In this document: positions 1 through 64,000 of the stretch, in pieces
How the letters are laid out: every line of letters starts with the position of its first letter
Position numbering within the stretch: the first letter of the stretch is position 1
Source of the DNA: Escherichia phage vB_EcoM_JNE01
Reading direction: 5' to 3' (one strand)
Sequence record: OR670491
DNA length: 64,000 nt
Translations under genes and position numbers: made by a program
The notes under the pieces: generated by a model
Database searches by the model: none
Seen by the model: the letters and a program-made list of their open reading frames with translations, nothing else
Told to the model about the DNA's origin: nothing

Positions 1-29
1 ATGCACAAGTGAACTATAAGTGTTGACTT

Positions 30-692
30 ATGGCAAATCTAGTGATACAATGCAAGAAACAACATAAAGAGGGCAAAAAAGTGTATCGATTCATGAAGGA
101 AGTGTTTCAAGCAGTTATCGTTATGATGCTTATCAATTTCCCATGCAGTGCAGGTGTGGAACGAACAAGTGTCATGCGATATTATGAGGAACCTAATGCT
201 CTGGTGGTTATATCAGAGTTAACGGATGGTTCTGCTGACCGTATAATCAATTTTTACGATAAGACCCCATTCAAAACATTAATCATTACATCTCCAGGTG
301 GGAGTGTAGATGCAGGTCTGAAATTGGGTTCTTTAGTGAAAGAAAATGGAATTCAAGTGATTGTTGTAAAGTACTGCAACTCTGCATGTTCCCTCGTGTA
401 CTTCAGTTCACCGAAGGATAAGAGACTAATGGAAGATGATTCAGTACTTGGACTACATAACGTTTCAATTGAAAGCAAAGGGGGTGATGGTGATAACACT
501 TATGTGACTATTCGACAGTTGAAGCAGTTCACAGAGGAATTGTCATCTAAAGTAGGTTTTATGTTTACGTTGTACGCCAGTAATGGTATTCCTACAAACG
601 TACTAATGCGTATCGCAACTGCACGTGGTGATGATGTAATTGTTGTCACTAAAAAAGAATTAGAAGTTTGGGAAGCATCAATCCCTGACTGA
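30..692 (+). CDS. ClpP/S49-like serine peptidase family protein (start uncertain)
   Basis: Motif ITSPGGSVDAG resembles the ClpP/SppA NSPGGSV box; hydrophobic N-terminal segment (FQAVIVMMLINF); possible Ser/His positions (NSACS, GLHNV). Start may be upstream ATG or the internal MKEV. Confidence 0.45.
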   Translation: MANLVIQCKKQHKEGKKVYRFMKEVFQAVIVMMLINFPCSAGVERTSVMRYYEEPNALVVISELTDGSADRIINFYDKTPFKTLIITSPGGSVDAGLKLGSLVKENGIQVIVVKYCNSACSLVYFSSPKDKRLMEDDSVLGLHNVSIESKGGDGDNTYVTIRQLKQFTEELSSKVGFMFTLYASNGIPTNVLMRIATARGDDVIVVTKKELEVWEASIPD

Positions 693-765
693 TTATAATT
701 ACAAGAGGATGATATGTGTTGTACTCCCCTTGTAAAAAACATATAAAATACACTGGGATATTAAT

Positions 766-1026
766 ATGAGCACATTGCTTGATTGGATTTCAATCCTTTA
801 TTATTCAATTTTAGTTTTATACAGTTTCACTATTCTACTTTCCGTTGGAATGTATAAAGAATTTCGTAATGGTTTTTTGAATGAAAAAACTAATAAGTTT
901 GCTTCTAAATTCGAAGCAGTACTTTATTATTGTTTAGCTTCTGGATACATTACCTGTTTAGTACTAATGGGTATTCTTATGTATTTTATGGGAACCATTT
1001 TACAAGTTCTTCCATCTCTAAGTTAA
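766..1026 (+). CDS. small hydrophobic membrane protein
   Basis: 86 aa ORF, strongly hydrophobic, followed by terminator hairpin. Confidence 0.35.
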   Translation: MSTLLDWISILYYSILVLYSFTILLSVGMYKEFRNGFLNEKTNKFASKFEAVLYYCLASGYITCLVLMGILMYFMGTILQVLPSLS

Positions 1027-1032
1027 GTGAAT

Positions 1033-1060
1033 AAAAAAGGGAGCATAAGCTCCCTTTTCT
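1033..1060. terminator. bidirectional intrinsic terminator between convergent genes
   Basis: A-tract, GGGAGC-ATAA-GCTCCC hairpin, T-tract; sits between + gene ending 1026 and - gene ending 1064. Confidence 0.6.
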
Positions 1061-1063
1061 AAT

Positions 1064-1972
1064 TTAAGCTGCACTTACAACATAAGTACATTCAGCAGTA
1101 TGTGAACCATCAACTGTAGTTACGATAACACTAGCATTACCTTCACCAACTAATGTCACTAAACCTGCATTTGATACAGTAAGAACTTCATCGTTAGTAC
1201 TTGACCATACAACATCTTTGTTAGCTGCATTTACTGGGAGTACAGTTGCAATTAGTGTTTCGGTTCCACCAATTGGGCCATTACTTGATGTTTTACTTAA
1301 AGTAACACCAGTAACTGGGGTATTGACAACATATGCACAAGATGCTACTTTAGAACCATCAACTGTTGTTGCGTTGACTGTTGCTGAACCGTTACCAACT
1401 AGAGTTACTAATCCAGAATTAGACACGGTGAGTACTGCGTCATTAGTACTTGACCATACAACTGATTTATTTGTTGCATTTTCAGGTAATACAGTTGCAA
1501 CTAGTGTTTCAGAACCACCAATCTGACCATTACTAGAATTTTTATTCAATGAAATACTTTCGACTGGAACAACAACTGCGACATACTTAGTCGCGTACTT
1601 ACCAGTTTGTACTTCATTGCCATTAGTAAGAATTACTTTATGGGTGAAAAATTTATATGCAAAACCGAGTGCTTCCATAGTTGTTGCATCATAAACTTTA
1701 ACAGCGAATTCATCACGACCAAGTGCACTTGCAATTTCTTGGGCAGTGGCTGATAAATCAAGTAGGTTACGATTTTTATCTCGACCAACCATTGATACTC
1801 TTTGATAAACAGTAGTTGAATCACTATCAACTAAGTCAAACATGCGAGTACTACACTCGTTGATAATGTATAGTTCTTTATCAATTTCTTGAGCACTGTG
1901 ATCAGTTGCTGCAAAAACACAGATACCACCAACGTTGAATGGCAATTCACCAAATTTAGCTATAGGCTTCAT
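1064..1972 (-). CDS. Ig-like (Big_2-type) repeat protein, possible virion decoration or adhesin
   Basis: 302 aa; two tandem ~80 aa repeats (SxNxxIGGxETLxATVLPxNAxNKxVVWSSTNDxVLTVSNxGLVTLVGxG...TTVDGS) typical of bacterial Ig-like domains; only minus-strand gene in window. Confidence 0.6.
   Translation of the reverse strand: MKPIAKFGELPFNVGGICVFAATDHSAQEIDKELYIINECSTRMFDLVDSDSTTVYQRVSMVGRDKNRNLLDLSATAQEIASALGRDEFAVKVYDATTMEALGFAYKFFTHKVILTNGNEVQTGKYATKYVAVVVPVESISLNKNSSNGQIGGSETLVATVLPENATNKSVVWSSTNDAVLTVSNSGLVTLVGNGSATVNATTVDGSKVASCAYVVNTPVTGVTLSKTSSNGPIGGTETLIATVLPVNAANKDVVWSSTNDEVLTVSNAGLVTLVGEGNASVIVTTVDGSHTAECTYVVSAA
1075..1564 (-). repeat. internal tandem duplication (~245 bp unit) encoding the two Ig-like domains
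   Basis: Repeat visible at protein and DNA level (e.g. acttgaccatacaac...agttgcaa(c/t)tagtgtttc...ccaccaat in both copies). Confidence 0.6.
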
Positions 1973-2020
1973 TTGCTTCTCCTATCAATAGAATTATTTT
2001 AATTATTTATAAAATTCAGG

Positions 2021-2049
2021 TTGACAAACATCAACAATCCTAATACAAT
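2021..2049 (+). promoter_or_regulatory. sigma70-like promoter (TTGACA-17-TACAAT)
   Basis: ttgaca at 2021-2026, 17 nt spacer, tacaat at 2044-2049; about 30 nt upstream of CDS 2081. Confidence 0.5.
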
Positions 2050-2080
2050 AGTACTAAATCCAACCGAATAGGAATAAGAC

Positions 2081-2683
2081 ATGACTTGCATCATCGCTCA
2101 CGCAACACGTACTTCATCGTTTATTGCTGCTGACAAGTTAGGTAGCAATAACTTTACAAAAGCAATCCAATCTGAGCCAAAGATCTTTGAGAAAGAGTTC
2201 GATTCTCGTGTATTGGAAGAAGGGTTTATCCCAACAATTCACAAAGATACCATGACAATCGGATACACTACATCGTTCCGTATGGGACAGTTGTTGGAAC
2301 ATTGTCTTGTTCTACCAGAGAAGCAACCAACCCAATCGTTCAAGGAATATCTAGTACAATCAGTAGTTCCAGCTATCCGCACTTTATTCCGTGAAGAATG
2401 GGGTTCTCGTGCCGATAATCAAGATGTAGGTGGTGGTCAGTTCATCATCCTTCATAAGCACAAGATCTATGAAATTCATGAAGACTTCTGTGTACTTGAA
2501 CCAAAAAACAACATCAGTGCAGTTGGTAGTGGTGCATATCATGCAATTGCAGCAATGGCAGCTTATCTAACAGTTGAAACTGAAACTGAAGTTCCATTGG
2601 TTGACCGTATTGGTTCGATCTTTGATATCGTCAGCGATCATGTTGTTAGCGTGAGTTTTGAGCATGACATTCTAAAATACTAA
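2081..2683 (+). CDS. Ntn-hydrolase, proteasome/HslV-like protein
   Basis: N-terminus MTCII (Thr/Cys directly after Met as possible nucleophile); C-terminal AVGSGAYHAIAAMAAYL resembles HslV/proteasome GSGxxxAxxAAxAL. Confidence 0.4.
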   Translation: MTCIIAHATRTSSFIAADKLGSNNFTKAIQSEPKIFEKEFDSRVLEEGFIPTIHKDTMTIGYTTSFRMGQLLEHCLVLPEKQPTQSFKEYLVQSVVPAIRTLFREEWGSRADNQDVGGGQFIILHKHKIYEIHEDFCVLEPKNNISAVGSGAYHAIAAMAAYLTVETETEVPLVDRIGSIFDIVSDHVVSVSFEHDILKY

Positions 2684-2711
2684 TAGGTGCACTAATATAA
2701 TAAGAGAGTAC

Positions 2712-2906
2712 ATGATGACATGGGATATTCTTGACATTGTTTTGCAGTTCTTGATGATTTTGATTGCAGTTGTTTGGTACAATCACATTGTTCTGTTATA
2801 TAATGAAGTTCGTAGTACTAAAGCAGATAAACATTTGACGTACCACATTTCAATCATCGTAAGTGCTTCAATTGTTCTTCTAACGAACTATTTGTTTGCA
2901 CGTTGA
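2712..2906 (+). CDS. small membrane protein
   Basis: 64 aa hydrophobic ORF, stop overlaps the next gene start region. Confidence 0.3.
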   Translation: MMTWDILDIVLQFLMILIAVVWYNHIVLLYNEVRSTKADKHLTYHISIIVSASIVLLTNYLFAR

Positions 2907-2917
2907 AAGGTCAACAT

Positions 2918-3670
2918 ATGTCTACACAATCCTTTTTAGAAAAAGCAGGGGAAAAACGTTTACTGATAATCAGCGGGGCTGGGTTATCGGTTGAAAGTGG
3001 GATGGAGCCATTTCGTTTTGATGATGGCTTATGGGATAACTTTCAAATCAATGACGTGTGTAATATTGCACGTCTTAGTTCCAAATATCATATAGTACAT
3101 GCATTCTATAATACTCTAAGAGTAAAATTAGGTTCGTGTGAACCAAATGCAATGCACTATTACATCAAATCATTAGAGGATCAGTACAAAGATAATTTCT
3201 TACACATGACCTCCAATATGGATGATTTGTACACTCGAATCGGTGGAACCGAGTTGAAGCTTCATGGTAATCTACGAGAAGTTATTAAAAACTACTCAAT
3301 CAATAGTGATGACTATGAAGTAATTGACTGTGGTTATGAACCGTTCATTCCAGAGACTGATGTGTTCTCTAAACCAAATGTTGTTATGATTGGTGAATAT
3401 CATCGTTATGTGGATGGGAACCGTCTTCCTATCTACGAAGAACGAAATGAAGTGTTGCGTAGTCTTACTGAAAATGATACAGTAATTGTTATTGGGAGCA
3501 GTGATACAGTACTGGTATGGTCCAGACTAGCTGGGGCGTTACCTTGTTATAGTGTTACTGTTAACGTCAGAAAGAATGACAATGACTTCCTATTCAATGA
3601 ACGTATCATTAAGCCAGCAACTAAAGCAATTCCAGTACTGGAGCCAATCATTAAGGAAAGAATGAAATGA
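2918..3670 (+). CDS. SIR2-family (sirtuin-like) NAD-dependent enzyme
   Basis: ISGAGLSVESG (GAGxSxxSG NAD-binding motif), TSNMDDL (TQNxD-like), HGNL (catalytic His); no four-Cys zinc module. Start refined to ATG 2918 (RBS gaaagg); ORF-track 2903 is a TTG. Confidence 0.7.
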   Translation: MSTQSFLEKAGEKRLLIISGAGLSVESGMEPFRFDDGLWDNFQINDVCNIARLSSKYHIVHAFYNTLRVKLGSCEPNAMHYYIKSLEDQYKDNFLHMTSNMDDLYTRIGGTELKLHGNLREVIKNYSINSDDYEVIDCGYEPFIPETDVFSKPNVVMIGEYHRYVDGNRLPIYEERNEVLRSLTENDTVIVIGSSDTVLVWSRLAGALPCYSVTVNVRKNDNDFLFNERIIKPATKAIPVLEPIIKERMK

Positions 3671-4224
3671 GTTTGAGAGAAGTACCACTCGGAGAATTTG
3701 GCAAACAAGCAAACTTTGTATTCTGTTACTTCTTTGCACGAAATTGTAATCCATATGAGAATTACGAGTTGAATGATATTCCAGTAGTTAATCTGGTACT
3801 CCTTCAACTCCGTTGGGATGGGTTGATGGGTGGATGTGGAGGAACAGTTGAAGATTCTGATACTTCACTTGAAGCTGCGTTGAAGCGTGAAATCCAAGAA
3901 GAAATGGATTATAATATTTCCATTGAACAGTTGAAACCTCTAAAGACGTTTGAATTGTTCCCTGGTGCTAACACTCATAGCTTCAGTTATGAAGTCACAT
4001 ATGATGAGTTGAAAGCGATTCGTGACGGGTACAGTACTGCTAAACATGCCAGTGCTGAAGTAGCGGGTGTAAATTTATGTCACATTTCTCGATATTCTAA
4101 GGGAAAAAATCGAGAAGCAGGATATAATAATCTCATGACACAAAACTTCATTGGAACAGCTAAGGAAGAATTGCAGTACTTAGTTGAAAATGAAAACTTA
4201 CTTATCAGTTACTTACAAGGGTAG
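3667..4224 (+). CDS. Nudix hydrolase
   Basis: Nudix-box-like GGCGGTVEDSDTSLEAALKREIQEEMD (Gx5Ex7REUxEExGU pattern); start overlaps SIR2 stop (ATGA), suggesting translational coupling. Confidence 0.6.
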   Translation: MSLREVPLGEFGKQANFVFCYFFARNCNPYENYELNDIPVVNLVLLQLRWDGLMGGCGGTVEDSDTSLEAALKREIQEEMDYNISIEQLKPLKTFELFPGANTHSFSYEVTYDELKAIRDGYSTAKHASAEVAGVNLCHISRYSKGKNREAGYNNLMTQNFIGTAKEELQYLVENENLLISYLQG

Positions 4225-4230
4225 AACAAA

Positions 4231-4551
4231 ATGTCATATGAAATGTTCCTCGATGATATTCGTAACCCAGGATACTATTATCCAGGTCGTTCGATGGTTG
4301 TATGTCGTGATTTTAAAAGTGCATGTAAACAAGTTGAAAAATTTGGTATTCCATCATTTATTTCATTCGATCACGATTTGGGCGACATGAATTATGATGA
4401 AAAAACTGGGTATTCCTTCGCTAAATGGATTATTGATTATATGTTTGAGCACGAAATCAAAACACCTTTTGCATTTCATGTTCACAGTAGTAATCCAGTT
4501 GGTAAAGTGAATATCGAACATTACCTTAACAATGCATTCGAAAATTTATGA
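4231..4551 (+). CDS. hypothetical protein (conserved-looking FDHDLG / HVHSSNPVG motifs)
   Basis: 106 aa ORF immediately downstream of SIR2-Nudix pair; family not recognised. Confidence 0.45.
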   Translation: MSYEMFLDDIRNPGYYYPGRSMVVCRDFKSACKQVEKFGIPSFISFDHDLGDMNYDEKTGYSFAKWIIDYMFEHEIKTPFAFHVHSSNPVGKVNIEHYLNNAFENL

Positions 4552-4838
4552 AACAGTTAATTATAAGTGCATTAATAACAATAGCGTTATGTACGGTGTG
4601 TATTCTAATTTTGAATTATATTGACCAAAATTCAAAACAGAATGAACACTTTCAGTCCGCTGTAGTAATTTCATTAGGTCAGTGCAGTAAAAGTGCATGT
4701 TCTTTCACTTACAAAACCGAAGATGGTTATGTAATGTCTGGACTGTCAGAAAAACCAGTATCGATTGGTCAGATTGTTTACCAAAAGTGCTGGGAAACTA
4801 AAGTGCGAGGTCATGCTTGTAGTGATTTCGTGCAATAA
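4548..4838 (+). CDS. membrane/secreted small protein
   Basis: N-terminal hydrophobic segment MKQLIISALITIALCTVCILIL; ATGA overlap with upstream gene. Confidence 0.4.
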   Translation: MKQLIISALITIALCTVCILILNYIDQNSKQNEHFQSAVVISLGQCSKSACSFTYKTEDGYVMSGLSEKPVSIGQIVYQKCWETKVRGHACSDFVQ

Positions 4839-4888
4839 GTAATCTACCAATCGAGTACAAGGATGTACTCATAACTCAAGGATGTTTT

Positions 4889-6328
4889 ATGAAAAAATAT
4901 ACAATTGACACAAACGTACTACTATCTGATCCAAATGCTACCATTGCTTTTGATGGAGCAGCTATCATTCTACCGTTCACAGTACTTGAAGAATTGGATT
5001 CAATCAAAAGTCGTAATGTGGATGTTTCCCGTGATGCTCGTGTTGCAATCCGTAATATTGAAGCAATCCTTTCTGATGCATCACATGAAGAAATTAGTAG
5101 TACTGGTGTTAATATTGCTGATGTTCATACTAATATGAGTCCTGAAAGCAAATTGTTTGTTATTACAAGCGAAGAAGCTGAAGCACTAATTCGCACTGCT
5201 GGTAACGAAGAGAAAGTTCAAACTCTTCTAAAAAGCACAGTACCAGATGATAAAATCATTTTAGTAGCATTAGCAACTGATTCAGTACTGGTTACCCGTG
5301 ATATCAATATGCGTATCAAGGCTCTAAGCTACGGGGTGGAAGTTCAAGATTACCGTCATGATATCGTGATTGGTGATAGTGATTTGATTCACATTGGTCA
5401 ACATCACCTTGACCTACATTTCTGGGATGTGTATAGTAATCTGACTGATGTATCTATTCAGTCTGAACAAGTTGGTCGTCGTTTGTACCACTACATTCCA
5501 AAAAGCTTGATTGAACATATCATGCCACAAAATATTTGCATCGGTGATTACCTATATGATAATGCTGATGTTCTATTTGTGTACGAAGGCCAATCTGCAA
5601 TTGAAGAAGATGATGGTACTTTAACACCAGAAGATATTCTTGTATTCCAAGATATTGGACAATCTGTTGCTCTACGTGCTAAAGTGTGGGATATTAAGGC
5701 TAAGAATATTCAACAAGCACTAGCAATCAACAGTATCCTAGATCCTGATGTTCATCTAACAGTACTGTTGGGTTCCGCAGGTACTGGTAAAACGCTAATT
5801 ACCATTGCGACTGCACTTGAATTGGTTCTTGAGAAGAAGAAATATGACCGTATTATGTTCTCAAAACCACAAGATTCACAATGGGCCGAAATCGGTTTCT
5901 TACCAGGCACTGAAATGGAAAAAATGCTACCACATTGTGGCCCTGCATTGGATGCTTTGGAATTCTTACATAAAGATGATGCATCACCACAAGGTAGTAT
6001 TGAGGAAATAATCAAGCGTAATGTTATTCAGTTCAAAGCATTGAACTTCATTCGCGGTCGTTCATTTACCAACACTATTCTGGTTGTGGATGAGTTTCAG
6101 AACATCACACCTGCTCAGGCTAAGACAATCCTTACCCGTGCTGGCATGAACTGCAAAGTGATTATTCTTGGGAACTTGGCACAGATTGATAGTAAATTCA
6201 TTAGCCCAGTTAACAGCGGCTTAACATATGTTGTTGAGAAATTTAAAAACTGGGATGGTTGTCGAGTAATCGAACTCGAAGGTGTTGTTCGTTCACCACT
6301 GGCAGAATTTGCTGAAGAAAATATGTAA
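4889..6328 (+). CDS. phoH: PhoH-like ATPase with N-terminal PIN domain
   Basis: Walker A LLGSAGTGKTLI, Walker B ILVVDEFQN; N-terminal PIN-like MKKYTIDTNVLL; 479 aa. Confidence 0.8.
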   Translation: MKKYTIDTNVLLSDPNATIAFDGAAIILPFTVLEELDSIKSRNVDVSRDARVAIRNIEAILSDASHEEISSTGVNIADVHTNMSPESKLFVITSEEAEALIRTAGNEEKVQTLLKSTVPDDKIILVALATDSVLVTRDINMRIKALSYGVEVQDYRHDIVIGDSDLIHIGQHHLDLHFWDVYSNLTDVSIQSEQVGRRLYHYIPKSLIEHIMPQNICIGDYLYDNADVLFVYEGQSAIEEDDGTLTPEDILVFQDIGQSVALRAKVWDIKAKNIQQALAINSILDPDVHLTVLLGSAGTGKTLITIATALELVLEKKKYDRIMFSKPQDSQWAEIGFLPGTEMEKMLPHCGPALDALEFLHKDDASPQGSIEEIIKRNVIQFKALNFIRGRSFTNTILVVDEFQNITPAQAKTILTRAGMNCKVIILGNLAQIDSKFISPVNSGLTYVVEKFKNWDGCRVIELEGVVRSPLAEFAEENM

Positions 6329-6337
6329 TAATACGTC

Positions 6338-6363
6338 GGAGTGCTTTTTATAGCACTCCTTCT
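6338..6363 (+). terminator. intrinsic terminator after phoH
   Basis: GGAGTGCT-TTTTAT-AGCACTCC hairpin followed by TTCT. Confidence 0.5.
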
Positions 6364-6374
6364 AAGGAATTATA

Positions 6375-7655
6375 GTGATAATAAAACATCTGTATTATAT
6401 TGACTCAAATTTCAGAAAATACGATAAAGTTTCAAAACTTAATCCAAAATACATTACAGATGTTATTTTCCAAGAAAAATACAACATAGATCGAAACAGT
6501 ACTGAAATACTACAGGATGATATATCATCATATACACCAAACGTAACGGGTTTTTATTATATAAAATACCCAACTGGTGTTAGAAAAGTTTATGCTTTAA
6601 AATGTAATGAGTGCTCTAAAAACTCAGTATTACATGGCGAAGGAATATATCTGGTTCACTTGTCACACATCAAAAACGGAATCATTTCGTGTGGGTGTGC
6701 AAAACGCACAAACTGGACACCATATCAATATTACATAAAAATGATATCAGAATGTAAAAATCGTAATTGCATTTTTTTAGGTTACGATAAAAAACACTTA
6801 CGTTTATATTGTCTCGAACATGGTTACTGGAATACCACATCCAAAGCACACTTCTTTAATGGGAAAGGATGTAGTAAATGTGGGGACACCAATTCAAGAG
6901 TGTTGAGAACAAAAGACAGTTATTTTCATATATCTAAATTTAAAATCTTAAATGCGTATAATTATCGACGTTCCGACAAGATTGATAGTAGTGGTCGCTT
7001 GCGTTATTGGGAATATATGTGTAAGAAATGTTCACATGATGAGTATGTTAGGCTCGGTTTGTGTAATGGGATTTTTACATCATTTAATAGTGATTTAGTA
7101 AAGGGTAAGAAATCATGTCGTTGTTCAAGTAACTATAGATGGACAGAAAAACAGCGTGAATATCAAATCACCAAACTCCTAAAATCCAATTTTCCTCACA
7201 TTAGCTTTAAAGGTTGGGTAAATAGTTATAAAAATATCCATAGTAAGGCGATTTTAAATTGTAATATTCATAATAATTATACGCAAAAAGTAAACTACAT
7301 ACTTAATAATAATTGTGGTTGTCCACAATGTGCTGGGATGACACAGACAGAATGTTATATAAATGTAATATATGATGTGTTTCCAATTGCTATAAAATAT
7401 GGAATTTCAACACATACAAAAAACCGCGTTTGTAGTCAAAATAATAAATCACCATTTGACGTTATTAATCATGGAATTTGGGATTTTGAAAATCCATATT
7501 TATGCAAAATGGCAGAAAATGAATGCAAGCGAACGGTAAGTCGTGTTCTATCAGAACGCGAGCTACCTGACGGATTTACTGAAACCGCTGAAGTGAAATA
7601 TATTGATGATATAATTAAAATATATGAAAGCTGGGGTGGTATCAAACGAAAATAG
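6375..7655 (+). CDS. Cys-rich repeat protein (zinc-ribbon-like repeats), possibly mobile-element derived
   Basis: 426 aa; at least four repeats of CxxC...HGxW...CxxC; markedly AT-richer codon usage than neighbours; GTG start with RBS aagga. Confidence 0.45.
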   Translation: MIIKHLYYIDSNFRKYDKVSKLNPKYITDVIFQEKYNIDRNSTEILQDDISSYTPNVTGFYYIKYPTGVRKVYALKCNECSKNSVLHGEGIYLVHLSHIKNGIISCGCAKRTNWTPYQYYIKMISECKNRNCIFLGYDKKHLRLYCLEHGYWNTTSKAHFFNGKGCSKCGDTNSRVLRTKDSYFHISKFKILNAYNYRRSDKIDSSGRLRYWEYMCKKCSHDEYVRLGLCNGIFTSFNSDLVKGKKSCRCSSNYRWTEKQREYQITKLLKSNFPHISFKGWVNSYKNIHSKAILNCNIHNNYTQKVNYILNNNCGCPQCAGMTQTECYINVIYDVFPIAIKYGISTHTKNRVCSQNNKSPFDVINHGIWDFENPYLCKMAENECKRTVSRVLSERELPDGFTETAEVKYIDDIIKIYESWGGIKRK

Positions 7656-7726
7656 TAGTTTTTTGTAGACAAAACGAAAAATAGTGATATAATAATGTTA
7701 TTAACAACAAAGAAGGAGAATCAATC

Positions 7727-7924
7727 ATGGCTAAACAACCTAAGAAAAAAGAACCTGAAGTTAAAGTTAAGAAAGTTAAAGTTATTCAATCTAAAGAACA
7801 ACGTAATTACGAACTACGTAAAGCAGAAACCCTATCAGGTCTTCAAGCTCTACGTAAACAAGGTGTTCTAACTCGTGCTCAATACCGTGAGATAGTAGCA
7901 CAAAAAGGTTATTGGTCCATTTGA
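7727..7924 (+). CDS. small basic protein
   Basis: 65 aa, lysine-rich N-terminus, RBS aaggag 7 nt upstream. Confidence 0.45.
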   Translation: MAKQPKKKEPEVKVKKVKVIQSKEQRNYELRKAETLSGLQALRKQGVLTRAQYREIVAQKGYWSI

Positions 7925-8020
7925 AGCAATAAACTGGAGTTCTTCATAAATACTTTCATAAGAATAATAATACTTTTTATGAAAATTAAAAAGAACTCCA
8001 TGTGTTATTTCAGTTTTTCA

Positions 8021-8047
8021 TCCCTGTCTTTTGGCAGGGATTTTTTC
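8021..8047 (+). terminator. intrinsic terminator
   Basis: TCCCTG-loop-CAGGGA followed by TTTTTT. Confidence 0.6.
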
Positions 8048-8065
8048 TATCCATAGGAAAGTGAG

Positions 8066-8800
8066 ATGAGCATAACTGATATATCCAATAAAGTTATTAA
8101 TGAATTGGTACAGAGAGGTTTTGCATCACCTATGATATATGGTTCGTGGTGCTACTATGAAAAGTACAAATTCGATGACAAGTATCCTAATGACATTGAT
8201 GTGATTAACATAGTACATGAAGAGTCGGAGGAAGGTGAATTTACTTTGGAGTTGAATTGTATTGACATTCCAGTTAATGTCGAATGCATGACTCTTCAGC
8301 ATTTTAGACAAGATTACAAGACTCCACAAATTAAGTACTTGGGTATAGGTCTTGCAGGTTCCAACAATTCATCAATCAATCACATCTTTTTATATCTAGG
8401 TGCAGTTCACAGTTACTATGCTGAACTTCCCAAAAATGTTGTTCGAACTATGTGCAGTTCATCATCGTCTAAGGCATTTAACAAAGGTGTTAAGAAACTG
8501 ACACTTGACGATGACTACGATAAAGATTTGGGTCTAAAAAACATCTGGCATAGCATTCATTTCATTTCTATAGTAGATTCATATTACAAGTCCTACGATG
8601 ATAGTCTTAATGTTGCAGAATATGCGTTGTATACTGAATATAACATGTTGCGTTGTATCCCGATGCGTGATATGATATATAAAATTTACGAGGAAACTGA
8701 AGGTTCTCTTCAGGATAAGGCTCAAGCAGTCATAGACTATGCAAAGCCTTTACGTAACAAATTAATGACAGAATTTCGTGCCTTATACCCAAAGGAGTGA
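8066..8800 (+). CDS. hypothetical protein (possible minimal nucleotidyltransferase fold)
   Basis: 244 aa; N-terminal YGSW...DIDVI loosely fits GS...DxD of Pol-beta-type NTases; RBS ggaaag. Confidence 0.45.
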   Translation: MSITDISNKVINELVQRGFASPMIYGSWCYYEKYKFDDKYPNDIDVINIVHEESEEGEFTLELNCIDIPVNVECMTLQHFRQDYKTPQIKYLGIGLAGSNNSSINHIFLYLGAVHSYYAELPKNVVRTMCSSSSSKAFNKGVKKLTLDDDYDKDLGLKNIWHSIHFISIVDSYYKSYDDSLNVAEYALYTEYNMLRCIPMRDMIYKIYEETEGSLQDKAQAVIDYAKPLRNKLMTEFRALYPKE

Positions 8801-8867
8801 TATAATGAAAAAACATACAGGAAAACAGCCGTTCCATTAGGTTAATTTAACTTAAAGGAGACTATAT

Positions 8868-9392
8868 ATGTTTTTTGAACAATCTTTTATTCTGTACTAC
8901 GATTCTGGTAAAGTTGAATACACTGATAACCTTTTTGAAGTTATCAACCGAATGGGTGGAGTTGATAGTTTTCATGCTGCAATGAAATTCAATCTAGGTG
9001 AATTCAACAAACGTAACGGTAAACTGTATAATATCAGTACTGGATTTTTCTTGTGCAATGCTAAAGGCTTGATGATTTCCCCTGATCTGTTATACGATGA
9101 GTATCAGATTGCATGGGATGAATTTTGGAAGAATAAGCGTAAAGCTATTGATGACAAATTCAAACACAACAGGTCTTGGCGTTTTAAACACAGTCAAGTT
9201 CGTTACAAACACCCACATACTCAACAAGAACGTCGCATGGCATGTGCAGTTCAAAAAGATGAGGGTGAACCTAGTATTCGTGGTAAACGCAAAATGCGTT
9301 CTATCCCTTCTTTATGGGATGATAAAAAGACAAGACACAGTACTGGATGGAAAACTAGTACTAAGCGTAAACATCAATACAAAGGGAGCTAA
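8868..9392 (+). CDS. hypothetical protein with basic C-terminal tail
   Basis: 174 aa, RBS aaggag; C-terminus rich in K/R/H. Confidence 0.45.
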   Translation: MFFEQSFILYYDSGKVEYTDNLFEVINRMGGVDSFHAAMKFNLGEFNKRNGKLYNISTGFFLCNAKGLMISPDLLYDEYQIAWDEFWKNKRKAIDDKFKHNRSWRFKHSQVRYKHPHTQQERRMACAVQKDEGEPSIRGKRKMRSIPSLWDDKKTRHSTGWKTSTKRKHQYKGS

Positions 9393-9420
9393 TGCTCCCT
9401 ATTTTTATGGATACAATAAA

Positions 9421-9759
9421 ATGAATACCAATGACCGACACACAATTATAGTAGAACTAGGCTACATTGAAATTGAAAATTGTAGTATTGATAAAATGAT
9501 TGAAGTACTACAAAAGTATCGTTCGGAATATGACGGATACATGTCACTCGTCCCTGAAGGTGGGTATAGTGGTTTTGACGGTTATAAAATCCTTTTATCA
9601 CGAGATGAAACTGATGAAGAAATTATTGCTCGTCATGCAGCAGAAAAGAAACGTAAAGAGGATGCTGAACGTACTGAAATGAATCGTTTAATGCAAAAGA
9701 AATCATTGAATGCTTCTCAAAAAGAAACTCTTATTAAATATATCCAGGAATATATGTAA
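9421..9759 (+). CDS. hypothetical protein
   Basis: Coding-looking C-terminal part of ORF-track 9097..9759; N-terminal extension overlaps previous gene and looks non-coding, so start placed at ATG 9421 (uncertain). Confidence 0.4.
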   Translation: MNTNDRHTIIVELGYIEIENCSIDKMIEVLQKYRSEYDGYMSLVPEGGYSGFDGYKILLSRDETDEEIIARHAAEKKRKEDAERTEMNRLMQKKSLNASQKETLIKYIQEYM

Positions 9760-10415
9760 TGAAAAATATCACACAAGAGAAGATCCTGTACCTCGCAAAA
9801 TATAATGGTGGTTTTAATATCCAAAGCTGTGAGTACACTGGAAATATGGCTAAAATACTTGACTCTCTATTAAGTCTAGGATTGATTCGTTGGGATACTA
9901 ATGAACTTTGGTATGAATATGCTGGACAGCAATGGGAAAGTGATTATGACCATGCAATCCATTCATATACCATTACTAAAGCAGGTGAAGTTCGTTTAGC
10001 CATTATGCGTTGTGCCTATACCTATAAAAACTTCAAAGGTGAAGAGAAACATATCCGACGTAATCAAGAACTCATTCATCTCATGGGTGAAGCTGGTATC
10101 AAGATGGATGTTTTGTTGAATGAACCACGTTGGGTTAACAATCTCACCAAAGCAGAGTCGAAAGCACTACGATACATTACAGAACAAGAAGTTCAACCTT
10201 CTAAACCGGAAAAAGTACTACAAGGTGATGGTGAGTTAAGTCTTCAAAATGTGTTCGAAAGTACCAGTACTGAAAGTATTTCTGATATATCAGTCCAGAT
10301 GGCAATCAAAGCTATGGAGCTTTTTAAGACCCAATACGAAGGTACAAGTGCAGATGAAGTAGAACGTGAGTTCATTACTCGTGTACAAATTGCGTTACAT
10401 AAAAATAAAAAGTAG
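9759..10415 (+). CDS. hypothetical protein
   Basis: 218 aa ORF with ATG overlapping upstream stop. Confidence 0.5.
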   Translation: MKNITQEKILYLAKYNGGFNIQSCEYTGNMAKILDSLLSLGLIRWDTNELWYEYAGQQWESDYDHAIHSYTITKAGEVRLAIMRCAYTYKNFKGEEKHIRRNQELIHLMGEAGIKMDVLLNEPRWVNNLTKAESKALRYITEQEVQPSKPEKVLQGDGELSLQNVFESTSTESISDISVQMAIKAMELFKTQYEGTSADEVEREFITRVQIALHKNKK

Positions 10416-10421
10416 GTTCAT

Positions 10422-10601
10422 ATGAAAATTTTACTTGTACTAATAGCCGTAGTTATGGTATTATCTTGTTCAGTTAGTAATGGTAAGTACATTTACATGT
10501 CTGCGTTCGAGGAAGCACCGACAAACTGTGTACAAACTCATTCAGGTCTTATGCTAGTTAATGGCAGACCTTCAATTGAATACTTATGTATAGGTGATTA
10601 A
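10422..10601 (+). CDS. small putative lipoprotein
   Basis: 59 aa ORF not in track: MKILLVLIAVVMVLSCSVSN has signal peptide plus lipobox-like LSC. Confidence 0.35.
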   Translation: MKILLVLIAVVMVLSCSVSNGKYIYMSAFEEAPTNCVQTHSGLMLVNGRPSIEYLCIGD

Positions 10602-10604
10602 ATT

Positions 10605-10835
10605 ATGAAATTATTGTGTATTGCTATTGTTTCTTCTATTGTATTTCTAAGTGGGTGTGCACCTAAAGTTAATGAGATGGATGCTGAACTCATCCGTCTT
10701 GGATTGACTAAACTCAATCACGATGGTACACTGTATGCATGTCATGAAATGCGTCACGGTCAAGATCTGAACTTAATGTGCAGAAAGATTGTGAATCGTA
10801 AACGTATTAATACAATCCCAAGGGATGTACAATGA
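10605..10835 (+). CDS. small putative lipoprotein
   Basis: MKLLCIAIVSSIVFLSGC, signal peptide with lipobox LSGC. Confidence 0.5.
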   Translation: MKLLCIAIVSSIVFLSGCAPKVNEMDAELIRLGLTKLNHDGTLYACHEMRHGQDLNLMCRKIVNRKRINTIPRDVQ

Positions 10836-11053
10836 AAGCAAAAGAATTAGCAGAATTACTGTTACAACATCCTGACGCAGAAGTTATTGTTTGTGATGAA
10901 GAAATGTTTTTAGTTAATGCGTCTAAAGTAACGGTTTATGAAAAAGATGAGATGATAAAAGAAGGTGATGGTAGTACCAAATCGGAAGACCTTACTTCTC
11001 TTGGAATCTACGATTATCCAATTTGTAATACACAAGTTATTTTTATTTCATGA
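10832..11053 (+). CDS. hypothetical protein (N-terminus paralogous to 34374 gene)
   Basis: MKAKELAELLLQHPDAEV versus MKAKDLAALLMQNPEMEV at 34374. Confidence 0.45.
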   Translation: MKAKELAELLLQHPDAEVIVCDEEMFLVNASKVTVYEKDEMIKEGDGSTKSEDLTSLGIYDYPICNTQVIFIS

Positions 11054-11060
11054 GGAAACT

Positions 11061-11420
11061 ATGAGTGATTATGTTGGATTCCTATACCGCTTTGGTGTTG
11101 CACAAGAAAAACACATCATCCGTATGCCAGCATATGGTGAGAAAGGATGGTATAAGAGTATTATCAGTGTAGGTGCATTTCGTGACCGTGAAGCAGTATA
11201 CTTCCTTAAGAGTCTCAGTGATGAACCTATTCGCTTCTCACTTCAGCGTTTATCAGAATGGGAGGAAAGTAATAAAATCACAGCAGAATCAATGCAAGCC
11301 GTATGTGGTATTCAAAATTATGTCCATCCATATGACAATCTTCCTTGTACTGTGCATAATTCAGTGTTTGACTTTTATGCAGCAGTAGGGTATGATTATA
11401 AAAAGAAACGTTACATTTGA
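11061..11420 (+). CDS. hypothetical protein
   Basis: Start refined to ATG 11061 with RBS gagga; ORF-track 10965 start overlaps previous gene. Confidence 0.5.
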   Translation: MSDYVGFLYRFGVAQEKHIIRMPAYGEKGWYKSIISVGAFRDREAVYFLKSLSDEPIRFSLQRLSEWEESNKITAESMQAVCGIQNYVHPYDNLPCTVHNSVFDFYAAVGYDYKKKRYI

Positions 11421-11439
11421 ATTTCAATGGGGATTTAAA

Positions 11440-12057
11440 ATGACAGCAGCCGACAAGTACTGGTGGATTTACAACCACGCCTCATTCGTCAACAAAGATT
11501 TAGTATATCCAAAGATTGAGATTGAACCACATAACGTATGCCCTGATACCAATCGCATTGAAGACCATGAATATCTAAATACAAAGGTTCAGTACTGGGT
11601 AGAGTTGATGACCCCTGAATTCGATGAAGATTCACAAAACTGGATTCTTTCACACGATTATCAGTTAGATTGTGGTGGTGATACCTTTGAAGAAGCAATT
11701 GATGCAGTGTACAATAAGGTTTTGGAACGTTACGGTACATACAAACAAGAAGATGCAGATGCGTTATTTGATTCATTGTTTAAAAAATCATCACAACCAA
11801 ATCCAGCATACCAGCAATTTAGCAATCCACATGAACGATTATACAGTGCTACGTTTCTGTTGTTGAATTACGATGACAAGTTCTCGCTGATTGATAGCAT
11901 AGATACTCGTAAAAATACAATAAAGTCCTTGCAGAAGTACATTGCTTCTTGTACAATAGAGCAATCAGAGAAAGCAAAGATTGCATTAGAAGATGAAGAA
12001 TGTTTGCTTTGGTTGCAAGAACTATCACTTAAAACAGGCGTGGATTTATTACTATGA
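11440..12057 (+). CDS. hypothetical protein
   Basis: Start refined to ATG 11440 (RBS gggga); 206 aa. Confidence 0.5.
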   Translation: MTAADKYWWIYNHASFVNKDLVYPKIEIEPHNVCPDTNRIEDHEYLNTKVQYWVELMTPEFDEDSQNWILSHDYQLDCGGDTFEEAIDAVYNKVLERYGTYKQEDADALFDSLFKKSSQPNPAYQQFSNPHERLYSATFLLLNYDDKFSLIDSIDTRKNTIKSLQKYIASCTIEQSEKAKIALEDEECLLWLQELSLKTGVDLLL

Positions 12058-12422
12058 ACAGTAAACTGGAAAAACTAATTGAAGAACTTCGACGGATGCC
12101 GCCAATTGAGCAAGTTGGCAATTACAAGCGTTATCGCGTTATAGCACGAGCACTGGATAAGAAAGGTCGAGTACTGGCAACTCGTACCAACTCTTATACA
12201 CAAACTCATCCTAAACAGAAAGGGTTTGCGATTCGTGCTGGACGTCCACAAGGTGAGTTTCTTCATGCTGAAATTTCATGTTTACTGGCTGCACGGGCTG
12301 AAGTTCATACTCTGTTGATTGCACGAGTCAGTAAAGATGGCATTCCAGTTCCAGCTAAACCATGCGAGATTTGCACTTTAGCTATCCAAGAATATGGAGT
12401 AAAAGAAATTATTCACACATGA
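12054..12422 (+). CDS. cytidine/deoxycytidylate deaminase family zinc-binding protein
   Basis: HAE (HAEISCL) and PCxxC (PCEIC) zinc-binding motifs of the CDA fold; 122 aa. Confidence 0.6.
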   Translation: MNSKLEKLIEELRRMPPIEQVGNYKRYRVIARALDKKGRVLATRTNSYTQTHPKQKGFAIRAGRPQGEFLHAEISCLLAARAEVHTLLIARVSKDGIPVPAKPCEICTLAIQEYGVKEIIHT

Positions 12423-12643
12423 AAACTGAATACTACGATAAACATACTGTATTCTATACTAAATCCACTATACTGTATTATTACATATTTGAACCTAATT
12501 ACTGTTTACAGATAACAACCTACGCAAATGGTAGATTTAAAGATGTAAACTTCCCATTAACCGATTTAGCAAAACATATCAGTACTGAACATTTCATTAA
12601 TTTAGTACAAGTATATTGTAAACCAAACCCTAACAACACTTAA
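12419..12643 (+). CDS. hypothetical small protein (uncertain)
   Basis: ATG overlaps deaminase stop (ATGA) but region is AT-rich and repeat-containing; may be non-coding. Confidence 0.25.
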   Translation: MKTEYYDKHTVFYTKSTILYYYIFEPNYCLQITTYANGRFKDVNFPLTDLAKHISTEHFINLVQVYCKPNPNNT

Positions 12644-12658
12644 ACTAAGGAGTCAATA

Positions 12659-13021
12659 ATGGCTAAAACAATTTCAATGAAAGACGATACCGTTGGTATT
12701 CGCAAAGATGGTTTCTATGGTTTCTCATGGACTACCCTATTCTTCGGTCCAATCCCTGCACTATTCCGTGGTGATTTCCTAACATTCCTTGGTGTAGTAG
12801 CTGTGTACGTAGTTCTTAACGTATTCACTATGGGTATTCTCGGAACCCTAGCTATGGTAGTATGGGCGTTCATGTACAACAAATATTACACCCAAAGCCT
12901 ACTCAAGAAAGGTTTTAAATTCAATGGCAGTGATGAAGACAACAAAGAAGCAGCAATGTATTTGCATGTGGAATTGAACTCTCATAACACGGTTGATAAA
13001 AACAAAGGTCCAGAGGTCTAA
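12659..13021 (+). CDS. membrane protein
   Basis: 120 aa with two hydrophobic segments; RBS aaggag. Confidence 0.5.
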   Translation: MAKTISMKDDTVGIRKDGFYGFSWTTLFFGPIPALFRGDFLTFLGVVAVYVVLNVFTMGILGTLAMVVWAFMYNKYYTQSLLKKGFKFNGSDEDNKEAAMYLHVELNSHNTVDKNKGPEV

Positions 13022-13200
13022 TGGAAATCTTTAAAAAAGATTATGATGGGGAAAGTCTTTATGATATGCAGCGTGACGTACACGAAGCGTTTGATTCAAG
13101 ATTTAACCCATTAGCCGACCAGATTCCACAAGATGAATTTGGTTTTCAAGAAGGTACATTCACAGTAACTATTACCTGGACACCGGATGAGAATAATTAA
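13021..13200 (+). CDS. hypothetical small acidic protein
   Basis: 59 aa ORF, ATG overlapping upstream stop (TAATG). Confidence 0.35.
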   Translation: MEIFKKDYDGESLYDMQRDVHEAFDSRFNPLADQIPQDEFGFQEGTFTVTITWTPDENN

Positions 13201-13303
13201 ACTTTTGATTGGCTTATTAGCAATGATATTGTTTTTTATATGTTCCGCTCCAATTAATACTATGGTGTTGATTTGGGCAGTTGTAATTTTAGCAGTACTT
13301 TAA
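13187..13303 (+). CDS. small hydrophobic peptide (uncertain)
   Basis: 38 aa, single predicted TM helix, followed directly by terminator. Confidence 0.25.
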   Translation: MRIIKLLIGLLAMILFFICSAPINTMVLIWAVVILAVL

Positions 13304-13327
13304 AAGCACCCTAGTGGTGCTTTTTTC
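13304..13327 (+). terminator. intrinsic terminator
   Basis: GCACC-CTAGT-GGTGC then TTTTTT. Confidence 0.6.
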
Positions 13328-13464
13328 ATTTGTACAAATAAAAACCTATCTACCCTTTCATTGATTCAGGTCAAAAGAAACATAGCGTTCTGGAGCTATA
13401 ATGTTGTCTTGTGGAGTTAAATAACTTCACCCCAGATGAATTATAGAATACAAGGAAGAATTAA

Positions 13465-15267
13465 ATGCAACTAGATAAACTTTACACGGACGTGACTAAT
13501 TTCCTCAATCAGAACAATTCTGACCTAACCAACGAAAACGCGAATAAGGATGCTAAATGTGTCAATACCCATAGAGACTTGCTTGCAGGTATTCTTTCTA
13601 AACACTATTCACAAGATGTTATTGCACCCGACCTGATGCAATGGCATAATGATGGATATGGTCATATTCATGATTTGGACTACTATATTAGCCCGTTAAC
13701 TAACTGTTGCTTAGTAAATTACCCTGATATGCTCAAGAACGGTTTTACTATTGGCTGTGCCAAAATTGAAGAACCAAAGAGTTTCAGTGTAGCGTGTACA
13801 GTACTGACACAGATTGTTCAAGCTGTTGCTAGTTCCCAGTACGGTGGTCAATCACTGGCACATATTGATGTTGGTTTAGAACCATACGTCGAAAAGTCAT
13901 GGAATAAGCTATTAGCTAAACAAAAGAAATACAATCTAAGTACTGAATATATTGAAGAAGAATTACGTAAAGAAGTATATGATGGTTGTCAAACTCTCCT
14001 GTACCAGACTAACTCTATGATTAGTACCAATGGTCAGGCTGCATTCATTTCTTTAAGCTTAGGACTGAATACTTCCAAATTTGGCAAACTAATCACTGAA
14101 CAGTACTTAAAAGTACATGAAAATGGTTTAGGTGTTAATAAGATCACTCCGGTGTTCCCTAAAGTGATTTTCTTTTTACAAGATGGCATTAACATGAATC
14201 CAAAGGATATTAGCTACGATATGAAGCAATTGGCTATGCGTTGTGCTTCTAAGCGTATATACCCTGATTTCGTTAGTGTTCCACTAAATCACAAGGTTAC
14301 TGGGGCATCAAGTGCTGTTACTCCTATGGGATGCCGAAGCTTCTTAGGTAAATGGGAAGATGCTAATGGAAACGAACAGTACAATGGTCGCTTCAACTTA
14401 GGTGTAGTGTCTATCAACTTACCGCTAATTGCTCTTGAAAGCACTTCAGATGGTGATTTCTTTGATAAGATAGACGAGCACATGAATATTGCGTACAGAG
14501 CACAGATGAACCGTGTAGAGCGTTTAAAAGGTACTAAGGCTAAACAGAACCCTATCCTGTTCATGGAAGGTGCTCTTGCTCGTCTTGGTGCAGAAGAAAC
14601 TATTGACAAACTCTTCTACGATGGTTATGCTAGTATCAGTATTGGATATGTAGGATTAGTTGAATGTTCAGAGATTTTGACTGGTTCAATCAGTAAAGAG
14701 TTCTGCATGTCAGTACTGAATTATATGAAAGTGAAATGTGATGAATTCAAGAATGAGAGCAATATAGCCTTTAGTCTATATGGAACTCCTGCTGAATCAT
14801 TATGTTACAAGTTTGCTCGTTGTATCGAGGTAAAACACCCATCAGTACTTAAACGTGACTACATTACAAACTCATTCCATCAACCTGTATGGGTTGAGAG
14901 TACTCCATTCGAGAAGTGGGTTTATGAAGAAGGATTTGCATATTTGAGTGCAGGTGGTAACATTAGCTACGTCGAGTCACCAAATCTTTCAAACAACATA
15001 CAAGCACTAGAAACACTAATAAACTACGCATATACTAAGATTCCTTACTTTGGTATCAACCAACCAGTGGATCGTTGTTATGAGTGTAATTTTGAAGGTG
15101 AGTTCAGTGTTGATAAGCACGGGTTCCATTGTCCAGTTTGTGATAACAGAAATGAGAAAACCATCTCTGTAATTCGTCGTGTATCTGGATACTTAGGAAA
15201 TCCGTCTTCCCGTGGTTTTAACAAGGGTAAACAGCAAGAATGTTGTGAGAGAGTACAACACAAATAA
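13465..15267 (+). CDS. nrdD: anaerobic ribonucleoside-triphosphate reductase (class III RNR)
   Basis: 600 aa; C-terminal Zn ribbon CYECNFEG...CPVCDN and glycyl-radical motif RVSGYLG; overall NrdD-like. Confidence 0.95.
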   Translation: MQLDKLYTDVTNFLNQNNSDLTNENANKDAKCVNTHRDLLAGILSKHYSQDVIAPDLMQWHNDGYGHIHDLDYYISPLTNCCLVNYPDMLKNGFTIGCAKIEEPKSFSVACTVLTQIVQAVASSQYGGQSLAHIDVGLEPYVEKSWNKLLAKQKKYNLSTEYIEEELRKEVYDGCQTLLYQTNSMISTNGQAAFISLSLGLNTSKFGKLITEQYLKVHENGLGVNKITPVFPKVIFFLQDGINMNPKDISYDMKQLAMRCASKRIYPDFVSVPLNHKVTGASSAVTPMGCRSFLGKWEDANGNEQYNGRFNLGVVSINLPLIALESTSDGDFFDKIDEHMNIAYRAQMNRVERLKGTKAKQNPILFMEGALARLGAEETIDKLFYDGYASISIGYVGLVECSEILTGSISKEFCMSVLNYMKVKCDEFKNESNIAFSLYGTPAESLCYKFARCIEVKHPSVLKRDYITNSFHQPVWVESTPFEKWVYEEGFAYLSAGGNISYVESPNLSNNIQALETLINYAYTKIPYFGINQPVDRCYECNFEGEFSVDKHGFHCPVCDNRNEKTISVIRRVSGYLGNPSSRGFNKGKQQECCERVQHK

Positions 15268-15274
15268 GGTACAT

Positions 15275-15604
15275 ATGTGCGATTTAAAACCAATAGTTGT
15301 TAACAAATACAAAGAACAGTATGATGTGTACATTGGTCGTGGGTCGAAATGGGGAAATCCATTCACCCACATTAAAGACAAGGAAACTAAAGCAGAATTC
15401 ATTGTTGCGACCCGCGAAGAGTCAATTGAGAAGTTCAGAGACTATATTCTGGAACGTATCGAAAAGGGTGAAGTTCAAATTGATGAACTCCTTGAACTCG
15501 CTGGGAAACGTCTTGGTTGCTTTTGTAAGCCCAAATCATGTCATGGTGATGTTCTTGTGGAAATAGTGAGTGCTATACTAGATGAACTATCAGACGATAA
15601 TTAA
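15275..15604 (+). CDS. DUF4326-like protein
   Basis: VYIGRGSKWGNPF motif; start refined to ATG 15275. Confidence 0.45.
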   Translation: MCDLKPIVVNKYKEQYDVYIGRGSKWGNPFTHIKDKETKAEFIVATREESIEKFRDYILERIEKGEVQIDELLELAGKRLGCFCKPKSCHGDVLVEIVSAILDELSDDN

Positions 15605-16052
15605 AGACGATTTAGTTAACGGGGAGGGAGTACGATGCTCTCTCTTCGTGAGTGGTTGTAGCCACGGATGTGATGGGTGTTTCAATGAAGAAGCATGGGA
15701 TTACAGAAGTGGATCAAAATTCAGTACTGCTGAAGTTGAAGTTATTCTTAAAGAGTTAGATAAGCCATATGTTACCGGATTATCTTTACTTGGGGGAGAT
15801 CCTCTTATGCCAAAGAATATCAGTACTGTTATTGATTTATGTAAAACTGTAAAAGAATTACATCCTACCAAAACAATTTGGTGCTGGAGTGGCTATACTT
15901 TAGAAGAGATTAAACTAAATCATTCTAAGGATATTCTTCAGTACTTAGATGTTTTAGTAGATGGTAAGTTTATTGAATCCGAAAAGAATCTAAGATTACC
16001 TTTTAGGGGTTCTAATAACCAACGTATTCTTCACAAAGACAAAGATTTTTAA
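15582..16052 (+). CDS. nrdG: anaerobic RNR activating protein (radical SAM)
   Basis: CSLFVSGCSHGCDGC radical-SAM cysteine cluster; immediately downstream of nrdD. Confidence 0.9.
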   Translation: MNYQTIIKDDLVNGEGVRCSLFVSGCSHGCDGCFNEEAWDYRSGSKFSTAEVEVILKELDKPYVTGLSLLGGDPLMPKNISTVIDLCKTVKELHPTKTIWCWSGYTLEEIKLNHSKDILQYLDVLVDGKFIESEKNLRLPFRGSNNQRILHKDKDF

Positions 16053-16057
16053 AATGT

Positions 16058-16082
16058 GGCTTCCCTAGTGGAAGCCTTTTTG
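16058..16082 (+). terminator. intrinsic terminator
   Basis: GGCTTCC-CTAGT-GGAAGCC then TTTTT. Confidence 0.65.
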
Positions 16083-16156
16083 CGTTCAAAGGAACTGTAG
16101 GTACGCGAATATGTGCATAAATACATGAACAAATATCTATAATAAAAGGGATATAT

Positions 16157-18856
16157 ATGTCAAAGAAAATATATGGTGGCTTAGATGTCACACATAATGT
16201 TACAGTGAAAGGGAAACGTACTGTTCAAGGTATCAATGATCAAGTTTTTGATTCCAATGGTAACATGGAACTTGATACTTATACTAAAGAAGAAATTCTT
16301 GACGTAATTAGTATGATGCCTTTGTCACATTATGGTACACATAACTATCTACCTGCTGGTGTAAGTGGTGACTTCAACGGAGCATCAGAAAACACATCAC
16401 AGCGTAGAAACAAAATTCTATTAGAAGATGACGGAACATTAGTAATGTTGCGTGCTGGTACAAACGGTAGTGTGGAAGGTCTATTCTACTCTTACCTAGC
16501 GAACGCATTAACTATTGAAGATATGGGTCGTACCGTGAATACTGGTAAGCAGTATCAACCAGGGTTTTTGGGTTCCACAAAAGTTGCTTTCGGTTTATAT
16601 AACACTGATAGTAATATAATGATTGGTCAATATAAAGATACAACTAATAGCACTACTGGTTATTTTGTATCTATTACAAACAATACACTTGATGATACTC
16701 AGCACTCAGGATTTATCATTAATCAGTACACTGACCTTTCACCACAAGGTAACATTGAATATGCAATGATGGCAGAAGATGGTTCAATCTATGTGTTTAG
16801 TTTAGATGTTGCAGATAATAAAATGCACATGATTGTACAGCGTATTGTGTTTAATATTAGTGCTGGTACATACACTACATCACGTATATCTGGATGGACT
16901 ACAAAAACATTCTACAATACAACTATCAGTGCTAATACTAATATAGTATTAACCAACAGAACTTATTCAACTGATATTGTAGATAAACCATATGCTCTTG
17001 TACCAACTAACCTACGTGGTATTGGTATATACATGACTTCATATGATTTATATGTTGCACAACAGCCTGGTACTCAGAACTTCCGTTTCCGTTTAAATGG
17101 GGACTTATGGGCGACAATGGCAGACTATAATACACGTCCACAACATAGTTTTAGTTTCAATTTCAATATGAGTACTAAACAATGTACGTTAGATACTGGC
17201 AATGACATTGGTTCATTCCAAGCACCTATCGTTATTACAAATACTGGGACTCAATTAGTTGCTACTGGTAATGCTCTAAACAAAGATGATTTTTATAACC
17301 ACAGTGGTGCACGTAACATTTATAGTGGATATTACTATTCAGTAGAAGGTGTTGCTTTCTGTACAATATGTCCAAACCTAGCAGAACCATTACACATGGA
17401 AAAAGGTCATTACCCAGCACAATCTGTTTATAGCATGATAAATGTTAGAGCAGTGAGTTGTACAGATTTTCGTGATGGAAGAGTTGGTCCGACATTTGGT
17501 TCAGCAGTAGGGTCATATATCAACGGTGTTGAATTGTTACCTGATAACAGTACTAAACAGTTCTCTCGTGCTTCCGGTACAGGTTCTTACCAACCATCAT
17601 ATGCAGTGCATAAGAGTACTCCTAACTTTACGTTCAAATCACTTTCAATGGGGACTATTCAGGGTTATGAGCCAACAGCAGAACGTGCAAACGTAGCTGA
17701 TACGACCAACAACCGAGTATTCATTAGTTCAATTTCAGGAAGTACAGTTACAACTAATGGTGGTGTACTAATATGTGGTCAACGTTACTCACAGTCGTTA
17801 TCATATGATAAGTACATGAATGGTACTAACGTAATTAGTGTTACTCAATCAGTACTTGACAACTTCAGAACAGCAGAGTATGCTAAAGTTGCTAGTTCAT
17901 GGAACCTATCAAGTGCATCGGGTAAAGACATGTCGTTGTTTGTTCCACAGCAATCTGACATTCCAGCGTTTGTGTTTCTCAGTTCAGTGACGAACAATAA
18001 CCAGAACTATATTCGTGTTGCAGAAGTTAATGTTAATACAAGAGTAGGGAACATTACTAGTATTACATTTAAACGTTTAGTTTATGAAAACGTTCATGGT
18101 GATAACTTCGTTTCGAATACATCAGGTTCATTCTCTTCTTCATCTGTTGGTATGACAATTTATGATGGTGGTTCATTCTATTTCTTAGGTGGTTCTGATC
18201 CATTAACACATAATACTATCGGTAACACAAATACACATATGTTCCGTGCTTATGTTACTAAATCCACTGCAACTATTGATAGCTTCATTATTGCGGGTGG
18301 TCACGCCAGTTATGAACAAGGTGCTCAACCAGCAGCGTTGCCTGGATTGGGTTTTGGTATTTTTGCTGCAATTGACTATTCTAACAAAATGACATTCGTA
18401 CCTTTTGGAACAACTATTGCTGATTATAACGCATGGACACAGAAAGCGACTGCAATAAACTTAGTATCACAAGACGTTGCACAAGGTTTTATCGTGTACT
18501 TCACCGAAGAAACACCAGTAATACTATCAGGTAAATCATTTACTCTACCTATTTCGAATATTGATTTAACAACTGTAAAAGCTAATCCAGCCAATACGAC
18601 GTTTTATCTTTATATTAAAATGGAGCAAGGTAATGTTAAATACCACATAACTACTGAAGTTATTTCAGAAGCTGGTACTTCTGCATATAACGTATTTTGG
18701 ATTGGAACAATTAAAACTAACTCTCTTCAAATTGAAACAGTAAATGTTGAAAAACGTTCTCGTTTGGATATATTTGGTGCATCACTAGAAGCAGCAGGTT
18801 CTTCATTCCCAGTAAGTTATGGTTTACCATCACAAACAGGAACTATCAACTGGTAA
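16157..18856 (+). CDS. long tail fibre protein (paralog 1)
   Basis: 899 aa, Ser/Thr/Asn/Gly-rich beta-rich composition; N- and C-terminal regions shared with the 19473 gene; C-terminal SSFPVSYGLPSQTGTINW. Confidence 0.7.
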   Translation: MSKKIYGGLDVTHNVTVKGKRTVQGINDQVFDSNGNMELDTYTKEEILDVISMMPLSHYGTHNYLPAGVSGDFNGASENTSQRRNKILLEDDGTLVMLRAGTNGSVEGLFYSYLANALTIEDMGRTVNTGKQYQPGFLGSTKVAFGLYNTDSNIMIGQYKDTTNSTTGYFVSITNNTLDDTQHSGFIINQYTDLSPQGNIEYAMMAEDGSIYVFSLDVADNKMHMIVQRIVFNISAGTYTTSRISGWTTKTFYNTTISANTNIVLTNRTYSTDIVDKPYALVPTNLRGIGIYMTSYDLYVAQQPGTQNFRFRLNGDLWATMADYNTRPQHSFSFNFNMSTKQCTLDTGNDIGSFQAPIVITNTGTQLVATGNALNKDDFYNHSGARNIYSGYYYSVEGVAFCTICPNLAEPLHMEKGHYPAQSVYSMINVRAVSCTDFRDGRVGPTFGSAVGSYINGVELLPDNSTKQFSRASGTGSYQPSYAVHKSTPNFTFKSLSMGTIQGYEPTAERANVADTTNNRVFISSISGSTVTTNGGVLICGQRYSQSLSYDKYMNGTNVISVTQSVLDNFRTAEYAKVASSWNLSSASGKDMSLFVPQQSDIPAFVFLSSVTNNNQNYIRVAEVNVNTRVGNITSITFKRLVYENVHGDNFVSNTSGSFSSSSVGMTIYDGGSFYFLGGSDPLTHNTIGNTNTHMFRAYVTKSTATIDSFIIAGGHASYEQGAQPAALPGLGFGIFAAIDYSNKMTFVPFGTTIADYNAWTQKATAINLVSQDVAQGFIVYFTEETPVILSGKSFTLPISNIDLTTVKANPANTTFYLYIKMEQGNVKYHITTEVISEAGTSAYNVFWIGTIKTNSLQIETVNVEKRSRLDIFGASLEAAGSSFPVSYGLPSQTGTINW

Positions 18857-18868
18857 GGGATTACAATT

Positions 18869-26614: not shown

Positions 26615-29410
26615 ATGTTAAACAATAATCCTAATATTGATAATATCGTACAGTTAATTTATGGTCATCACAAATTTCTTGAAAGAAACACTGGTGATAC
26701 AATTGACCCTACTGTACAGCACTATGTAATTAATGAACAAGGCGTATTGGCTAACAACCGTCATTTCATCAATCACTCCGCAATGGAAGGACAACCAAAT
26801 GGTGACGGCACAACAGAAGGTCAAAGTCTCCTTATTCTTGGATACATTTATGCGTATTTGGCAACCAACGACAATTTATTTCTTGAAAAAGCTAAATGGT
26901 ACTGGGATGCATATCATCAGTACTTCTATAATGGTAGAGAATTTCCTGATCCACCAACTCCGTTACAATGCAACTGGATTGTGAACGCAAAGGAACCAAT
27001 TCTAGCAAACTGGCCTTTGGCTGACGACGGATGGCCTACTCACGGTGGATTTAAAGGTATCGAGTTTCCTTTCGTTAATGGTCAATGCAAAGTGCCTCAT
27101 GGTGCTCCATATTATGGTGAGTATATTGATAAAGTTACGTTTGCATTCAAAGGTGCATTGGCATGGAATCAAATAAATGCATCAGTAAAAGCAATATTAC
27201 CTGATGGAAGTACAGATTGGGATAACCCTGGTGAGCAGTATGATGTTGATTGGGTTATAGATTTCTTAGGTCGTAAAGTTGATTGGGATGGAAACATTCT
27301 GGCTGAAGGTTTTGATGAATCTGAAAAAGGTACTGTCCAATTAAAAGACACTACACTCAATGGAACTTATAAACTAAACTTTGCCAACAGACAACCTATT
27401 GAATTTGGTGGTGTTTATATTGAACGTAACCAAATGCAACATAACCGTCCATTACACGTTCCAATTAGTTTAGAGTTTGCTGATAACGCGAGTGATGCCG
27501 AATTATGGTTCAGTGATGCTTCTTACTTGTTATATAAAATAACCAAAGAAAGAAAACATTATCTTGGCTGGAAATGTTCACTACTTACATGTTATGCATA
27601 CGGAGATATTGACGCAAAAGATAAATTCTTCCGTCAAAGTACAATTGTTACTACCCCATTTACTGATGGTATTTCATATGAATATTTCTATCCAAGTACT
27701 GCAATTGCTGAATTTGGAAGAAACTCACTTGGATATATTACAATTAAGCAACAAGAAAGTGCACAAAGTACACTTGAGCAACAGGCTATTTGGTTCAGAT
27801 TGAATACATCGTCCAGCTTAGTTGTTGATTACGGTGGTGTTTGTGTTGATGGGAAACCTTTATCATTTAAACCAGTACTGGAATTATCGAAAACAAAGAA
27901 TGAGCATGATACTGTTCGCTATCGCTGCGGTCTTCCAGAAAGTACCAATAGAGATATCAAACATTCAATAACACCGCTGAGTGCATTTGTTCGTGAGAAA
28001 AAAGATGATGGTTCCCCTTACATTATTGCAGATAGTAGAATTGTAGTTCCGTATGGTTCAGGTACATCAGAAATGTTATATAGTACTGATATTTTAGAAA
28101 CAAGACGAGACACTATTAACCAATTAGTTTGTGGTGAAGATGATGGTGCAGTTATTGGTTTCTGGTTACTTGATTCCGGTAAATCTGAAGTGAAAGCTTT
28201 TACTTATCGTTCATATGAAGATGATTATAACATCCGTATCGTTGATGATAATGGCTGGCGTTGGTGGTGGATGATTCCTGCAACCCACGGTGAATGGAGT
28301 ACAATAGAATTAACTGCTGATACTTTACATTTATCTGGATGGCAACCAAATCACCCTGATGACCCTGATCCTGCTGCTCCGGTATATACAGAATTAGAAG
28401 ATATTACAATTCTCCCTGATACGACTCCAGTAAATGGAGTTGCAGTACTGGATTGGTATTGTTTAAACGAGCTACCAGAACTGTACAACAACGAAGATGG
28501 CGATGACTACACTATGGCATTCGCCATTACAATTGCTGGTGAGAGTGCTTATACGGCTCTTTTAGGGGATTGTGTAATCAAAGATTATTTGCTAAACTCA
28601 TTACATTATACACCAGGAACTATCCCGTTCTCTAACATTACCGACCCATATGCTAGTCAGTACTCTGGATGGCGTGGATTACCATATCCTGGGTATCAGT
28701 ATCCTGTAATCTACTGTTTCGAAGATGTACCAGTTGACCATACACGCCTTGGTAATATGGTTGATTTCATGAAAGATTCTCAAGAGTGGTTTACTTCACA
28801 ATTCGGTACTGTTGGTCCTTGTGCTCAAGCATATGTATGGAACCGTTGGGATAACCTGAAATATGGGGAACCCGATACGTTTACTATGTTACACTGGGGT
28901 GATCAAGCGTGGAGTGGTTATGAACCTCGTGCATTCTTTGGTGCTTGTAGAGCATGGCAAGAACTACATGACCGTGGTGAGGAAGTTCCACAAACAATCA
29001 TTGATTTCTGTGAGAACTGGATTCATTTCTTGATTAAGTTTCAGAAAGACAATGATGGTCGCTCCCCGACGATTTTCAACAAAGATGGTACAGTTGAAGG
29101 TCCAGATTGGGACTTCACCGGACATATGTGTGGATTGTGGTTGGCAGGTGCATGTTGTGCTGGTCTTGCTGGATGTACCATTGAGGGATTAGATGAACTC
29201 GCTGATGGTTTAGTACTGGAACTTCAGAACAACTATGTGGTAGTTTCTCCTGGCTCTGTTATGAACGGTTCATGGAGTCCTGGTGTTCGTGAAGGTACTG
29301 ATAATGGTATGTTCTTCGGATTCTGGGCTGGTGAGATTATGCGTGGTTTAGGATTGTACTCAATGTACCGCCTTAACACACCTAACCGTTATGCTGCATT
29401 TCCTGGTTGA
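26615..29410 (+). CDS. large tail-associated protein, possibly glycosidase-like fibre/depolymerase
   Basis: 931 aa, Trp/Tyr/Gly-rich, follows fibre-like gene with RBS aggag; function not recognisable from motifs. Confidence 0.45.
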   Translation: MLNNNPNIDNIVQLIYGHHKFLERNTGDTIDPTVQHYVINEQGVLANNRHFINHSAMEGQPNGDGTTEGQSLLILGYIYAYLATNDNLFLEKAKWYWDAYHQYFYNGREFPDPPTPLQCNWIVNAKEPILANWPLADDGWPTHGGFKGIEFPFVNGQCKVPHGAPYYGEYIDKVTFAFKGALAWNQINASVKAILPDGSTDWDNPGEQYDVDWVIDFLGRKVDWDGNILAEGFDESEKGTVQLKDTTLNGTYKLNFANRQPIEFGGVYIERNQMQHNRPLHVPISLEFADNASDAELWFSDASYLLYKITKERKHYLGWKCSLLTCYAYGDIDAKDKFFRQSTIVTTPFTDGISYEYFYPSTAIAEFGRNSLGYITIKQQESAQSTLEQQAIWFRLNTSSSLVVDYGGVCVDGKPLSFKPVLELSKTKNEHDTVRYRCGLPESTNRDIKHSITPLSAFVREKKDDGSPYIIADSRIVVPYGSGTSEMLYSTDILETRRDTINQLVCGEDDGAVIGFWLLDSGKSEVKAFTYRSYEDDYNIRIVDDNGWRWWWMIPATHGEWSTIELTADTLHLSGWQPNHPDDPDPAAPVYTELEDITILPDTTPVNGVAVLDWYCLNELPELYNNEDGDDYTMAFAITIAGESAYTALLGDCVIKDYLLNSLHYTPGTIPFSNITDPYASQYSGWRGLPYPGYQYPVIYCFEDVPVDHTRLGNMVDFMKDSQEWFTSQFGTVGPCAQAYVWNRWDNLKYGEPDTFTMLHWGDQAWSGYEPRAFFGACRAWQELHDRGEEVPQTIIDFCENWIHFLIKFQKDNDGRSPTIFNKDGTVEGPDWDFTGHMCGLWLAGACCAGLAGCTIEGLDELADGLVLELQNNYVVVSPGSVMNGSWSPGVREGTDNGMFFGFWAGEIMRGLGLYSMYRLNTPNRYAAFPG

Positions 29411-29466
29411 CAACAAAATTTAAACTGATATAATGAGAACTTCAATATGAGGTTCTCATTTTTTTA
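29407..29466 (+). promoter_or_regulatory. overlapping promoter (TTGACA-16-TATAAT) and intrinsic terminator
   Basis: ttgaca 29407-29412 overlaps stop codon, tataat 29429-29434; hairpin ATGAGAAC...GTTCTCAT followed by T8. Confidence 0.5.
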
Positions 29467-29468
29467 AG

Positions 29469-29873
29469 GTGAATATAATGCTAAATCAAAATATCATGAA
29501 AGCTCTGAAAATCATCCAACACGAAGTTAGTCTGGTACAGAAAAGTACTGATCGTTATTGCCTGATGGAAGATATCCAAGAGCAAATTGAACTTATTCGT
29601 AAAAATAAGGCTGTTGTTTCTCAATCTGAATCGTTAGAGGCAATTGCTGATATCATTTCATCCAAAACTGGAACAGCACGTGAAAATATTCTCGGTGCAC
29701 GCGACCTCGAACAAAGCGAGATTGAACATTTATATAAGTTCGATAACTGCGATTGGATTGAGATGATTATGGAACTAGAAGATAAGTTCGATTTAGAGAT
29801 CCCTACACACTTTGAAAGCAGAGACACTACACTTGGTTCTTTAGTTAATTTTATTGATCTAAAATATAATTAA
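29469..29873 (+). CDS. hypothetical protein (weak ACP-like C-terminal helix motif)
   Basis: 134 aa; DWIEMIMELEDKFDLEIP resembles acyl-carrier-protein helix II region but lacks the Ser. Confidence 0.35.
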   Translation: MNIMLNQNIMKALKIIQHEVSLVQKSTDRYCLMEDIQEQIELIRKNKAVVSQSESLEAIADIISSKTGTARENILGARDLEQSEIEHLYKFDNCDWIEMIMELEDKFDLEIPTHFESRDTTLGSLVNFIDLKYN

Positions 29874-29916
29874 TAATGTACTCTAAATAATATCATCAAC
29901 TATAGGAGATATTATT

Positions 29917-30291
29917 ATGAGTATGCTAGAACTATTGCTTAAACATGTAATTATACCATATTGGAAACCATTATTAGTTGTTTTAGTAATGTCTGGATGT
30001 GTGTATGGTGGATGGGAAGCAAACAATTACTACACCGGATACAAAGAAAGCATTGATTTGAAAATTGAAAAACAAGTCAATGCTGCTTTGGATCAGATGC
30101 AACAAGAATCGGCTAAAAGTTATATTGAAACTAAGCAAATCATGCAAGATAATGCTAAGGTCATTGAAACTAAAATACCTTACATCGTTGAACGTGAAGT
30201 TTACTACAATGTATGTTTAGACCAAGATGGTGTGAATGTTCTTAAAGAACTAAAAGAAAATTCACGTAAAGCGAGGAATCAGTACAAATGA
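29917..30291 (+). CDS. i-spanin-like protein (Rz-like)
   Basis: N-terminal TM segment then coiled-coil-like charged region; immediately followed by overlapping lipoprotein gene. Confidence 0.45.
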   Translation: MSMLELLLKHVIIPYWKPLLVVLVMSGCVYGGWEANNYYTGYKESIDLKIEKQVNAALDQMQQESAKSYIETKQIMQDNAKVIETKIPYIVEREVYYNVCLDQDGVNVLKELKENSRKARNQYK

Positions 30292-30593
30292 AATATATTC
30301 TGATTTTATCATGTGCACTATTATTTGCTGGATGTGCTCAAAAAGTACAATTACCTGCTGACCGAGTAGTAAAGCAAGAGATTCTACTTGAGCGTTGTTC
30401 GTTTGATACCCCACTCCCTGAACAAATTGTTGTTGACAAACACGGCAATTCAGGATACTCTGGTAAAGAAGTTTTGGATGTACTACGTAAATGGGATTCA
30501 ATCTACAATGATTGTGCTCTAAAGCACGATGCATTAATTGACTTGATTCGTAAACTACAAGGTGAAAACATCACGGTCATTATTAAAGAGTAA
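30288..30593 (+). CDS. o-spanin-like outer-membrane lipoprotein (Rz1-like)
   Basis: MKYILILSCALLFAGC signal peptide with lipobox FAGC; ATGA overlap with upstream gene. Confidence 0.5.
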   Translation: MKYILILSCALLFAGCAQKVQLPADRVVKQEILLERCSFDTPLPEQIVVDKHGNSGYSGKEVLDVLRKWDSIYNDCALKHDALIDLIRKLQGENITVIIKE

Positions 30594-30603
30594 GGACATT
30601 TGA

Positions 30604-31200
30604 ATGAAGAAATATCAGGTTTACTATAAAACTAATTTAGATTTAATTCATAAACTATCTACTACTGGAGAAGGTACTAAGCGTTATACTTTCAATAAGG
30701 TAACATTCAGATACTTCCCACAAAAAGTACTGACATTTGTTAAAAATTGCAAATGCATTGCTTGTGGTATCGAAGGAACCGAAGTTCGTATTGAACGTTC
30801 TCACAGTAACGATCCAATTTATGGTAAACCTCATCTCAATGTCTATGCAGTGTGTGGATTGTATGAAGTACTCATGACCGTAGATCATAACCATCTGGCT
30901 TCTAAAGGCGGGTCTGATTTAGAAAGTAATTTTAATACCATGTGCGTTCACTGTAATCAAATGCGTTCAAATAAAACTGAAACAGTTCAAGAATTTCTTG
31001 AAAATGTTAAAGGTCGAAATCTATTAGATGAACACATGAAACTTTTTTTCGATAAACAGGAAAAGAAAAAGAACCCTTCTAATAGAAAGCCAGAAACAAT
31101 CGCTTATGAAAAATGGTGGAATGAAGAACATTTATGGCATTACCGTGATTATCTTCGTAAATTGAAAAAAGAAGAAAAAGCTTTACTTAAACAAAAGTAG
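30604..31200 (+). CDS. HNH endonuclease
   Basis: CxxC ... VDHNHLASKGGSD ... NFNTMCVHCN: HNH motif with zinc-binding cysteines. Confidence 0.7.
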   Translation: MKKYQVYYKTNLDLIHKLSTTGEGTKRYTFNKVTFRYFPQKVLTFVKNCKCIACGIEGTEVRIERSHSNDPIYGKPHLNVYAVCGLYEVLMTVDHNHLASKGGSDLESNFNTMCVHCNQMRSNKTETVQEFLENVKGRNLLDEHMKLFFDKQEKKKNPSNRKPETIAYEKWWNEEHLWHYRDYLRKLKKEEKALLKQK

Positions 31201-31251
31201 TATGTATAATGGGACTTGAGAAATCAAGTCCTTTTTTTATAGGTAAAATAT

Positions 31252-31608
31252 ATGAAAACTAAAATCTTTCTACCACAAACCATGATGGAACTGTGTGAAC
31301 ATGATGCAGGAGATGTAGTCACTATTAGTGGTTCCTGGATTGAGAGTACTGAAGACTTTATGCCAGATGAGGTTTATTCTGTTGTTTTAAATGAACAGTA
31401 CAATACAAGCCGTTGGAATGCACAGTACAATCTAGTTTTTCTTGACAAGAACAATGAAAAGTACTATCATTGTACGTATGAACGAGGTCTGACAGAACGT
31501 AACTACACAACTCCTTTCTGTGATGAAATGGATGGTGTAAAGTGCTATGAAGTTTCTGTTCGTCAGGTTCCAGTTGTTACTTACAAAACCGAGTGGGATT
31601 ATCTGTAA
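31252..31608 (+). CDS. hypothetical protein
   Basis: 118 aa ORF with AT-rich upstream region. Confidence 0.45.
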   Translation: MKTKIFLPQTMMELCEHDAGDVVTISGSWIESTEDFMPDEVYSVVLNEQYNTSRWNAQYNLVFLDKNNEKYYHCTYERGLTERNYTTPFCDEMDGVKCYEVSVRQVPVVTYKTEWDYL

Positions 31609-32006
31609 TGCTTAAAGATTTAGATTTTTCAAATTTAGAGATCATCAGTGCAGTGAAGAACATTACTGATATGGATGATGAAAAAGGTGTAATGGTAACT
31701 ATCACTTTCGTAAAGGAAGAGGATAGCTATAAGCATCTTACTGGAATTGAAGAACTAATCCACAAGACCAATCTCGAAAACGATGGTAAGCTTATCAAGC
31801 TTCAGGCATCCTATTCCCAAAAAACGTCATTTTTTGTAGACCTAAATAATGTAGTCAAGGTGGTATACAATCATCCTGACAACAAATACAGAAGCACAAC
31901 ACGAAACGAAGAAGCAGCCATCGACACTAATATCAAAGATGATGTCGAATTTGTTAATACAGTTTTTGAGCGTTGTGCACCTGAATTGAAAAAAGTATAC
32001 TTATAG
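31608..32006 (+). CDS. hypothetical protein
   Basis: Start at ATG 31608 overlapping upstream stop (TAATG); ORF-track start 31593 also possible. Confidence 0.45.
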   Translation: MLKDLDFSNLEIISAVKNITDMDDEKGVMVTITFVKEEDSYKHLTGIEELIHKTNLENDGKLIKLQASYSQKTSFFVDLNNVVKVVYNHPDNKYRSTTRNEEAAIDTNIKDDVEFVNTVFERCAPELKKVYL

Positions 32007-32007
32007 T

Positions 32008-32037
32008 TTGGGAAATACTCCAGAAAAGTGCTATAAT
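32008..32037 (+). promoter_or_regulatory. sigma70-like promoter with extended -10 (TGcTATAAT)
   Basis: ttggga (weak -35) then tgctataat at 32029-32037; directly upstream of the non-coding island. Confidence 0.45.
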
Positions 32038-32043
32038 GTATAG

Positions 32044-32568
32044 TGAAAATGACAATGGGCGGTGTAAGCCGGATAACGAGAACCTAATTCTCTTGAAAAT
32101 GTAAAGGATAGATGAGCTTTACCATTGTAGCGATGAGCAAAAGAAACCCGTAAGAGTACTAGCAGCCATTCCAACAAGGCATAAGAACTACGAATCACGG
32201 CGAAGCGGCTCAATAAAGAACTCCGACAGCATAACAGAGAGTTCCTCGATAGACTTATAAGGATCGCACCTTACCAGATTTGCTAAGGGAGTTTAACTCA
32301 ATAAATGCGGTCGCAATTTTTCACAAGAAAGTTGCGTCCAAATTTTGAGTAAACAAGTACTACTTTGGTCGAATAGAGTTAGTACTTTGTGCTGGGGATG
32401 AAAAGACCAGTGACCGTTGCATATGACTGCGATAGAGAGAAACAGAGCAACCCGCTTTCGTTCTCTTAAATTAGACGAGAAAGATCCGTCTAAAATTTGA
32501 GAAATTCGCAATTCGACAATTCCGATGCCATCAGCGTCAAGAAGAGACTTAATTGTCTCTTTTTTATT
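32044..32568 (+). ncRNA. candidate structured non-coding RNA (~0.5 kb), family unknown
   Basis: No credible ORF on either strand; GC-richer than flanks; own promoter and terminator; multiple hairpins; two ~33 nt imperfect direct repeats (A(C/G)AAGAAAG(T/A)T(G/C)CGTC(C/T)AAA(A/T)TTTGAG(T/A)AA) about 150 nt apart. Confidence 0.35.
32541..32568 (+). terminator. intrinsic terminator
   Basis: AGAGAC-TTAATT-GTCTCT followed by TTTTT. Confidence 0.6.
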
Positions 32569-32572
32569 ACTT

Positions 32573-32594
32573 TCATTCCCCTGCGGGGGGATGA
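32573..32594 (+). other. stable 9 bp hairpin with UGCG tetraloop
   Basis: TCATTCCCC-TGCG-GGGGGATGA, nine pairs including one G-U; no U-tract after it. Confidence 0.5.
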
Positions 32595-32700
32595 AATGTC
32601 CTCAACAAATCCCGTCAAGCTTTTAAAGTACAATATAAAGGAATGAATGAGTTTACGAAGTAAACGATATGAATTCTTGAGTTACGAAGGAACGAAGTGA

Positions 32701-33129
32701 ATGAGTAACACAGCGAATATTTCAAATAAATCTGAATTCACACAAGAGTTGTTTAATGTGTTTTTCAAATATCAAATATTAGAAGAGAGTCAATGCTTTC
32801 AGCTTTATTACAAACAAGTCGGTAGTACATACAACAACTACAAAGAACCTAATTTTTATAAAGAAATTTTGGATTTTGCAGTTAATATAAGAAATAACAG
32901 ACCAATAGCAATACTGTTTTTTGACAGATCTATTCCAGTAGAAGTACCTAATCACATTTACTTCATTGAACCAGAAGATTTATCTTCAAAGAATCAATTA
33001 GATTACTTAAGGAATTGTATACTGATAGTATGTGATGAAGTGAAGTATAACCGTCAGTTGAGATGGGATATACGTCATCAAAGAGTACTCAGGGACATGA
33101 ATCCCGAATTAGCCTTTATAATTAACTAA
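32701..33129 (+). CDS. hypothetical protein
   Basis: 142 aa; its start region (gaatgagt) is duplicated about 50 nt upstream as a 6-codon mini-ORF. Confidence 0.5.
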   Translation: MSNTANISNKSEFTQELFNVFFKYQILEESQCFQLYYKQVGSTYNNYKEPNFYKEILDFAVNIRNNRPIAILFFDRSIPVEVPNHIYFIEPEDLSSKNQLDYLRNCILIVCDEVKYNRQLRWDIRHQRVLRDMNPELAFIIN

Positions 33130-33160
33130 ATATCATAGAAGAACTCTAAGGAGAGATTTT

Positions 33161-33601
33161 ATGGAAAATATTGAAAATTTAAGACATGTAATGGACTTCA
33201 TTGGAAGTACTGAAGAAGATAGTGCATACGATGAAGTACTACTTACTTTTATTGAAAATAGTTTATTTCTATCTAGTTTAGCTCATAGTTGGCATTTACA
33301 ATGTCATTTCTATACTAAGCACTTACAGTTAGATGAACTATATAAAGACTTACCAGAGTACGTTGATGCATTCGTAGAAGGTATTATGAATAATCGCGGT
33401 GCTTTGCAGGTTGGTACTGGACATAGTTACAAATTCACCCCAGTGGAAGAATGTGTTCCTATTCTTGAAGAATATGTTGAGCAATGCAAAGCAATTCATG
33501 CTATGCTTACTGAAGCTGAAGACTATGGCAGTACTAACACACTAGAAGATATTATGAGTTTTGTTGAAGGAATGCTTTACAAACTCAAAGTTTTACAATA
33601 A
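33161..33601 (+). CDS. hypothetical protein
   Basis: 146 aa; RBS aaggagag. Confidence 0.5.
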   Translation: MENIENLRHVMDFIGSTEEDSAYDEVLLTFIENSLFLSSLAHSWHLQCHFYTKHLQLDELYKDLPEYVDAFVEGIMNNRGALQVGTGHSYKFTPVEECVPILEEYVEQCKAIHAMLTEAEDYGSTNTLEDIMSFVEGMLYKLKVLQ

Positions 33602-33608
33602 AATATAC

Positions 33609-33640
33609 GGAGAGTCCATAACGGATTCTCCTTTCTTTTG
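33609..33640 (+). terminator. intrinsic terminator
   Basis: GGAGAGTCC-ATAAC-GGATTCTCC then TTTCTTTTG. Confidence 0.55.
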
Positions 33641-33650
33641 GAGAAAATTA

Positions 33651-34004
33651 ATGAGTGAATACCGAGTAACAACTGGCCTAATGGCACGTTTAGTAGAAGC
33701 TGTACCTGAAGATGATTATGAATCTGTTTCTGACCGTCTATTCGAAGCTGACTCTGGCCTTCATATTACATATGATGGTTCATTAATTTTCAGTACTGAT
33801 GTTGATGTTCCTGCATATGAATTTGATATTTCAATTGGTACTAAACTAAGCAAAACTGCATTTATTGAAAAGTGCTTACGTGAAGGTTTTTGTGTTGATG
33901 AAAATTCAATTGAACCATATGTATCAGTATGGTGTGATAATGCTGATAGTCCAATGTCAACTACAACAATTGGTGATTTTCTAAATGCAAATCAAAAAGA
34001 TTAA
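33651..34004 (+). CDS. hypothetical protein
   Basis: Start refined to ATG 33651 after the terminator; ORF-track start 33561 overlaps upstream gene. Confidence 0.5.
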   Translation: MSEYRVTTGLMARLVEAVPEDDYESVSDRLFEADSGLHITYDGSLIFSTDVDVPAYEFDISIGTKLSKTAFIEKCLREGFCVDENSIEPYVSVWCDNADSPMSTTTIGDFLNANQKD

Positions 34005-34377
34005 ATTCCATCAGCATTCTTCCTATCATGATTGTGATGACTGTGGGATGATGATAAGTGATATTTACACTGTTTCATGTAAAGGGTTTACATTCACTCA
34101 TGGTGAACCTGCTTATTGCTACGGCAATGAAGAAGGGGATATCGAAATAGTACTAAAAGAGTTGTTTCAGTACTTGCAAAGCGAAGGTCATGATGTTACA
34201 ATGCCCACATATTATGAAGATGATTATGAATCACATGTAGAAGAAAATACATATTATAATCAATTCGTACATGGTAATGGTTTTATTACATACCTTCATG
34301 AGAATGGTATTGAGGTAAAAACCAAGTTCACCAGTGATGACTACGATAGTGATGATTCTATGGAGATTGAAGAATGA
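33985..34377 (+). CDS. hypothetical acidic protein
   Basis: 130 aa, Cys/His pairs near N-terminus, acidic C-terminus. Confidence 0.45.
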   Translation: MQIKKIKFHQHSSYHDCDDCGMMISDIYTVSCKGFTFTHGEPAYCYGNEEGDIEIVLKELFQYLQSEGHDVTMPTYYEDDYESHVEENTYYNQFVHGNGFITYLHENGIEVKTKFTSDDYDSDDSMEIEE

Positions 34378-34943
34378 AGGCCAAAGATTTAGCGGCATTA
34401 CTGATGCAGAATCCTGAAATGGAAGTGTATCATGAAAATTGGCACAGTGATGATATGTGCGAGGTATATTATTCCCCAGAAACAATTGATGGGATTGAAA
34501 TTACTCCCAGTGGTGTATTCATCAAGACTGCAAGTGTTGATTTCAATGACAGTCGTGAAATTAAACTCCCGTGTGATAAACCAATCATTGGAACAATTGA
34601 CCTAGTATTCCACCAGGAACGTCAGATTGATACTGAAAATGAAGATGGTGAACAGGTTGCTGATGTTGCCAATGTCATTTTCCCTTTTTACTATTCTGAT
34701 TCACAACCAATGCACGGTAATGATTTCTTCCGTGAACTTTTGGAAGATGGTGAGGTATATGGTCGTGATGGAAATGTATTTGCACTTGATGAGAACTACG
34801 AACCAGACCACAACACTTGGCAGTTCTATACACCAGAAGATGTTATGGAAGTAAAAGTACTAACATCATTTGACGAACAGTGGAATGTACAGTATACTTC
34901 AATGAAGTTTGAAGAAGCTAAAAAATACTTTGAAACCAAATAA
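34374..34943 (+). CDS. hypothetical protein (N-terminus paralogous to 10832 gene)
   Basis: 189 aa; ATGA overlap. Confidence 0.5.
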   Translation: MKAKDLAALLMQNPEMEVYHENWHSDDMCEVYYSPETIDGIEITPSGVFIKTASVDFNDSREIKLPCDKPIIGTIDLVFHQERQIDTENEDGEQVADVANVIFPFYYSDSQPMHGNDFFRELLEDGEVYGRDGNVFALDENYEPDHNTWQFYTPEDVMEVKVLTSFDEQWNVQYTSMKFEEAKKYFETK

Positions 34944-34968
34944 GATTATCAAATAAGGATCTAATAAT

Positions 34969-35253
34969 ATGAAAATTGTTGCAAGTGCGTGGATGGGATT
35001 TGAGGATAAAACTACTGGTTACGAATCTAGCCTAATCGTTGAAAGTACTGAAGAATTAAAACGATTTAAAGCTGAAACCGATGATGATGTATTTGATATT
35101 GTATACACTTATCATCTCATCCCTAACGATACCGACTATGACAAATATTATTATGATCCAGACAGCCTCATGGAGCTAGTGTCTTGTACTGAAAATGAAG
35201 TAAATGAGACAACGGCACTACTAATGTTGAGTACTGTCCCAGCAAAGGGGTAG
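34969..35253 (+). CDS. hypothetical protein
   Basis: 94 aa ORF with RBS. Confidence 0.45.
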   Translation: MKIVASAWMGFEDKTTGYESSLIVESTEELKRFKAETDDDVFDIVYTYHLIPNDTDYDKYYYDPDSLMELVSCTENEVNETTALLMLSTVPAKG

Positions 35254-35256
35254 TTT

Positions 35257-35742
35257 ATGTATACACTTATTTTCTTACGTGAGCCAGACGGTGACAGTAC
35301 TGATGGTGTTGTTGAATTTCATGGTGCTGACTCCATTGTTGCAGTAGAACGACTTATCAAAGCTGTTGTTCGTAGGCAGGTTCTTCTTGAACGTACTAAC
35401 AAAGGAAAATACACTTATGGTGAATGTGGCTTTGTACTGCTGAAAAATGGCGAATTAGTTGATGAATACAATAGTTCTTTTTCAAACATGTATTCTGATT
35501 TTGAATGTATTTCTCAATCTAAAGAAAAATACAGCATAAACAAAGTTGTGCAACAAATTTCCAGACTTCTATCAAGACAAACAAGTTTTATCAATGACCA
35601 GAAAACTGATGAGCGATTCGTATCAAATTCATTAAAACCTTTGTATGAACGTTTGGAAAAAGAAAATATGGAGCGTAAACGTCTAAAAGAATTGATGGAA
35701 AAGTATCCTGATATGGTGAAAGAATATGGCAAAGAGATCTAA
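35257..35742 (+). CDS. hypothetical protein
   Basis: 161 aa. Confidence 0.45.
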   Translation: MYTLIFLREPDGDSTDGVVEFHGADSIVAVERLIKAVVRRQVLLERTNKGKYTYGECGFVLLKNGELVDEYNSSFSNMYSDFECISQSKEKYSINKVVQQISRLLSRQTSFINDQKTDERFVSNSLKPLYERLEKENMERKRLKELMEKYPDMVKEYGKEI

Positions 35743-36046
35743 TTTATCATATGAAGCATGTGAAACATACATGACCAAAGATGGAAAGGAACATCGAGGG
35801 GTTAAGCCAGAGTACGTAGTGCTACGTGAAGTTCTGTTGAATGAAAGTTACGGCAGCAATCGCCGTAACAAGATCTTAGATTTACTAAGAAGCGGAATTG
35901 AAATTGCAGTAAATCGCAAGTACTCTGTCCAGACGAAAGATGATCCAGATATCAAGAAATTGATTAAGGACGGTAAAATTGAAATGTTCAATGTAGCTAC
36001 TGGTCCGAAATCAAAATGCACATACTTAAGGATTAAGAATGGGTAA
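35726..36046 (+). CDS. hypothetical protein
   Basis: 106 aa. Confidence 0.4.
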   Translation: MAKRSNLSYEACETYMTKDGKEHRGVKPEYVVLREVLLNESYGSNRRNKILDLLRSGIEIAVNRKYSVQTKDDPDIKKLIKDGKIEMFNVATGPKSKCTYLRIKNG

Positions 36047-36620
36047 ACTAATATATTACTATGGGAGTATGAGTTCAGGTAAAAGTACTAACTTATTACA
36101 AACAGCATACAACCATAAAAAGAATGGAATGGAAGTGGTTTATCTCACCAGTGCATTAGATGACCGATACGGGGTTGGTACGATTAAATCCAGAATTGGC
36201 ATCGAAGCCCAGGCAGAGATTATCCCAAAAGATGACAGTACTTTATTATTGGACATTAAGAAACGTCTTGAGAAGAACTTAGATATTAACAGTATCTATG
36301 TTGATGAATGCCAGTTCCTGAATAAAGAACAAGTTGATATTCTTTCTGAAATTGCAGATGAATACAATGTTGACGTTTACTGTTATGGTATTCGTACTGA
36401 TTTCGAAACAAATCTTTTTGATGGTTCACGACGTTTGTTCGAAATTGCAGATGAAATCCATCAGCTACATAATGTGTGTGAAAACCAAAAATGTGGTCAC
36501 CCAGCAACAATGAACGTCCGCATAGCAAACAGTACTGATAAAGTTTTCATTGGTGGTGATGAATCATATAAAAGTATGTGCAGAAAATGCTATAAAGAAT
36601 ACATGAGGAAAAAGAAATGA
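36039..36620 (+). CDS. tk: thymidine kinase
   Basis: P-loop YYGSMSSGKST, conserved VDECQF and C-terminal zinc-ribbon cysteines (CxxC ... CxxC); 193 aa typical of type II TK. Confidence 0.9.
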   Translation: MGKLIYYYGSMSSGKSTNLLQTAYNHKKNGMEVVYLTSALDDRYGVGTIKSRIGIEAQAEIIPKDDSTLLLDIKKRLEKNLDINSIYVDECQFLNKEQVDILSEIADEYNVDVYCYGIRTDFETNLFDGSRRLFEIADEIHQLHNVCENQKCGHPATMNVRIANSTDKVFIGGDESYKSMCRKCYKEYMRKKK

Positions 36621-36841
36621 TTGATAACTTTCTAAAATCTATTACTCAAAGAGTATTTGGTGCTTTACTGGATAGTATCAAATTAGTATTCAGTACTGTC
36701 TATATGCTTATTATTGTATGTCTATTTTCTTTAGTACTGCATTTTGTACCAACATGGCTAGTTATTACTGCTATTATTGTATTCCTGGCATTTGGTGTTT
36801 ATGGAACATACCTGGCAGAACTTGAAGATTCAGACGTGTAA
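36617..36841 (+). CDS. small membrane protein
   Basis: 74 aa, two hydrophobic helices. Confidence 0.4.
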   Translation: MIDNFLKSITQRVFGALLDSIKLVFSTVYMLIIVCLFSLVLHFVPTWLVITAIIVFLAFGVYGTYLAELEDSDV

Positions 36842-36847
36842 CACATT

Positions 36848-36871
36848 AGACCCTTTATGGGTCTATTTTTT
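36848..36871 (+). terminator. intrinsic terminator
   Basis: AGACCC-TTTAT-GGGTCT then ATTTTTT. Confidence 0.65.
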
Positions 36872-36882
36872 AAGGAAAATAC

Positions 36883-37362
36883 ATGGAACCTATCTTTGGT
36901 GCATTGAAGCGTTTTGTAGATATTATATCTCATACTAACGTTCTCTATAATGACAATGACAGTACTGTAAAAATGATGGAAGTACTGGGATACACAGACG
37001 TACAAAGTGTGTATTATGACGGTATCATGGTCAGAGGTATCGAAGGAGATTGTCGATTATCTTACATGGGTATGATTGACACCTTTGTTGTACAGAAAGG
37101 AAAGATTGAAATTGTCCTTGAAGTACGTTATACAGGTTCATCAAACACAATATATTACAATTGTACCCGTACTGATTGTGCATATGAAACAGACTTTGAC
37201 CAGCAAACGACTATGCAATCCAGACCAATCGATTACCCTGATGATTCTTTTGTGCAAATTCATAAGGATTTATTTGATTTATGTGCTACAATGTCAGAGA
37301 GTGAAGACGTATATTACTTCCCAATCATCACAGTAAGAGAGAATGGTAATGCGATGGCGTAA
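36883..37362 (+). CDS. hypothetical protein
   Basis: 159 aa. Confidence 0.45.
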   Translation: MEPIFGALKRFVDIISHTNVLYNDNDSTVKMMEVLGYTDVQSVYYDGIMVRGIEGDCRLSYMGMIDTFVVQKGKIEIVLEVRYTGSSNTIYYNCTRTDCAYETDFDQQTTMQSRPIDYPDDSFVQIHKDLFDLCATMSESEDVYYFPIITVRENGNAMA

Positions 37363-37747
37363 ACATAAAGTGAAACAGCTTGAAAAAATTGTCAAGAAGT
37401 TTTATAGCAAAAAAAGTGATCCAATGATGGTTATGCTACGTGACAGTATAGGGGTACGAAAGTATCCTGAATGCTTAACCAACTCTATTGGTCGCATGAA
37501 CAATCGATACTACGTTAATGATTATGCAAGTGCCGAAACCTCTTTTTTCGGAAATCGTGTATCTGTACCATCATACGTTCATTCAAAAGTGAAGCGAAGC
37601 CGTGTTCAAGGTGTTCTGCATGGTTATTTGCTGATTACGATGGAAGAATTAAACAAAGAGTTAGGTACTAACTACACCCAAGGCTGCATAGACAATATCA
37701 AGTTCATAAAAGATTTGGACGAAGAGTTAGATGATGATACAATGTAA
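37343..37747 (+). CDS. hypothetical protein
   Basis: 134 aa. Confidence 0.45.
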   Translation: MVMRWRKHKVKQLEKIVKKFYSKKSDPMMVMLRDSIGVRKYPECLTNSIGRMNNRYYVNDYASAETSFFGNRVSVPSYVHSKVKRSRVQGVLHGYLLITMEELNKELGTNYTQGCIDNIKFIKDLDEELDDDTM

Positions 37748-37777
37748 ATTGTACAACTGGAAAAAGGAAAATGAATA

Positions 37778-37909
37778 ATGAACGGATTAAAGAAGTTTGG
37801 AACTGACGTTCTTAAGTGCATTCGATACACTTATGACGCTAATCCAGAAATGACTGCAATTGTGGGTGTTTTCATTGCACTCGTTGTTTTATCTTGTATT
37901 ATGGTGTAA
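37778..37909 (+). CDS. small membrane peptide (uncertain)
   Basis: 43 aa ORF not in track, C-terminal TM segment, RBS ggaaaaagga. Confidence 0.3.
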   Translation: MNGLKKFGTDVLKCIRYTYDANPEMTAIVGVFIALVVLSCIMV

Positions 37910-37912
37910 AAT

Positions 37913-38116
37913 ATGATTGAAATTAATGCTGATGTATATTGTAGTGCTGCACCAAATTACTTCATTTATGCACTAAGTACTTTTGGTGATACAGAAGGTG
38001 AAACTTTTGTTTTAGTAGATAATACTACATGGTACAAAACAAGTAATAAAATTCCGAAAGATGTTTTGGAAACTTATGTTCGTATTGAAAATAAAAACAT
38101 ATATGTAAATTTATAG
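37913..38116 (+). CDS. hypothetical protein
   Basis: 67 aa. Confidence 0.4.
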   Translation: MIEINADVYCSAAPNYFIYALSTFGDTEGETFVLVDNTTWYKTSNKIPKDVLETYVRIENKNIYVNL

Positions 38117-38123
38117 GTAAAAT

Positions 38124-38534
38124 ATGATTGAAATGGAAGGAACTCTGGTGTATGATCCAGATCGTGGCACTATGAAAAAGAAGAAGGACTTCTGGTTAGT
38201 ACTGCAACTTCCATTACAGTTGGTTCGATACTACCAGTACTTCATCAGAACTGACTTACATATTGATATTAAAGACCCACAATGGGGAGCACATGTCAGT
38301 ATCGTTCGTGGTGAAGTGCCACCAAATCCAGAGTACTGGAAAAAGTACGATGGTATGAAAGTTAAGATTAAGTTCGAACCTTTCATCGAAGAAGTAAAAG
38401 ACAATAAGAAACCTGGGTCATTCTTTATCATAGAGTTTGAAGATGATTTCATTGCACAAATTCGTGATGAACTTGGTTTAGCATCTAAATATTTCAAATA
38501 TCACATCACCATTGGTAGAACATACTACGATTAA
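38124..38534 (+). CDS. hypothetical protein
   Basis: 136 aa. Confidence 0.45.
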   Translation: MIEMEGTLVYDPDRGTMKKKKDFWLVLQLPLQLVRYYQYFIRTDLHIDIKDPQWGAHVSIVRGEVPPNPEYWKKYDGMKVKIKFEPFIEEVKDNKKPGSFFIIEFEDDFIAQIRDELGLASKYFKYHITIGRTYYD

Positions 38535-38701
38535 TGTGGTTATTTGGTAAATAGGTCTTGATATAACTAAAAAGTATGCTATACTACTTAAATGTTCCAA
38601 AGAACAACTGAGTACTGTAGAAAGTCCAATGAGGCTTTTGCAAATGGCCTCTTTGCCCTCTTTGTGATTGCTCATTGTTAACAACCAACAAAGGAGGCGT
38701 T

Positions 38702-39628
38702 TTGAAAAAAGCGAAAAAAGCACTGAAAACTAAAATTGCCGTAGGCGTATTAGTTTCATCAGCCCTATTCGCTGCTATTGGATTTTATGGTTTTTCTCAA
38801 AGTGATCATGTACCATCATTAGACGAAAGTCAGGTGCATAATTTAAAACCACAGTTTACTCAAATTCAAAAGCAGGAACTACCACAGGTATCAGTACCAA
38901 AAGCAGTTCCAAGCAGCGAGAAACATTATACGGTTCAACCTGGAGATAGTTATTATTCTATTGCACAGAAATTTAAACCTAAAAATGTACAGATTGAAGA
39001 TTATGTCATTTTGTTGAAGAACATCAACTTAAATGCAACTCTTCATACTTCTCAGGGTATCTTTATCCCAACAAAAGAGGATTTGAAGAACGTATTGTTA
39101 CCAGATGTGACTGTACTGTTTGATTATAAAGATCCAGAAATTGTCAATCACATCAAAGAAGCTGAAGGTTCTATTGAATTTCAGTCCAAGAACAAACGAC
39201 GTTTACTTGGTGGGAAAGTTGGAGTTCCATATCGAAATTCTAAATTTTATCCGTATCGTGATATAAAAGGTAACTTCACTATTGGGTACGGACATTATCT
39301 TGGAAAGAAAGAATCAGATGCAAGTAAGTATCGTAATGGTATTACGAAGTCACAAGCACATAAACTTTTATTGTCTGACATGGAACGAACTAATAATGAT
39401 TTAGTTTTATTATTGAAGAAAAGAAATGCAACAAACCTTACGGCTGAACAGCAACGAATTTTATTTGAGATGGCATTTACATTAGGAGTTGATAAGTTAA
39501 ATACTTTCAATAAATTATGGAAAAGCGTTGATAATCAAAATGATAACAAGTTCAAAAAAGAAATTAAGAATTCTCTATGGTATCGTCAAGTAGGAAACCG
39601 TGCAGAATTGTTAGTTAGTAATTTGTAA
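38702..39628 (+). CDS. endolysin: GH24 (T4-lysozyme-like) muramidase with N-terminal TM/signal-anchor and LysM domain
   Basis: TM segment IAVGVLVSSALFAAIGFYGF; LysM-like YTVQPGDSYYSIAQKF; C-terminal TIGYGH...RxxLFEMAFTLG matches T4 lysozyme family; probable TTG start 38702 with RBS aaggagg. Confidence 0.7.
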   Translation: MKKAKKALKTKIAVGVLVSSALFAAIGFYGFSQSDHVPSLDESQVHNLKPQFTQIQKQELPQVSVPKAVPSSEKHYTVQPGDSYYSIAQKFKPKNVQIEDYVILLKNINLNATLHTSQGIFIPTKEDLKNVLLPDVTVLFDYKDPEIVNHIKEAEGSIEFQSKNKRRLLGGKVGVPYRNSKFYPYRDIKGNFTIGYGHYLGKKESDASKYRNGITKSQAHKLLLSDMERTNNDLVLLLKKRNATNLTAEQQRILFEMAFTLGVDKLNTFNKLWKSVDNQNDNKFKKEIKNSLWYRQVGNRAELLVSNL

Positions 39629-39677
39629 TTTACAATAAAGGATGATATGTATCATCCTTTATTTTTAAGGTAAAAAT

Positions 39678-40310
39678 ATGATATATAATGTTGGTATAAA
39701 TGATGTACCAGGTGATTCTAAATCGGATAGTGATGGTTATTATATATATGTGAAATGGAAAAGTATGATTAAACGATGCTACTCAGTTGAATATCAAAAA
39801 ATACACCATTCATATATTGGAACAACTGTATGTAATGAATGGCTTACATATTCAAATTTTAAAGATTGGTATCTAAATAATTACATAGACGGGTATGTTT
39901 TAGATAAAGACTTGATATCGGGTGATTTACAAGTATACTCACCAGTGACATGTTCATTTGTACCACAAGAATTAAATTGTTCTATTCTTGAAAGTAATAG
40001 TGCTAAAACAAAACTACCATTGGGTGTGTCATATCAACAGAAAACTAAAAATATGATAAATGAACGTTCGAAACCATATGATTCATATATAAAAATGTAT
40101 GGTAAGTTGTATCGTCTTGGTAGTTATGAATGTCCTGAACTTGCACATAAAGAATGGCAAATCGCCAAGAAAAAATATCTCGAAGAACTCATTGACAGAT
40201 ATAAAAATTCTGTTAAAATGGAAGTCATAGAAGGTATTCAGAAACGAATTGATATATTACATAATGATATAGTCAATGACGGTGTTACAATAACAATCAA
40301 TAAGATATAA
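39678..40310 (+). CDS. AP2-domain protein, homing-endonuclease-like (possible mobile ORF)
   Basis: WKSMIKRCY...YIGTTVCNEW motif plus AP2-like LGVSYQQKTKN...YGKLYRLGSYECPELAHKEW; AT-rich relative to neighbours. Confidence 0.45.
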   Translation: MIYNVGINDVPGDSKSDSDGYYIYVKWKSMIKRCYSVEYQKIHHSYIGTTVCNEWLTYSNFKDWYLNNYIDGYVLDKDLISGDLQVYSPVTCSFVPQELNCSILESNSAKTKLPLGVSYQQKTKNMINERSKPYDSYIKMYGKLYRLGSYECPELAHKEWQIAKKKYLEELIDRYKNSVKMEVIEGIQKRIDILHNDIVNDGVTITINKI

Positions 40311-40322
40311 GGTAGGTAAATT

Positions 40323-40649
40323 ATGCTAAATTTCGTTATCCAAGGTAATGTAGATGTTACTCCAGCAATTCATGACGCAATCCGCGATGAAGCAACAGTA
40401 CTAAGTAAATTTAGTGATGCTTCAGTACTGAATCTTGGTGTTCATCTGAAGAAAGAGCATAAAACACAGTACACTGTAACACTAACTTCTAATGGTAAGT
40501 CTGTTACTGCAAATGCAGCAGATTTATACAAAGCGATTAGTGATTCATTTGAAAAAATGGAAGTTGTACTTGGTAAAGACAAAAGCATTAAACTGCATCG
40601 TCGTAACCACCCAACACGTCCTCTGGACTTGACAGAAGACGAAGAGTAA
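40323..40649 (+). CDS. hpf: ribosome hibernation promoting factor / RaiA-like protein
   Basis: 108 aa; MLNFVIQGNVDVTPAIHDAIRDE...LHRRNH follows the HPF/YfiA pattern (N-terminal ITGxNVEITPALR-like, basic C-terminus). Confidence 0.6.
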   Translation: MLNFVIQGNVDVTPAIHDAIRDEATVLSKFSDASVLNLGVHLKKEHKTQYTVTLTSNGKSVTANAADLYKAISDSFEKMEVVLGKDKSIKLHRRNHPTRPLDLTEDEE

Positions 40650-40660
40650 TTTATAATAAA

Positions 40661-40690
40661 GGGACAGTATATTTCTGTCCCTTTTCTTTT
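40661..40690 (+). terminator. intrinsic terminator
   Basis: GGGACAG-loop-CTGTCCC then TTTTCTTTT. Confidence 0.65.
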
Positions 40691-40704
40691 TGGAGTTTTT
40701 TAAT

Positions 40705-41097
40705 ATGCATAGTGTATGGCTGGAAATAATCAAAACTCTTATATCAGTACATGACAAGGACTTACCTGATAATCTAGTCATTAACCGATGGTACTATCCA
40801 GACACATTTGACAGAAAGGTTGGATGCATCTTTTATCACGACGATTACGGTAAATTTTGTGGATTAATTGAAGATATCAAATCCAATGTATCTTTCTCTA
40901 TAGAAATGAACGTAGATCACATAAAATACTACAACAGTAAAATGGATGAAGAACATGATGATGTTATAATCCCTATGGATATTGACGAAGCTGAGTTTTT
41001 TCAGTTATCAACAATTTATAATTTATCTGACATTACTTATGATAATGTTAAAGACATTATTAAATTGTACGATAAAATGTATAATTACTTTTTGTGA
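40705..41097 (+). CDS. hypothetical protein
   Basis: Start refined to ATG 40705 after terminator. Confidence 0.45.
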   Translation: MHSVWLEIIKTLISVHDKDLPDNLVINRWYYPDTFDRKVGCIFYHDDYGKFCGLIEDIKSNVSFSIEMNVDHIKYYNSKMDEEHDDVIIPMDIDEAEFFQLSTIYNLSDITYDNVKDIIKLYDKMYNYFL

Positions 41098-41481
41098 TTG
41101 AGGTATAAGTTGAGAAATACATTAATTAAAGTTAATTTATCACATTTCGATCCATACCAGAAATATGAAGAAAGTAAAAGGTATAATATTAATGATGATT
41201 TCACAATATATTTCAATAGAACATACAGCACAATCATCATCACTATTTGTGATCATATAAAAATTTGTATAACAAAAGATATAATAACTTTGTACATTCA
41301 AAACAAAGAAACTGATATACCAACAGATTTGGATGAAGATGCATATGCTCAAGACGAATTCGTGAGAGATCACTTGTTGATTGAGTACGATACTTATTCA
41401 TTGATTAATTTCTACAAAGTAAATTACATTAAGTGGTTGTCTGGTGAAAGTGATGATGGTATAATAGAGTGGAGCATTTAA
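41098..41481 (+). CDS. hypothetical protein (non-ATG start)
   Basis: ORF begins at TTG 41098 with no internal ATG; AT-rich; uncertain. Confidence 0.3.
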   Translation: MRYKLRNTLIKVNLSHFDPYQKYEESKRYNINDDFTIYFNRTYSTIIITICDHIKICITKDIITLYIQNKETDIPTDLDEDAYAQDEFVRDHLLIEYDTYSLINFYKVNYIKWLSGESDDGIIEWSI

Positions 41482-41604
41482 TATGAATACAATTATGCTA
41501 GAAGAAGATTGGGGTGTTTCTGAACAAGGAACCGACGAGTACAAAGAGCCAGAATACAAGCCTAAAGGCTTCTGGGAACGTCTCTTTGACTGGTTGATGG
41601 GGGA

Positions 41605-41793
41605 GTGATGGAATATACGATATGTGCTGTAATTTGTATCTTAGCTTTAATCGGCGGCGTTGGTGTGATGGTGTATTGTGATGCAGAACCCAGTACTGAA
41701 ATTGGTATCAGAACAAATGCCAAGCCAGGGTTGAAAATCAATGAGAAGTACTGCTATAATATCAGAACTAACTCCTATGACATTTGCCTATAA
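41605..41793 (+). CDS. small membrane protein
   Basis: 62 aa with N-terminal TM helix. Confidence 0.4.
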   Translation: MMEYTICAVICILALIGGVGVMVYCDAEPSTEIGIRTNAKPGLKINEKYCYNIRTNSYDICL

Positions 41794-41802
41794 GGAAACA
41801 TT

Positions 41803-42915
41803 ATGAAAAAATATCTCGTGGGTGGATTCGTCCGCGACCGACTACTGGGCTTACGTGCTAAAGACAAAGATTATGTCATTGTCAGTGCATCTGAATCTGA
41901 TATTAAGTACTTGAAAAGTATTGGGTACAAACAAGTCGGCATTGATTTCCCTGTATTCTTGAGTCCAGAGGGAAATGAATATGCATTAGCCAGGACTGAA
42001 CGTAAAGTCGGTGTAGGCTATAATGGCTTTGAAGTTAATACTAAAGGTGTAACCTTAGAAGACGACTTATATCGCCGTGACCTCACAATCAATGCTATTG
42101 CATACGATCCAGTACTGCAAATTCACATCGACCCATACGGTGGGAAAGATGATATTAAGAATAAAGTACTGCGTCACGTTTCAGAGCACTTCAAAGAAGA
42201 CCCATTACGTGTTCTTCGTCTTGCACGCTTTGCAACACGATATAATGACTTTACAATTCACGAAAGTACTGTTACAATGTGCACTGAAATGGTTAGTACT
42301 GGTGAGTTGAATCATCTTGTACCAGACCGTGTGTATGTTGAATTTGAAAAGGCACTCACTGAAGAGAAACCTGCCAAGTTCCTTAAGACACTGGCTAATT
42401 TCGGCTATTATGAAAAAGCATTTACTAAAACACTAACCCGTAAGGTATTAGAATTGGTTGATAACATTTCAGATAATTGTACAGAAGCATATAAGCCATA
42501 TTTCATTTGGAGTGCACTACTCGAAACAGAAGAAGTAAATAAAGACTCAGTACTGAACGAATCAATTAAAATGCCCGTTAAGTACGTGAAGTTTAGCAAT
42601 TATGTAAAACGATTCCGTGATGATATCAAGACATTCCGTAAGAAAACACCTGAAGAGATGGGTGCGTTGTTACTGGAAATGAACATTCGAAATAACGGTG
42701 GGGAAGAATTCCTGTACAAAGTGCTGGAGTACTTTATTCTTCGTCGTGAAATCGACCTTGAACTTGAAGATTTGATTATTAAGGTGTATGATCGTTACAC
42801 CGATACTGTATTACCTGATATTGAAGAAATGGTTAAAGACGGTTCTCTGGACAAGAAAGATATTCGTGACTTTGTACAAGGTTTGCGTATTACTGAAATC
42901 CAGAAAATGTTCTGA
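41803..42915 (+). CDS. cca: tRNA nucleotidyltransferase (CCA-adding enzyme family)
   Basis: N-terminal MKKYLVGGFVRDRLLGL ... DxD ... GIDFPVFLSPEGNEYALARTERK ... RRDLTINA closely follows class II CCA-adding enzyme head domain. Confidence 0.85.
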   Translation: MKKYLVGGFVRDRLLGLRAKDKDYVIVSASESDIKYLKSIGYKQVGIDFPVFLSPEGNEYALARTERKVGVGYNGFEVNTKGVTLEDDLYRRDLTINAIAYDPVLQIHIDPYGGKDDIKNKVLRHVSEHFKEDPLRVLRLARFATRYNDFTIHESTVTMCTEMVSTGELNHLVPDRVYVEFEKALTEEKPAKFLKTLANFGYYEKAFTKTLTRKVLELVDNISDNCTEAYKPYFIWSALLETEEVNKDSVLNESIKMPVKYVKFSNYVKRFRDDIKTFRKKTPEEMGALLLEMNIRNNGGEEFLYKVLEYFILRREIDLELEDLIIKVYDRYTDTVLPDIEEMVKDGSLDKKDIRDFVQGLRITEIQKMF

Positions 42916-42991
42916 AATCATTGGACAAATCTTCAAGTACTGATATAATTAATGGTATCTGAACATCATATGATGAAAACGAGATAAGATT

Positions 42992-43424
42992 ATGCGTTAT
43001 AGTTGTGGTATAATATTTTATCGTGATGGTCAGATACTTGTTGGTCATACAACACGGACAGCAGCACTGGGATTTACCTAAAGGTAAAACTGAAGGTGAT
43101 GAAACATTTAAAGAAGCTGCGGTTCGTGAGTGTTATGAAGAGACAGGATTCCAAATCAATGAAGATGATTTACTTCTTCTTGGTGATGTTTCTTATAGAA
43201 AGGGTAAGAGATTAGTATTATTCTTTTATACTGCAAAGGATAAGCCAATCCCTTCAGAACTGGAATGTAAAAGTACTTATACCAACCGATACGGTAGAAG
43301 TCATCCAGAACTGGATAAGTTCATGTACATTGATGTAGAAGATTGTCAAAAGTATTTGACTGAACGAATGTGTAATAGTATAATAAAGGCTGTTAAAGCT
43401 TTTCAAAGAAACAGAAGGAAATGA
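42992..43424 (+). CDS. Nudix hydrolase with apparent +1 frameshift near 43065-43080
   Basis: ATG 42992 opens MRYSCGIIFYRDGQILVGHTTR... (typical Nudix N-terminal strand) but stops at 43081; Nudix box GKTEGDETFKEAAVRECYEETGF continues in the ORF-track frame 43023..43424. Confidence 0.55.
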
Positions 43425-43675
43425 ATATGAAAGTTAAAATTTATGGTCGTAAGACTGGCTGTAAGTTCTGTGATACTGCGAAGCAAGTATGTGAAGCGAA
43501 CAAATTTGATATGGAATTCATTGATATCGCTGAAGCTGGTATCGATGGTGTTAAACTGGCAGAAATCTGTGGTCAAGCAGTACGCCAAGTTCCACAAATC
43601 TTTGTAAACGAAGAATACGTACCAGGTGGTTGTACTGGTTTTATCGATGGTCTACGTGAAGGTCGCTGGAATTAA
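43421..43675 (+). CDS. nrdC: glutaredoxin/thioredoxin-like protein (NrdC-like)
   Basis: CxxC (CKFC) active site, VPQIF and GG motifs; 84 aa. Confidence 0.7.
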   Translation: MNMKVKIYGRKTGCKFCDTAKQVCEANKFDMEFIDIAEAGIDGVKLAEICGQAVRQVPQIFVNEEYVPGGCTGFIDGLREGRWN

Positions 43676-43917
43676 TGAATATTGATAAAGTATCATTACG
43701 TGCTAAACAATTAGCAGAACAATTTGGTATTGAGTTTAAAGTACCAGATATTAAAGCTGCTCAAGAACATGCACAACGTAAGATTCACAAATTAAAAGAG
43801 TATACTTCTAATAAAGAGAAGTATGATGAAGCTATCGCACACATTGTTGAGTCATTCAGTAAAGATGATATTTTGGCATTCTTAGATTCTGTAGCGGTTT
43901 CTAAAAACCCTAAATAA
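43675..43917 (+). CDS. hypothetical protein
   Basis: 80 aa, ATG overlaps upstream stop. Confidence 0.45.
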   Translation: MNIDKVSLRAKQLAEQFGIEFKVPDIKAAQEHAQRKIHKLKEYTSNKEKYDEAIAHIVESFSKDDILAFLDSVAVSKNPK

Positions 43918-43947
43918 TATTGAAGAACACAAGTTCTTCGTAACAAT

Positions 43948-44202
43948 TTGGGAGATACTATTATGCTCAGTTTTCGTGAACAATTAGCAAAAGGCAATTT
44001 CGCTGCTCAAGCTCAAACCAAAATTCCTAAAAAGTCAGCTTTCTTAGGGACGATTACAGAAGATGGTTATTGTGATTTTAATGCACCAGAAGATACGTGG
44101 TACATTGAAAAAGACACAAAACGTAGTAGTAGACTTCACAAAAGTACCGTCGCTCGAAAACAGCGTAAAGAATTAAAACGTATACGTTTTGGTGAAGAAT
44201 AA
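43948..44202 (+). CDS. hypothetical basic protein
   Basis: 84 aa; C-terminal RKQRKELKRIRF. Confidence 0.4.
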   Translation: MGDTIMLSFREQLAKGNFAAQAQTKIPKKSAFLGTITEDGYCDFNAPEDTWYIEKDTKRSSRLHKSTVARKQRKELKRIRFGEE

Positions 44203-44210
44203 TAAAATTA

Positions 44211-44238
44211 AGGACTCTTACAAGGAGTCCTTTCTTTT
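44211..44238 (+). terminator. intrinsic terminator
   Basis: AGGACTC-loop-GAGTCCT then TTCTTTTC. Confidence 0.65.
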
Positions 44239-44249
44239 CGGGGTATAAA

Positions 44250-44726
44250 ATGATACACGAACATATTGGTAATCTGTTTGAATTATTCAGTACTGTAACA
44301 AATGATGACGGTGTATTGCACATAATCGCTCATGGTTGTAATGCTCAAGGTAAGATGGGTTCAGGATTTGCAAAAGAATTACGAAATCGTTACTCAATGG
44401 CCTACGATGATTACAAGAAGTATGAAAAGGAAATGGGCTTTCTACGAACTGGTCAAATTTCCTATTCTGCCATCAATGATGATTTGATTATTGCAAACTG
44501 TATTACCCAAAAATGGTATGGTACAGATGGTGCAAAATACGTAAGTTATGATGCAATTGACGAAGTATTTCATAAACTAAATATGTTCTGTAAAATTGAA
44601 CGCAATGTTCATTTGCACTTCCCGAAAATTGGAGCCGACTTAGGCGGTGGTAACTGGAACGTTATCAAAGAAATCATTGACCACAGGATGGTTAATGCAG
44701 AAAAACACTTATATATTTTGAAATAA
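44250..44726 (+). CDS. macrodomain protein (TARG1/DarG-like)
   Basis: HGCNAQGKMGSGFAKEL and C-terminal FPKIGADLGGGNW resemble TARG1/C6orf130-type macrodomains (xxGxMGxGIA ... PxIGxGL). Confidence 0.6.
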   Translation: MIHEHIGNLFELFSTVTNDDGVLHIIAHGCNAQGKMGSGFAKELRNRYSMAYDDYKKYEKEMGFLRTGQISYSAINDDLIIANCITQKWYGTDGAKYVSYDAIDEVFHKLNMFCKIERNVHLHFPKIGADLGGGNWNVIKEIIDHRMVNAEKHLYILK

Positions 44727-44739
44727 CATACAAAAGGAA

Positions 44740-45057
44740 TTGACAAAAATGACTATGACCGTTAAACTACTAAACATCAACAGCATTGGCCCAGTACTAG
44801 CAGTTCTACAAAACGATGCACCAGAAGCAGTAGTTGTGAACTATCCAGCACAACTAGGCACTGATGAGAAAGGTGAAATCATTCTACGTGATTACCTAGA
44901 GTTTGTAAGTTCTGAAAAAGGTGTTATTTTCTATAAATCCAACATCATTAGTATTAGCGATGCTAACCCAGCACTAGTTGATGCATACGTAGAAGCAATT
45001 AAAGCAATCGAAGAAACGCCACGAGTCTTCGTTCCAGAAAACAAAATTATCGTATAA
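44740..45057 (+). CDS. hypothetical protein
   Basis: 105 aa. Confidence 0.45.
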   Translation: MTKMTMTVKLLNINSIGPVLAVLQNDAPEAVVVNYPAQLGTDEKGEIILRDYLEFVSSEKGVIFYKSNIISISDANPALVDAYVEAIKAIEETPRVFVPENKIIV

Positions 45058-45069
45058 TAGAGGTATATA

Positions 45070-45447
45070 ATGGCTGCTAATGAAACTAAAGTTGAAACTA
45101 TCCAAGCAATCGTAGTACTGAAAGGTACTGTCCCATCACCAGCGGAATTGGTTATGGCTGGAATGACTATTCTACACCAGTACAATCCAGCATCACCTAA
45201 CTATGTTCAAGATTATGAGGCAAAGGAATTCAATAAGCATTGGCAGTCGTGGCTAACTGACAACGAAGCAAAACAAGTTGTCTTTGAAGCAGATGATATT
45301 TTTGAACTGGAACAGATTGAGTTCTTGGCATCACAGCAATCTGTTCCATTGAGTAACTTCGGTAATGGTGAAGAGGTTCTAGTACTTGGACCATTCAGTA
45401 AAGGTGAAATCATTCATCTACTATCAAACTGCTCCGAAGTAAAGTAA
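45070..45447 (+). CDS. hypothetical protein
   Basis: 125 aa. Confidence 0.45.
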   Translation: MAANETKVETIQAIVVLKGTVPSPAELVMAGMTILHQYNPASPNYVQDYEAKEFNKHWQSWLTDNEAKQVVFEADDIFELEQIEFLASQQSVPLSNFGNGEEVLVLGPFSKGEIIHLLSNCSEVK

Positions 45448-45491
45448 TCTAATAAACAACCAGCACCTCTAAATAATGTATATAAACATTA

Positions 45492-46298
45492 ATGAGGTGC
45501 TTTTTTATGTCTTACGATTATATGGGTGGAAACCCTGATGCTCCGAATTTTGATCACAGAGAAAAACTAAAAGATGTGGTCACACAAATGTTAGGTGCAG
45601 GTGCAGTTGAAGTTGAAATCACTGATGGTCAACTCGAAATTGCAATTGATAATGCTGTTGCTAACTACCGTGCATGGAGTTCAGCTTCTAAAGAAGAAGC
45701 ATTTTTAAATATGAAATTTTACGATTCTCAGTCGGTCTATATGTTACCAACTGAAGTTGAAATCGTTAAAAAAATCTACCGCTATGGTAATGGTTATTTG
45801 AGTTCAGGTAGTGGTAACTCCGTTGACCCATTCTCACTTGCATTCACTAACTCATATTTGCTAACATCTGCTCGTAACGCAGGTGGTTATGACTTAACTA
45901 CTTATGACTTCAGTTTCCAGTTCCAAGAACTAGTGGGTCGTATGTTTGGTCGTGAAATTATATTTCAATTTAACCCAATGACTAAGAAACTAGTTATTGA
46001 CCGTGATATTCGCGGTACTGAAGAAGTACTGTTACACGTTTATCACAACATCCCTGAACCGCTCCTATTCATGCGTCAGATGAGCTATCCGTGGCTTCGT
46101 GACTGGACACTATCTGAAGCTATGATTATGCTTGGTCGTAACCGTGCGAAGTTTGCTACGCTACCAGGACCACAAGGGACATTCTCAATGGATGGTGATA
46201 CACTACGTAATGAAGGTCTTCAATTACAAGAACAGTTGAAAGAACGCTTGAAACGTTACGAAGATGGTGCAGATCCACTAGGTATGATTATAGGCTAA
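45492..46298 (+). CDS. hypothetical protein, possibly virion/neck-associated
   Basis: 268 aa upstream of sheath module; no diagnostic motif; start may be 45507 or 45522. Confidence 0.4.
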   Translation: MRCFFMSYDYMGGNPDAPNFDHREKLKDVVTQMLGAGAVEVEITDGQLEIAIDNAVANYRAWSSASKEEAFLNMKFYDSQSVYMLPTEVEIVKKIYRYGNGYLSSGSGNSVDPFSLAFTNSYLLTSARNAGGYDLTTYDFSFQFQELVGRMFGREIIFQFNPMTKKLVIDRDIRGTEEVLLHVYHNIPEPLLFMRQMSYPWLRDWTLSEAMIMLGRNRAKFATLPGPQGTFSMDGDTLRNEGLQLQEQLKERLKRYEDGADPLGMIIG

Positions 46299-46304
46299 TA
46301 AAAA

Positions 46305-46346
46305 AGACTCCTTTATGGGGTCTTTTTTCATATGTGGTGATATAAT
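46305..46346 (+). promoter_or_regulatory. terminator hairpin followed by extended -10 promoter (TGaTATAAT)
   Basis: AGACTCC-loop-GGGGTCT then TTTTTT; tgatataat at 46338-46346. Confidence 0.5.
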
Positions 46347-46373
46347 GTTTTTAAGTGAATTGAGGAATTTAAA

Positions 46374-46634
46374 ATGGGAACACAAAATTACAGAATTAAC
46401 AAATGTTATGACACATTCAAAGGTTCGGAAAGAATGTGGGAATTTGTCAAAACAGCACTTACTGACGTATTTGATAAAGAACGTTTGCATGTGTGGTGTA
46501 GCATTTATCGTTGTAATGATGTAACCAAATATGCAGTTTACTTAAGATTATTTGATGATGATGAGATTTTGAAGATTATGGTCGAATCAGCAGTTGGTAA
46601 AATTTTAAATGTATCAAAAGACACGGATGATTGA
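46374..46634 (+). CDS. hypothetical protein
   Basis: 86 aa. Confidence 0.4.
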   Translation: MGTQNYRINKCYDTFKGSERMWEFVKTALTDVFDKERLHVWCSIYRCNDVTKYAVYLRLFDDDEILKIMVESAVGKILNVSKDTDD

Positions 46635-46661
46635 TACAGTACTGAATTACATGGAGAAAAT

Positions 46662-47294
46662 ATGAAAAGGAAAATCGTAGCAGTTAATGGTACAATCGGT
46701 AGTGGTAAGAATGCATTCTCTGAACCATTCATCGATAATGGATTTACACAAATGTCTTTTGCAAAGAATCTCAAGGATTCAGTTGCAGCTATCTTTGGTT
46801 GGGATCGTGAAATGCTGGAAGGTATTACCAAAGAAAGTCGTGCTATCCGTGAAATTCCAGATGCGTACTGGTGTAAAAAACTAGGTCGTGATGATGTATC
46901 ACCGCGTTGGGTACTTCAATATTACGGTACTGACGTAGTTCGTCGTTATCTTAATAATGATATTTGGGTGTACAGTTTAGAGAAATCAATGCAAGACATT
47001 AAAGGTGATATTATCATTAGTGATTGTCGTTTTCCAAATGAATTAACGATGATTCGTGAAAATGGTGGTGTTGTTATTGAAGTACAACGAGAATTGCCAG
47101 AATGGTATAATGATGCATATCGTTATAATGTTCGTGGTGGTGATTTACCAGAAGCACTAAAAACTATTCACCCATCAGAGTGGGCTTGGATTGGTATTAA
47201 TAAACCAGATTATGTGGTTCAGAATAACAGTACCTTAGAAGAACTGAATAAACAAGCAGAATGGATTATTCACGGTATCAAAGACAAAAACTGA
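46662..47294 (+). CDS. deoxynucleoside monophosphate kinase-like P-loop kinase
   Basis: P-loop VNGTIGSGKN; YYGTDVVRRYLNNDIWV and ISDCRFPNE resemble T4 gene 1 dNMP kinase regions. Confidence 0.55.
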   Translation: MKRKIVAVNGTIGSGKNAFSEPFIDNGFTQMSFAKNLKDSVAAIFGWDREMLEGITKESRAIREIPDAYWCKKLGRDDVSPRWVLQYYGTDVVRRYLNNDIWVYSLEKSMQDIKGDIIISDCRFPNELTMIRENGGVVIEVQRELPEWYNDAYRYNVRGGDLPEALKTIHPSEWAWIGINKPDYVVQNNSTLEELNKQAEWIIHGIKDKN

Positions 47295-47382
47295 TCACTT
47301 TCAATAGCTAACTTTATATCCTCCAATAAATAAGACTATACGAATATATTTCGAATAACCAATTATTTTTGGAGGATTTAAT

Positions 47383-50046
47383 ATGGCAGGAGATCTACTC
47401 TCACCTGGCGTTTCCGTAACAGTAACTGATGAAAGTATGAGTACTGCGTCTGCTCCTGGTACAGTCCCACTATTCATTATCGCAACTGCGGAAGACAAAC
47501 TAGTACCTGGTAGCAGTGCAATCGCTGCTGGTACAACGAAAGCAAATGCTGGTAAACTACAGCTTTTAACATCACAAAAAAGTTCTTTGGACACCTATGG
47601 TACTCCAATTTTCCAAATGAGCAATGGTTCAGTTGTTCAAGGTGACGAACTTAACGAATATGGCCTACATGCAGTGTATTCCTATCTTGGAATTACTAAC
47701 CGTGCATACGTAGTGCGTGCTGACATTGACTTAGCTCAACTAGCACCATCTGCAACTGCACCAACTGGCCCAGTATCTAATGGCACTCTATGGCTTGATG
47801 TTGCTCAATCACAAGTTGAAGCATATGTAGCACGTAAAGACAGCCCAAGCAGTTTCTATGATTGGGAACTAAAAACCGTAACTATCGTATCTTCTGAAGA
47901 AGTTGCTGACGTTAGTACTATCGGTATGAATGTAAATGATCTAGTACTACGCTATAAGCCAAGTAACGGTCAGATGCTAATGTACAAATTTACTGCTTCT
48001 GGTTTGGTACAGATGGAAACTTATCTATCACCAATCAATAAAGTTCCAGTAGGCAGTACTATTGAACAAGGCAATATCTGGATTCGTGATGGCTATACTC
48101 AAAATGGTTCTAACTATTTTGGTACTCGCTTTGTAATTAAACGTTACGCTTCCCTAACTCAAGTTTGGAATACCGTTGCAGCTTATACTGGTAACTCTTT
48201 CCAAGAAATCGAAGCTAAAAGCGGTGCTCTAAGTAGTGCATTTATCGCAGTTCGTTTTGACGATGATAGTAAGAGTTTCTCTTTCTACATTCAAAGTGCT
48301 AAACTTTCTGTAATTAGTGCACCAGCAATGCCACTAGGCGAAACTGTTATTGAACAGGCTGGTGAAGACAGCTATTTAACTTTCCAATTCCTAAATCAAA
48401 CTGTTAAAGTACTAGCAGTACCGCAAGGTAATGTTATTAATACTCAAACAATCGTTGATAACGTGAATAAAAGTGCTGATCTAATTAACAATGGCTTTAA
48501 ATTTAAACGTGAATCTAATGGTGGTTTCGTAGTTACTAACGTTAAAGGTTATAGTTTCAAAATTACCCAAAGTGGTGATGATATTTTTGATGCAACTGAA
48601 ATCAAAAAACTAACTGTTGACAGTAACAACTACTCTCTAATCAACGTTAACAACTTCCGTGTTGATTCTTCTGTGCCACGCAGTACTGCTAAAGAAGGTA
48701 CTCTATGGTATGATTTTGGTAACTCTGACAACCTAACCGTTACTATGTACATCGCTGATGTAGCTAATGACGAATGGGACGTAGTTCAAGAAGACAACAA
48801 ATACGTTCAACTAGACGAACCTGCTGCTGACCGTTTGATTTGGGTATCTCCTAAATCTCAAGGTATCGATGGTTATGACTTCTATCGTAACGTAAATGGT
48901 GAGTGGGTTAAACTAGACCAAACTGACCAAAGTACTCTAAACGGTATGATCTTTGAAGATTTCAACTTCCCTGAACAAGTACCTGCTGCTGCTCTATATC
49001 AGAATGGTATGCTCGCAATCGACCTAGGCAATACCGAAGGTGTTGTTAAGAAAATGGTTAATGGTCAATGGCAAGTAGTTAGTGGTGTTGGTATTGATGG
49101 TAATGGTCTATTTGGTCGTGCTGCACAACGTCAACTAATCGTTGAAGCACTAGCTGCTGTTGTAGTTGGTAACGATGATATCCGTTCCGAATTTATCGAC
49201 TTTAACCTAATCTGTGTTCCTGGTTATGTTGAACTACTAGATGAGTGTGTTACTCTAAACACTGACCGTAAAGAAACTGCTTTCATCGTAACTGATGTTC
49301 CAGCACGTTTGAACCCAACTGGTAACGGTAGTGAAGTTCAAGAATGGGCTACTAACGCAAACAATGCACCAAGCAACGGTTCTGTAGGTCGTACTACTGC
49401 TTATGATTATGCTGCTCAGTATATGGGCTGGGGTCTAAGTACTAACGTTGATGGTGAAGAAGTTGCAGTTCCTGGTAGTACTATTGCAATGCGTACCTAT
49501 GCGTACAGTGATAGTGTTAGCTACGTTTGGTATCCACCTGCTGGTACTACTCGTGGTGTGGTAACTAACGCTTCATCTATTGGCTTTATTAACGACGAAG
49601 GTGAATATCAACCAGTTGTTTATAACCAAGGCCAACGTGATGTAATGTATACCAACAACATCAACCCAATTGCAATGCGTCCTAACCGTGGTTTGCTAGT
49701 TTATGGAGATAAAACTCTATCTGCTAACCAAACTTCAGCACTAAGCCGTGTTAACGTTGCTCGTTTAGTTGTTTATATTCGTCGTCAACTAGAAATCATT
49801 TCCGAGCCATTCCTATTCCGTTTGAATACCCCAAGTACTCGTCAGGAATTCGCTGGTGTAGTGAATAGTTTCCTAGCAGAAATCGTTCAACAACAAGGTC
49901 TATATAACTTCGCAGTAGTTTGTGACGAAAGTAACAACACTTCCGAGCGTATTGACCGTAACGAACTCTGGATGGATATCGCAATTCAACCAACTAAGAG
50001 TATCAACTTCATTTACGTACCAATTCGTATTGAAAAAACTCAATAA
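47383..50046 (+). CDS. contractile tail sheath protein
   Basis: 887 aa; C-terminal YGDKT...RVNVARLVVY...VVCDESNNTSERIDRNEL...IQPTKSINFIY matches conserved C-terminal domain of T4 gp18-type sheath; RBS ggagg. Confidence 0.9.
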   Translation: MAGDLLSPGVSVTVTDESMSTASAPGTVPLFIIATAEDKLVPGSSAIAAGTTKANAGKLQLLTSQKSSLDTYGTPIFQMSNGSVVQGDELNEYGLHAVYSYLGITNRAYVVRADIDLAQLAPSATAPTGPVSNGTLWLDVAQSQVEAYVARKDSPSSFYDWELKTVTIVSSEEVADVSTIGMNVNDLVLRYKPSNGQMLMYKFTASGLVQMETYLSPINKVPVGSTIEQGNIWIRDGYTQNGSNYFGTRFVIKRYASLTQVWNTVAAYTGNSFQEIEAKSGALSSAFIAVRFDDDSKSFSFYIQSAKLSVISAPAMPLGETVIEQAGEDSYLTFQFLNQTVKVLAVPQGNVINTQTIVDNVNKSADLINNGFKFKRESNGGFVVTNVKGYSFKITQSGDDIFDATEIKKLTVDSNNYSLINVNNFRVDSSVPRSTAKEGTLWYDFGNSDNLTVTMYIADVANDEWDVVQEDNKYVQLDEPAADRLIWVSPKSQGIDGYDFYRNVNGEWVKLDQTDQSTLNGMIFEDFNFPEQVPAAALYQNGMLAIDLGNTEGVVKKMVNGQWQVVSGVGIDGNGLFGRAAQRQLIVEALAAVVVGNDDIRSEFIDFNLICVPGYVELLDECVTLNTDRKETAFIVTDVPARLNPTGNGSEVQEWATNANNAPSNGSVGRTTAYDYAAQYMGWGLSTNVDGEEVAVPGSTIAMRTYAYSDSVSYVWYPPAGTTRGVVTNASSIGFINDEGEYQPVVYNQGQRDVMYTNNINPIAMRPNRGLLVYGDKTLSANQTSALSRVNVARLVVYIRRQLEIISEPFLFRLNTPSTRQEFAGVVNSFLAEIVQQQGLYNFAVVCDESNNTSERIDRNELWMDIAIQPTKSINFIYVPIRIEKTQ

Positions 50047-50057
50047 TAAAACATTAA

Positions 50058-50083
50058 GGGAGCCGTTTGGCTCCCTTTTTTTA
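50058..50083 (+). terminator. intrinsic terminator
   Basis: GGGAGCC-GTTT-GGCTCCC then TTTTTTT. Confidence 0.7.
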
Positions 50084-50432
50084 TTGTAAAAATTAAATAC
50101 AATACAATATTATTATATGGGTAATTATATGGAAGAAATATTAAAGTCGATATTACAAGAACTTAGCTCCCATGTATCAACTCAAGATGAATCTCTTGAT
50201 TTACTTTATGCAGTACTGGATATAATCAAAGACTGTCGGTATTATTAAAAGTTTCATTGTGTATAAAAATGGGAAATGGTCGAATGGCATCAGGTACTTA
50301 GATAGTACTGGAGAAACAAAATATCTTTATTGCATTAATATTAATTGGTTTCCAGTTGAAGGTTTCAGTCATTAATATTAAGTTGTTTAGATAAATAATA
50401 TAAAGATGTCATTCCATGAAAGGAGAATTTCA

Positions 50433-51119
50433 ATGGCTACAATGCTTGATCGATATGGTGTTCCGCTCGCTGGCGGTGGTCGTATCTCTATGAAACAACC
50501 AAAAGCAAAATACAAATTCCGTGTTATTTTCTTTGGTTTCGGTGCTAATGATGACGGTAATATGATTACACTTGATACTAACACTGTTGGTGCGGTATCA
50601 GTATCACATGAAAACGTAACTGTTCATAGCTATAACAGTTCTGCACACTACAAAGGCAAATATACTTGGGATAGTATCGAAGTTGCATTCCGTGATTCAG
50701 TAGGTAACGCTTCTTCAAAAGCTCTTTACAACCAAATGCGTAAAGAATTTAACTACTACAGTCAAGAATCTCGTATGACTGATTCACAATTCAAATTTGA
50801 AATGTGGATTCAGGAACTTGATGGTTCTAACAGTGAAAATGCTACTAACCTATACGAAGGTACACTAAGTACTTGGGTATGTCAGGGTTGCTTTATTGAA
50901 TCCAGTAACTTTGGCGACTGGGATTATTCATCCAGTGAAGCTCAAGTTATCACCATGACTGTTCAACCTGATGGTTGTGCTAAATTGGGTCCAAATGGCG
51001 AAGCGTTCGGTGATGAAGTTAGTGCGTTCGGTAATCCGTCCACCTCTACCTCTATCAGCGGTGCACAAACCAACATTAGTAGTACTACTCTTCCAGATAG
51101 TAACTTCTACGAAAACTAA
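50433..51119 (+). CDS. tail tube protein
   Basis: Directly downstream of sheath; N-terminal MATMLDRYGVPLAGGGR...KAKYKFRVIFF typical of myovirus tube N-termini; start refined to ATG 50433 (RBS aaaggag). Confidence 0.7.
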   Translation: MATMLDRYGVPLAGGGRISMKQPKAKYKFRVIFFGFGANDDGNMITLDTNTVGAVSVSHENVTVHSYNSSAHYKGKYTWDSIEVAFRDSVGNASSKALYNQMRKEFNYYSQESRMTDSQFKFEMWIQELDGSNSENATNLYEGTLSTWVCQGCFIESSNFGDWDYSSSEAQVITMTVQPDGCAKLGPNGEAFGDEVSAFGNPSTSTSISGAQTNISSTTLPDSNFYEN

Positions 51120-51132
51120 TTTAATAAAGTTT

Positions 51133-51160
51133 AAGCCTCGAACTTGTTCGGGGCTTTTTT
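51133..51160 (+). terminator. intrinsic terminator
   Basis: AAGCCTCGAAC-TTG-GTTCGGGGCTT then TTTTTT. Confidence 0.55.
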
Positions 51161-51206
51161 TATGCTAAATAAAGTATATACCTTAAAAATATAATAAGAG
51201 GTTGCT

Positions 51207-51983
51207 ATGGCAAATAACATGATTAGTAAATATGGCGTTCCTTTACCATCTGGTCGTAACCGTTCCATGTTACAACCTAAAGCAAAGTACAAATTCAGAG
51301 TGATAGTTTATAACTTCGGTACTGAAATTGATGAACGTGACCATATTGCATTAGACGTAGATAAAGTTGATCGTCCTACAGTATCATTCAATACTCATAA
51401 ACTTTTTCAATTTACTACGAACACATCATATATTGGTAGTTACGATTGGGAACCAATTACACTAACAATCCGTGATTCTGTCGGTAACGCTTCTGCAAAA
51501 GCACTATCCAGACAATTACAAAAACAAATTGACTTTCAGCGTAGAATTACATCCAGAACAGACCAAGACTATGGCTCTTATAAGTTCGGCATTGTTATTC
51601 AAATGTTGAATGGGCGAAACTCAGATGATACAATAGATAACTTGGCAAGAAATACTGCTACATCAGCAGCTACATCGTTAACAAATAATGGTGGTCTTGT
51701 CAATGCTGTTGACCAATTTATTGGGGGTTCAACATACAATAGTGCAGGTGTTATGGAATACTTTGTACTAACTGGATGTGTCATTCAAAATATATCTTAT
51801 GATTCGTTGGATTATAGTTCTAGTAATTCTGTGGAAATGACTATTTCAATTAAGCCTGATAACTGTATCCAGTTTGACAACATTGAAGAAATGTACAGTA
51901 CTCGTATTAACTCACTATTACCTGAAAACGTCAATCAAGGATTAGATATAATTGACCGTGTTTTCGGTAGTATCGGATTTTAA
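51207..51983 (+). CDS. tail tube paralog (tube or tube-initiator-like)
   Basis: N-terminus MANNMISKYGVPLPSGRNRSMLQPKAKYKFRVIVY is clearly paralogous to 50433 gene; RBS aagagg. Confidence 0.6.
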   Translation: MANNMISKYGVPLPSGRNRSMLQPKAKYKFRVIVYNFGTEIDERDHIALDVDKVDRPTVSFNTHKLFQFTTNTSYIGSYDWEPITLTIRDSVGNASAKALSRQLQKQIDFQRRITSRTDQDYGSYKFGIVIQMLNGRNSDDTIDNLARNTATSAATSLTNNGGLVNAVDQFIGGSTYNSAGVMEYFVLTGCVIQNISYDSLDYSSSNSVEMTISIKPDNCIQFDNIEEMYSTRINSLLPENVNQGLDIIDRVFGSIGF

Positions 51984-51995
51984 GGGGAGTGAAAT

Positions 51996-54115
<2,120 letters not shown>

Positions 54116-54145
54116 CTTAAACTACTATATTATGGAGTTATTATA

Positions 54146-54679
54146 ATGAACAAATTACAACAAATCCTCACGGATAACAAACCTGTCTATGAATATCGTG
54201 TAAAATTTGCTTTTGAGCCAAGCAACGAACAACTAAGTAAAGTAACACAACGCCTTATGGATCGTTATGATGCTTTCGAAGTTGGTGGCCTTAAGAAAAC
54301 TATCTTCATGGAAAAACCACTTGATTTTTATGATTTAGATTGTGGTGAAATTTGGATGTTTGATTTTAAATGTAACCGTGGTGTTCAATCAAACGTACTA
54401 ATGTATGAAATTGGTAATCTACTAAGCGTAACCGAAGCACTAATTCGTATTCGCAGTAAAGATGAACCACGTCAAATTGAAATGACTGATCTGGAAGATG
54501 ATATCGATTTTGATGATTATGAACCAGTTATTGGTGTACCATTTGGTGCTCCAGAAGACAGTACTGATATCGCTGGTCAGGAACGTGCTGAAACCGCAGT
54601 CAAAGATGCAATTGATGCAGTAAAAAAGGACAATAAATACTCTCAATATATGAGTGCTGGTTTTGGTAAAAAGGATTAA
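54146..54679 (+). CDS. hypothetical protein
   Basis: 177 aa. Confidence 0.45.
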   Translation: MNKLQQILTDNKPVYEYRVKFAFEPSNEQLSKVTQRLMDRYDAFEVGGLKKTIFMEKPLDFYDLDCGEIWMFDFKCNRGVQSNVLMYEIGNLLSVTEALIRIRSKDEPRQIEMTDLEDDIDFDDYEPVIGVPFGAPEDSTDIAGQERAETAVKDAIDAVKKDNKYSQYMSAGFGKKD

Positions 54680-54682
54680 GAT

Positions 54683-55228
54683 ATGAGTATACTCAATGAA
54701 ATGTTTGAATATGACGATCAAGAATTGAATGAAGCTCGTCCTTATAGCCGTTCTCAAGGTGCAATCGATAATGCAAAAGGGAAAGTTAAAGGATTCTTCG
54801 GTAGTGGTCAGGTTGAGCAAGGTGCACAAGAAGTTGGTGCTGAAGCAAACCGTCTATGGGCTGAGTTTAAACGTTATATAGGTCGTAAGTACGGTAAAGC
54901 ACAACCTTCAGTGCCATTTGCTGATGTTGCACAATTTTTTAAAGGTAACAACTTAGATGTTAAGCATCTTGGTAACAATCCACGTCGTTCCTTTACACCT
55001 AAAGATGTAGGTGCAGCATTACTTGCGGCAGCACGTGAAAGTATGGATCTTTATCGTGATCAGGAAGAAGCTCCTGCTGAACAACCTAAGCCGCAAGGTA
55101 AACCACAAGAAGAACCTCAACAACAACCAGAACCTAAAGCTGCTCCACAGCCTGGTGCTAGTGTTCCTGATGTTCTACAAAAACTAAGTCCAGAGCAACG
55201 CGATCAACTATTACGTATGCTTTCGTAA
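54683..55228 (+). CDS. hypothetical protein with Pro/Gln-rich C-terminus
   Basis: C-terminal EQPKPQGKPQEEPQQQPEPKAAPQPG low-complexity region. Confidence 0.45.
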   Translation: MSILNEMFEYDDQELNEARPYSRSQGAIDNAKGKVKGFFGSGQVEQGAQEVGAEANRLWAEFKRYIGRKYGKAQPSVPFADVAQFFKGNNLDVKHLGNNPRRSFTPKDVGAALLAAARESMDLYRDQEEAPAEQPKPQGKPQEEPQQQPEPKAAPQPGASVPDVLQKLSPEQRDQLLRMLS

Positions 55229-55241
55229 GGAGAATTAACAC

Positions 55242-56753
55242 ATGGATAATTTTTTCAGTACTGATAGTACAGTAGTACCTAATTTATATGTGTACACGTC
55301 ACATACTGGTGCAAAATATGTGTTTGTTGAAGGTTTATGGTTCAATGACAGTAATATGTTAATGGTTGATCCTCAAAAATATCCATCTCTATATGCTTGT
55401 GCTCGACAACAGATTGTTGAGCACAATCTTTCAACTAACAATACTTATAAAATTGGTCAGACATATATCCAAGAAGGTATAGAATGCACGTTCTTGGGTG
55501 AAAACCGTTTCAATTCAGCAAAAGGTCTTATCCTAACTGAGAGTGAGATTATTACAGAACTGATGGCTGATGATCATCGTGTATATAACGTCACAAAAGA
55601 AACACTTCAAAAAGAATGGAATGCTTTAAAATTCTACATTCTCCCTCCATATGCTGATGATATTTCAATTCCTGCTGGGATGGAAGTTAATGGTTTTAAA
55701 TTTATTCCTAAGAATCATCGTTTTGTTGATAGTCGTACTGGACGCCCAGTTGATCCTGCAATGACACGTAAACTAAGTGAAGAAGGTCTTAGAATTGCAC
55801 GTCAGTTAGCAACTAAAAACAAACTAGTTCCTATCAAATCTACCTTAGTTCAAGGTAATACCCGTTCAGAATGGAATGGTAAAGAATTTTGTGATAATGA
55901 TGGTAATGTTGTGATTCCTGCTCAAAATGCACATTCTATTATTAGTGCTTACCAACAATTTGTTAAAGCGAACCCTGCTGACTTCCCAAGCCTAACTGGT
56001 GATGATGGTCAGGGTGAACAACGTTTTGGAAGTGGTGAGAAGCCTGAACAACCAAATAATAAAGAAAAACTGCCAGTATTTGCTACTAAAGAATCTATCA
56101 ATGAAGCAGATGAAGAAGAAGTATCAGTAACTGTACCACATGGTTATCGAATTACTTCTAAATCTGGTAAAACTTACATTAAACAAAATGATAAATGGTT
56201 TGATGTAGATACTAAAAAACAACTTAATACTAGTGCCGCTAAAAGTGTTGAACGTGCTGCACAGAATAGTATTATTCAGCACAATGAATCAGGTGCAATG
56301 AAGATTGGAACAACAATTAATTCCAAGAAAGGTAAACAATATAGTTATATTGGTGGTAACCGCTTCATTTCCGACGATGGTAAGATTATACCAAAGTCTG
56401 CTGCTGAACAAATCCTTGCTCGTTATGATGAAGAACGTGCTGCTAAAGAGGACAAGCCTGAAGAAGTTAAACAGGATGAAGTTAAATCCGAAGTTGAAGC
56501 TCCGAAGCCTCCAAAGGAAGAACAGAAACCTAAAGCAGAAGAACCAACAGAGGAACCAGTTAAATCTGATGATGAAGTTTCTCCTGAAGTTCAATCTATT
56601 GCTTCTAAAATTAAAGAATCCCCTCACGCACAAAGGATTAAAGTACTGTTAACTCGTGGTGATGAGGTATCTCTGTTAGCAGCAGATATCCTACTATCGG
56701 GTAAGAAGGATGAAACAGTTCAAATTTTAAAATCATTAAATAAGAATGATTGA
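55242..56753 (+). CDS. hypothetical protein with Lys/Glu-rich C-terminal region
   Basis: 503 aa; C-terminal KEDKPEEVKQDEVKSEVEAPKPPKEEQKPKAEEP. Confidence 0.5.
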   Translation: MDNFFSTDSTVVPNLYVYTSHTGAKYVFVEGLWFNDSNMLMVDPQKYPSLYACARQQIVEHNLSTNNTYKIGQTYIQEGIECTFLGENRFNSAKGLILTESEIITELMADDHRVYNVTKETLQKEWNALKFYILPPYADDISIPAGMEVNGFKFIPKNHRFVDSRTGRPVDPAMTRKLSEEGLRIARQLATKNKLVPIKSTLVQGNTRSEWNGKEFCDNDGNVVIPAQNAHSIISAYQQFVKANPADFPSLTGDDGQGEQRFGSGEKPEQPNNKEKLPVFATKESINEADEEEVSVTVPHGYRITSKSGKTYIKQNDKWFDVDTKKQLNTSAAKSVERAAQNSIIQHNESGAMKIGTTINSKKGKQYSYIGGNRFISDDGKIIPKSAAEQILARYDEERAAKEDKPEEVKQDEVKSEVEAPKPPKEEQKPKAEEPTEEPVKSDDEVSPEVQSIASKIKESPHAQRIKVLLTRGDEVSLLAADILLSGKKDETVQILKSLNKND

Positions 56754-56775
56754 TAACTAAAAGGATTTATTCAAA

Positions 56776-57783
56776 ATGGCTAAAAAAATTAACGAAGCAC
56801 AAGTTAAAATCGATATCGCAGGTCTAGAATCTGAAGATTTAGAAACCCTATCACGTATGCTTGCACTAGCTGGTCAAGCTGAACGCCAAGCACCTACTGT
56901 TGCTCCAGTTCCTTCTATGGGGTCTATGACCCCATCTCTCTCCCCAATTGAACCACTAGATATGGATTCTTTAGGTGGTAGCGAAGAAGAAGTTGGTGTA
57001 GAAGTAGGGGCTGATGTTGCTGAACCAGTACAAGATCCACTAGATTCAGCAGTTGATAGTTTATCTGCTGATGTAGGTGATTTTGGTGCTGATGATGAAA
57101 TTGAAATGGATGCAGAAATTAGTGCTGATCCAGTAGGCGATGATTTCAGTGCAGAAGAAGAAGTTGAAGATATGGGTCTAGGTCTTGGTGGTCAACCGAC
57201 ACTAGAATCTGTTGAAGAAGAAGAGGAAGAAGAAGTAATAGAAGAAGAATTCGATTTCAGCCGTATGCTTTCCCTAGCTGGTATTGATGACGAAGACGAT
57301 TCCTATTCAGTTGAAGACAACCCAGATACTGAAGTTAAAATGTCAGAGAATCAATTCCTACCAGACCTATCTATTTCTGAAGAAGATGAGTCCAGTGATA
57401 CTACTTCATTTGGTCCTTATCCTTCTGAAGCTGACGCTGTTCGTGATGCACAACGCAAGACTAATGGTGTTGAAGGTGATAACTTTGTCGTTACTGCTAA
57501 AGGTAATCAGTTCTACTGGAGTCGTGTTGTTCAAGAAGATCTTGACAATGTTCCAGATCCAGAGTACTATGACAATGAAGGAAACGAGAACCGTGTTCAC
57601 AAGTTTGAACCAAAATTCCCTGGTACTGCGTTAGGTGATAACCCACTAAACGTAAATGAGAGTGAAGAAGATGAAGACTCTCTAGAAAGTAATCCAGAAC
57701 TAGAAGATGATTCTGATGAAGAAGTAGAAGATATCTTTGAAAGTCTCCAAGCTAAGTACGAGAAATTTCTTGGAGGGAAATAA
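56776..57783 (+). CDS. highly acidic protein
   Basis: 335 aa with long Asp/Glu runs (EEEEEEVIEEE, DDEDD). Confidence 0.5.
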   Translation: MAKKINEAQVKIDIAGLESEDLETLSRMLALAGQAERQAPTVAPVPSMGSMTPSLSPIEPLDMDSLGGSEEEVGVEVGADVAEPVQDPLDSAVDSLSADVGDFGADDEIEMDAEISADPVGDDFSAEEEVEDMGLGLGGQPTLESVEEEEEEEVIEEEFDFSRMLSLAGIDDEDDSYSVEDNPDTEVKMSENQFLPDLSISEEDESSDTTSFGPYPSEADAVRDAQRKTNGVEGDNFVVTAKGNQFYWSRVVQEDLDNVPDPEYYDNEGNENRVHKFEPKFPGTALGDNPLNVNESEEDEDSLESNPELEDDSDEEVEDIFESLQAKYEKFLGGK

Positions 57784-57786
57784 AAA

Positions 57787-58161
57787 ATGGGATATAATTA
57801 CCGTGAACTCGTTGAAGCGTTAGATGAAATTACTTCACAGGAAGACGAAAGTTTTTCTGTGGAAACACCTTCAGATGATGTTGTAATCGATTTACTGAAA
57901 GATATCACCAAATGCCTTATCCACTGTGTGGATAAGGTTAAATCAGGTGAAGATGTTGACGAAATCGCTGAAAAATTACAAAAAGCTCGTGACATACTAG
58001 ATGATATGAAGTATAATGATGAAAGTACTGAAGCAGTTGAAGAAGACTGCTGTTACGGTACTGAAGACATGGCTCCTACAATTGGGAAAGATGGCGTCCA
58101 AGACTACAGTGTTAAAGATGCTCCTTCTTATGCAGCGAGACATGGTTTCGTAGGAATGTAA
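57787..58161 (+). CDS. hypothetical acidic protein
   Basis: 124 aa. Confidence 0.45.
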   Translation: MGYNYRELVEALDEITSQEDESFSVETPSDDVVIDLLKDITKCLIHCVDKVKSGEDVDEIAEKLQKARDILDDMKYNDESTEAVEEDCCYGTEDMAPTIGKDGVQDYSVKDAPSYAARHGFVGM

Positions 58162-58164
58162 GTT

Positions 58165-58542
58165 ATGATGCCTACTCCATCGAACAGTACTGAATATCAG
58201 AATAATGTTCTCCACAAGATAAAGGAGATACATGAGTCAGACGCAGCTATAACAGACCGTATGCTTCTGATGTCAATTTTTGAAAATTTCAGAACTGGCG
58301 GTGGATTGAGATTGAGTAAGTACGGATTTAAATTGTGTGAAGAAAATAAACTTTACGAATTTACAAAAATCCCCTTGCGAAAAGATTTCAAAAGCTCTAT
58401 AATGTTTACATCGCTTGACAGGATATGTGCTGAACCTTACTATGTTGACGGTCAGTACATATACCTCGCAGACATAATGATTGTTACTGAGTTGACATTA
58501 TGCTGCGATGACTTTAAAATGTTATTCTCGAATCATCAGTGA
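58165..58542 (+). CDS. hypothetical protein
   Basis: 125 aa. Confidence 0.45.
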   Translation: MMPTPSNSTEYQNNVLHKIKEIHESDAAITDRMLLMSIFENFRTGGGLRLSKYGFKLCEENKLYEFTKIPLRKDFKSSIMFTSLDRICAEPYYVDGQYIYLADIMIVTELTLCCDDFKMLFSNHQ

Positions 58543-58566
58543 TTCGAAAATAAAGAAAAAAAGTTC

Positions 58567-64000: not shown

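Follow-up and report, generated by a model that had tools for sequence, protein, structure and literature searches.

A core HNH nuclease gene and a candidate IPA-HNH homing-type gene in the jumbo coliphage vB_EcoM_JNE01

Two genes of Escherichia phage vB_EcoM_JNE01 raise the question of whether endonuclease-like genes of a jumbo phage are selfish elements that mark homing sites or fixed residents of the genome. The window analyzed here (64,000 nucleotides, sequence record OR670491; mean GC 36.5%, sd 3.0) belongs to a jumbo coliphage of the 121Q/RaK2 type, whose nearest backbone is that of phage Turkey5 (98-99% identical). The initial annotation had correctly located two open reading frames on the + strand, ORF-A (30604-31200) and ORF-B (39678-40310), and had proposed that both mark homing insertion sites. 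The comparison of gene order with related phages that it recommended has now been run and gave opposite answers, ORF-A occupying a fixed slot whereas ORF-B is absent from about 32 relatives. These are two different kinds of gene: we consider it rather probable that ORF-A is a fixed, vertically inherited HNH nuclease gene and that ORF-B is a candidate homing-endonuclease-type gene of the IPA-HNH family, recently acquired by a homing-type import.

ORF-A encodes a 198-aa, zinc-bound nuclease of the HNH class (HNN-type). The DHNH...N...CxxCN motif noticed initially is real, since the protein matches Pfam HNH PF01844 above the cut-off (24.0 bits for a cut-off of 21.4, E 4.2e-5) as well as phrog_23285 'HNH endonuclease' (E 2.7e-87). 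The full motif reads C51xxC54 ... D94-H95-N-H ... N109 ... C114xxC117-N118, with two CxxC pairs of zinc ligands, and C51, C54, D94, H95, N109, C114, C117 and N118 are invariant in the orthologs from 121Q, Ecwhy_1, RaK2 and Munch. ORF-A ends a conserved three-gene block that starts with an i-spanin gene (29917-30291, + strand) and continues with an o-spanin gene (30288-30593, + strand) directly upstream of ORF-A. Profile searches gave weak matches for the spanin genes (29917..30593) to phrog_456 'Rz-like spanin' and Pfam LysC, and the orthologs of both carry a spanin annotation in 121Q, RaK2 and Munch. The order of the three genes is the same in 121Q, Ecwhy_1, Klebsiella phage RaK2 and Salmonella phage Munch, and each of the about 35 related Asteriusvirus records carries one copy of ORF-A. 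In the comparison of amino-acid divergence with 121Q, ORF-A (68.6%) behaves like its neighbours (37-87%; 55-78% for the four immediately adjacent genes). Its GC content (32.5%) is unremarkable for the window, no mosaic boundary surrounds it (identity to Turkey5 is 97.6-99.8% throughout 29.5-32 kb) and neither an empty site nor a sporadic distribution was seen among the about 35 relatives. ORF-A is single-copy, universal, syntenic and neighbour-like in its divergence; therefore, it is a fixed core gene that bears no mark of homing insertion. Its presence at the same position in all relatives, with ordinary composition, is the very pattern that the initial annotation had held to speak against its own proposal. 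The orthologs 121Q gp513, RaK2 gp522 and Munch gp184 (37-68% amino-acid identity) share its position after the spanin genes and its CxxC, DH, N and CxxCN residues; ORF-A shows no notable difference from them and is simply the JNE01 copy of a nuclease gene that probably serves housekeeping DNA processing rather than homing.

The situation of ORF-B is entirely different. Junction alignments with Turkey5, TH47 and 121Q delimit an insert of about 680 bp (39629..40308, + strand), the mobile unit, which comprises a hairpin, a ribosome-binding site and ORF-B. It spans from the stop codon of a lysozyme gene to the ribosome-binding site of the HPF gene, where it replaces about 10 nt of the spacer; in about 32 relatives, this lysozyme-HPF junction is contiguous and insert-free. 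The AT-rich composition noted initially holds: GC content is 28.4% for the insert and 28.9% for ORF-B, the latter among the lowest 1.1% for windows of this size. The insert has, at its 5′ end, a terminator-like hairpin followed by a T-run (39629..39673, + strand; folding energy -15 kcal/mol, z -3.7). A consensus scan also found, inside the 3′ end of ORF-B, a promoter-like site facing HPF (40192..40219, + strand; TTGACA, 16 nt, TAAAAT and an upstream TG, 11/12 matches). Such sites in total do not exceed the shuffled expectation; speculatively, this one may offset the polarity of the hairpin. Close relatives differ in the presence of ORF-B, the insert being precise and the empty site intact: the flanks, including the lysozyme sequences, of TH47 (empty) and of the metagenome contig L009 (occupied) are 97.5% identical.

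Furthermore, the insert sits exactly on a mosaic boundary. The JNE01 backbone is of Turkey5 type apart from 37.9-39.63 kb, where identity profiles and per-base mismatch maps reveal an imported tract of about 1.7 kb adjoining the insert (37902..39628), 97.5-99.6% identical to TH47 and only about 77% identical to Turkey5. It carries a 67-aa ORF (37913-38116), a 2H-phosphoesterase-like ORF (38124-38534) and the LysM-lysozyme gene (38675-39628; Pfam Phage_lysozyme and LysM matches). On the right flank lies the gene of an HPF/RaiA-type ribosome hibernation factor (40323..40649, + strand; Pfam Ribosomal_S30AE, E 4e-11), at whose start codon the Turkey5-type sequence resumes; the mismatch maps place this crossover between 40321 and 40329, at most about 20 nt from the insert. 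JNE01 can be described as a Turkey5-like backbone with a 2.4-kb donor patch made of 1.7 kb of TH47-like sequence and the insert. The independent contig L009, which carries an insert 98% identical to that of JNE01 with TH47-type sequence on both sides, represents a donor-type genome. TH47 itself has the donor-type lysozyme allele, yet its site is empty, which indicates that the allele is not always linked to the insert. The tract at 37902..39628 can be read as a co-conversion tract, consistent with homing and also with other routes, and the combination of insert and one-sided tract fits homing with one-sided co-conversion; the mosaic could also come from ordinary recombination. The proposal of two homing sites is supported for ORF-B, by the empty sites, the precise insert, the mosaic boundary and the family to which the gene belongs (see below), and falls for ORF-A.

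The same junction is occupied elsewhere. In Munch, the order lysozyme, hairpin, ORF-B homolog, HPF is that of JNE01; a terminator is annotated at the corresponding place and the hairpin sequence is similar to that of JNE01 and homologous to it. Judged by coordinates, 7t3, SE_PL and fENko-Kae01 also carry a homolog at this junction. The ORF-B lineage recurs at one site in divergent genomes. The other copies of the family within the genus each occur once, at different junctions. Identities between JNE01 and Munch are 51% for ORF-B, 54% for lysozyme and 38% for HPF, a similar divergence of the insert gene and its flanks that would also fit long residence at this junction followed by loss. A second extra gene of the window, encoding a CapR-domain endonuclease (6375-7655), repeats the pattern of ORF-B: a divergent tract flanks it on one side, the left. 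Both extra nuclease-type genes adjoin the edges of the two tracts most divergent from Turkey5.

What kind of protein does ORF-B (210 aa) encode? It matches phrog_953 (E 8e-68) and, by BLASTP, ICP1 gp59 (E 2e-20, 36% identity over 139 aa), the one protein compared among the IPA-HNH founders, with which it has the motifs W..M..RCY, LDKD, VY.P..C..VP...N and LP.GV in common. According to Barth, Dunham & Seed 2023 (PMC10448857), these founders are ICP1 gp59, gp115/116 and gp209, proposed homing endonucleases with a divergent HNH-3-related N-domain and a C-terminal AP2 domain. Neither ORF-B nor gp59 matched any Pfam family, in agreement with the family description in that paper. Judged from sequence, ORF-B belongs to the IPA-HNH family, as homology, an N-domain invisible to Pfam and a C-terminal AP2 domain were all found, and it is a candidate free-standing homing endonuclease. 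The family is large (26,086 cluster representatives), multi-copy and sporadic; the homologs of ORF-B are mostly found in Vibrio (ICP1-like), Rheinheimera (Barba) and Pseudomonas (KIL) phages, with up to seven copies per genome, and the same dominance appears in PMC10448857. The label 'endonuclease-like' calls for caution with ORF-B: Pfam, NCBIfam, PADLOC and PDB sequence searches found no nuclease family in it, and the canonical catalytic histidine is missing. An hhalign comparison of the family profile with one canonical HNH_3 protein gave nothing, and we found no cleavage assay of any IPA-HNH protein in the literature. ORF-B was also considered as a CasPR anti-CRISPR repressor; such proteins pair CapR with AP2, and the Pfam search detected no CapR domain in ORF-B.

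Conservation was examined among 163 diverse representatives of the family, mutually at most 50% identical. The WxxMxxRC motif of the initial annotation is well conserved (W27 in 160, M30 in 144, R33 in 162 and C34 in 151 of the 163). A putative active site lies in a predicted beta-beta-alpha core (39894..39980, + strand; codons 73-101) that contains no histidine: D76-K77-D78 in the core, Y87 in the loop joining the strands and N100 on the helix are invariant in 163/163. No histidine is conserved within residues 1-108, and D76 or K77 holds the position of the catalytic one. In this, ORF-B departs from a canonical His-Me finger/HNH domain, whose first beta-strand ends with the catalytic histidine. 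Only three cysteines are conserved (C34; C52, 123/163; C92, 160/163). The best fold match is PacI, a tyrosine-using HNH enzyme. Downstream, an AP2/ERF-like DNA-binding domain with a three-stranded sheet and a helix (40011..40202, + strand; codons 112-175) bears out the AP2-like domain suggested initially: this region of ORF-B itself has no Pfam match, but two of 16 homologs match Pfam AP2 directly (best E 8.4e-6) and fold comparison also supports the assignment.

In the mechanism that we propose, the AP2 domain would recognize a specific DNA target in insert-free phage genomes, either right at the 3′ end of the lysozyme gene or close by, and the histidine-less beta-beta-alpha-metal domain would cut at the bound site. 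By analogy with PacI, Y87 or K77 may be the catalytic residue, with D76 and N100 as candidate metal ligands. During co-infection, the break would be mended from an insert-bearing genome, and this repair would bring in the 680-bp unit (hairpin and ORF-B) together with donor sequence flanking the cut. We infer nuclease activity, target location and catalytic residues from these comparisons. A bolder version, in which the IPA-HNH family is an active histidine-less branch of His-Me nucleases (Y87 or K77, D76, N100) and ORF-B an element specific to the lysozyme/HPF junction that crosses RaK2-like genera and drags lysis alleles with it, is put forward tentatively, the odds being somewhat against it.

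Alternatively, ORF-B could be a sequence-specific DNA binder devoid of nuclease activity, a former endonuclease turned regulator or anti-defence repressor and spread as cargo by homologous recombination. The missing catalytic histidine and the lack of nuclease profile matches favor this, as do precedents: histidine-less His-Me groups, Smad MH1 among them, bind DNA but have lost nuclease activity (PMC5714182), and CasPRs are AP2-domain phage proteins acting purely as transcriptional silencers (bioRxiv 10.64898/2026.02.23.707548). However, CasPRs are defined by the CapR domain that ORF-B lacks, residues invariant among such distant representatives look like an active site, and PacI demonstrates that a tyrosine-based, histidine-less beta-beta-alpha-Me site can be catalytic. 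Moreover, the multi-copy, sporadic intergenic spread, the occupation of this junction in Munch as well and a one-sided mosaic tract with a sharp edge are what nuclease-driven homing produces. We regard this alternative as unlikely.

Slightly less likely still is that ORF-B is an old resident of the junction, inherited from an ancestor of Asteriusvirus and Munch-like phages and mostly lost since, the mosaic having arisen incidentally through general recombination, without targeted cleavage today. Munch, with the same junction, a homologous hairpin and comparable identities of insert gene and lysozyme or HPF, speaks for such residence; it would nevertheless require clean, scar-free loss in the about 32 genomes or their ancestor and a separate account of the difference between TH47 and L009 despite their near-identical lysozymes. 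It also leaves unexplained the outlying GC content of the insert and the location of both extra nuclease-type genes at the edges of the most divergent tracts. As for the original idea that ORF-A and ORF-B are both selfish homing endonucleases, the intact HNH core of ORF-A and RefSeq-style 'HNH endonuclease' annotations agree with it, but ORF-A is universal, single-copy and syntenic in at least three jumbo-phage lineages, and its ordinary composition, neighbour-like divergence and lack of a flanking mosaic boundary make this idea very improbable.

If homing of ORF-B is the right reading, the JNE01 locus provides a clean natural before-and-after case of a free-standing nuclease-type gene at an exchange boundary in a jumbo coliphage, with a complete set of a backbone relative, a contig of donor type, empty sites in about 32 relatives and an occupied site in another lineage. 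It also illustrates that the annotation 'HNH endonuclease' is given to a core gene that is fixed and to a mobile one less than 10 kb away. The tens of thousands of proteins in the family of ORF-B are annotated in this way although they lack the defining histidine.

Among known systems, SegG, SegF and MobE of T4 are, like ORF-B, free-standing genes lodged between conserved genes, with a polar, one-sided donor tract by the insert and a sharp boundary opposite. Their nuclease families differ from that of ORF-B (GIY-YIG, and HNH with a zinc finger). These enzymes cleave at a distance, with co-conversion, and their cleavage and marker exclusion were demonstrated experimentally (refs 10 and 11 of PMC10448857), whereas homing of ORF-B is read from genome comparison.

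Regarding the protein, PacI (PDB 3m7k/3ldy), a member of His-Me finger group 20 (Jablonska et al. 2017), resembles ORF-B in its helical N-part followed by a beta-beta-alpha unit and in its missing catalytic histidine. Its tyrosine in the inter-strand loop may correspond to the invariant Y87. PacI has no detectable sequence similarity to ORF-B and is a dimeric restriction enzyme without AP2 domain. In its structure, two zinc-bound Cys motifs reportedly flank the catalytic site. These are two Cys4 zinc sites, in contrast to the three conserved cysteines of ORF-B. The canonical HNH_3 + AP2 homing endonucleases (I-HmuI group; Magnani et al. 2004) are phage-borne and, like ORF-B, have a nuclease-like domain followed by AP2; the motif spacing of ORF-B resembles the HKD...NN...N of ICP1 gp80. 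ORF-B is distinguished by the absence of a Pfam HNH_3 match, by D76 or K77 in place of the catalytic histidine and by the helical W..M..RCY module ahead of the core.

With the ICP1 IPA-HNH genes described in PMC10448857, ORF-B shares homology (to gp59), an N-domain missed by Pfam, a C-terminal AP2 domain, a free-standing, multi-copy and sporadic occurrence, and a position at an exchange boundary. ORF-B is shorter than gp59 (210 compared to 272 aa) and resides at the lysozyme-HPF junction of a RaK2-like jumbo coliphage, whereas the ICP1 genes described there lie beside polymerase, RNR or terminase genes. The histidine-less D-K-D / Y / N set and the fold match to PacI were found in the present analysis and did not occur in the searched passages of Barth et al. 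2023. Overall, the JNE01 case is nothing new in kind but a tidy instance of a known phenomenon, which would carry what has been reported for ICP1-like phages over to a jumbo coliphage.

DNA searches placed the window in an Asteriusvirus (121Q/PBECO4-like) jumbo coliphage with about 35 related records, the nearest being Escherichia phage Turkey5. According to a local identity profile, the window and Turkey5 are 98-99% identical from 7.7 to 49 kb, except for a few short tracts. The initial annotation had proposed that an HNH gene (ORF-A, 30604-31200, 198 aa) and a gene encoding an AP2-like domain (ORF-B, 39678-40310, 210 aa) may both be homing genes. The two ORFs are present as described, in a region whose long ORFs are all on the + strand (GC about 36%), and tblastn of both against the window found no paralog of either. 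The homing proposal was wrong for ORF-A, a fixed core gene, but is well supported for ORF-B by an insertion, empty sites and a mosaic structure, cleavage by its product being putative.

ORF-A scores 24.0 bits against the Pfam HNH model (gathering threshold 21.4) and matches phrog_23285 ("HNH endonuclease") at 2.7e-87. Furthermore, C51xxC54, D94-H95, N109 and C114xxC117-N118 are invariant in the alignment of its orthologs from 121Q, Ecwhy_1, RaK2 and Munch. The HNH motif is real: these residues make up a zinc-bound HNH core of HNN type, in line with the initial annotation; a PDB sequence search with ORF-A gave no significant match. The gene is already annotated in relatives. Searches by tblastn revealed exactly one copy per record in the about 35 Asteriusvirus records. 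Phages of the RaK2/K64-1 group, as well as Munch-like phages of Salmonella and Klebsiella, have homologs that are 45-48% identical. In 121Q, Ecwhy_1, RaK2 and Munch, the ortholog is always the third gene of an i-spanin/o-spanin/HNH block. Its amino acid identity to 121Q (68.6%) falls inside the range of its neighbours (37-87%; 55-78% for the four immediately adjacent genes), and the identity profile shows no mosaic edge at this locus (97.6-99.8% identity to Turkey5 throughout). All these features argue against a homing insertion. The initial annotation had itself named presence at the same position in all relatives, with host-like composition, as what would refute its proposal; since the gene was found throughout, with an unremarkable GC content (32.5%, about one standard deviation under the mean), ORF-A belongs to the fixed core. 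All phages with detectable homologs (RaK2-like phages, Bacillus phage G, and jumbo phages of Brevundimonas, Xanthomonas and Yersinia) have genome sizes of about 310-600 kb; this suggests that the function of the gene is conserved among jumbo phages. ORF-A has the appearance of a jumbo-phage clade marker and may have a housekeeping role in DNA processing.

ORF-B is carried by an insert of about 680 bp (39629-40308) located between the lysozyme gene and the gene encoding the ribosome hibernation factor HPF. In Turkey5, TH47 and 121Q, the HPF ribosome-binding site is found 10-16 nt or less after the lysozyme stop codon; in the window, the insert takes the place of these few nucleotides and comprises a stable terminator-like hairpin (-15 kcal/mol, z -3.7), then a ribosome-binding site, then ORF-B. 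Once the insert is deleted in silico, the resulting query aligns without interruption to about 32 Escherichia phage records. The GC content of the insert is 28.4%, and ORF-B is among the lowest 1.1% of same-size windows. The homing insertion initially proposed for both genes is well supported for ORF-B, with its approximately 32 empty sites, but not for ORF-A, present in all of the about 35 Asteriusvirus records. No target-site duplication was found at the insert ends, only short AT-rich similarities that were attributed to chance. Some 100 nt before HPF, the 3′ end of ORF-B contains a near-consensus sigma-70-like site (40192-40219; TTGACA, 16 nt, TAAAAT, preceded by TG); this putative promoter could restore HPF transcription past the insert-borne hairpin. 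The neighbourhood includes several translation or RNA-repair genes conserved in relatives, encoding a 2H-phosphoesterase-like protein (38124-38534), HPF/RaiA (40323-40649) and a CCA-adding tRNA nucleotidyltransferase (41803-42915).

From ~37,902-37,935 to 39,628, the sequence is ~77% identical to Turkey5 and 97.5-99.6% identical to TH47. Turkey5-type sequence returns at the HPF start codon, between 40,321 and 40,329. The divergent tract and the insert therefore constitute a 2.4-kb foreign patch, with the insert forming its right end. The lysozyme-HPF junction of TH47 is empty; a metagenome contig of independent origin (L009, run SRR13434628) matches the window at 98% identity over the lysozyme 3′ end, the insert and the HPF start, and is TH47-type on either side of the insert, showing that a donor-type genome exists. 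The junction is also occupied in more distant phages: Salmonella phage Munch carries, in this order, the lysozyme gene, an annotated terminator hairpin, a gene encoding a homolog of 205 aa with 51% identity, and HPF, and coordinates indicate the same lysozyme/homolog/HPF arrangement in 7t3, SE_PL and fENko-Kae01. A close homolog in Klebsiella phage RCIP0023 is found in an unrelated context. The lysozyme gene ends with AATTTGTAA in occupied alleles (the window at 39620-39628, L009 and Munch) versus AATCTTTAA (TH47) or CACTCTAA (Turkey5 and 121Q) in empty ones. This small difference may stem from co-conversion or target-site immunity, or be a remnant of the target site.

ORF-B has no match in Pfam, NCBIfam or PADLOC but matches phrog_953 ("HNH endonuclease") at 8e-68 in PHROGs. 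Searches by tblastn located homologs at 2,580 places in 1,508 phage records (up to seven per genome), chiefly in Vibrio, Pseudomonas and Rheinheimera phages and never exceeding 60% identity to ORF-B in these records. An exhaustive profile search gave 26,086 cluster representatives, almost without exception stand-alone proteins of about 200 aa. Barth, Dunham & Seed (2023, PMC10448857) named this family the IPA-HNH homing endonuclease genes; their products combine an HNH-3-related domain at the N-terminus, whose divergence puts it beyond Pfam, with a C-terminal AP2 domain, and the genes are enriched in ICP1-like phages, Barbaviruses and Flaumdraviruses. Comparison of the protein sequences directly confirmed ORF-B as an IPA-HNH member: it matches ICP1 gp59 (E 2e-20), all family motifs are common to both, and gp59, like ORF-B, has no Pfam match. 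ORF-B thus adds a member to a described family, and its site has not been discussed before. As it covers only positions 198-398 of phrog_953, it could have been a truncated homing endonuclease gene (HEG) devoid of its nuclease half. This idea was ruled out because all homologs, close or distant, measure about 200-230 aa and align end to end, and because the insert has just 49 nt upstream of the start codon. PDB sequence searches with ORF-B and with the A1 profile gave chance-level matches only, and those to a designed maquette and deoxycytidine kinase were dismissed as such. TH47 carries another IPA-HNH member, of 213 aa (L007 32324-32965; about 344,323-344,964 in the record), between the gp517 homolog and dps. 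This copy, about 50% identical to ORF-B in amino acids, was seen in no other phage of the collection, and the window, Turkey5, 121Q and Ecwhy_1 lack any insert at the corresponding junction. In the jumbo phages GAP32, fENko-Kae01, A4 and pEa_SNUABM_49, the homolog appears as two tblastn pieces annotated as two adjacent genes, which suggests frameshifted, decaying copies, as a homing-endonuclease life cycle predicts.

The AlphaFold model of ORF-B (alignment of 16 homologs) is confident (pLDDT 91.3). It predicts an N-terminal half forming a helical module that includes W27..M30..R33-C34-Y35, followed by a strand (73-77), a loop, a second strand (92-96) and a short helix (97-101). W55, W64, D76, K77, D78, Y87 and N100 are invariant in 163 family representatives (pairwise identity at most 50%), among which the N-terminal domain has no conserved histidine. 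The PacI group of His-Me fingers lacks the catalytic histidine, an omega-loop tyrosine replacing its role, and has a helical domain preceding the finger (Jablonska et al., PMC5714182). The histidine-less active site of the family is a testable hypothesis and part of the added value of this analysis. A GIY-YIG reading of Y24...Y46-I-G was rejected because residues 21-35 are confidently helical. The hhalign comparison of the family profile with ICP1 gp80 (canonical HNH_3) gave no alignment, but this one-sequence target probably made it underpowered.

Relative to Turkey5, there is just one other large insertion (6332-7699), after a PhoH-like gene. The 426-aa ORF that it carries (6375-7655), absent from Turkey5, encodes three CapR domains (Pfam 3.5e-24), has a phrog_681 ("endonuclease") match at 9.9e-62 and probably represents a homing endonuclease gene of the T5orf172/CapR class. 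On the left of the insertion, ~1.6 kb (about 4700-6331) is 77-84% identical to Turkey5, while identity at the right edge is 99.7%, the same one-sided pattern as at ORF-B. The two insertions adjoin the two most divergent tracts of the 49 kb compared. A third divergent tract, without insertion, concerns the middle section of a 931-aa tail-fibre-like gene (26500-28500; 86-90% identity to Turkey5, surroundings 97-99%) and probably reflects host-range variation. Elsewhere, two adjacent segments of ~205 bp (1104-1308 and 1353-1557) each match the other's Turkey5 counterpart (75.6% identity), which points to either two paralogous genes or a local tandem duplication.

Sequence comparisons best support ORF-B as a free-standing homing-type gene. 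The main alternative is that it encodes a nuclease-dead DNA binder spread by ordinary recombination, and such proteins have parallels in His-less His-Me domains like Smad MH1 (PMC5714182) and in AP2-based silencers like CasPRs (bioRxiv 10.64898/2026.02.23.707548). However, the absolutely conserved D-K-D/Y/N constellation of the family and the homing-like population pattern of ORF-B argue against it. ORF-B could also be ancient at this junction and later lost from most Asteriusviruses. Such a history is compatible with the HEG having diverged between the window and Munch about as much as its flanking genes, but it accounts less well than homing does for the polymorphism between TH47 and L009 and for the edges of the mosaic.

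As a homing-type gene, ORF-B would have entered a Turkey5-like genome via break-induced recombination with a TH47-like donor, and the lysozyme side would have been co-converted during this transfer. The junction offers an unusually complete natural before-and-after series. The proposed transfer is modelled on the T4 Seg and Mob enzymes, which, according to literature cited in PMC10448857, cut at a distance from their own genes; cleavage by the ORF-B product is putative.

Follow-up and report, generated by a model that had tools for sequence, protein, structure and literature searches.

Large, intricately folded RNAs of unknown function are rare, and OLE, GOLLD, ROOL and raiA each opened new biology. 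ROOL and GOLLD, ornate RNAs of phages and prophages, occur mainly in Firmicutes and their relatives. The pRNA of phage phi29 is a single-copy RNA of 174 nt that assembles into a ring via intermolecular loop-loop pairs, which covary in the same way as a pseudoknot. At the T4 origins oriF and oriG, a middle-mode promoter drives a transcript that forms a persistent R-loop, and plasmids carrying T4 origins are amplified by infecting phage; in ColE1 the folded RNA II of ~550 nt primes DNA synthesis. T4-type genomes also carry PeSL cassettes, short promoter-early stem-loop regulatory repeats that mediate gene shuffling. By cryo-EM, ROOL and GOLLD form RNA-only homo-oligomeric cages (bioRxiv 10.1101/2024.12.08.627333).

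We analysed a window of 64,000 nucleotides from Escherichia phage vB_EcoM_JNE01 (OR670491), in which the original prediction had singled out positions 32007-32700 as a candidate for a novel structured RNA equipped with a promoter and a terminator of its own. That reading is supported by covariation and by the absence of the RNA from Rfam 15. Judged from the comparative data below, positions 32009-32617 are very probably a self-contained cassette for a ~520-nt, highly structured non-coding RNA that lies outside Rfam 15.

The island and its homologues

The island (32007-32700) is the non-coding gap between CDS 31608..32006, which ends with its TAG stop at 32004-06, and CDS 32701..33129, which has its own start at 32701. 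It had been described as devoid of protein-like reading frames and richer in GC than its surroundings, and both descriptions hold: the longest ORFs encode 72 and 60 amino acids, both on the minus strand, and the GC content is 0.40-0.435 versus 0.27-0.36 in the flanks. Escherichia phage Turkey5, which is related to 121Q and PBECO4, shares 99% identity with the window. Against 121Q, identity is 86% across 97% of the island, compared with ~80% and 61% for the flanking CDS and 79.5% for a 1.6-kb stretch that includes the flanks. Substitutions between the two islands fall at the three codon positions in the ratio 29/18/16, without codon periodicity, and the eight indels have lengths of 1, 1, 1, 1, 2, 2, 2 and 5; the two flanking CDS contain none. 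Stop-free stretches vary in strand and frame among 32 homologues. The island carries no coding signal, and a frameshifted gene with homologues, one of the outcomes named as refuting the RNA reading, did not emerge.

Core homologues with 66-74% identity were detected in Mimasvirus, Eneladusvirus, Hallingskeid and XaC1, and the 3' part of the core was found at 75-77% identity in Munch and Kae01. RaK2 encodes a diverged full-length copy (E = 4e-53). In total, full-length homologues are present in ~70 records of RaK2-like jumbo phages, where they occupy unannotated gaps in differing gene contexts; all family members have nhmmer E-values < 1e-50. Conservation of the island thus exceeds that of the neighbouring CDS and extends across genera.

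Predicted fold and covariation

The nhmmer profile matches 32045-32595 with E = 3e-125, the sole copy in the window. The features assigned from the alignments and folds are as follows.

32009..32037, + strand: promoter, with a -35-like TGGGAAA at 32009-32015 and an extended -10 element TGCTATAAT at 32029-32037
32044..32566, + strand: predicted structured non-coding RNA gene, ~520 nt, with ends inferred from promoter and terminator
32060..32071, + strand: P1, variable 5' hairpin, CGGU-GUAA-GCCG in the window, placed by folding
32090..32108, + strand: P2, hairpin closing a conserved 9-nt loop, GAAAAYGUA; 3 of 5 pairs changed on both sides
32116..32131, + strand: P3, hairpin, 100% paired, middle pair UA, CG or AU
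32134..32212, + strand: P4 and P5 arm; P4 pairs 32134-38 with 32208-12 and P5 pairs 32148-51 with 32197-200 (98.8% and 100% paired)
32203-05 with 32254-56, + strand: PKa, 3-bp long-range pairing; AUG/CAU, AUA/UAU, ACA/UGU and AAG/CUU all seen
32218..32244, + strand: P6, hairpin (GAACUC/GAGUUC); 6 of 6 pairs changed on both sides
32258..32290, + strand: P7, hairpin (32258-62 with 32269-73), then a conserved single strand, ACCA...GCUAAGGGAG
32291..32354, + strand: P8, long arm of variable length, holding repeat copy 1 (32323-32352)
32357..32385, + strand: P9, hairpin; 10 of 10 pairs changed on both sides; its loop, 32368-32374, is the 5' strand of PKb
32368-74 with 32511-17, + strand: PKb, 7-bp pseudoknot (GUCGAAU with AUUCGAC); all 7 pairs compensatory, with 100% pairing across the 33 sequences
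32390..32412, + strand: P10, hairpin, from covariation and alignment
32412-21, + strand: near-invariant strand GACCGUUGCA, containing the 5' strand of PKc
32416-20 with 32447-51, + strand: PKc, pseudoknot (GUUGC with GCAAC in the P12 loop)
32428-32 with 32506-10, + strand: P11, enclosing P12 and P13 in a region with an inverted repeat; 100% paired
32435-39 with 32455-59, + strand: P12, with a conserved 15-nt loop, AAACAGAGCAACCCG; 100% paired
32462-65 with 32499-502, + strand: P13, 98.3% paired; its extension holds repeat copy 2 (32475-32504)
32524..32538, + strand: P14, hairpin (GAUGC/GCGUC) with a conserved loop, CYAYCA; per-sequence folds GAUGC/GCGUC and GACGA/UCGUC
32539..32568, + strand: intrinsic terminator, 10-bp stem (32539-32548 with 32555-32564) and U run, -11.2 kcal/mol
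32571..32617, + strand: post-terminator module, hairpin (32571-32596) then an 18-nt box, CCTCAACAAATCCCGTCA (32600-32617); part of the conserved cassette
32618..32700, + strand: leader of the downstream gene, with a 6-codon mini-ORF (32643-32663) and repeated TGAAT..GAGTTACGAAG units

An alignment of 32 sequences was scored for 94 pairs, 91.5% of which were canonical compared to 39-44% in slid controls. Fifty pairs had changed on both sides (15-22 in the slid controls), the covariation score was 0.407 (0.06-0.09 in the controls), and none of 500 shuffles reached the observed values. With 33 sequences, 94.9% of 85 proposed base pairs were canonical versus ~40% in slid controls, with a covariation score of 0.423, and 52 pairs, those of three pseudoknots among them, showed compensatory changes, a count that is inflated by the common ancestry of the sequences, even if the slid controls and the independent lineages argue against an artefact. 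Pairs in P1, the P5 extension and P8 are less secure because these variable arms align poorly. Compensatory changes are thus well above controls; the covariation that the original prediction proposed to look for among related phages, and whose absence would have spoken against it, turned out to be very strong. Folding energy was less telling: the + strand folds better than its shuffles (z = -4.05), but the minus strand does so as well (z = -3.44), and this measure alone is therefore not decisive. The strand was instead fixed by the non-Watson-Crick pairs, since 173 G-U against 18 A-C pairs place the RNA on the + strand. These substitution patterns show that selection on the + strand preserves no fewer than 15 helices together with the pseudoknots PKa, PKb and PKc.

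The same pattern is visible over a much shorter distance. Between the window and Turkey5 there are 11 differences within the RNA but a single one in each flanking CDS, and six of the 11 make up three exact compensatory double changes, two in P4 and one in PKa. Across the aligned homologues ~100 positions are invariant, many of them outside the proposed helices.

Individual elements differ in how they vary. At the position of P1 each homologue has a different self-complementary hairpin, and the arm of P4 and P5 carries a variable extension (32152-32196). P3 is flanked by the conserved strands GAUGA and GA(A/U)G. For P7, folds of single sequences gave UAAGG/CCUUA, UGAG/CUCA and UAGG/CCUA, and the alignments show an invariant UAAGGGA. 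Of P8, the Mimasvirus homologues retain only a 4-bp stem capped by a GAAA or UUUA tetraloop. PKc is invariant in 32 sequences, and RaK2 has UCUGC/GCAGA, two double compensatory changes; P14 in RaK2, read off the alignment, is GAAGA/UCUUC. The sequence of PKb varies between paralogs of one genome, and the pairing takes up all bases of a 6-7-nt hairpin loop. No covariation-supported candidate was found for a helix joining the 5' and 3' ends. The two imperfect direct repeats noticed in the original prediction are real (24 of 30 bases identical; alignment score 36, with a mean of 13 and a maximum of 26 for shuffled sequences). The homologues refine their interpretation: the 30-nt repeats constitute an optional structural module that is present on either or both of two arms, depending on the homologue.

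The extended -10 element lies exactly where the promoter had been placed. TGnTATAAT is found in nearly all aligned homologues, the exceptions being TCCTATAAT (two) and TGCTATACT (one), and is preceded by a -35-like TGGGA(A/C)A or TGAAAC(G/A). The promoter would accordingly belong to the phage class TGGRAMA/TGAAACG + TGnTATAAT, and transcription is predicted to start at ~32043-32046. In phage CBB this class was called 'divergent RpoD-like' and mostly precedes a block of genes with many DNA-synthesis functions (PMC5259590). At the other end, the predicted terminator was confirmed as a stem followed by a U run, and the stem covaries (AGAGAC/GUCUCU versus GUACAC/GUGUAC). The gene thus has a sigma-70 extended -10 element at its 5' end and an intrinsic terminator at its 3' end. 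A group of paralogs that we call E-type have no terminator hairpin, which suggests that their mature 3' end may differ or arise by processing; they have an extra terminator-like hairpin directly after the promoter.

The hairpin that had been noted past the terminator has 11 bp (32571-32581 with 32586-32596), a UGCG loop and a folding energy of -17.6 kcal/mol. It is kept in all paralogs, with a nearly invariant 3' arm and variation in the 5' arm on one side only. The hairpin and the box are as conserved as the RNA core, which renders a model in which the RNA simply ends at the terminator incomplete. The leader of the downstream gene (32618..32700) is probably outside the terminated RNA. Its mini-ORF is present, three bases from where the original prediction had put it; the proposed duplication of the downstream gene's start, however, comes down to only ~9 nt, TGAATGAGT, and this segment matches a motif, TGAATTGAG, that is found after other copies of the cassette. 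The final ~130 bp of the island, initially treated as part of one non-coding unit, are thus better described as the conserved post-terminator hairpin, the 18-nt box and the downstream gene's leader.

Known families, genomic copies and alternative explanations

The suggested search with the Rfam 15 covariance models returned no family for the window or for nine homologues. There were no matches at the gathering score in the whole window, and for 31900-32800 at E up to 10 only six chance-level hits (E 1.9-7) were obtained. The RNA regions of the nine homologues gave no consistent hit; one homologue, XaC1, contains a match to VqmR (E = 0.37) that is far under threshold. The families without a match include ROOL, GOLLD, OLE, raiA, HEARO, RNase P, tmRNA, 6S, group I and II introns, pRNA and the small ribozymes. 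Literature searches with phage names, genera, ncRNA terms and invariant strings found no paper on the RNA, and no RNA-seq study of a RaK2-like phage was found. By these searches, the predicted RNA matches no catalogued family.

Several specific candidates could be dismissed. ARAGORN found no tRNA or tmRNA gene in the window. For a group I intron there is no split gene, as the flanking CDS have their own stop (32004-06) and start (32701); the RNA has its own promoter and terminator, and the flanks change at every locus. The strand order of its core (P9 loop, P10, P11, P12, P13, P11', PKb') is one that we take to be unlike the canonical group I P3-P7 order, and the group I covariance model gave no hit. 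Bacterial RNase P RNA also gave no covariance-model hit, and a segment that presumably resembles J11/12 of M1 RNA (AGAGCAAACCGC, in the S-domain) scored 19 against rnpB, not above chance (shuffle mean 18.2). In a hammerhead-like CUGAUGAG...GAAA the equivalent of A14 forms part of P4, where it is paired and covaries, and the hammerhead covariance models gave no hit. Two RNA-seq-defined RNAs of phage PA5oct, ncRNA001 and ncRNA002, showed no similarity as remote homologues (nhmmer --max) and contain no invariant motif.

The RNA belongs to a family with several copies per genome and is one of three paralogs in the genome of this phage, a refinement that a single window could not have revealed. We found three copies each in 121Q and Turkey5 and one in the present window, where blastn, a motif search and nhmmer at E up to 10 detected no further copies. 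Those of Turkey5 map to 54.0, 108.8 and 192.1 kb and share the + orientation. Most sampled lineages have 3-5 diverged paralogs per genome, which are 60-70% identical to each other and reside at conserved orthologous loci across genera. The genes downstream differ by locus: a hypothetical gene and Dps, an ADP-ribosylglycohydrolase, or opposite-strand genes beside the baseplate hub. At the locus between endoVII and the baseplate hub, the genes to either side run in the opposite direction. In the window an HNH endonuclease gene lies 0.8 kb upstream of the RNA. Plasmids gave no match to the RNA, and a metagenome scan with the pattern CCGTTGCA..GCAACCCGC lacked specificity, as nhmmer showed each of the 120 loci to be a chance match. 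A complete copy of the cassette, including the post-terminator module, was found in a chromosomal defence island of E. coli. Homology to phage is confined to the cassette (L163 11951-12496), and no phage gene follows it. An adjoining 303-aa protein has no phage homologue by tblastn and hence provides no clue to a partner. The presence of a complete copy with a phage-type promoter in a defence island suggests that the RNA is a point of phage-host conflict.

The main alternative to a trans-acting RNA is an RNA-primed replication origin like T4 oriF/oriG (R-loop) or ColE1 RNA II, in which the post-terminator hairpin and box would be a site of hybrid formation or replisome loading. An origin could account for the spacing of the three copies (55 and 83 kb, on a single strand of a 350-kb genome that has a T4-like replisome), for an RNA length near that of RNA II, for the conserved DNA sequence just past the terminator with one nearly invariant hairpin arm, and for a promoter class located mostly upstream of the DNA-synthesis gene block of CBB (PMC5259590). 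A chromosomal island with exactly this cassette would, moreover, be amplified by an infecting phage. We nevertheless regard an origin as improbable, this support being circumstantial. The structure kept across genera, with its fifteen covarying helices, its three pseudoknots and numerous unpaired bases that never vary, is far in excess of the needs of any known primer RNA, and in most copies transcription is predicted to stop at the terminator, ahead of the G/C hairpin; a search of the site revealed neither an AT-rich unwinding element nor an inflection of the cumulative GC skew.

It is quite unlikely that the RNA is a self-propagating or catalytic element, be it a free-standing ribozyme or a mobile RNA-guided element (derived from a group I/II intron, resembling an omega or bridge RNA, or acting as a homing cassette) that would have spread its own copies. 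The multiple copies and discrete cassette boundary would fit such an element, as would the HNH endonuclease gene upstream in the window, the E. coli island copy, whose phage homology stops at the cassette, and the 11 substitutions relative to Turkey5, a patch that resembles gene conversion. The invariant junction sequences are typical of ribozymes, but no Rfam intron, ribozyme or guide-RNA family matches. The HNH endonuclease gene is missing at the other loci, and no gene for a transposase, reverse transcriptase or recombinase recurs next to the copies. The orthologous loci and the 60-70% identity among paralogs indicate ancient duplication, not recent mobility.

A cis-acting leader or attenuator of the downstream gene or genes, in the form of a large riboswitch-like or antitermination element, is very unlikely given that these genes are entirely different between loci, that at the endoVII-baseplate hub locus both neighbours are on the other strand, and that the E. 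coli island copy has no phage gene to control; such an element would explain the conserved hairpin after the terminator, a leader that runs into the next gene and the extra hairpin of the E-type copies, which suggests regulated read-through. Finally, a decayed or frameshifted protein gene, or a set of small-protein genes, is extremely unlikely and can be taken as refuted, because the small ORFs annotated inside the RNA in several GenBank records (121Q gp516, Yen9-04 g347 and g348, Hallingskeid, RaK2 ORF014w) change strand, frame and position between records, codon periodicity and indels in multiples of three are lacking, the island is more conserved than the genuine adjoining genes, and its substitutions compensate base pairing.

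Proposed role and comparison with known systems

For the structured, trans-acting RNA that we favour, host sigma-70 RNA polymerase would transcribe the gene from ~32044 and stop at ~32566, and the transcript would fold into a compact pseudoknotted particle. The RNA would act in trans as a folded molecule, and neither by antisense pairing nor through an effect on an adjoining gene, because the neighbouring genes change from locus to locus and the conservation of its loops and junctions suggests a constant partner or tertiary structure. Our search for a protein partner found none. With low confidence, and by analogy, we suggest that the RNA may form a ribonucleoprotein or RNA-only assembly of the kind of ROOL, GOLLD or phi29 pRNA, on which infection by the phage would depend. 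For PKb, an intramolecular H-type pseudoknot and a contact joining RNA copies are both conceivable, and the covariation fits either; its specificity to each paralog and the use of the whole loop would agree with a contact between molecules. A bolder version, which we hold as speculative and more doubtful than probable, is that the RNA is the core of a previously undescribed jumbo-phage RNA machine needed for the RaK2-like infection cycle, either an assembly of RNA, with or without protein, whose subunits pair through the paralog-specific PKb or a new class of ribozyme, with the E. coli defence-island copy serving as a decoy or phage-triggered sensor. If copies were joined by PKb, each genome would contain three orthogonal 'codes' for three separate assemblies.

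That most sampled lineages have kept 3-5 ancient paralogs suggests a core rather than an accessory role. In ~70 published genomes the RNA has been left unannotated or is overlaid by spurious small ORFs. It is present in culturable E. coli phages (121Q, PBECO4, phAPEC6 and Turkey5), which makes genetics, probing and cryo-EM possible immediately.

With ROOL and GOLLD the RNA shares a length of several hundred nucleotides, an abundance of helices and pseudoknots, numerous unpaired nucleotides that are conserved, a stand-alone gene associated with phages and loop-strand pairings that could be intermolecular. Unlike these RNAs, it is found in lytic jumbo phages of Enterobacteria with several diverged paralogs per genome, and it lacks a covariance-model match even at E up to 10. 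phi29 pRNA is likewise a phage-encoded structured RNA that works in trans within a machine, but it is much shorter and single-copy, and our RNA has neither a match to it in Rfam nor evidence of a link to packaging. The predicted promoter-driven ~0.5-kb transcript, the several loci per genome, the conserved DNA just downstream and a promoter class tied in CBB to the DNA-synthesis genes are reminiscent of ColE1 RNA II and T4 oriF/oriG; the RNA is far richer in conserved tertiary structure than these, has a terminator before the G/C hairpin and has no identified unwinding element. As in PeSL cassettes, conserved promoter and stem-loop sequences bracket a module at several sites in a T4-like genome, but here ~480 nt of covarying RNA structure lie between them. 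The RNA resembles OLE, raiA and HEARO in being large, in having a complex conserved fold and in having been found by comparative genomics, and it differs from them in its hosts, in matching none of their covariance models and in having no adjoining gene for an OapA- or IscB-type protein.

Coding status and layout of the island

The island between the two coding sequences (window 32007-32700) is not coding. Its longest ORF does not exceed 72 aa, in keeping with the original prediction that no frame would yield a protein-like product, and its G+C content (0.40-0.435) is higher than that of the flanks (0.27-0.36), as had also been proposed. Substitutions relative to the 121Q ortholog fell 29/18/16 over the three codon phases in the island and 20/7/51 in the upstream CDS; the island contains eight indels, all of lengths not divisible by three, versus none in the flanking CDSs. 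The longest stop-free stretches of 32 homologues were inconsistent in strand, frame and place. All features that had been listed from the sequence alone were recovered, none more than three bases from its predicted position. With the RNA gene and a conserved box added, the layout is:

32029-32037: extended -10 promoter TGCTATAAT, with TTGGGA 18 nt upstream of it
about 32044-32566 (+): RNA gene, predicted length about 520 nt
32323-32352 and 32475-32504: two imperfect repeats, identical at 24 of 30 bases and scoring well over shuffles
32539-32564: intrinsic terminator, a 10-bp stem followed by a U run (-11.2 kcal/mol)
32571-32596: post-terminator hairpin, 11 bp with a UGCG loop (-17.6 kcal/mol)
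32600-32617: conserved box CCTCAACAAATCYCGTCA
32643-32663: mini-ORF

Escherichia phage Turkey5 is 99.1% identical to the 1.6 kb around the island, and 121Q, PBECO4 and their relatives are about 79% identical; they belong to the genus Asteriusvirus, RaK2-like jumbo myoviruses with genomes of about 350 kb. The gap between the flanking genes is without annotation in Turkey5, and in 121Q the sole annotation is a 51-aa minus-strand 'hypothetical protein' (gp516). The small ORFs annotated over the RNA in different GenBank records are mutually inconsistent, and these 'hypothetical proteins' are probably spurious (positions refer to local sequence excerpts):

L002 3765-3920: 121Q gp516
L005 1757-1909: Yen9-04 g347 and g348
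L007 1471-1975: three Hallingskeid ORFs
L165 946-1599: 217-aa RaK2 ORF014w

Identity to 121Q was 86% for the island, about 80% for the upstream gene and about 61% for the downstream gene. The downstream CDS (32701-33129) also displays weak codon periodicity (51/48/69), and is either evolving very fast or carries an annotation that deserves a re-check. At 30604-31200, 0.8 kb upstream of the RNA, lies a 198-aa ORF with HNH endonuclease features, and its 121Q homologue (gp513) bears an HNH endonuclease annotation; this gene was not found beside other copies of the RNA.

Covariation and the proposed fold

Helices were found by an all-against-all column scan of 29 sequences, refined by hand, and then tested on tool-made alignments. 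Compensatory base-pair changes, the comparative signal expected of the structured RNA in the original prediction, were far above slid controls with both 32 and 33 sequences. Across 32 sequences and 94 pairs, 91.5% of pairings were canonical compared to 39-44% when partners were slid by 1-3 columns, both-sided changes occurred at 50 pairs (15-22 in slid controls), and the covariation score was 0.407 (0.06-0.09 slid); none of 500 shuffles reached the observed values. Inclusion of RaK2, in a test that omits two hairpins misaligned by indels (P7 and P14), resulted in 94.9% canonical pairs, 52 both-sided pairs and a covariation score of 0.423. When folded separately, P7 and P14 formed in nearly every sequence, with compensatory variants. 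Fold energy, another check proposed at the outset, was better than that of shuffles on the + strand (z = -4.05), but the minus strand outscored its shuffles too (z = -3.44), and hence this measure does not discriminate between strands. The excess of G-U over A-C pairs (173 vs 18) indicates that the + strand is the one that folds.

The fold is modeled as helices P1-P14 plus three pseudoknots:

PKa, 32203-05 with 32254-56 (+): 3 bp; variants AUG/CAU, AUA/UAU, ACA/UGU and AAG/CUU
PKb, 32368-74 with 32511-17 (+): uses every base of the P9 hairpin loop; seven of seven pairs compensatory, 100% paired
PKc, GUUGC 32416-20 with GCAAC 32447-51 (+): invariant in 32 sequences; UCUGC/GCAGA, that is two double changes, in RaK2

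About 100 positions are invariant in the aligned sequences, including GAAAAYGUA, GAUAGA, UAAGGGA, GACCGUUGCA and GCAACCCGCUU. The two imperfect repeats proved to be one optional module, with homologues carrying the P8-arm copy, the P13-arm copy, both or neither. A direct repeat, D1 (GGGGATGAAA(A/T)G(A/T)CC), is present at 32394-32408 in the P10 loop and again, as the 3′ arm of the post-terminator hairpin, at 32587-32601.

Between the window and Turkey5 the RNA has 11 substitutions, all within 32134-32255 (120 nt), compared with one in each flanking gene (2 in 828 nt of CDS). Six of the 11 belong to three exact compensatory double changes, of which P4 has two and PKa one. Such clustering suggests a patch introduced by gene conversion or recombination; by whichever route they arose, the changes kept pairing.

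Copies in phages and bacteria

Roughly 32080-32617 was matched at 66-74% identity in Mimasvirus (CBB, GAP32, XbC2), Eneladusvirus (BF, pEa47, fHe-Yen9-04) and Erwinia phage Hallingskeid. For Xanthomonas phage XaC1 the match was shorter and central (69%), and for Salmonella phage Munch and Klebsiella phage fENko-Kae01 it covered the 3′ part, about 32410-32640 (75-77%); profile searches yielded near-full-length copies in these three, and RaK2 has a diverged full-length copy (E = 4e-53). Each homologue occupies an unannotated gap of 600-900 bp, and the flanking genes differ between loci. An ADP-ribosylglycohydrolase gene is the next gene 3′ of the RNA in Munch and Kae01; in XbC2 one small ORF intervenes:

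L003 2325-3251: XbC2
L011 1835-2800: Munch
L012 1842-2807: Kae01

The RNA belongs to a family with several copies per genome. Jumbo-phage contigs in IMG/VR had 2-4 copies each in exact-pattern scans. The 64,000-nt window itself contains a single copy. 121Q carries its three copies at 192.8, 247.5 and 326.6 kb. The 247.5-kb copy is orthologous to that of the window; the 326.6-kb copy is flanked by the endonuclease VII and baseplate hub genes, a position also occupied by one copy in each of BF, pEa47 and Hallingskeid. Turkey5 has three, all on the + strand: 54,003-54,480, 192,063-192,529 and about 108,768-109,318, which is the window copy with coordinates derived from the window match. Paralogs within a genome are 60-70% identical and cross-genus orthologs are closer, which implies that the duplications are old.

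Among 5,426 complete E. coli genomes, two also have a full-length copy, which is 77% identical to the window and shares 80.6% identity with Serratia phage BF:

L163 (NZ_AP027515.1) 11840-12500: cassette copy in E. coli LR-29-1, within an island at about 7900-18300 that adjoins ffs

Phage homology in this island is limited to the cassette, including the post-terminator hairpin and box, and the phage-type promoter is retained (TGGGATG...TGTGATATAAT). An integrase gene interrupted by IS3 is present in the island, as is PDC-M45, a defence-system candidate from PADLOC (DuOB, DUF488 and mSLOG-DUF4326 genes). An mSLOG-DUF4326 protein gene is found near the E. coli copy, and an ADP-ribosylglycohydrolase gene near the XbC2, Munch and Kae01 copies, which may be chance or may reflect a functional link. 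Full-length copies of the E-type, a paralog lineage lacking the 3′ terminator, were detected in a 299-kb contig of Enterobacteriaceae RIT714 (WJYB01000004.1) and a 2.8-kb contig binned as Clostridium (DPOH01000171.1); in each case the DNA is probably that of a jumbo phage within a bacterial assembly or bin. Plasmids gave no match.

Expression signals and identity of the RNA

Nearly all copies retain TGnTATAAT, the exceptions being TCCTATAAT in two and TGCTATACT in one, and all have a TGGGACA- or TGAAACG-like sequence at about -35. The CBB genome paper assigns such promoters to a second, 'divergent RpoD-like' class, of which 11 of 18 precede a run of ORFs with many genes for DNA synthesis (PMC5259590). 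Promoters resembling that of the RNA also occur elsewhere in the window. Two strong promoters, near-identical to each other and each with a consensus -35 and an extended -10, are located 92 bp apart at 58556-58594 and 58648-58686 (AAAAAAAGTT(C/G)TTGACAAG...TGTGATATAAT). A covarying terminator closes most copies. E-type paralogs instead have a strong terminator-like hairpin and T run straight after the promoter, which could be an attenuator:

L166 (121Q) about 2830-2880, and L019: E-type post-promoter hairpin, AAGGTGAC...GTCACCTTTTTTT

Although they lie 3′ of the terminator, the post-terminator hairpin and box match the core in conservation. Every paralog has the hairpin, with its 3′ arm nearly invariant and its 5′ arm varying one-sidedly; hairpin and box have no second occurrence in the window. 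This conserved DNA, the promoter class and the spacing of the copies would suit an RNA-primed origin, the main though improbable alternative; the sheer quantity of RNA structure under selection weighs against it.

Rfam 15 contained no family matching the window or nine homologues, in agreement with the novelty originally proposed, ARAGORN found nothing in the window, and our literature search returned no paper on the RNA. A possible likeness to RNase P was at chance level when tested, and two PA5oct ncRNAs were unrelated. The finding is real, and we consider it likely that the RNA represents a new family of large structured RNA. Such a folded RNA would act in trans, as a ribonucleoprotein or an RNA-only particle. 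Although a member of none of these groups, it is closest in kind to ROOL and GOLLD, the large ornate phage-associated RNAs, and to the pRNA of phi29.

What the first reader, a model, noticed from the sequence alone, without database searches (positions are those of the whole stretch)
40323..40649. Phage-encoded ribosome hibernation factor (HPF/RaiA-like)
The 108 aa protein follows the HPF/YfiA pattern from the N-terminal strand through to a basic C-terminus. A phage HPF could modulate host ribosome dimerisation or translation during infection. A CCA-adding enzyme at 41803..42915 lies nearby, suggesting a small translation-manipulation region.
Basis: partly seen in the sequence, partly recalled or inferred. 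Interest (0 to 1): 0.55.

Follow-up and report, generated by a model that had tools for sequence, protein, structure and literature searches.

The report
Jumbo-phage RaiA-like ribosome hibernation protein
This is a real, selectively maintained phage gene for a small protein of the bacterial HPF/RaiA ribosome-silencing family, but it is already annotated as such in public phage genomes and nobody has yet shown what it does during infection.

Summary
The ORF at 40323..40649 (+, 108 aa) is real. It passes Pfam's threshold for Ribosomal_S30AE/HPF-RaiA (43.9 bits against 23.7). [quoted passage not shown] The window comes from an Asteriusvirus-like (121Q/PBECO4 group) jumbo coliphage. An identical protein in phage Turkey5 is already labelled 'ribosome hibernation promoting factor'. 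Its positional orthologue in phage GAP32 was reported as a phage HPF in 2019. Pairwise dN/dS is 0.17-0.27. It meets neither the RaiA nor the short-HPF equivalog cut-off. It lacks the arginine (R83) that contacts 16S m4C1402 in the published Gram-negative HPF and YfiA complexes, but keeps most other contact positions. Most likely it sits in the decoding centre of idle host ribosomes and holds them as protected 70S monomers. This is inferred, and the only phage HPF tested so far (rV5) was not found on ribosomes. The CCA-adding enzyme nearby is confirmed and the linkage is conserved across genera, but the two genes lie in separate transcription units. The finding is already known and of modest interest.

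The parts
40323..40649 (+). CDS for a 108-aa HPF/RaiA-family (Ribosomal_S30AE) protein
   Evidence: ORF. Pfam PF02482 43.9 bits against GA 23.7. PHROG 34864 E = 2e-45 and PHROG 8990 'S30EA' E = 9e-7. AF2 fold E2-8, H14-27, E36-46, E49-56, E59-65, H68-95. Foldseek top 36 PDB hits are all HPF/RaiA/pY. 100% identical to Turkey5 XMR01763.1. dN/dS 0.17-0.27.
40323..40601 (+). [quoted passage not shown]
   Evidence: AF2 pLDDT is 71-88 per 10-residue block over residues 1-90. The core aligns to E. coli RaiA and HPF. Equivalents of the contact residues K29-W30, K80, K87 and K89 are kept. Equivalents of R17, K/R23, K26, R83 and K91 are absent.
40602..40646 (+). C-terminal extension (residues 94-108, RNHPTRPLDLTEDEE), predicted disordered, basic then acidic
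   Evidence: pLDDT is below 50 for residues 95-108. The extension runs beyond the end of E. coli HPF and parallels the RaiA tail ...RRAATSVKDANFVEEVEEE. R94 is invariant across 50 phage and RaiA sequences. The tail is conserved within the clade, with pN well below pS.
40309..40317 (+). Ribosome-binding site AAGGTAGGT
   Evidence: Read from the sequence. Conserved as AAGGTAGGT or AAGGAAGGT in Turkey5, 121Q, A4 and EcMJ.
40658..40684 (+). Intrinsic terminator closing the HPF transcription unit
   Evidence: 10-bp stem, 5 G-C pairs, T-run. -15.2 kcal/mol, z = -3.99. The hairpin is kept with different stem sequences in EJP2, Munch, Hallingskeid and GAP32.
40629..40657 (+). Perfect sigma-70 consensus promoter (TTGACA-17-TATAAT) for the downstream genes; its -35 is the Leu-Thr codons of the HPF tail
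   Evidence: 12/12 match. One of 5 perfect sites on the + strand against 0.16 expected. The same overlap occurs in Munch and Hallingskeid. An RNA starting near 40664 cannot form the terminator hairpin.
40192..40219 (+). Candidate promoter (TTGACA-16-TAAAAT with TG) about 100 nt upstream of the HPF start, inside the inserted HNH-like ORF
   Evidence: 11/12 consensus match. Function is not tested.
39678..40310 (+). HNH-endonuclease-like ORF (210 aa) inserted between the lysozyme gene and HPF
   Evidence: PHROG 953 E = 8e-68. Absent at this spot in Turkey5, 121Q, A4, EcMJ and EJP2. Present at the same spot in Munch (51% identity) and in GAP32.
38675..39628 (+). LysM-lysozyme gene; in most relatives HPF follows it after 14-16 bp
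   Evidence: PF00959 and PF01476. Gene order in relatives. In this window it has its own hairpin at 39634..39663 (-14.4 kcal/mol, z = -4.6).
38558..38585 (+). Extended -10 sigma-70-type promoter upstream of the lysozyme gene (with HPF downstream)
   Evidence: TTGATA-16-TATACT with TG. Conserved in Turkey5, 121Q, A4 and EcMJ.
41803..42915 (+). CCA-adding tRNA nucleotidyltransferase (syntenic neighbour, separate transcription unit)
   Evidence: PF01743 68.6 bits and PF12627 33.4 bits. Annotated as such in Turkey5, Munch, Hallingskeid and GAP32.

Best explanation
[quoted passage not shown] Shown here: family and fold membership, purifying selection, conserved position in the genome, own ribosome-binding site, own terminator. 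Inferred by analogy with RaiA/YfiA: the protein is made from host-type (sigma-70-like) promoters. It enters the mRNA/tRNA channel of vacant host 30S/70S ribosomes at the A and P sites. Its tail runs towards the RMF site, so ribosomes stay as 70S monomers rather than RMF/HPF-driven 100S dimers. While bound, it blocks initiation on idle ribosomes and shields the decoding centre and the 16S 3' end from ribonucleases. The phage would thereby keep a reserve of intact ribosomes in starved or stressed host cells. The altered contact surface suggests a binding strength or geometry tuned differently from the host proteins. The R83, K91, K26 and K23 equivalents are lost, and lysines are gained in the beta2-beta3 hairpin.
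For: Pfam PF02482 is above threshold. PDB sequence hits are essentially all HPF/RaiA factors. The AF2 fold gives 36 consecutive ribosome-bound HPF/RaiA/pY structures as best Foldseek matches, TM 0.55-0.77. dN/dS is 0.17-0.27, and the tail has pN well below pS. The tail extends 15 residues beyond the end of E. coli HPF and parallels the RaiA tail, with invariant R94 equivalent to RaiA R96. GAP32 keeps an acidic tail even where no promoter overlaps it. Residues conserved across three phage clades coincide with published ribosome contacts. These are K29-aromatic30, the K87 and K89 equivalents, and R95-R96 including the uS7 contact. The K80 equivalent is kept in two of the three clades (with contact list from bioRxiv 10.1101/2025.10.07.680626). 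Core net charge (+2) and pI (6.2) equal those of E. coli RaiA. The roles of the RaiA tail and of hibernation factors in blocking RNases are taken from PMC7913689.
Against: No experiment exists for this protein or its clade. The rV5 phage HPF, expressed in E. coli, was not found in 70S or 100S fractions and did not change the profile (PMC6375957). All phage clades lack the arginine (R83) that contacts m4C1402 in all four Gram-negative HPF and YfiA complexes of that preprint. The Asteriusvirus clade also lacks basic residues at the K26, K/R23, R17 and K91 positions. Scores are far below the RaiA (22 against 158) and HPF (17 against 125) equivalog cut-offs and just below TIGR00741 (34.3 against 40.9). 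A general translation inhibitor has no obvious selective benefit for a lytic phage.
Confidence: 0.5

Rival explanations
1. It acts like short HPF (YhbH): it cooperates with host RMF to stabilise 100S ribosome dimers and so pushes host ribosomes into hibernation.
For: It belongs to the same family and fold. The clade profile scores E. coli HPF slightly higher than RaiA in the PDB search (28.9 against 22.5 bits). Turkey5 labels it HPF.
Against: It carries a conserved 15-residue extension that short HPFs lack. In RaiA such an extension is thought to clash with RMF (PMC7913689). BLASTP finds no alignment to E. coli HPF but does align to RaiA. The HPF equivalog score is 17 against 125.
Confidence: 0.1
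2. It is an anti-hibernation competitor. A weakened binder occupies or displaces host HPF/RaiA/RMF sites transiently, so that ribosomes of starved cells stay available for phage mRNAs. This idea was raised for viral HPFs by Mizuno et al.
For: Several conserved rRNA-contact basic residues are lost, which would lower affinity. The RaiA-like tail could exclude RMF. The hypothesis is stated in PMC6375957. The hosts are gut and sewage E. coli that are often nutrient-limited.
Against: Total charge is conserved and new lysines appear at the beta2-beta3 hairpin, which also contacts the ribosome in HPF complexes. Affinity therefore need not be lower. There are no binding data.
Confidence: 0.17
3. The fold is retained but the protein no longer works on ribosomes. 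It may be exapted to bind another RNA or protein, or be a slowly decaying passenger gene.
For: The rV5 HPF was not found on ribosomes. The clade is isolated in sequence space, with only 41 hits at E <= 1e-3 among 1.84 billion representatives. The R83 equivalent is missing.
Against: Purifying selection acts on it. It keeps the same genomic position across at least four jumbo-phage genera. The positions conserved between phage clades are known ribosome-contact positions rather than only core residues.
Confidence: 0.2

Closest known systems
E. coli RaiA (YfiA, protein Y)
   Same: Single S30AE domain of about 110 aa. Short, flexible C-terminal extension with an RR motif followed by an acidic end. 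Same predicted fold. Core charge and pI are identical (+2, 6.2). 30% identity over 80 residues.
   Different: Scores 22 bits against the 158-bit equivalog cut-off. Lacks the R17, R23, K26, R83 and K91 equivalents. Has extra lysines at positions 43, 44, 47, 59 and 90. Phage-encoded.
Phage HPF homologues described by Mizuno et al. 2019 (GAP32_183 and the rV5 group)
   Same: GAP32_183 is the positional orthologue. Gene order is lysozyme, HNH, S30EA, small ORFs, tRNA nucleotidyltransferase, NUDIX, glutaredoxin. Both are PF02482 proteins of jumbo or large myoviruses of Enterobacterales.
   Different: The sequence is almost unrecognisable against GAP32 (BLASTP E = 0.001 over 43 residues). The rV5-type proteins are a separate and much more host-like lineage, about 44% identical to E. 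coli HPF. They are found with an E. coli HPF query but not with this protein.
E. coli short HPF (YhbH)
   Same: Same family and fold, same expected binding pocket.
   Different: HPF ends at the equivalent of residue 93 and has no tail. There is no BLASTP alignment. The equivalog score is 17 against 125.
Long HPF of Firmicutes, Thermus and others (N-terminal domain)
   Same: These give the best raw sequence matches in the PDB: 9t0z at 2e-6 and B. subtilis 5njt at 4e-5.
   Different: There is no C-terminal dimerisation domain, because the protein ends at residue 108.

Membership tests
HPF/RaiA superfamily (Pfam PF02482 Ribosomal_S30AE) | Profile match above the curated gathering score | tested here: met
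   43.9 bits against 23.7, E = 4e-11, residues 9-87 on profile positions 7-84 of 88.
HPF/RaiA superfamily (Pfam PF02482 Ribosomal_S30AE) | [quoted passage not shown] | tested here: met
   AF2 gives mean pLDDT 74.9 with the elements in the right order. The Foldseek top 36 PDB hits are all HPF/RaiA/pY, with TM up to 0.77.
HPF/RaiA superfamily (Pfam PF02482 Ribosomal_S30AE) | Basic track on helix alpha2 (K80, R83, K87, K91, plus R95 in RaiA) that contacts 16S rRNA | tested here: inconclusive
   The K80, K87 and R95 equivalents are present. R83 is replaced by V or T and K91 by I or V throughout the Asteriusvirus clade (contact list).
HPF/RaiA superfamily (Pfam PF02482 Ribosomal_S30AE) | Binds the 30S decoding centre of vacant ribosomes | not testable with these tools
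   This needs sedimentation or cryo-EM. The only phage homologue tested (rV5) was negative.
RaiA/YfiA subfamily | Single domain plus a short C-terminal extension (about 18 residues in E. coli) | tested here: met
   A 15-residue extension lies beyond the HPF end. It is disordered in the model and shares the RR motif and acidic terminus. The definition comes from PMC7913689.
RaiA/YfiA subfamily | NCBIfam equivalog NF007654 above its cut-off | tested here: not met
   22.1 bits against 158.
RaiA/YfiA subfamily | Prevents RMF binding and 100S formation, stabilises 70S | not testable with these tools
   This is a biochemical property.
Short HPF (YhbH) subfamily | About 95 aa without a tail, and NF007780 above its cut-off | tested here: not met
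   The protein is 108 aa with a tail. It scores 17.4 bits against 125.
Long HPF | C-terminal dimerisation domain | tested here: not met
   The protein ends at residue 108 and Pfam finds no second domain.
TIGR00741 (yfiA equivalog, HPF/YfiA family) | Score above the curated cut-off | tested here: not met
   34.3 bits against 40.9, which is just below.

The most novel reading that the evidence does not exclude
The Asteriusvirus/Munch/Hallingskeid/GAP32 proteins may form a phage-specific branch of the HPF/RaiA family with a rewired ribosome-contact surface. They have no R83-m4C1402 contact but carry a new lysine-rich beta2-beta3 hairpin and an RMF-excluding acidic tail. On this reading the branch evolved to override host RMF/HPF hibernation and to shield ribosomes from defence or starvation RNases. 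That would let jumbo phages replicate in non-growing cells, working alongside the linked CCA-adding tRNA repair enzyme.
Probability: 0.15. Interest if true: 0.6.

Novelty: already known. Interest (0 to 1): 0.3.

Why it matters
Phage-encoded hibernation-factor homologues suggest that large phages manage the state of host ribosomes, not only tRNAs and mRNAs. If this protein binds ribosomes, it would offer a simple way to study how phages infect starved, hibernating bacteria, which bears on phage therapy against stationary-phase and persister cells. As a genome-scan result, however, it adds little. The gene, its family assignment and the general idea are already in GenBank/RefSeq annotations and in the literature (PMC6375957, PMC11895373). 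The function remains open.

Tried and rejected
- **Subfamily assignment (RaiA, short HPF or long HPF).** NCBIfam slightly favours RaiA (22 against 17 bits). BLASTP aligns only to RaiA. The clade profile slightly favours HPF and long-HPF N-terminal domains in the PDB. I therefore rejected any orthology claim and kept only 'RaiA-like architecture'.
- **Profile search seeded with E. coli RaiA and HPF.** It returned mostly RaiAs, but the query contained a RaiA, so I did not use this as evidence of affinity.
- **Exhaustive profile search of 1.84 billion representatives.** It gave only 41 hits and no close cellular donor, so no origin could be named.
- **Tail conservation as a by-product of the overlapping promoter.** I rejected this as the sole cause. 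Synonymous sites in the tail vary freely. GAP32 keeps an acidic tail with the promoter placed after the stop codon.
- **A dedicated translation operon with the CCA enzyme.** Rejected, because a terminator and promoter lie between them, and 3-7 unknown small ORFs intervene depending on the phage (4 in this window). Turkey5's 'peptidyl-tRNA hydrolase' (window 45070..45447) has no Pfam support. The window has no tRNAs.
- **The conserved leader before the lysozyme gene.** It has no Rfam match, and its invariant 12-mer does not recur beyond chance.
- **Literature.** The phAPEC6 virion-proteome paper does not mention this protein. Franklin et al. 2020 on HPF mutagenesis was not available. The literature searches found no experimental study of a jumbo-phage HPF.

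Full report
**Observation**

The window holds an ATG-to-TAA ORF of 108 codons at exactly 40323..40649 on the + strand.
- A Shine-Dalgarno-like AAGGTAGGT ends 5 nt before the start codon.
- A hairpin plus T-run follows the stop at 40658..40684. It folds at -15.2 kcal/mol, z = -4.0 against shuffles.
- The protein matches Pfam PF02482 (Ribosomal_S30AE, the HPF/RaiA family) at 43.9 bits against a gathering score of 23.7, E = 4e-11, over residues 9-87.
- It matches PHROG 34864 (no function given) end to end, and PHROG 8990 ('sigma 54 modulation protein/ribosomal protein S30EA') at E = 9e-7.
- Against PDB sequences, nearly all significant hits are hibernation factors: long HPFs, T. thermophilus HPF, and E. 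coli RaiA and HPF.

**Source genome and prior annotation**

- The surrounding DNA is 98.6% identical to Escherichia phage Turkey5 and 77-89% identical to other phages of the 121Q/PBECO4 group, several of which are classified as Asteriusvirus. All are 347-386 kb jumbo coliphages.
- The protein is 100% identical to Turkey5 XMR01763.1, deposited as 'ribosome hibernation promoting factor'.
- The RefSeq records of 121Q and PBECO4 call their 67-68% identical homologues 'HPF/RaiA family ribosome-associated protein'.
- Forty-two phage records carry a relative. These are Asteriusvirus, the Salmonella Munch group, Erwinia phage Hallingskeid and Klebsiella fENko-Kae01.
- The Sharanji genome paper lists the gene among translation factors (PMC11895373).
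- Mizuno et al. 2019 reported HPF homologues in rV5-like phages and in the jumbo phage GAP32 (PMC6375957).
- GAP32_183 is the positional orthologue of the gene studied here. Gene order there is lysozyme, HNH endonuclease, S30EA protein, small ORFs, tRNA nucleotidyltransferase, NUDIX and glutaredoxin. The two proteins are barely alignable.
- The rV5-type genes form a different lineage, about 44% identical to E. coli HPF. About 130 phage records are found with an E. coli HPF query, and none with this protein.

The finding is therefore correct but already on record.

**Structure and selection**

I built an alignment of 50 sequences, made of phage relatives plus RaiAs returned by the homology search. 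The AlphaFold2 model from it has mean pLDDT 74.9. Its elements are E2-8, H14-27, E36-46, E49-56, E59-65 and H68-95, and residues 95-108 are disordered. The best 36 Foldseek matches in the PDB are all HPF, RaiA, pY or RafH factors, most of them in ribosome complexes, with TM-scores up to 0.77.

Pairwise Nei-Gojobori dN/dS among five Asteriusvirus genes is 0.17-0.27. In the last 20 or so codons, pN is 0.07-0.25 against pS 0.35-0.78. Both the domain and the tail are under purifying selection.

**Position within the family**

The protein is not an orthologue of either host paralogue.
- It scores 22.1 bits on the RaiA equivalog model (cut-off 158), 17.4 on the HPF equivalog (cut-off 125) and 34.3 on TIGR00741 (cut-off 40.9).
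- BLASTP aligns it to E. coli RaiA (30% over 80 residues) but not to HPF.
- The clade profile slightly prefers HPFs and long-HPF N-terminal domains in the PDB.
- An exhaustive profile search of 1.84 billion representatives found only 41 proteins at E <= 1e-3. The nearest were other phage-type sequences.

The architecture, however, is RaiA-like. E. coli HPF ends at the equivalent of residue 93. The phage protein continues for 15 residues, RNHPTRPLDLTEDEE, which compares with ...RRAATSVKDANFVEEVEEE in RaiA. R94 is invariant across 50 phage and RaiA sequences. PMC7913689 describes RaiA as an HPF homologue carrying an 18-residue extension. That extension is thought to reach into the RMF site and interfere with 100S formation.

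**Ribosome-contact residues**

A 2025 preprint on four Gram-negative hibernating ribosomes lists the contacts (10.1101/2025.10.07.680626).
- The alpha2 basic track is K80, R83, K87 and K91, plus R95 in YfiA.
- R83 is called the single essential arginine at m4C1402.
- K26 contacts the phosphates of C1496 and G1497.
- The K29-W30 group also contacts the ribosome.
- R96 touches uS7.

I mapped these onto an alignment of 59 family members.

| Status in the phage clades | Positions (E. coli numbering) |
|---|---|
| Kept in all three phage clades | K29-aromatic30, K87, K89, R95-R96 |
| Kept in two of three clades | K80 (Asparagine in most Munch-group sequences) |
| Lost in all three phage clades | R83 (replaced by V or T) |
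| Lost in Asteriusvirus and Hallingskeid groups | K91 (replaced by I or V) |
| Lost in the Asteriusvirus clade | Basic residues at 17, 23 and 26 |

In the other 34 aligned family members, positions 17, 23 and 26 are basic in 24, 30 and 28 of 34 sequences. The Asteriusvirus clade has invariant lysines at 43, 44, 47, 59 and 90 instead, several of them in the beta2-beta3 hairpin, which also touches the ribosome in HPF complexes. Core net charge (+2) and pI (6.2) equal those of E. coli RaiA. The contact surface looks rewired rather than eroded. That fits retained ribosome binding with altered geometry or affinity, but it cannot prove it.

**Transcription context**

In Turkey5, 121Q, A4, EcMJ and EJP2 the gene follows a LysM-lysozyme gene after 14-16 bp. 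A conserved extended -10 promoter lies upstream of the lysozyme gene, at window 38558..38585.

This window differs in two ways. The lysozyme gene has its own hairpin at 39634..39663. A 210-aa HNH-endonuclease-like ORF at 39678..40310 is inserted before HPF. A near-consensus promoter lies inside that ORF at 40192..40219.

The last codons of HPF double as a promoter. Leu-Thr (TTG ACA) is the -35 of a perfect TTGACA-17-TATAAT promoter at 40629..40657, which abuts the terminator.
- An RNA starting near 40664 cannot form the hairpin (-5.1 kcal/mol, z = -1.2). Upstream transcripts would therefore stop there and new ones read on.
- The same overlap exists in Munch and Hallingskeid.
- In GAP32 the -35 lies just after the stop codon, yet the tail is still acidic. 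The promoter alone does not explain tail conservation.
- Five perfect consensus promoters lie on the + strand of the window against 0.16 expected. Host-type promoters are a real feature of this genome.

**The 'translation region' claim**

The CCA-adding enzyme at 41803..42915 is confirmed. Its linkage to HPF is conserved in four genera. Against the idea of a dedicated module:
- The two genes are in separate transcription units, with 3-7 unknown small ORFs between them depending on the phage (4 in this window).
- The neighbours are mostly nucleotide-metabolism genes: thymidine kinase, NUDIX, glutaredoxin and dNMP kinase.
- The window has no tRNA genes.
- Turkey5's 'peptidyl-tRNA hydrolase' has no Pfam support.

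I rate this part of the interpretation as weakly supported.

**Mechanism**

The best-supported reading is a RaiA-type factor. It would bind vacant host 30S/70S ribosomes in the A/P-site channel, with its tail directed towards the RMF site. This would favour protected 70S monomers over 100S dimers and shield the decoding centre and the 16S 3' end from RNases, as shown for the host factors (PMC7913689).

| Reading | Confidence |
|---|---|
| RaiA-type factor that parks and protects 70S monomers | 0.5 |
| Weakened competitor that counteracts host hibernation | 0.17 |
| HPF-like promoter of 100S dimers | 0.1 |
| Retained fold with a non-ribosomal role | 0.2 |

The main evidence against all ribosome-binding models is that the rV5 HPF was not recovered with ribosomes. 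That protein belongs to a different lineage, and the authors used stringent salt washes.

**Verdict**

The finding is already known from annotation and literature. The function is untested, and interest is modest (0.3).

Noticed in passing
window 39678..40310 (+): A 210-aa HNH-endonuclease-like ORF matches PHROG 953 at E = 8e-68, but only the C-terminal half of the profile (positions 198-398 of 420). It is inserted between the lysozyme gene and HPF. It is absent at this spot in Turkey5, 121Q, A4, EcMJ and EJP2. It is present at the same spot in Salmonella phage Munch (51% identity) and, split into two ORFs, in GAP32. Relatives occur in 1508 phage records, often in several copies. It looks like a free-standing homing-endonuclease-type mobile gene.
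   Followed up: partly
window 40629..40684 (+); L002 4299..4350; L003 4295..4350: The Leu-Thr codons of the HPF tail (TTGACA) form the -35 of a perfect sigma-70 promoter whose -10 abuts the terminator hairpin. Transcripts started there cannot fold the terminator. This promoter-in-coding-end plus terminator layout is conserved in three phage genera. It fixes exactly four codons after Leu-Thr.
   Followed up: yes
window 22029, 29407, 40629, 58567, 58659 (all +): Five perfect TTGACA-N16-18-TATAAT sites lie on the coding strand against 0.16 expected by chance. This indicates a class of host-type consensus promoters in the jumbo phage genome.
   Followed up: partly
window 38600..38674 (+): A conserved leader of about 75-100 nt lies between the promoter and the lysozyme start. 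It includes an invariant TGTAGAAAGTCC and a GAGGC...GCCTC hairpin, and is conserved even in EJP2 where the upstream promoter differs. It has no Rfam match, and the 12-mer is not repeated elsewhere beyond chance.
   Followed up: partly
protein P0122 (representative library): A 1605-aa protein is built of about 29 tandem repeats of roughly 53 residues. Each repeat matches profile positions 44-82 of the phage HPF clade (E = 9e-31 overall). Its origin and meaning are unknown.
   Followed up: no
window 45070..45447 (+): This ORF is annotated 'peptidyl-tRNA hydrolase' in Turkey5 but has no Pfam match at E <= 0.01. The label should be treated with caution.
   Followed up: partly
window 38124..38534 (+); L003 1..1211: The ORF upstream of the lysozyme gene has a sub-threshold match to a 2H phosphoesterase domain (PF22547, 23.8 bits against 27). 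Hallingskeid has an RNA ligase a few kb upstream of its HPF. Together with the CCA-adding enzyme, this hints at RNA-repair functions in the area.
   Followed up: no
window 39634..39663 (+): A strong hairpin with a T-run (-14.4 kcal/mol, z = -4.6) lies directly after the lysozyme stop codon and before the HNH-like ORF. The five Asteriusvirus relatives lacking that ORF have no room for one, since only 14-16 bp separate lysozyme from HPF. Munch, which has the ORF, has a terminator annotated at the same spot. In this phage the hairpin may uncouple HPF from the lysozyme promoter.
   Followed up: partly

What the first reader, a model, noticed from the sequence alone, without database searches (positions are those of the whole stretch)
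42992..44726. TARG1/DarG-like macrodomain plus a second Nudix: candidate counter to ADP-ribosylation-based defence
The 44250..44726 protein carries the GxMGxGIA-type glycine loop and C-terminal PxIGxGL-like motif of TARG1/DarG-type macrodomains, which remove ADP-ribose from protein or DNA. A second Nudix gene lies just upstream. The DarG macrodomain reverses DarT DNA ADP-ribosylation, and DarTG is a known anti-phage system, so a phage macrodomain is a plausible anti-DarT factor. With the SIR2-Nudix cassette this gives the genome at least four ADP-ribose/NAD-processing genes.
Basis: partly seen in the sequence, partly recalled or inferred. Interest (0 to 1): 0.6.

Follow-up and report, generated by a model that had tools for sequence, protein, structure and literature searches.

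The report
Phage macrodomain, likely anti-DarT2 factor

Summary
The window comes from an Asteriusvirus-type jumbo coliphage (98.8% identical to phage Turkey5).

**Macrodomain.** ORF 44250..44726 is a real macrodomain. The AF2 model has pLDDT 94.8, and its best structural and sequence matches are BT1257, SCO6735, Poa1p, DarG and TARG1. It is a Gln-type member of that class: Q87 sits where TARG1 has K84 and DarG has K80. This matches SCO6735, which cleaves DarT-made thymidine-ADP-ribose on ssDNA.

**Link to AdfM.** The protein shares phrog_335 with both experimentally named "AdfM" proteins. It is 31% identical to T4 Tk.4 (hhalign 99.4%), whose deletion sensitises T4 to DarTG2. The anti-DarT reading is therefore supported by homology, but it is a new member of a known kind. 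RefSeq already annotates the PBECO4 orthologue as a macro domain protein.

**Caveats.**
- The C-terminal motif is PKIGADL, not PxIGxGL. Asp130 replaces a glycine whose Glu mutant cripples SCO6735.
- No experiment exists on this protein.

**The "second Nudix".** It is a T4 NudE homologue, but it is not one ORF. All E. coli Asteriusviruses examined share a 1-nt insertion, so full-length protein needs a +1 frameshift at CGG, the rarest sense codon in the window.

Interest is modest.

The parts
44250..44726 (+). Stand-alone macrodomain gene (158 aa), AdfM/Tk.4-like and SCO6735-type. Key residues: H28, N31, K35, Q87, G128, D130.
   Evidence: ORF; phrog_335 5e-42; PDB sequence and profile matches; AF2 pLDDT 94.8; Foldseek top hits 2afc/2fg1/5e3b/6lfr/5m3e/4j5s; homology to T4 Tk.4; residue mapping.
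44210..44232 (+). Conserved terminator-like hairpin (10-bp stem followed by a T-rich tail) directly upstream of the macro gene's GGGG ribosome-binding site.
   Evidence: Scan; sequence. PBECO4, vB_Ec-M-J and metagenomic relative L007 keep the stem through compensatory changes. Its function (terminator or RNA stabiliser) is inferred, not shown.
42992..43054 (+). 5' segment of the NudE-like Nudix gene (21 codons, MRYSCGIIFYRDGQILVGHTT). It is in a different frame from the Nudix body. A GAG lies 8 nt upstream of the ATG.
   Evidence: Translations; alignment A3. The segment aligns to the T4 NudE N-terminus SAGIIF.... pN/pS is 0.09-0.14 within the frameshifted clade.
43055..43057 (+). CGG codon at the required +1 shift site (ACA ACA C GGA). 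Base 43055 is the extra nucleotide relative to in-frame relatives.
   Evidence: 1-nt insertion seen in alignment A3. tblastn gives 2 pieces in all E. coli Asteriusviruses listed and 1 piece in non-E. coli relatives. CGG is the rarest sense codon: 4 of 19,318 in-frame codons, and 0 of 11,688 in 32 confident ORFs.
43056..43424 (+). Body of the NudE-like Nudix hydrolase with a canonical Nudix box. Databases annotate it as a 132-aa ORF starting at ATG 43026.
   Evidence: Pfam NUDIX 2e-12; phrog_1185; 40% identity to T4 NudE, E 9e-21; pN/pS 0.12.
42922..42949 (+). Sigma-70-like promoter match (TGGACA-16-TATAAT with TG) in the CCA-Nudix intergenic region. It may mark the start of the Nudix-Grx unit.
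   Evidence: Consensus scan only. The number of matches in the region is not above the shuffle expectation, so this is weak.
43421..43675 (+). GrxA-like glutaredoxin between Nudix and macro. Context gene, syntenic across the lineage.
   Evidence: Pfam Glutaredoxin 4.6e-9; NCBIfam GrxA 2e-17; synteny.
2903..4551 (+). Context only, about 40 kb upstream.
   Evidence: Pfam SIR2 1.4e-19, Nudt16-like 1.7e-19, cREC_REC 6.4e-23; phrog_2162 and phrog_9999.

Best explanation
[quoted passage not shown] During infection it most likely removes the ADP-ribose that a host DarT2 toxin attaches to thymidines in single-stranded phage DNA. That would restore replication and neutralise DarTG2 immunity, making it an AdfM-type anti-defence factor.

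**Inferred catalysis (SCO6735 scheme).** Gln87 is held in position by Asn31 and orients the distal ribose. No Lys/Asp dyad is involved. The glycine-rich loop 34-39 and the loop 128-134 clamp the diphosphate.

**Possible follow-on step.** The released ADP-ribose could be hydrolysed by the neighbouring NudE-like Nudix. This link is speculative.

**What is shown and what is inferred.**
- Shown here: the fold, the class, the residue mapping, and homology to characterised enzymes.
- Inferred: the substrate and the biological role.
For: - **Fold.** The macro fold is predicted with high confidence. The nearest structures are BT1257, SCO6735, Poa1p, DarG and TARG1.
- **Sequence profile.** The family profile reproduces the same ranking. 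The DarG models of NCBIfam and PADLOC hit the macro part.
- **Conserved residues.** H28, N31 and Q87 are invariant across the 55 homologues of alignment A1 and in all 118 aligned. They correspond to SCO6735 H24, N27 and Q85. Q85A abolishes SCO6735 activity and N27S nearly does.
- **Biochemistry of the closest characterised enzyme.** SCO6735 prefers thymidine-ADPr DNA over protein substrate and rescues DarT toxicity.
- **T4 Tk.4.** It carries the same HGCN / TQ / PRIGAG motifs and is homologous (31% identity, E 6e-11; hhalign 99.4%, E 2e-21). It is the only T4 gene conditionally essential on DarTG2, and its knockout is sensitised.
- **Same PHROG.** The window protein, Tk.4 and PhiKZ AdfM all fall in phrog_335.
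- **A real DarT-linked macrodomain aligns well.** hhalign to one from an enterobacterial plasmid gives 98.9%.
- **The target exists in the host species.** DarT-macro pairs occur in E. coli chromosomes, in at least 11 of 5,426 complete genomes for this one variant, several from poultry.
- **Counter-defence context elsewhere.** A homologue in a T5-like contig sits beside an anti-Gabija Gad2 gene.
- **Parallel with T4.** An Asteriusvirus also encodes a NADAR protein (PMC7824862), mirroring the AdfN + AdfM pair in T4.
Against: - **No experiment** has been done on this protein or on any Asteriusvirus.
- **Asp130.** It occupies the position of SCO6735 Gly128 and TARG1 Gly123. The G128E mutant loses most activity, which the authors attribute to loop rigidity and to negative charge repelling DNA.
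- **Lys34 equivalent.** SCO6735 Lys34, important for DNA positioning, corresponds to Ser38 here.
- **Distance.** Identity to Tk.4 is only 31%, and macrodomain substrate range is hard to read from sequence (PMC9503650).
- **Neighbours.** They are translation and tRNA genes plus structural genes, not an anti-defence island.
- **Prevalence.** DarT2 was found in only about 0.2% of complete E. coli genomes for the variant searched.
- **What softens the Asp130 problem.** Position 130 varies in the family (G 55, D 43, A 10, V 8, E 3), while the catalytic residues stay invariant. Active PhiKZ AdfM has Ala at this position. D/E130 co-occurs with Lys/Arg35 in 45 of 46 sequences, but this association is not corrected for phylogeny.
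Confidence: 0.55

Rival explanations
1. The protein is a hydrolase for low-molecular-weight ADP-ribose derivatives. Candidate activities are ADP-ribose-1''-phosphate phosphatase (as in yeast Poa1p), O-acetyl-ADP-ribose deacetylase, or degradation of ADPr-derived immune signals. It would work with the phage's Sir2, Nudix, cREC and DUF4326 proteins, or with tRNA repair.
For: - Poa1p is among the best PDB matches (profile E 1e-13; Foldseek rank 4).
- Database labels read 'phosphatase' or 'A1pp'.
- The window carries Sir2, two Nudix genes, cREC, DUF4326 and an RlaP RNA-repair nucleotidyltransferase.
- The neighbours are a CCA-adding enzyme, a PTH2-like protein and HPF.
- Iyer et al. argue that phage Macro domains mainly target soluble ADPr derivatives.
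- An acidic residue in the phosphate-binding loop is less of a problem for a small substrate than for DNA.
Against: - The homologue T4 Tk.4 has a specific DarTG2 phenotype.
- The closest characterised enzyme, SCO6735, prefers DNA-ADPr.
- The Sir2 cassette is 40 kb away, and no KptA/Tpt1 or 2H phosphoesterase was seen among the 76 window ORFs scanned.
- The two roles are not mutually exclusive.
Confidence: 0.2
2. It reverses ADP-ribosylation of RNA or protein rather than DNA. The modification would come from another host ADP-ribosyltransferase defence (for example CmdTAC-like mRNA modification) or from the phage's own ADP-ribosyltransferases.
For: - SCO6735 and TARG1 also hydrolyse Glu/Asp-linked protein ADPr.
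- The Asp130/Lys35 variant clade could reflect a shifted substrate.
- Jumbo phages often encode ARTs (PMC7824862).
Against: - No ART domain was found among the 76 window ORFs scanned against Pfam (66 at E<=1e-5, plus the 10 around the finding). The rest of the genome was not examined.
- No macrodomain is known to reverse CmdT modification; the CmdTAC paper mentions macrodomains only in its reference list.
- The catalytic residues match the thymidine-ADPr enzymes.
Confidence: 0.12
3. It is catalytically impaired, acting as an ADP-ribose binder or decoy, or as a stoichiometric DarT inhibitor, because Asp replaces the phosphate-binding-loop glycine.
For: - G128E in SCO6735 causes substantial loss of activity.
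- Catalytically dead SCO6735 Q85A still inhibits DarT by binding, so a non-catalytic protective role is conceivable.
Against: - H28, N31, Q87 and G128 are invariant in all 118 homologues aligned, which argues for retained catalysis.
- The Asp/Glu variant is conserved across a deep clade down to 46% identity, so it is not decay.
- Non-Gly residues at this site occur in active PhiKZ AdfM.
Confidence: 0.08

Closest known systems
T4 Tk.4 = AdfM (anti-DarT factor macrodomain; HIDEN-SEQ preprint 10.1101/2025.11.20.689424)
   Same: Stand-alone ~155-aa macrodomain of a lytic coliphage. Same phrog_335. Same HGCN, T-Q and P-[KR]-I-G-A motifs, with Gln at the catalytic position. 31% identity over 150 aa; hhalign 99.4%.
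   Different: Tk.4 has Gly at the position of Asp130 and a mobile loop 4 residues shorter. Its genomic neighbourhood differs (tk-vs region). Tk.4 has a demonstrated DarTG2 phenotype; this protein has none.
Streptomyces coelicolor SCO6735 (PDB 5E3B) and Bacteroides BT1257 (2FG1/2AFC)
   Same: Best PDB matches by sequence and by fold. Gln-type active site (Q85 corresponds to Q87, N27 to N31, H24 to H28). Long mobile loop. SCO6735 cleaves thymidine-ADPr DNA and rescues DarT toxicity.
   Different: Cellular, not phage. SCO6735 Gly128 corresponds to Asp130 here, and Lys34 to Ser38 (a Lys sits at 35). About 24% identity in the structural alignment.
PhiKZ gp104 = AdfM (Cell Rep 2026, PMC13309987)
   Same: Phage stand-alone macrodomain in phrog_335. 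Removes DarT2 ADP-ribose from DNA. Has a non-Gly residue (Ala) at the position-130 equivalent.
   Different: Lys-type (PTK), DarG2-like. Only a 41-residue BLAST match, 28 bits. Imported into the phage nucleus, and Asteriusviruses are not chimalliviruses.
DarG2 antitoxin macrodomain (T. aquaticus 5M31/5M3E, M. tuberculosis 5M3I; enterobacterial DarT-linked macro WP_117121976)
   Same: Same macrodomain class: profile E 3e-12, hhalign 98.9%, PADLOC DarG 3e-9.
   Different: DarG has a catalytic Lys80, a C-terminal DarT-binding domain and an adjacent darT gene. All three are absent here.
Human TARG1/OARD1 (4J5S)
   Same: Same fold and class. The loop motifs align.
   Different: TARG1 K84 and D125 correspond to Q87 and G132; G123 corresponds to D130 (the TARG1 sequence was verified).
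Yeast Poa1p ADP-ribose-1''-phosphate phosphatase (6LFQ-6LFU)
   Same: Same class (profile E 1e-13; Foldseek E 1e-9). This is the origin of the 'phosphatase' label.
   Different: More distant than BT1257/SCO6735. No KptA/2H partners were seen in the window.
T4 NudE (e.1) Nudix hydrolase
   Same: The upstream Nudix is 40% identical over 124 aa (E 9e-21), including the N-terminal strand. T4 NudE is annotated as active on FAD, ApnA, ADP-ribose and NADH.
   Different: The Asteriusvirus gene is split by a 1-nt insertion and needs a +1 frameshift for the full-length product.

Membership tests
Macrodomain superfamily, ALC1-like (TARG1/DarG/SCO6735) class | Three-layer alpha/beta/alpha macro fold | tested here: met
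   AF2 pLDDT 94.8, pTM 0.90. Foldseek probability 1.0 to 2afc, 2fg1, 5e3b, 6lfr, 5m3e and 4j5s.
Macrodomain superfamily, ALC1-like (TARG1/DarG/SCO6735) class | Passes the Pfam PF01661 gathering threshold | tested here: not met
   14.2 bits against a cut-off of 22, although the match is full length (2-115 of 118). Many homologues and T4 Tk.4 (27.7 bits) do pass.
Macrodomain superfamily, ALC1-like (TARG1/DarG/SCO6735) class | Closer to ALC1-like members than to MacroD-type or viral nsP3 members | tested here: met
   Profile E-values: BT1257 2e-25, SCO6735 6e-19, Poa1p 1e-13, DarG 3e-12, TARG1 2e-9, ALC1 0.02. Alphavirus and coronavirus macrodomains score 0.04 or worse.
Macrodomain superfamily, ALC1-like (TARG1/DarG/SCO6735) class | G-x-G in the phosphate-binding loop (P-R-I-G-C-G-L) | tested here: not met
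   The loop reads P-K-I-G128-A-D130-L. Position 130 in the family: G 55, D 43, A 10, V 8, E 3.
TARG1/DarG Lys-type hydrolases | Catalytic lysine (TARG1 K84 / DarG K80) | tested here: not met
   Gln87 aligns with TARG1 K84 and with the PTK lysine of a DarT-linked macrodomain. It is invariant in the family.
TARG1/DarG Lys-type hydrolases | TARG1 Asp125 | tested here: not met
   The aligned residue is Gly132.
DarG antitoxin of the DarTG2 toxin-antitoxin system | C-terminal DarT-binding domain | tested here: not met
   The protein is 158 aa and matches only positions 20-139 of the 338-position NCBIfam DarG model, 28 bits against a cut-off of 250.
DarG antitoxin of the DarTG2 toxin-antitoxin system | Adjacent darT toxin gene | tested here: not met
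   The flanking genes are Nudix, glutaredoxin, small hypothetical ORFs, a PTH2-like gene and a neck protein.
SCO6735/BT1257 Gln-type thymidine-ADPr hydrolases | Gln at the catalytic position, held by a conserved Asn, with the neighbouring His | tested here: met
   Q87, N31 and H28 align with Q85, N27 and H24 (residue roles from PMC9411070). All three are invariant.
SCO6735/BT1257 Gln-type thymidine-ADPr hydrolases | Extended 'mobile loop' after the catalytic Gln | tested here: inconclusive
   The loop from Q87 to S99 is one residue shorter than in SCO6735 and 4 residues longer than in T4 Tk.4. Block pLDDT dips to 85 there. No quantitative criterion for this feature is available.
SCO6735/BT1257 Gln-type thymidine-ADPr hydrolases | Lys34 and Gly128 (mutants lose activity) | tested here: not met
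   They correspond to Ser38 and Asp130. A Lys/Arg is present at position 35 instead.
SCO6735/BT1257 Gln-type thymidine-ADPr hydrolases | Hydrolysis of DarT-made thymidine-ADPr on ssDNA | not testable with these tools
   Needs a biochemical assay.
AdfM (phage anti-DarT2 macrodomain) | Homology to an experimentally validated AdfM | tested here: met
   T4 Tk.4: BLASTP E 6e-11, hhalign 99.4%. Same phrog_335 as Tk.4 and PhiKZ gp104.
AdfM (phage anti-DarT2 macrodomain) | Loss of the gene sensitises the phage to DarTG2, and the protein neutralises DarT2 | not testable with these tools
   Needs genetics or biochemistry. No published data link Asteriusvirus to DarTG2; the only paper holding both terms discusses a kinase.
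T4 NudE-type Nudix hydrolase (the upstream gene) | Nudix box GX5EX7REUXEEXGU and homology to NudE | tested here: met
   The box GKTEGDETFKEAAVRECYEETGF is read directly from the sequence. Pfam NUDIX 2e-12. 40% identity to T4 NudE.
T4 NudE-type Nudix hydrolase (the upstream gene) | Single uninterrupted ORF | tested here: not met
   A 1-nt insertion at 43055 splits the N-terminal 21 codons from the body.

The most novel reading that the evidence does not exclude
The Asteriusvirus and related jumbo-phage clade carries a derived macrodomain variant. It has an acidic residue (Asp/Glu130) in the phosphate-binding loop, paired with Lys/Arg35. This may have shifted its specificity away from DarT2 thymidine-ADPr DNA towards another ADP-ribosylated target or ADPr-derived signal that has not yet been linked to a phage counter-defence. 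Separately, the neighbouring NudE gene may be expressed only through a programmed +1 ribosomal frameshift at CGG, the phage's rarest codon.
Probability: 0.2. Interest if true: 0.55.

Novelty: new member of a known kind. Interest (0 to 1): 0.3.

Why it matters
If confirmed, AdfM-type counter-defence would extend from T-even phages and chimalliviruses to the PBECO4/121Q group of 350-kb coliphages. These phages are candidates for phage therapy, and the result would help predict their host range on DarTG2-carrying E. coli, including poultry isolates.

The natural Gly-to-Asp variation in the phosphate-binding loop is a ready-made test of what that residue does in ALC1-like macrodomains.

The by-product may be of more interest to specialists in translational recoding than the macrodomain itself. 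A NudE gene conserved across a genus needs a +1 frameshift at the rarest codon, and every database record examined annotates it as a truncated ORF.

Tried and rejected
1. **A dedicated Nudix-macro 'cassette': rejected.** The order CCA / Nudix / Grx / ... / macro / PTH2-like / neck / dNMP kinase / sheath is ordinary lineage-wide synteny in jumbo relatives. It is absent in T4 and in a T5-like contig. A conserved terminator-like hairpin also separates the macro gene from the upstream genes.

2. **Membership of DarG or TARG1 proper: rejected.** There is no catalytic Lys, no DarT-binding domain and no darT gene.

3. **Orthology with PhiKZ AdfM: rejected.** The only match is a 28-bit local hit, and PhiKZ AdfM is Lys-type. 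The relationship is at PHROG/class level only.

4. **Net charge or pI as a discriminator for DNA binding: uninformative.** The validated AdfMs are as acidic or more so.

5. **Sequencing error as the cause of the Nudix frameshift: rejected.** At least seven independently sequenced isolates share it.

6. **Transcriptional slippage: unlikely.** There is no homopolymer at the site.

7. **A search for phage ADP-ribosyltransferases found none in the window.** This covered the 66 other window ORFs at Pfam E<=1e-5 plus the 10 ORFs around the finding at E<=0.1. The rest of the genome was not examined.

8. **The ORF carrying the DUF4326 hit was not pinpointed.**

9. **The LeRoux 2022 DarTG paper is not in the held library**, so statements about DarTG2 rest on papers that cite it.

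10. **The AF2 coordinates could not be inspected.** The orientation of Asp130 and a possible Lys35 salt bridge therefore remain untested.
Full report
**Source and observation**

The window is 98.8% identical over the tested 5.5 kb to Escherichia phage Turkey5. It is about 81% identical to PBECO4-type jumbo phages of the genus Asteriusvirus.

ORF 44250..44726 (+, 158 aa) exists as described. The Pfam Macro match covers the whole model but falls below the gathering threshold (E 0.042, 14.2 bits against 22). On Pfam alone the call would be shaky. Other evidence settles it:
- phrog_335 at 5e-42.
- phmmer against PDB sequences: BT1257 5e-15, SCO6735 2.7e-9, Poa1p 1e-5.
- A 55-sequence family profile (A1): BT1257 2e-25, SCO6735 6e-19, Poa1p 1e-13, DarG 3e-12, TARG1 2e-9, ALC1 0.02. 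MacroD-type viral domains are only marginal.
- An AlphaFold2 model with pLDDT 94.8, whose best Foldseek hits are the same proteins at probability 1.0.
- The DarG models of NCBIfam (1e-6) and PADLOC (3e-9) match, but only over their macro part.

The PBECO4 orthologue is already annotated 'macro domain-containing protein' in RefSeq. The domain call is therefore correct and not new.

**Active site**

The residue roles below come from the SCO6735 study (PMC9411070). I mapped them using the HMMER alignment and a 121-sequence MAFFT alignment that includes T4 Tk.4, PhiKZ gp104 and TARG1. The TARG1 sequence was checked against the PDB.

| Window residue | SCO6735 | TARG1 / DarG |
|---|---|---|
| H28 | H24 | |
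| N31 | N27 | |
| Q87 | Q85 | TARG1 K84, DarG K80 |
| G128 | G126 | |
| D130 | G128 | TARG1 G123 |
| G132 | | TARG1 D125 |
| S38 | K34 | |

An hhalign comparison with a genuine DarT-linked macrodomain from a Klebsiella plasmid (98.9%) also places Q87 opposite the PTK lysine.

The protein is therefore not a Lys-type TARG1/DarG enzyme. It is Gln-type, like SCO6735, BT1257 and T4 Tk.4. H28, N31, Q87, P125 and G128 are invariant in all 118 homologues aligned.

The loop reads PKIGADL. In SCO6735, the G128E mutation at the position of D130 causes substantial loss of activity.

Three observations soften this concern:
- Position 130 is variable in the family (G 55, D 43, A 10, V 8, E 3, Y/T/S 1 each) while the catalytic residues stay fixed.
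- D/E is conserved through a clade reaching down to 46% identity. It co-occurs with Lys/Arg35 in 45 of 46 sequences, against 19 of 53 for the Gly group. The Fisher test gives 8e-12, but it is not phylogeny-corrected.
- The experimentally active PhiKZ AdfM has Ala at this position.

**Experimental anchors in the literature**

- SCO6735 efficiently removes DarT-made thymidine-ADPr from ssDNA. It prefers DNA to protein substrate, does not touch guanine-ADPr, and rescues DarT toxicity. Q85A abolishes this activity and N27S nearly abolishes it.
- PhiKZ gp104 was named AdfM. It removes DarT2 modifications from DNA and protects chimalliviruses from DarTG2 (PMC13309987).
- Independently, the HIDEN-SEQ preprint found tk.4 to be the only T4 gene conditionally essential on DarTG2. 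A clean knockout was sensitised, and that study also named the gene adfM.

I fetched T4 Tk.4. It carries HGCN, Y-T-Q and PRIGAGIGKGNW. It is 31% identical to the window protein over 150 residues (E 6e-11) and matches the family profile at 99.4% (E 2e-21).

Tk.4, PhiKZ gp104 and the window protein all fall in phrog_335. PhiKZ gp104 itself is Lys-type and gives only a 28-bit local match.

The family occurs in 1,854 of 50,697 phage records at E<=1e-3.

No paper in the library links Asteriusviruses to DarTG2 through this gene.

**Context**

The gene order is: CCA-adding enzyme, Nudix, glutaredoxin, small ORFs, macro, PTH2-like, neck protein, dNMP kinase, tail sheath. This order is kept in divergent jumbo relatives at 55% and 44% macro identity. 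The closeness of Nudix and macro is therefore lineage synteny.

In T4 the two homologues are about 6 kb apart. In a T5-like contig the macro homologue instead lies beside Gad2, a SLOG (cpYpsA) gene and an HD gene.

A 10-bp hairpin followed by a T-rich tail sits at 44210..44232, immediately before the macro ribosome-binding site. It is preserved by compensatory changes in PBECO4, vB_Ec-M-J and L007. This suggests transcriptional punctuation between the upstream genes and the macro gene.

DarT-macro pairs similar to the Klebsiella plasmid system occur in at least 11 of 5,426 complete E. coli genomes, several from poultry. The proposed target therefore exists in the host species, but it is rare for that variant.

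The window also contains Sir2, a Nudt16-like Nudix, cREC, DUF4326 and RlaP. Iyer et al. report a NADAR protein in the Asteriusvirus Ecwhy_1.

**The 'second Nudix'**

It is a T4 NudE homologue: 40% identity, E 9e-21. RefSeq describes T4 NudE as active on FAD, ApnA, ADP-ribose and NADH.

The gene is not continuous. ATG 42992 opens a 29-codon frame, and the Nudix body lies in another frame. Databases annotate only a 132-136-aa ORF starting at ATG 43026, which has no Shine-Dalgarno sequence.

Relatives from Erwinia, Pectobacterium, Yersinia, Klebsiella, Salmonella and metagenomes have one in-frame ORF of 141-144 aa. Every E. coli Asteriusvirus listed gives two tblastn pieces.

The alignment shows a single inserted base: ACT ACC GGA has become ACA ACA C GGA. 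The shift codon is CGG, the rarest sense codon in the window. It occurs 4 times in 19,318 in-frame codons and 0 times in 11,688 codons of 32 confident ORFs, although the CGG trinucleotide occurs 220 times in any frame.

Within the frameshifted clade both parts of the gene look selected. The body has pN/pS 0.12 at pS 0.55. The 5' segment read in its own frame has pN/pS 0.09-0.14. The same substitutions read in the annotated frame give L-to-S and V-to-D/G changes.

RNA from 43040 to 43130 folds better than shuffled controls (z = -3.7).

I read this as a candidate programmed +1 frameshift. The alternative is an N-truncated protein expressed from a newly created extended -10 element (TGGTATAAT at 43005..43013). 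The data are few, and re-pairing of tRNA-Thr in the +1 frame would be poor, so the mechanism is open.

**Mechanism and rivals**

| Reading | Confidence |
|---|---|
| AdfM-type orphan hydrolase that strips DarT2 thymidine-ADPr from phage ssDNA using the SCO6735-type Gln/Asn mechanism | 0.55 |
| Hydrolase for soluble ADPr derivatives (Poa1p-like phosphatase, OAADPr deacetylase or signal degradation) | 0.2 |
| Reversal of RNA or protein ADP-ribosylation | 0.12 |
| Impaired enzyme acting as a binder or DarT inhibitor | 0.08 |

The fold, class, residue mapping and homologies are shown here. The substrate and the role in infection are inferred.

**Verdict**

The mechanism has since been demonstrated in homologues, and the domain is already annotated. 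This is a new member of a known kind.

Two things go beyond the known: the Asp-for-Gly loop variant, and the conserved frameshift in the neighbouring NudE gene.

Noticed in passing
window 42992..43424 (shift site 43052..43058): The NudE-like Nudix gene is split by a 1-nt insertion shared by all E. coli Asteriusviruses examined. Relatives from other hosts have it in frame. Full-length protein needs a +1 frameshift at CGG, the rarest sense codon in the window. Both parts look to be under purifying selection. Every database record examined annotates only the truncated ORF.
   Followed up: partly
window 44210..44232: A terminator-like hairpin lies immediately upstream of the macro gene's ribosome-binding site. 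Compensatory base changes preserve it in PBECO4, vB_Ec-M-J and a metagenomic relative.
   Followed up: partly
window 2903..4551: Three adjacent genes: Sir2 (PF02146), a Nudt16-like Nudix (PF22327) and a cREC 'cyclic-phosphate processing receiver' domain protein (PF20274). This is a predicted NAD/ADP-ribose-derivative processing cassette of untested function.
   Followed up: partly
window, one of the 66 ORFs scanned in 1..41481 or 53090..63293 (ORF not pinpointed): One ORF hits Pfam DUF4326 (E 7e-25). Iyer et al. 2022 predict this rhodanese-phosphatase-like domain to process terminal phosphates of ADPr derivatives. Other hits in the same scan: RlaP RNA-repair nucleotidyltransferase, CapR, and PhoH plus PIN.
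   Followed up: no
window 40323..47294: A cluster of translation-related genes surrounds the finding: an HPF/RaiA ribosome hibernation factor (40323..40649), a CCA-adding enzyme (41803..42915) and a weak PTH2-like peptidyl-tRNA hydrolase (45070..45447). It lies directly before the neck and tail-sheath module.
   Followed up: no
L009 3186..6500 (metagenomic T5-like contig): A 44%-identical macro homologue lies among cpYpsA (SLOG), an HD_4 domain gene and Gad2 (anti-Gabija). This looks like an anti-defence neighbourhood.
   Followed up: no
L018 1170..3616 and E. coli chromosomes (hits H166-H175): A DarT (thymidine ADP-ribosyltransferase) and macro pair found on a Klebsiella IncF/IncR plasmid has relatives in at least 11 of 5,426 complete E. 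coli genomes. Several are avian, turkey or chicken isolates. The closest relative of the window, phage Turkey5, was isolated on an E. coli strain named Tur5.
   Followed up: partly
L017 (Klebsiella phage fENko-Kae01, OR228459 113000..124000): In this in-frame relative, the record notes say the Nudix, CCA enzyme and HPF were 'identified with LC-MS/MS analysis'. The macro orthologue carries no such note.
   Followed up: no

What the first reader, a model, noticed from the sequence alone, without database searches (positions are those of the whole stretch)
42992..43424. Apparent +1 frame break inside the second Nudix gene
The typical Nudix N-terminal strand (MRYSCGIIFYRDGQILVGHTTR) is encoded from ATG 42992 and terminates at 43081, while the Nudix box (GKTEGDETFKEAAVRECYEETGF) is in the overlapping frame starting at 43023. 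Either the gene is frameshifted (error or pseudogene), or translation shifts frame here.
Basis: seen in the sequence. Interest (0 to 1): 0.45.

Follow-up and report, generated by a model that had tools for sequence, protein, structure and literature searches.

The report
Conserved +1 frame break in phage Nudix gene
A jumbo E. coli phage and all its close relatives carry one extra base inside a Nudix hydrolase gene, yet both halves of the gene are still kept intact by selection, so ribosomes most likely skip that base at a very rare arginine codon to make the full enzyme; databases currently annotate only the truncated half.

Summary
ATG 42992 opens a frame that encodes the first two Nudix beta-strands and stops at 43079-43081. 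The Nudix box lies in the +1 frame, which is open from 43014 to 43424. The window is an Asteriusvirus (121Q/PBECO4-like jumbo coliphage, 99.4% identical to phage Turkey5).

The break is a single extra nucleotide in an invariant ACA ACA CGG ACA G (43049-43061). All 13 Asteriusvirus genomes sampled have it, and the truncated protein is called on more than 300 public contigs. Every relative outside the genus reads GHTTGQxHWDLPKGK in one frame.

It is neither a sequencing error nor a decaying pseudogene:
- Upstream of the break, variable sites fall 1/0/6 by codon position in frame 0.
- Downstream they fall 21/11/76 in the +1 frame.
- The promoter, ribosome-binding site and ATG 42992 are conserved.

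Skipping C43055 gives a 143-aa protein whose first 53 residues are identical to an intact sister homologue. CGG is the rarest sense codon in the window (4 of 18,419). The overlapping +1 codon GGA and the preceding ACA are read by phage-encoded tRNAs.

Best reading (confidence about 0.6): a fixed indel compensated by +1 ribosomal frameshifting at a hungry codon, of the Ty3 or glass-sponge-mitochondria type. This is inferred, not shown. I found no report of it.

The parts
42922..42949 (+). Sigma-70-type promoter: TGGACA, 16-nt spacer, extended -10 TGATATAAT
   Evidence: 11 of 12 consensus matches with TG before the -10. Both hexamers are conserved in shifted and intact relatives. Consensus match only; function not shown.
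42955..42962 (+). Conserved GTATCTGA motif just downstream of the -10 (probable transcript start region)
   Evidence: Invariant in all 11 aligned relatives, shifted and intact, while the surrounding intergenic sequence varies. Role inferred.
42981..42991 (+). Ribosome-binding-site-like GAGATAAGATT directly in front of ATG 42992
   Evidence: Invariant in the Asteriusvirus genomes and in sister L042; GAGA-type purine tract in more distant relatives. No comparable purine tract precedes ATG 43026.
42992..43054 (+). Frame-0 segment of the recoded gene: 21 codons, MRYSCGIIFYRDGQILVGHTT, the two N-terminal beta-strands of the Nudix fold
   Evidence: Variable sites by codon position are 1/0/6 among 9 haplotypes (Fisher p=0.004). 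Aligns to residues 5 onward of Ap4A hydrolase 3i7u. Forms strands 2-8 and 14-20 in the AlphaFold2 model of sister protein P0001, pLDDT 94.5.
43049..43061 (+). Proposed shift cassette ACA ACA CGG ACA G. P-site ACA is 43052-43054, the frame-0 A-site codon CGG is 43055-43057, and the +1 codon GGA is 43056-43058. C43055 is the extra, skipped base.
   Evidence: Invariant in all 13 Asteriusvirus genomes and contig L036. Intact relatives read ACN ACN GGN CAR with free third positions. CGG is the rarest sense codon in the window, 4 of 18,419.
43056..43424 (+). +1-frame segment: GQQHWDLPKGK, the Nudix box and the C-terminal helices, to TGA 43422-43424
   Evidence: Pfam NUDIX. Variable sites 21/11/76 by codon position; pN about 0.06 against pS about 0.5-0.7.
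43079..43081 (+). Frame-0 stop TAA, which ends the non-shifted 29-aa product
   Evidence: Not conserved: AAA in phage A4, where frame 0 runs two codons further. The frame-0 tail RTAALGFT varies non-conservatively.
43023..43028 (+). GTG/ATG in the +1 frame, used as the start codon by GenBank annotators (132-136 aa products)
   Evidence: The first 10 codons of that ORF (MVRYLLVIQH / MVRYLSDIQH / MVRYLSGIQH / MVRYLLDTQH) change non-conservatively.
43011..43013 (+). TAA that closes the +1 frame upstream, so the shift must occur between 43014 and 43078
   Evidence: Homology to intact relatives narrows it to 43052-43058.

Best explanation
The gene is a functional Nudix hydrolase whose reading frame was broken by a one-base insertion in the ancestor of the Asteriusvirus phages. 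It is expressed by +1 ribosomal frameshifting.

Proposed steps:
1. Translation starts at ATG 42992, behind a conserved promoter and ribosome-binding site.
2. It reads 21 codons to ACA ACA. With peptidyl-tRNA-Thr(UGU) on ACA 43052-43054, the A site shows CGG, the rarest codon of this phage. In E. coli a minor tRNA reads CGG (from memory, Dong et al. 1996).
3. During the pause, Gly-tRNA(UCC), which the phage itself encodes, binds the overlapping GGA (43056-43058). C43055 is skipped.
4. [quoted passage not shown] The product is a 143-aa protein with the ancestral junction GHTT-GQQHWDLPKGK.
5. Ribosomes that do not shift stop after 29 residues.

The P-site tRNA cannot re-pair in the +1 frame (ACA to CAC). 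The event would therefore be of the Ty3 / hexactinellid-mitochondrial kind (rare NGG codon, then GGA), not the prfB/Ty1 slippage kind.

Shown here: the break, its fixation in the clade, selection on both halves in their own frames, codon rarity and the phage tRNA genes.
Inferred: that ribosomes shift, where exactly, and how efficiently.
For: (1) The extra base is fixed. The cassette ACA ACA CGG ACA G is invariant in 13 Asteriusvirus genomes and one metagenome contig. Truncated gene calls occur on more than 300 contigs. No intact protein above 87% identity exists in a 5.8-billion-protein database.

(2) All relatives outside the genus are intact and colinear, including the syntenic sisters L041 and L042.

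(3) Selection switches frame at the site. Upstream, variable sites are 1/0/6 by frame-0 codon position. P(at most 1 of 42 first and second positions variable) is about 6e-18 if they evolved like downstream third positions. Fisher p=0.004 for third against first plus second positions. Downstream the count is 21/11/76 in the +1 frame. In the annotated +1 frame, the first 10 codons change non-conservatively (L/S, V/D/G, I/T).

(4) The clade has diverged by up to 24% in the neighbouring CCA-enzyme gene, so the break is old.

(5) The promoter, the GTATCTGA motif, the ribosome-binding site and ATG 42992 are conserved. No ribosome-binding site precedes ATG 43026.

(6) The 21 upstream residues are strands 2-8 and 14-20 of the fold. 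They align to solved Nudix structures. Pfam coverage extends from profile position 18 to position 7 when the frames are joined.

(7) CGG is used 4 times in 18,419 codons (0.22 per thousand), against 191 GGA and 382 ACA.

(8) Turkey5, 99.4% identical to the window over the 651-base Nudix region compared, encodes tRNA-Gly(UCC) and two tRNA-Thr(UGU) but no tRNA for CGG. Sharanji is similar.

[quoted passage not shown] CGG behaves as a hungry codon in E. coli, with Gln misincorporation (PMC5491249, citing McNulty 2003).
Against: There is no direct evidence of the trans-frame protein: no proteomics, ribosome profiling or reporter data.

The P-site tRNA cannot re-pair in the +1 frame, and non-slippage +1 shifting at a sense codon has no documented natural bacterial example that I know of (from memory). 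Efficiency may therefore be low.

No Shine-Dalgarno-like stimulator lies upstream, and there is no clade-specific downstream structure. The long-range pairing of 43053-43065 with 43116-43128 is also seen in intact relatives.

GGA is itself not a favoured E. coli codon (from memory). The phage tRNA set (ACA, GGA, AGA, UCA readers) is typical of AT-rich phages and is not specific to this site.

Three of the four in-frame CGG codons elsewhere in the window are also followed by A, so CGG_A alone is not prohibitive.

The upstream evidence rests on only 7 variable sites. A 24-nt block there (43016-43039) is conserved at the nucleotide level even in intact relatives.
Confidence: 0.6

Rival explanations
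1. Two separate products. Ribosomes make a 29-aa peptide from ATG 42992, and independently start at ATG 43026 (or GTG 43023) to make the annotated 132-aa protein. Either the peptide supplies the two missing beta-strands in trans (a split Nudix), or it acts as a leader or regulatory small ORF.
For: This is what every GenBank record annotates for the downstream part. ATG 43026 is present in all shifted genomes. Frame-0 selection on codons 1-21 would also be expected if the peptide itself is needed.
Against: No ribosome-binding site precedes 43026. That ATG is forced by the frame-0 codons CGT GAT GGT and also occurs in intact relatives. The first 10 residues of the 132-aa ORF are not conserved. 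The truncated protein lacks two core strands. The peptide's tail and its stop codon are not conserved. I know of no split Nudix (from memory). The junction restores the ancestral sequence exactly, which this model does not need.
Confidence: 0.2
2. Inactivated gene. The insertion killed the Nudix gene, and what is seen is a non-functional remnant that has not yet decayed.
For: There is a frame break with an early stop. The phage has another Nudix-family gene at 3655-4224 (Nudt16-like) that could make this one dispensable.
Against: Across lineages with pS of 0.5-0.7, both halves keep pN of about 0.06 or less, with no further stops or indels. The exception is the low-quality CMSTMSU record. Only 1 of 42 first and second codon positions upstream varies. 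The expression signals are conserved.
Confidence: 0.05
3. Another recoding route restores the frame: a phage tRNA that reads four bases (ACAC or CGGA), or RNA polymerase slippage or editing that removes a base from the mRNA.
For: The phage carries its own tRNA cluster and a CCA-adding enzyme next to the gene. One degenerate tRNA-like sequence lies in the Turkey5 cluster.
Against: ARAGORN and Rfam find only tRNAs with normal 7-nt anticodon loops in the Turkey5 and Sharanji clusters. Both tRNA-Thr(UGU) genes are ordinary. The window has no tRNA gene. The site has no homopolymer run for polymerase slippage. Only the tRNA clusters were scanned, not whole genomes.
Confidence: 0.08
4. Sequencing or assembly error in this window.
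For: None beyond the presence of a frame break.
Against: The identical extra base occurs in a non-homopolymer context in 13 genomes from different laboratories and platforms, and in metagenome and Logan contigs.
Confidence: 0.01

Closest known systems
+1 frameshifting in hexactinellid (glass sponge) mitochondrial genes (cox3, nad6 and others)
   Same: A single extra base lies immediately 5' of a GGA codon and creates an extremely rare NGG codon (UGG or CGG) in the old frame. Both sides remain conserved in their own frames. The proposed mechanism is a pause at the rare codon and capture by tRNA-Gly(GGA) (PMC2267718; PMC5009743, section 31). This falls in the 'corrective/compensatory' class of frameshifting.
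   Different: That system is mitochondrial, with a reduced tRNA set. Here it is a dsDNA phage translated by E. coli ribosomes with a mixed host and phage tRNA pool. The site here is preceded by ACA ACA. Neither case has direct protein proof that I know of.
Yeast Ty3 (GCG_AGU_U) +1 frameshifting
   Same: A slow sense codon sits in the A site. The P-site tRNA cannot re-pair in the +1 frame. The incoming +1-frame aminoacyl-tRNA decides the outcome (PMC5009743).
   Different: Ty3 is eukaryotic, uses a special near-cognate P-site tRNA and has a 14-nt 3' stimulator. No stimulator is identified here. Ty3 produces two useful products (Gag and Gag-Pol), whereas here the non-shifted product looks useless.
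E. coli prfB (RF2) and Listeria phage PSA +1 frameshifts
   Same: They are bacterial or phage +1 frameshifts required to make the full-length protein.
   Different: Those use a stop codon in the A site, or a slippery CUU_U / CCC_U P-site codon that re-pairs. prfB also has an upstream Shine-Dalgarno stimulator and PSA a downstream pseudoknot (PMC5009743). None of these features is present here.
[quoted passage not shown]
   Same: A shortage of rare arginine-codon tRNA drives ribosomes out of frame in E. coli (Spanjaard and van Duin 1988; Gurvich 2005; cited in PMC6456624 and PMC10885494).
   Different: Those are tandem codons, mostly seen on over-expressed or synthetic messages. Here it is a single CGG in a natural, conserved gene.
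RppH / Ap4A hydrolase / Dcp2-type Nudix hydrolases
   Same: These are the best sequence and fold matches of the recoded protein or its intact sister. The Nudix box is complete.
   Different: Identity is only 18-28% and TM-score about 0.6. The substrate is unknown.

Membership tests
Nudix hydrolase superfamily (PF00293) | Nudix box GX5EX7REUXEEXGU | tested here: met
   GKTEGDETFKEAAVRECYEETG from 43083 in the +1 frame.
Nudix hydrolase superfamily (PF00293) | Profile match above the curated cut-off | tested here: met
   47.6 bits for the truncated ORF and 51.0 bits for the joined product, against a cut-off of 21.1.
Nudix hydrolase superfamily (PF00293) | Complete alpha/beta/alpha fold including the N-terminal strands | tested here: met
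   Met only for the joined 143-aa product. Strands 2-8 and 14-20 of the AlphaFold2 model of sister P0001 (first 53 aa identical) are encoded upstream of the break. The annotated 132-aa ORF lacks them.
Nudix hydrolase superfamily (PF00293) | Pyrophosphohydrolase activity | not testable with these tools
   Needs a biochemical assay.
Programmed/compensatory +1 ribosomal frameshift at a hungry sense codon (Ty3 / hexactinellid type) | Two overlapping ORFs, the downstream one in the +1 frame, together colinear with single-frame homologues | tested here: met
Programmed/compensatory +1 ribosomal frameshift at a hungry sense codon (Ty3 / hexactinellid type) | Both ORF parts under purifying selection in their own frame, and the break conserved across a diverged clade | tested here: met
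Programmed/compensatory +1 ribosomal frameshift at a hungry sense codon (Ty3 / hexactinellid type) | Rare or slow codon in the frame-0 A site | tested here: met
   CGG is the rarest sense codon, 4 of 18,419. tRNA abundance in infected cells was not measured.
Programmed/compensatory +1 ribosomal frameshift at a hungry sense codon (Ty3 / hexactinellid type) | Well-supplied tRNA for the overlapping +1 codon | tested here: inconclusive
   Phage-encoded tRNA-Gly(UCC) reads GGA, and GGA is the second most used Gly codon. Expression levels are unknown, and the tRNA is probably also present in relatives with an intact gene.
Programmed/compensatory +1 ribosomal frameshift at a hungry sense codon (Ty3 / hexactinellid type) | Trans-frame protein demonstrated | not testable with these tools
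   No proteomic or ribosome-profiling data; none found in the literature.
prfB / Ty1-type +1 slippage | P-site tRNA can re-pair with the +1 codon (for example CUU_U or CCC_U) | tested here: not met
   ACA to CAC allows no pairing with anticodon UGU (sequence).
prfB / Ty1-type +1 slippage | Stop codon in the A site and a Shine-Dalgarno-like stimulator 3 nt upstream (prfB) | tested here: not met
   The A-site codon is CGG. Upstream sequence is GTTGGTCATACAACA with no Shine-Dalgarno-like tract.
Transcriptional slippage | Homopolymer run at the site | tested here: not met
   ACAACACGGACAG has no such run.
Pseudogene | Relaxed selection and accumulation of further lesions | tested here: not met
   pN is well below pS on both sides, with no further stops or indels in 12 of 13 genomes.

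The most novel reading that the evidence does not exclude
The frame break is not just tolerated but used as a tRNA-balance switch. Early in infection, scarce host tRNA-Arg(CCG) still decodes CGG and most ribosomes terminate after 29 codons. As phage tRNA-Gly(UCC) and tRNA-Thr(UGU) accumulate, or if host arginine tRNAs are damaged, more ribosomes shift. This would dose or time an RppH/Dcp2-like RNA 5'-end hydrolase. It would be a natural, non-slippage (Ty3-type) +1 frameshift operating on E. coli ribosomes and tuned by virus-encoded tRNAs.
Probability: 0.15. Interest if true: 0.75.

Novelty: new member of a known kind. Interest (0 to 1): 0.55.

Why it matters
Natural +1 frameshifts in bacteria and their phages are few. 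The well-studied ones (prfB, Listeria phage PSA) use stop codons or slippery P-site codons.

A conserved ACA_CGG_A site in a coliphage would bring the rare-codon, no-re-pairing type of +1 shifting into E. coli. That type is so far argued mainly for yeast Ty3 and sponge mitochondria. In E. coli, tRNA levels (argX, phage tRNA-Gly), reporters and mass spectrometry are easy to handle.

There is also an annotation consequence. Dozens of GenBank records and more than 300 public gene calls list a 132-136 aa 'Nudix hydrolase' that starts in the wrong place and lacks two core strands. The likely product is join(42992..43054,43056..43424).

If the shift turns out to be inefficient or absent, the case still shows a fixed indel held under selection on both sides, which needs another explanation.

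Tried and rejected
(1) Sequencing error. Rejected: the same base is in 13 genomes and in metagenome contigs.

(2) Suppressor-type tRNA. The window has no tRNA gene. The Sharanji and Turkey5 tRNA clusters hold only normal tRNAs. One weak tRNA-like sequence in Turkey5 is degenerate.

(3) Downstream stimulatory RNA structure. In the window, 43053-43065 pairs with 43116-43128 (z = -3.35). The pairing is only partly kept in other Asteriusviruses, and similar pairings occur in intact relatives, so it is not specific. My first alignment fold used wrong locus offsets and was discarded.

(4) Shine-Dalgarno-like stimulator upstream: none.

(5) Termination-reinitiation: there is no ATG, GTG or TTG in the +1 frame near TAA 43079 (sequence).

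(6) Other CGG-type frame breaks in the window: the scan found no convincing second case.

(7) Literature searches for a frameshift in Asteriusvirus/121Q/PBECO4, or in any Nudix gene, found nothing relevant. McNulty 2003 on CGG could not be read.

(8) Single origin of the insertion. Trees of the flanking genes support it, but the Nudix gene itself places phage A4 next to the intact L042. This is left open.

Full report
**What is in the sequence**

The window is on the + strand of a jumbo E. coli phage of the genus Asteriusvirus. Its Nudix region is 99.4% identical to phage Turkey5 and about 84-86% identical to 121Q, PBECO4 and others. The local gene order is CCA-adding tRNA nucleotidyltransferase (41803-42915), the Nudix gene, glutaredoxin (43421-43675), two small ORFs, and a gene (44250-44726, no Pfam hit) whose 121Q counterpart is annotated as a macro-domain protein.

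- ATG 42992 opens a frame that reads MRYSCGIIFYRDGQILVGHTTRTAALGFT and stops at TAA 43079-43081.
- The +1 frame is closed by TAA 43011-43013 and open from 43014. It has GTG 43023 and ATG 43026 and runs to TGA 43422-43424.
- That frame contains the only strict Nudix box in the window and matches Pfam NUDIX at 47.6 bits.

**The break is one extra nucleotide, fixed in a whole genus**

I aligned the site with relatives from GenBank phages, IMG/VR, metagenomes and Logan assemblies.
- Every relative outside Asteriusvirus encodes ...ILxGHTTGQxHWDLPKGK... in a single frame. These are the Serratia phage BF/Erwinia Eneladusvirus group, GAP32-like and RaK2-like phages, and many uncultured contigs.
- All 13 Asteriusvirus genomes examined, and contig L036, carry ACA ACA CGG ACA G where the others have ACN ACN GGN CAR. 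The 13 are the window, Turkey5, 121Q, PBECO4, vB_Ec-M-J, TH47, WPEC5, BF17, CMSTMSU, Ecwhy_1, UE-S1, Salmonella phage SD-2_S15 and A4.
- Annotators therefore start the gene at the internal ATG or GTG, giving 132-136 aa.
- In the 15-billion-protein collection, these truncated calls sit on more than 300 contigs.
- No intact homologue more than 87% identical to the window protein exists.

Joining 42992..43054 to 43056..43424 (that is, skipping C43055) gives 143 aa. The first 53 residues are identical to the intact sister protein P0001, and the junction is identical to that of L035.

**Age and origin**

The closest intact lineages are L042-44 (P0003) and L041 (P0001). They share the synteny lysozyme, S30AE, CCA enzyme, Nudix, glutaredoxin.

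Neighbour-joining trees of the flanking CCA gene (1.1 kb) and of 1.3 kb downstream place the four shifted lineages tested (window, 121Q, vB_Ec-M-J, A4) together. L042 is their sister and L041 branches next. That fits one insertion on the stem of the genus. Crown divergence reaches 24% in the CCA gene.

There is a caveat. Inside the Nudix gene body (about 43000-43400), A4 is closer to the intact L042 (0.13-0.14) than to the other shifted phages (0.17-0.25). Rate differences, recombination, or a reversion in the L042 lineage could each explain this. I could not decide between them.

**Selection switches frame at the site**

Nine distinct haplotypes were compared.
- The 21 codons upstream of the break have variable sites at codon positions 1/2/3 of frame 0 in the ratio 1/0/6. 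The single non-synonymous change is V/I.
- The 117 codons compared downstream show 21/11/76 in the +1 frame. pS is about 0.5-0.7 and pN about 0.05-0.08 between the main lineages.
- If the upstream stretch were an untranslated remnant evolving like downstream third positions (65% variable), seeing at most 1 variable site among 42 first and second positions has probability about 6e-18.
- The third-position excess gives Fisher p=0.004, or p=0.003 outside an invariant 24-nt block.
- Read in the annotated +1 frame, the same substitutions are non-conservative (L/S, V/D/G, I/T), so the first 10 residues of the annotated ORF are not under selection.
- After the site, synonymous changes fall in the +1 frame (CAC/CAT, GAT/GAC, CCT/CCA).
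- The frame-0 tail and its stop codon are not conserved; TAA is AAA in A4.

**Expression signals point to ATG 42992**

A near-consensus sigma-70 promoter lies at 42922-42949: TGGACA, a 16-nt spacer, and an extended -10 TGATATAAT (11 of 12). It is followed by a conserved GTATCTGA and a purine-rich GAGATAAGATT directly before ATG 42992. All of these are conserved in shifted and intact relatives alike, while the rest of the spacer varies. Nothing resembling a ribosome-binding site precedes ATG 43026.

**The upstream residues are structurally necessary**

An AlphaFold2 model of P0001 (pLDDT 94.5) places strands at residues 2-8 and 14-20, exactly the part encoded before the break. The joined protein aligns from residue 3 with the solved Ap4A hydrolase 3i7u. 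The Pfam match extends from profile position 18 to position 7. The nearest solved folds are E. coli RppH, Ap4A hydrolases and the Dcp2 Nudix domain, with TM-scores of about 0.6. The substrate remains unknown.

**Likely mechanism**

Homology fixes the frame transition between ACA 43052-43054 and GGA 43056-43058. The frame-0 codon there, CGG, is the rarest sense codon in the window's 81 ORFs: 4 of 18,419 codons and 4 of 728 Arg codons. ACA (382) and GGA (191) are common.

Turkey5 encodes tRNA-Gly(UCC), two tRNA-Thr(UGU), Leu(UAA), Ser(UGA), Ser(GCU) and Asn(GUU). Sharanji encodes Thr(UGU), Gly(UCC), Arg(UCU) and others. Neither encodes a reader of CGG. All have normal anticodon loops.

The arrangement is a rare NGG codon created by an extra base 5' of GGA. 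This is the one described for +1 frameshifting in glass-sponge mitochondria and interpreted like yeast Ty3 (PMC2267718; PMC5009743, section 31). CGG is a known hungry codon in E. coli (PMC5491249, citing McNulty 2003; also cited for frameshifting in PMC10885494).

tRNA-Thr(UGU) cannot pair with CAC, so the shift would occur without P-site re-pairing. I therefore propose a pause at CGG, out-of-frame binding of Gly-tRNA to GGA, and continuation in the +1 frame. The four synonymous positions in the cassette (ACA, ACA, GGA, CAG) are invariant, while 50-65% of other synonymous sites vary. That is only weak support (p about 0.02-0.06; my estimate).

**What argues against it, and the rivals**

- There are no protein-level data.
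- No Shine-Dalgarno-like or clade-specific structural stimulator was found.
- The phage tRNA set is typical of AT-rich phages.
- Three of the four other in-frame CGG codons are also followed by A.

The main rival (about 0.2) is independent translation of a 29-aa peptide and of the 132-aa ORF from ATG 43026, perhaps working as a split protein. It explains frame-0 selection upstream. It does not explain the missing ribosome-binding site, the unconserved N-terminus of the 132-aa ORF, or the unconserved peptide tail.

The other rivals, with reasons given in their own sections, are:
- pseudogene, about 0.05;
- another recoding route (four-base-reading tRNA, polymerase slippage), about 0.08;
- sequencing error, about 0.01.

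**Comparison with what is known, and novelty**

The protein is an ordinary member of the Nudix superfamily. The expression mode resembles compensatory +1 frameshifting at a rare sense codon (hexactinellid mitochondria, Ty3). It fails the defining features of prfB/Ty1/PSA-type sites.

I found no paper reporting a frameshift in this gene or genus, and no GenBank record examined annotates ribosomal slippage. I class it as a new member of a known kind, inferred computationally.

**Verdict**

Interest is 0.55. It is a clean, conserved and experimentally tractable candidate for +1 frameshifting on E. coli ribosomes, and a systematic mis-annotation, but it is unproven at the protein level.

Noticed in passing
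window 43016-43039: A 24-nt block, TTTTATCGTGATGGTCAGATACTT (codons 9-16 of the Nudix gene), is invariant at synonymous sites in all Asteriusviruses. It is also invariant in several distant relatives with an intact gene (Serratia phage BF and contigs L018, L019, L021). This points to a nucleotide-level constraint unrelated to the frame break; its cause is unknown.
   Followed up: partly
window 43053-43065 with 43116-43128: The shift site is predicted to pair with GCTGCGGTTCGTG about 60 nt downstream, inside the Nudix-box coding region (MFE z = -3.35). The pairing is partly kept in other Asteriusviruses, but similar pairings occur in intact relatives. Its significance is unclear.
   Followed up: partly
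window 43000-43400; loci L045 (phage A4) and L042: There is a mosaic signal. Inside the Nudix gene, A4 is closest to the intact L042 lineage (distance 0.13-0.14), while in both flanks it groups with the frameshifted phages. This could be recombination, rate differences, or a reversion of the insertion in the L042 lineage.
   Followed up: partly
proteins P0012, P0013, P0016, P0019, P0020, P0022; window 43421-43429: In several uncultured relatives, the Nudix gene and the downstream glutaredoxin are called as one fused 225-227 aa protein (PF00293 plus PF00462). In the window the two genes overlap at ATGA (43421-43424), with a second ATG at 43427.
   Followed up: no
window 3655-4224: The 'first' Nudix gene of the window is a Nudt16-like / U8 snoRNA-decapping-enzyme-like Nudix protein (PF22327, 70.7 bits). 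The phage therefore carries two RNA-decapping-like Nudix genes.
   Followed up: partly
window 12054-12422, 53090-53518, 10968-11420: The only four in-frame CGG codons in 81 ORFs lie in three places:
- two in a cytidine/tRNA-adenosine-deaminase-like gene (PF00383);
- one in a TnsA-like endonuclease gene, at codon 139 of 143;
- one at codon 6 of an unknown ORF.
Three of the four are followed by A.
   Followed up: partly
L040 (Turkey5 PQ471516) 4791-4869: A weak tRNA-like sequence (Rfam 33.3 bits, missed by default ARAGORN) sits where Sharanji has tRNA-Arg(UCU). It keeps the acceptor and T arms and a hairpin ACGGT-CTTCTAA-ACCGT with a UCU-type loop, but lacks a normal D arm. It may be a degenerate or atypical tRNA.
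   Followed up: partly
L040 (Turkey5) 5997-6310 and 3029-3147: A group I intron (Rfam 95 bits) lies in the tRNA cluster next to an HNH homing endonuclease gene. The record's 119-nt 'tRNA-Leu' at 3029-3147 is not supported by ARAGORN or Rfam, which instead find tRNA-Leu(UAA) at 3481-3565 and an unannotated tRNA-Gly(UCC) at 4531-4606.
   Followed up: no
window 42922-42962: A promoter-like TGGGACA/TGGACA, then TGNTATAAT, then GTATCTGA is conserved across all RaK2/121Q-like relatives upstream of this gene. It may be a family-wide early promoter and transcript-start motif worth searching genome-wide.
   Followed up: no
L027 (phage CMSTMSU MH494197): This record has a further frame break inside the Nudix gene, and the gene is split into small CDSs. 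The record is flagged UNVERIFIED_ORG, so the extra breaks are probably assembly errors. It was excluded from the selection analysis.
   Followed up: yes
window, whole: 80 of 81 ORFs of at least 80 aa lie on the + strand, GC content is 36.5%, and the 64-kb window has no tRNA gene.
   Followed up: no
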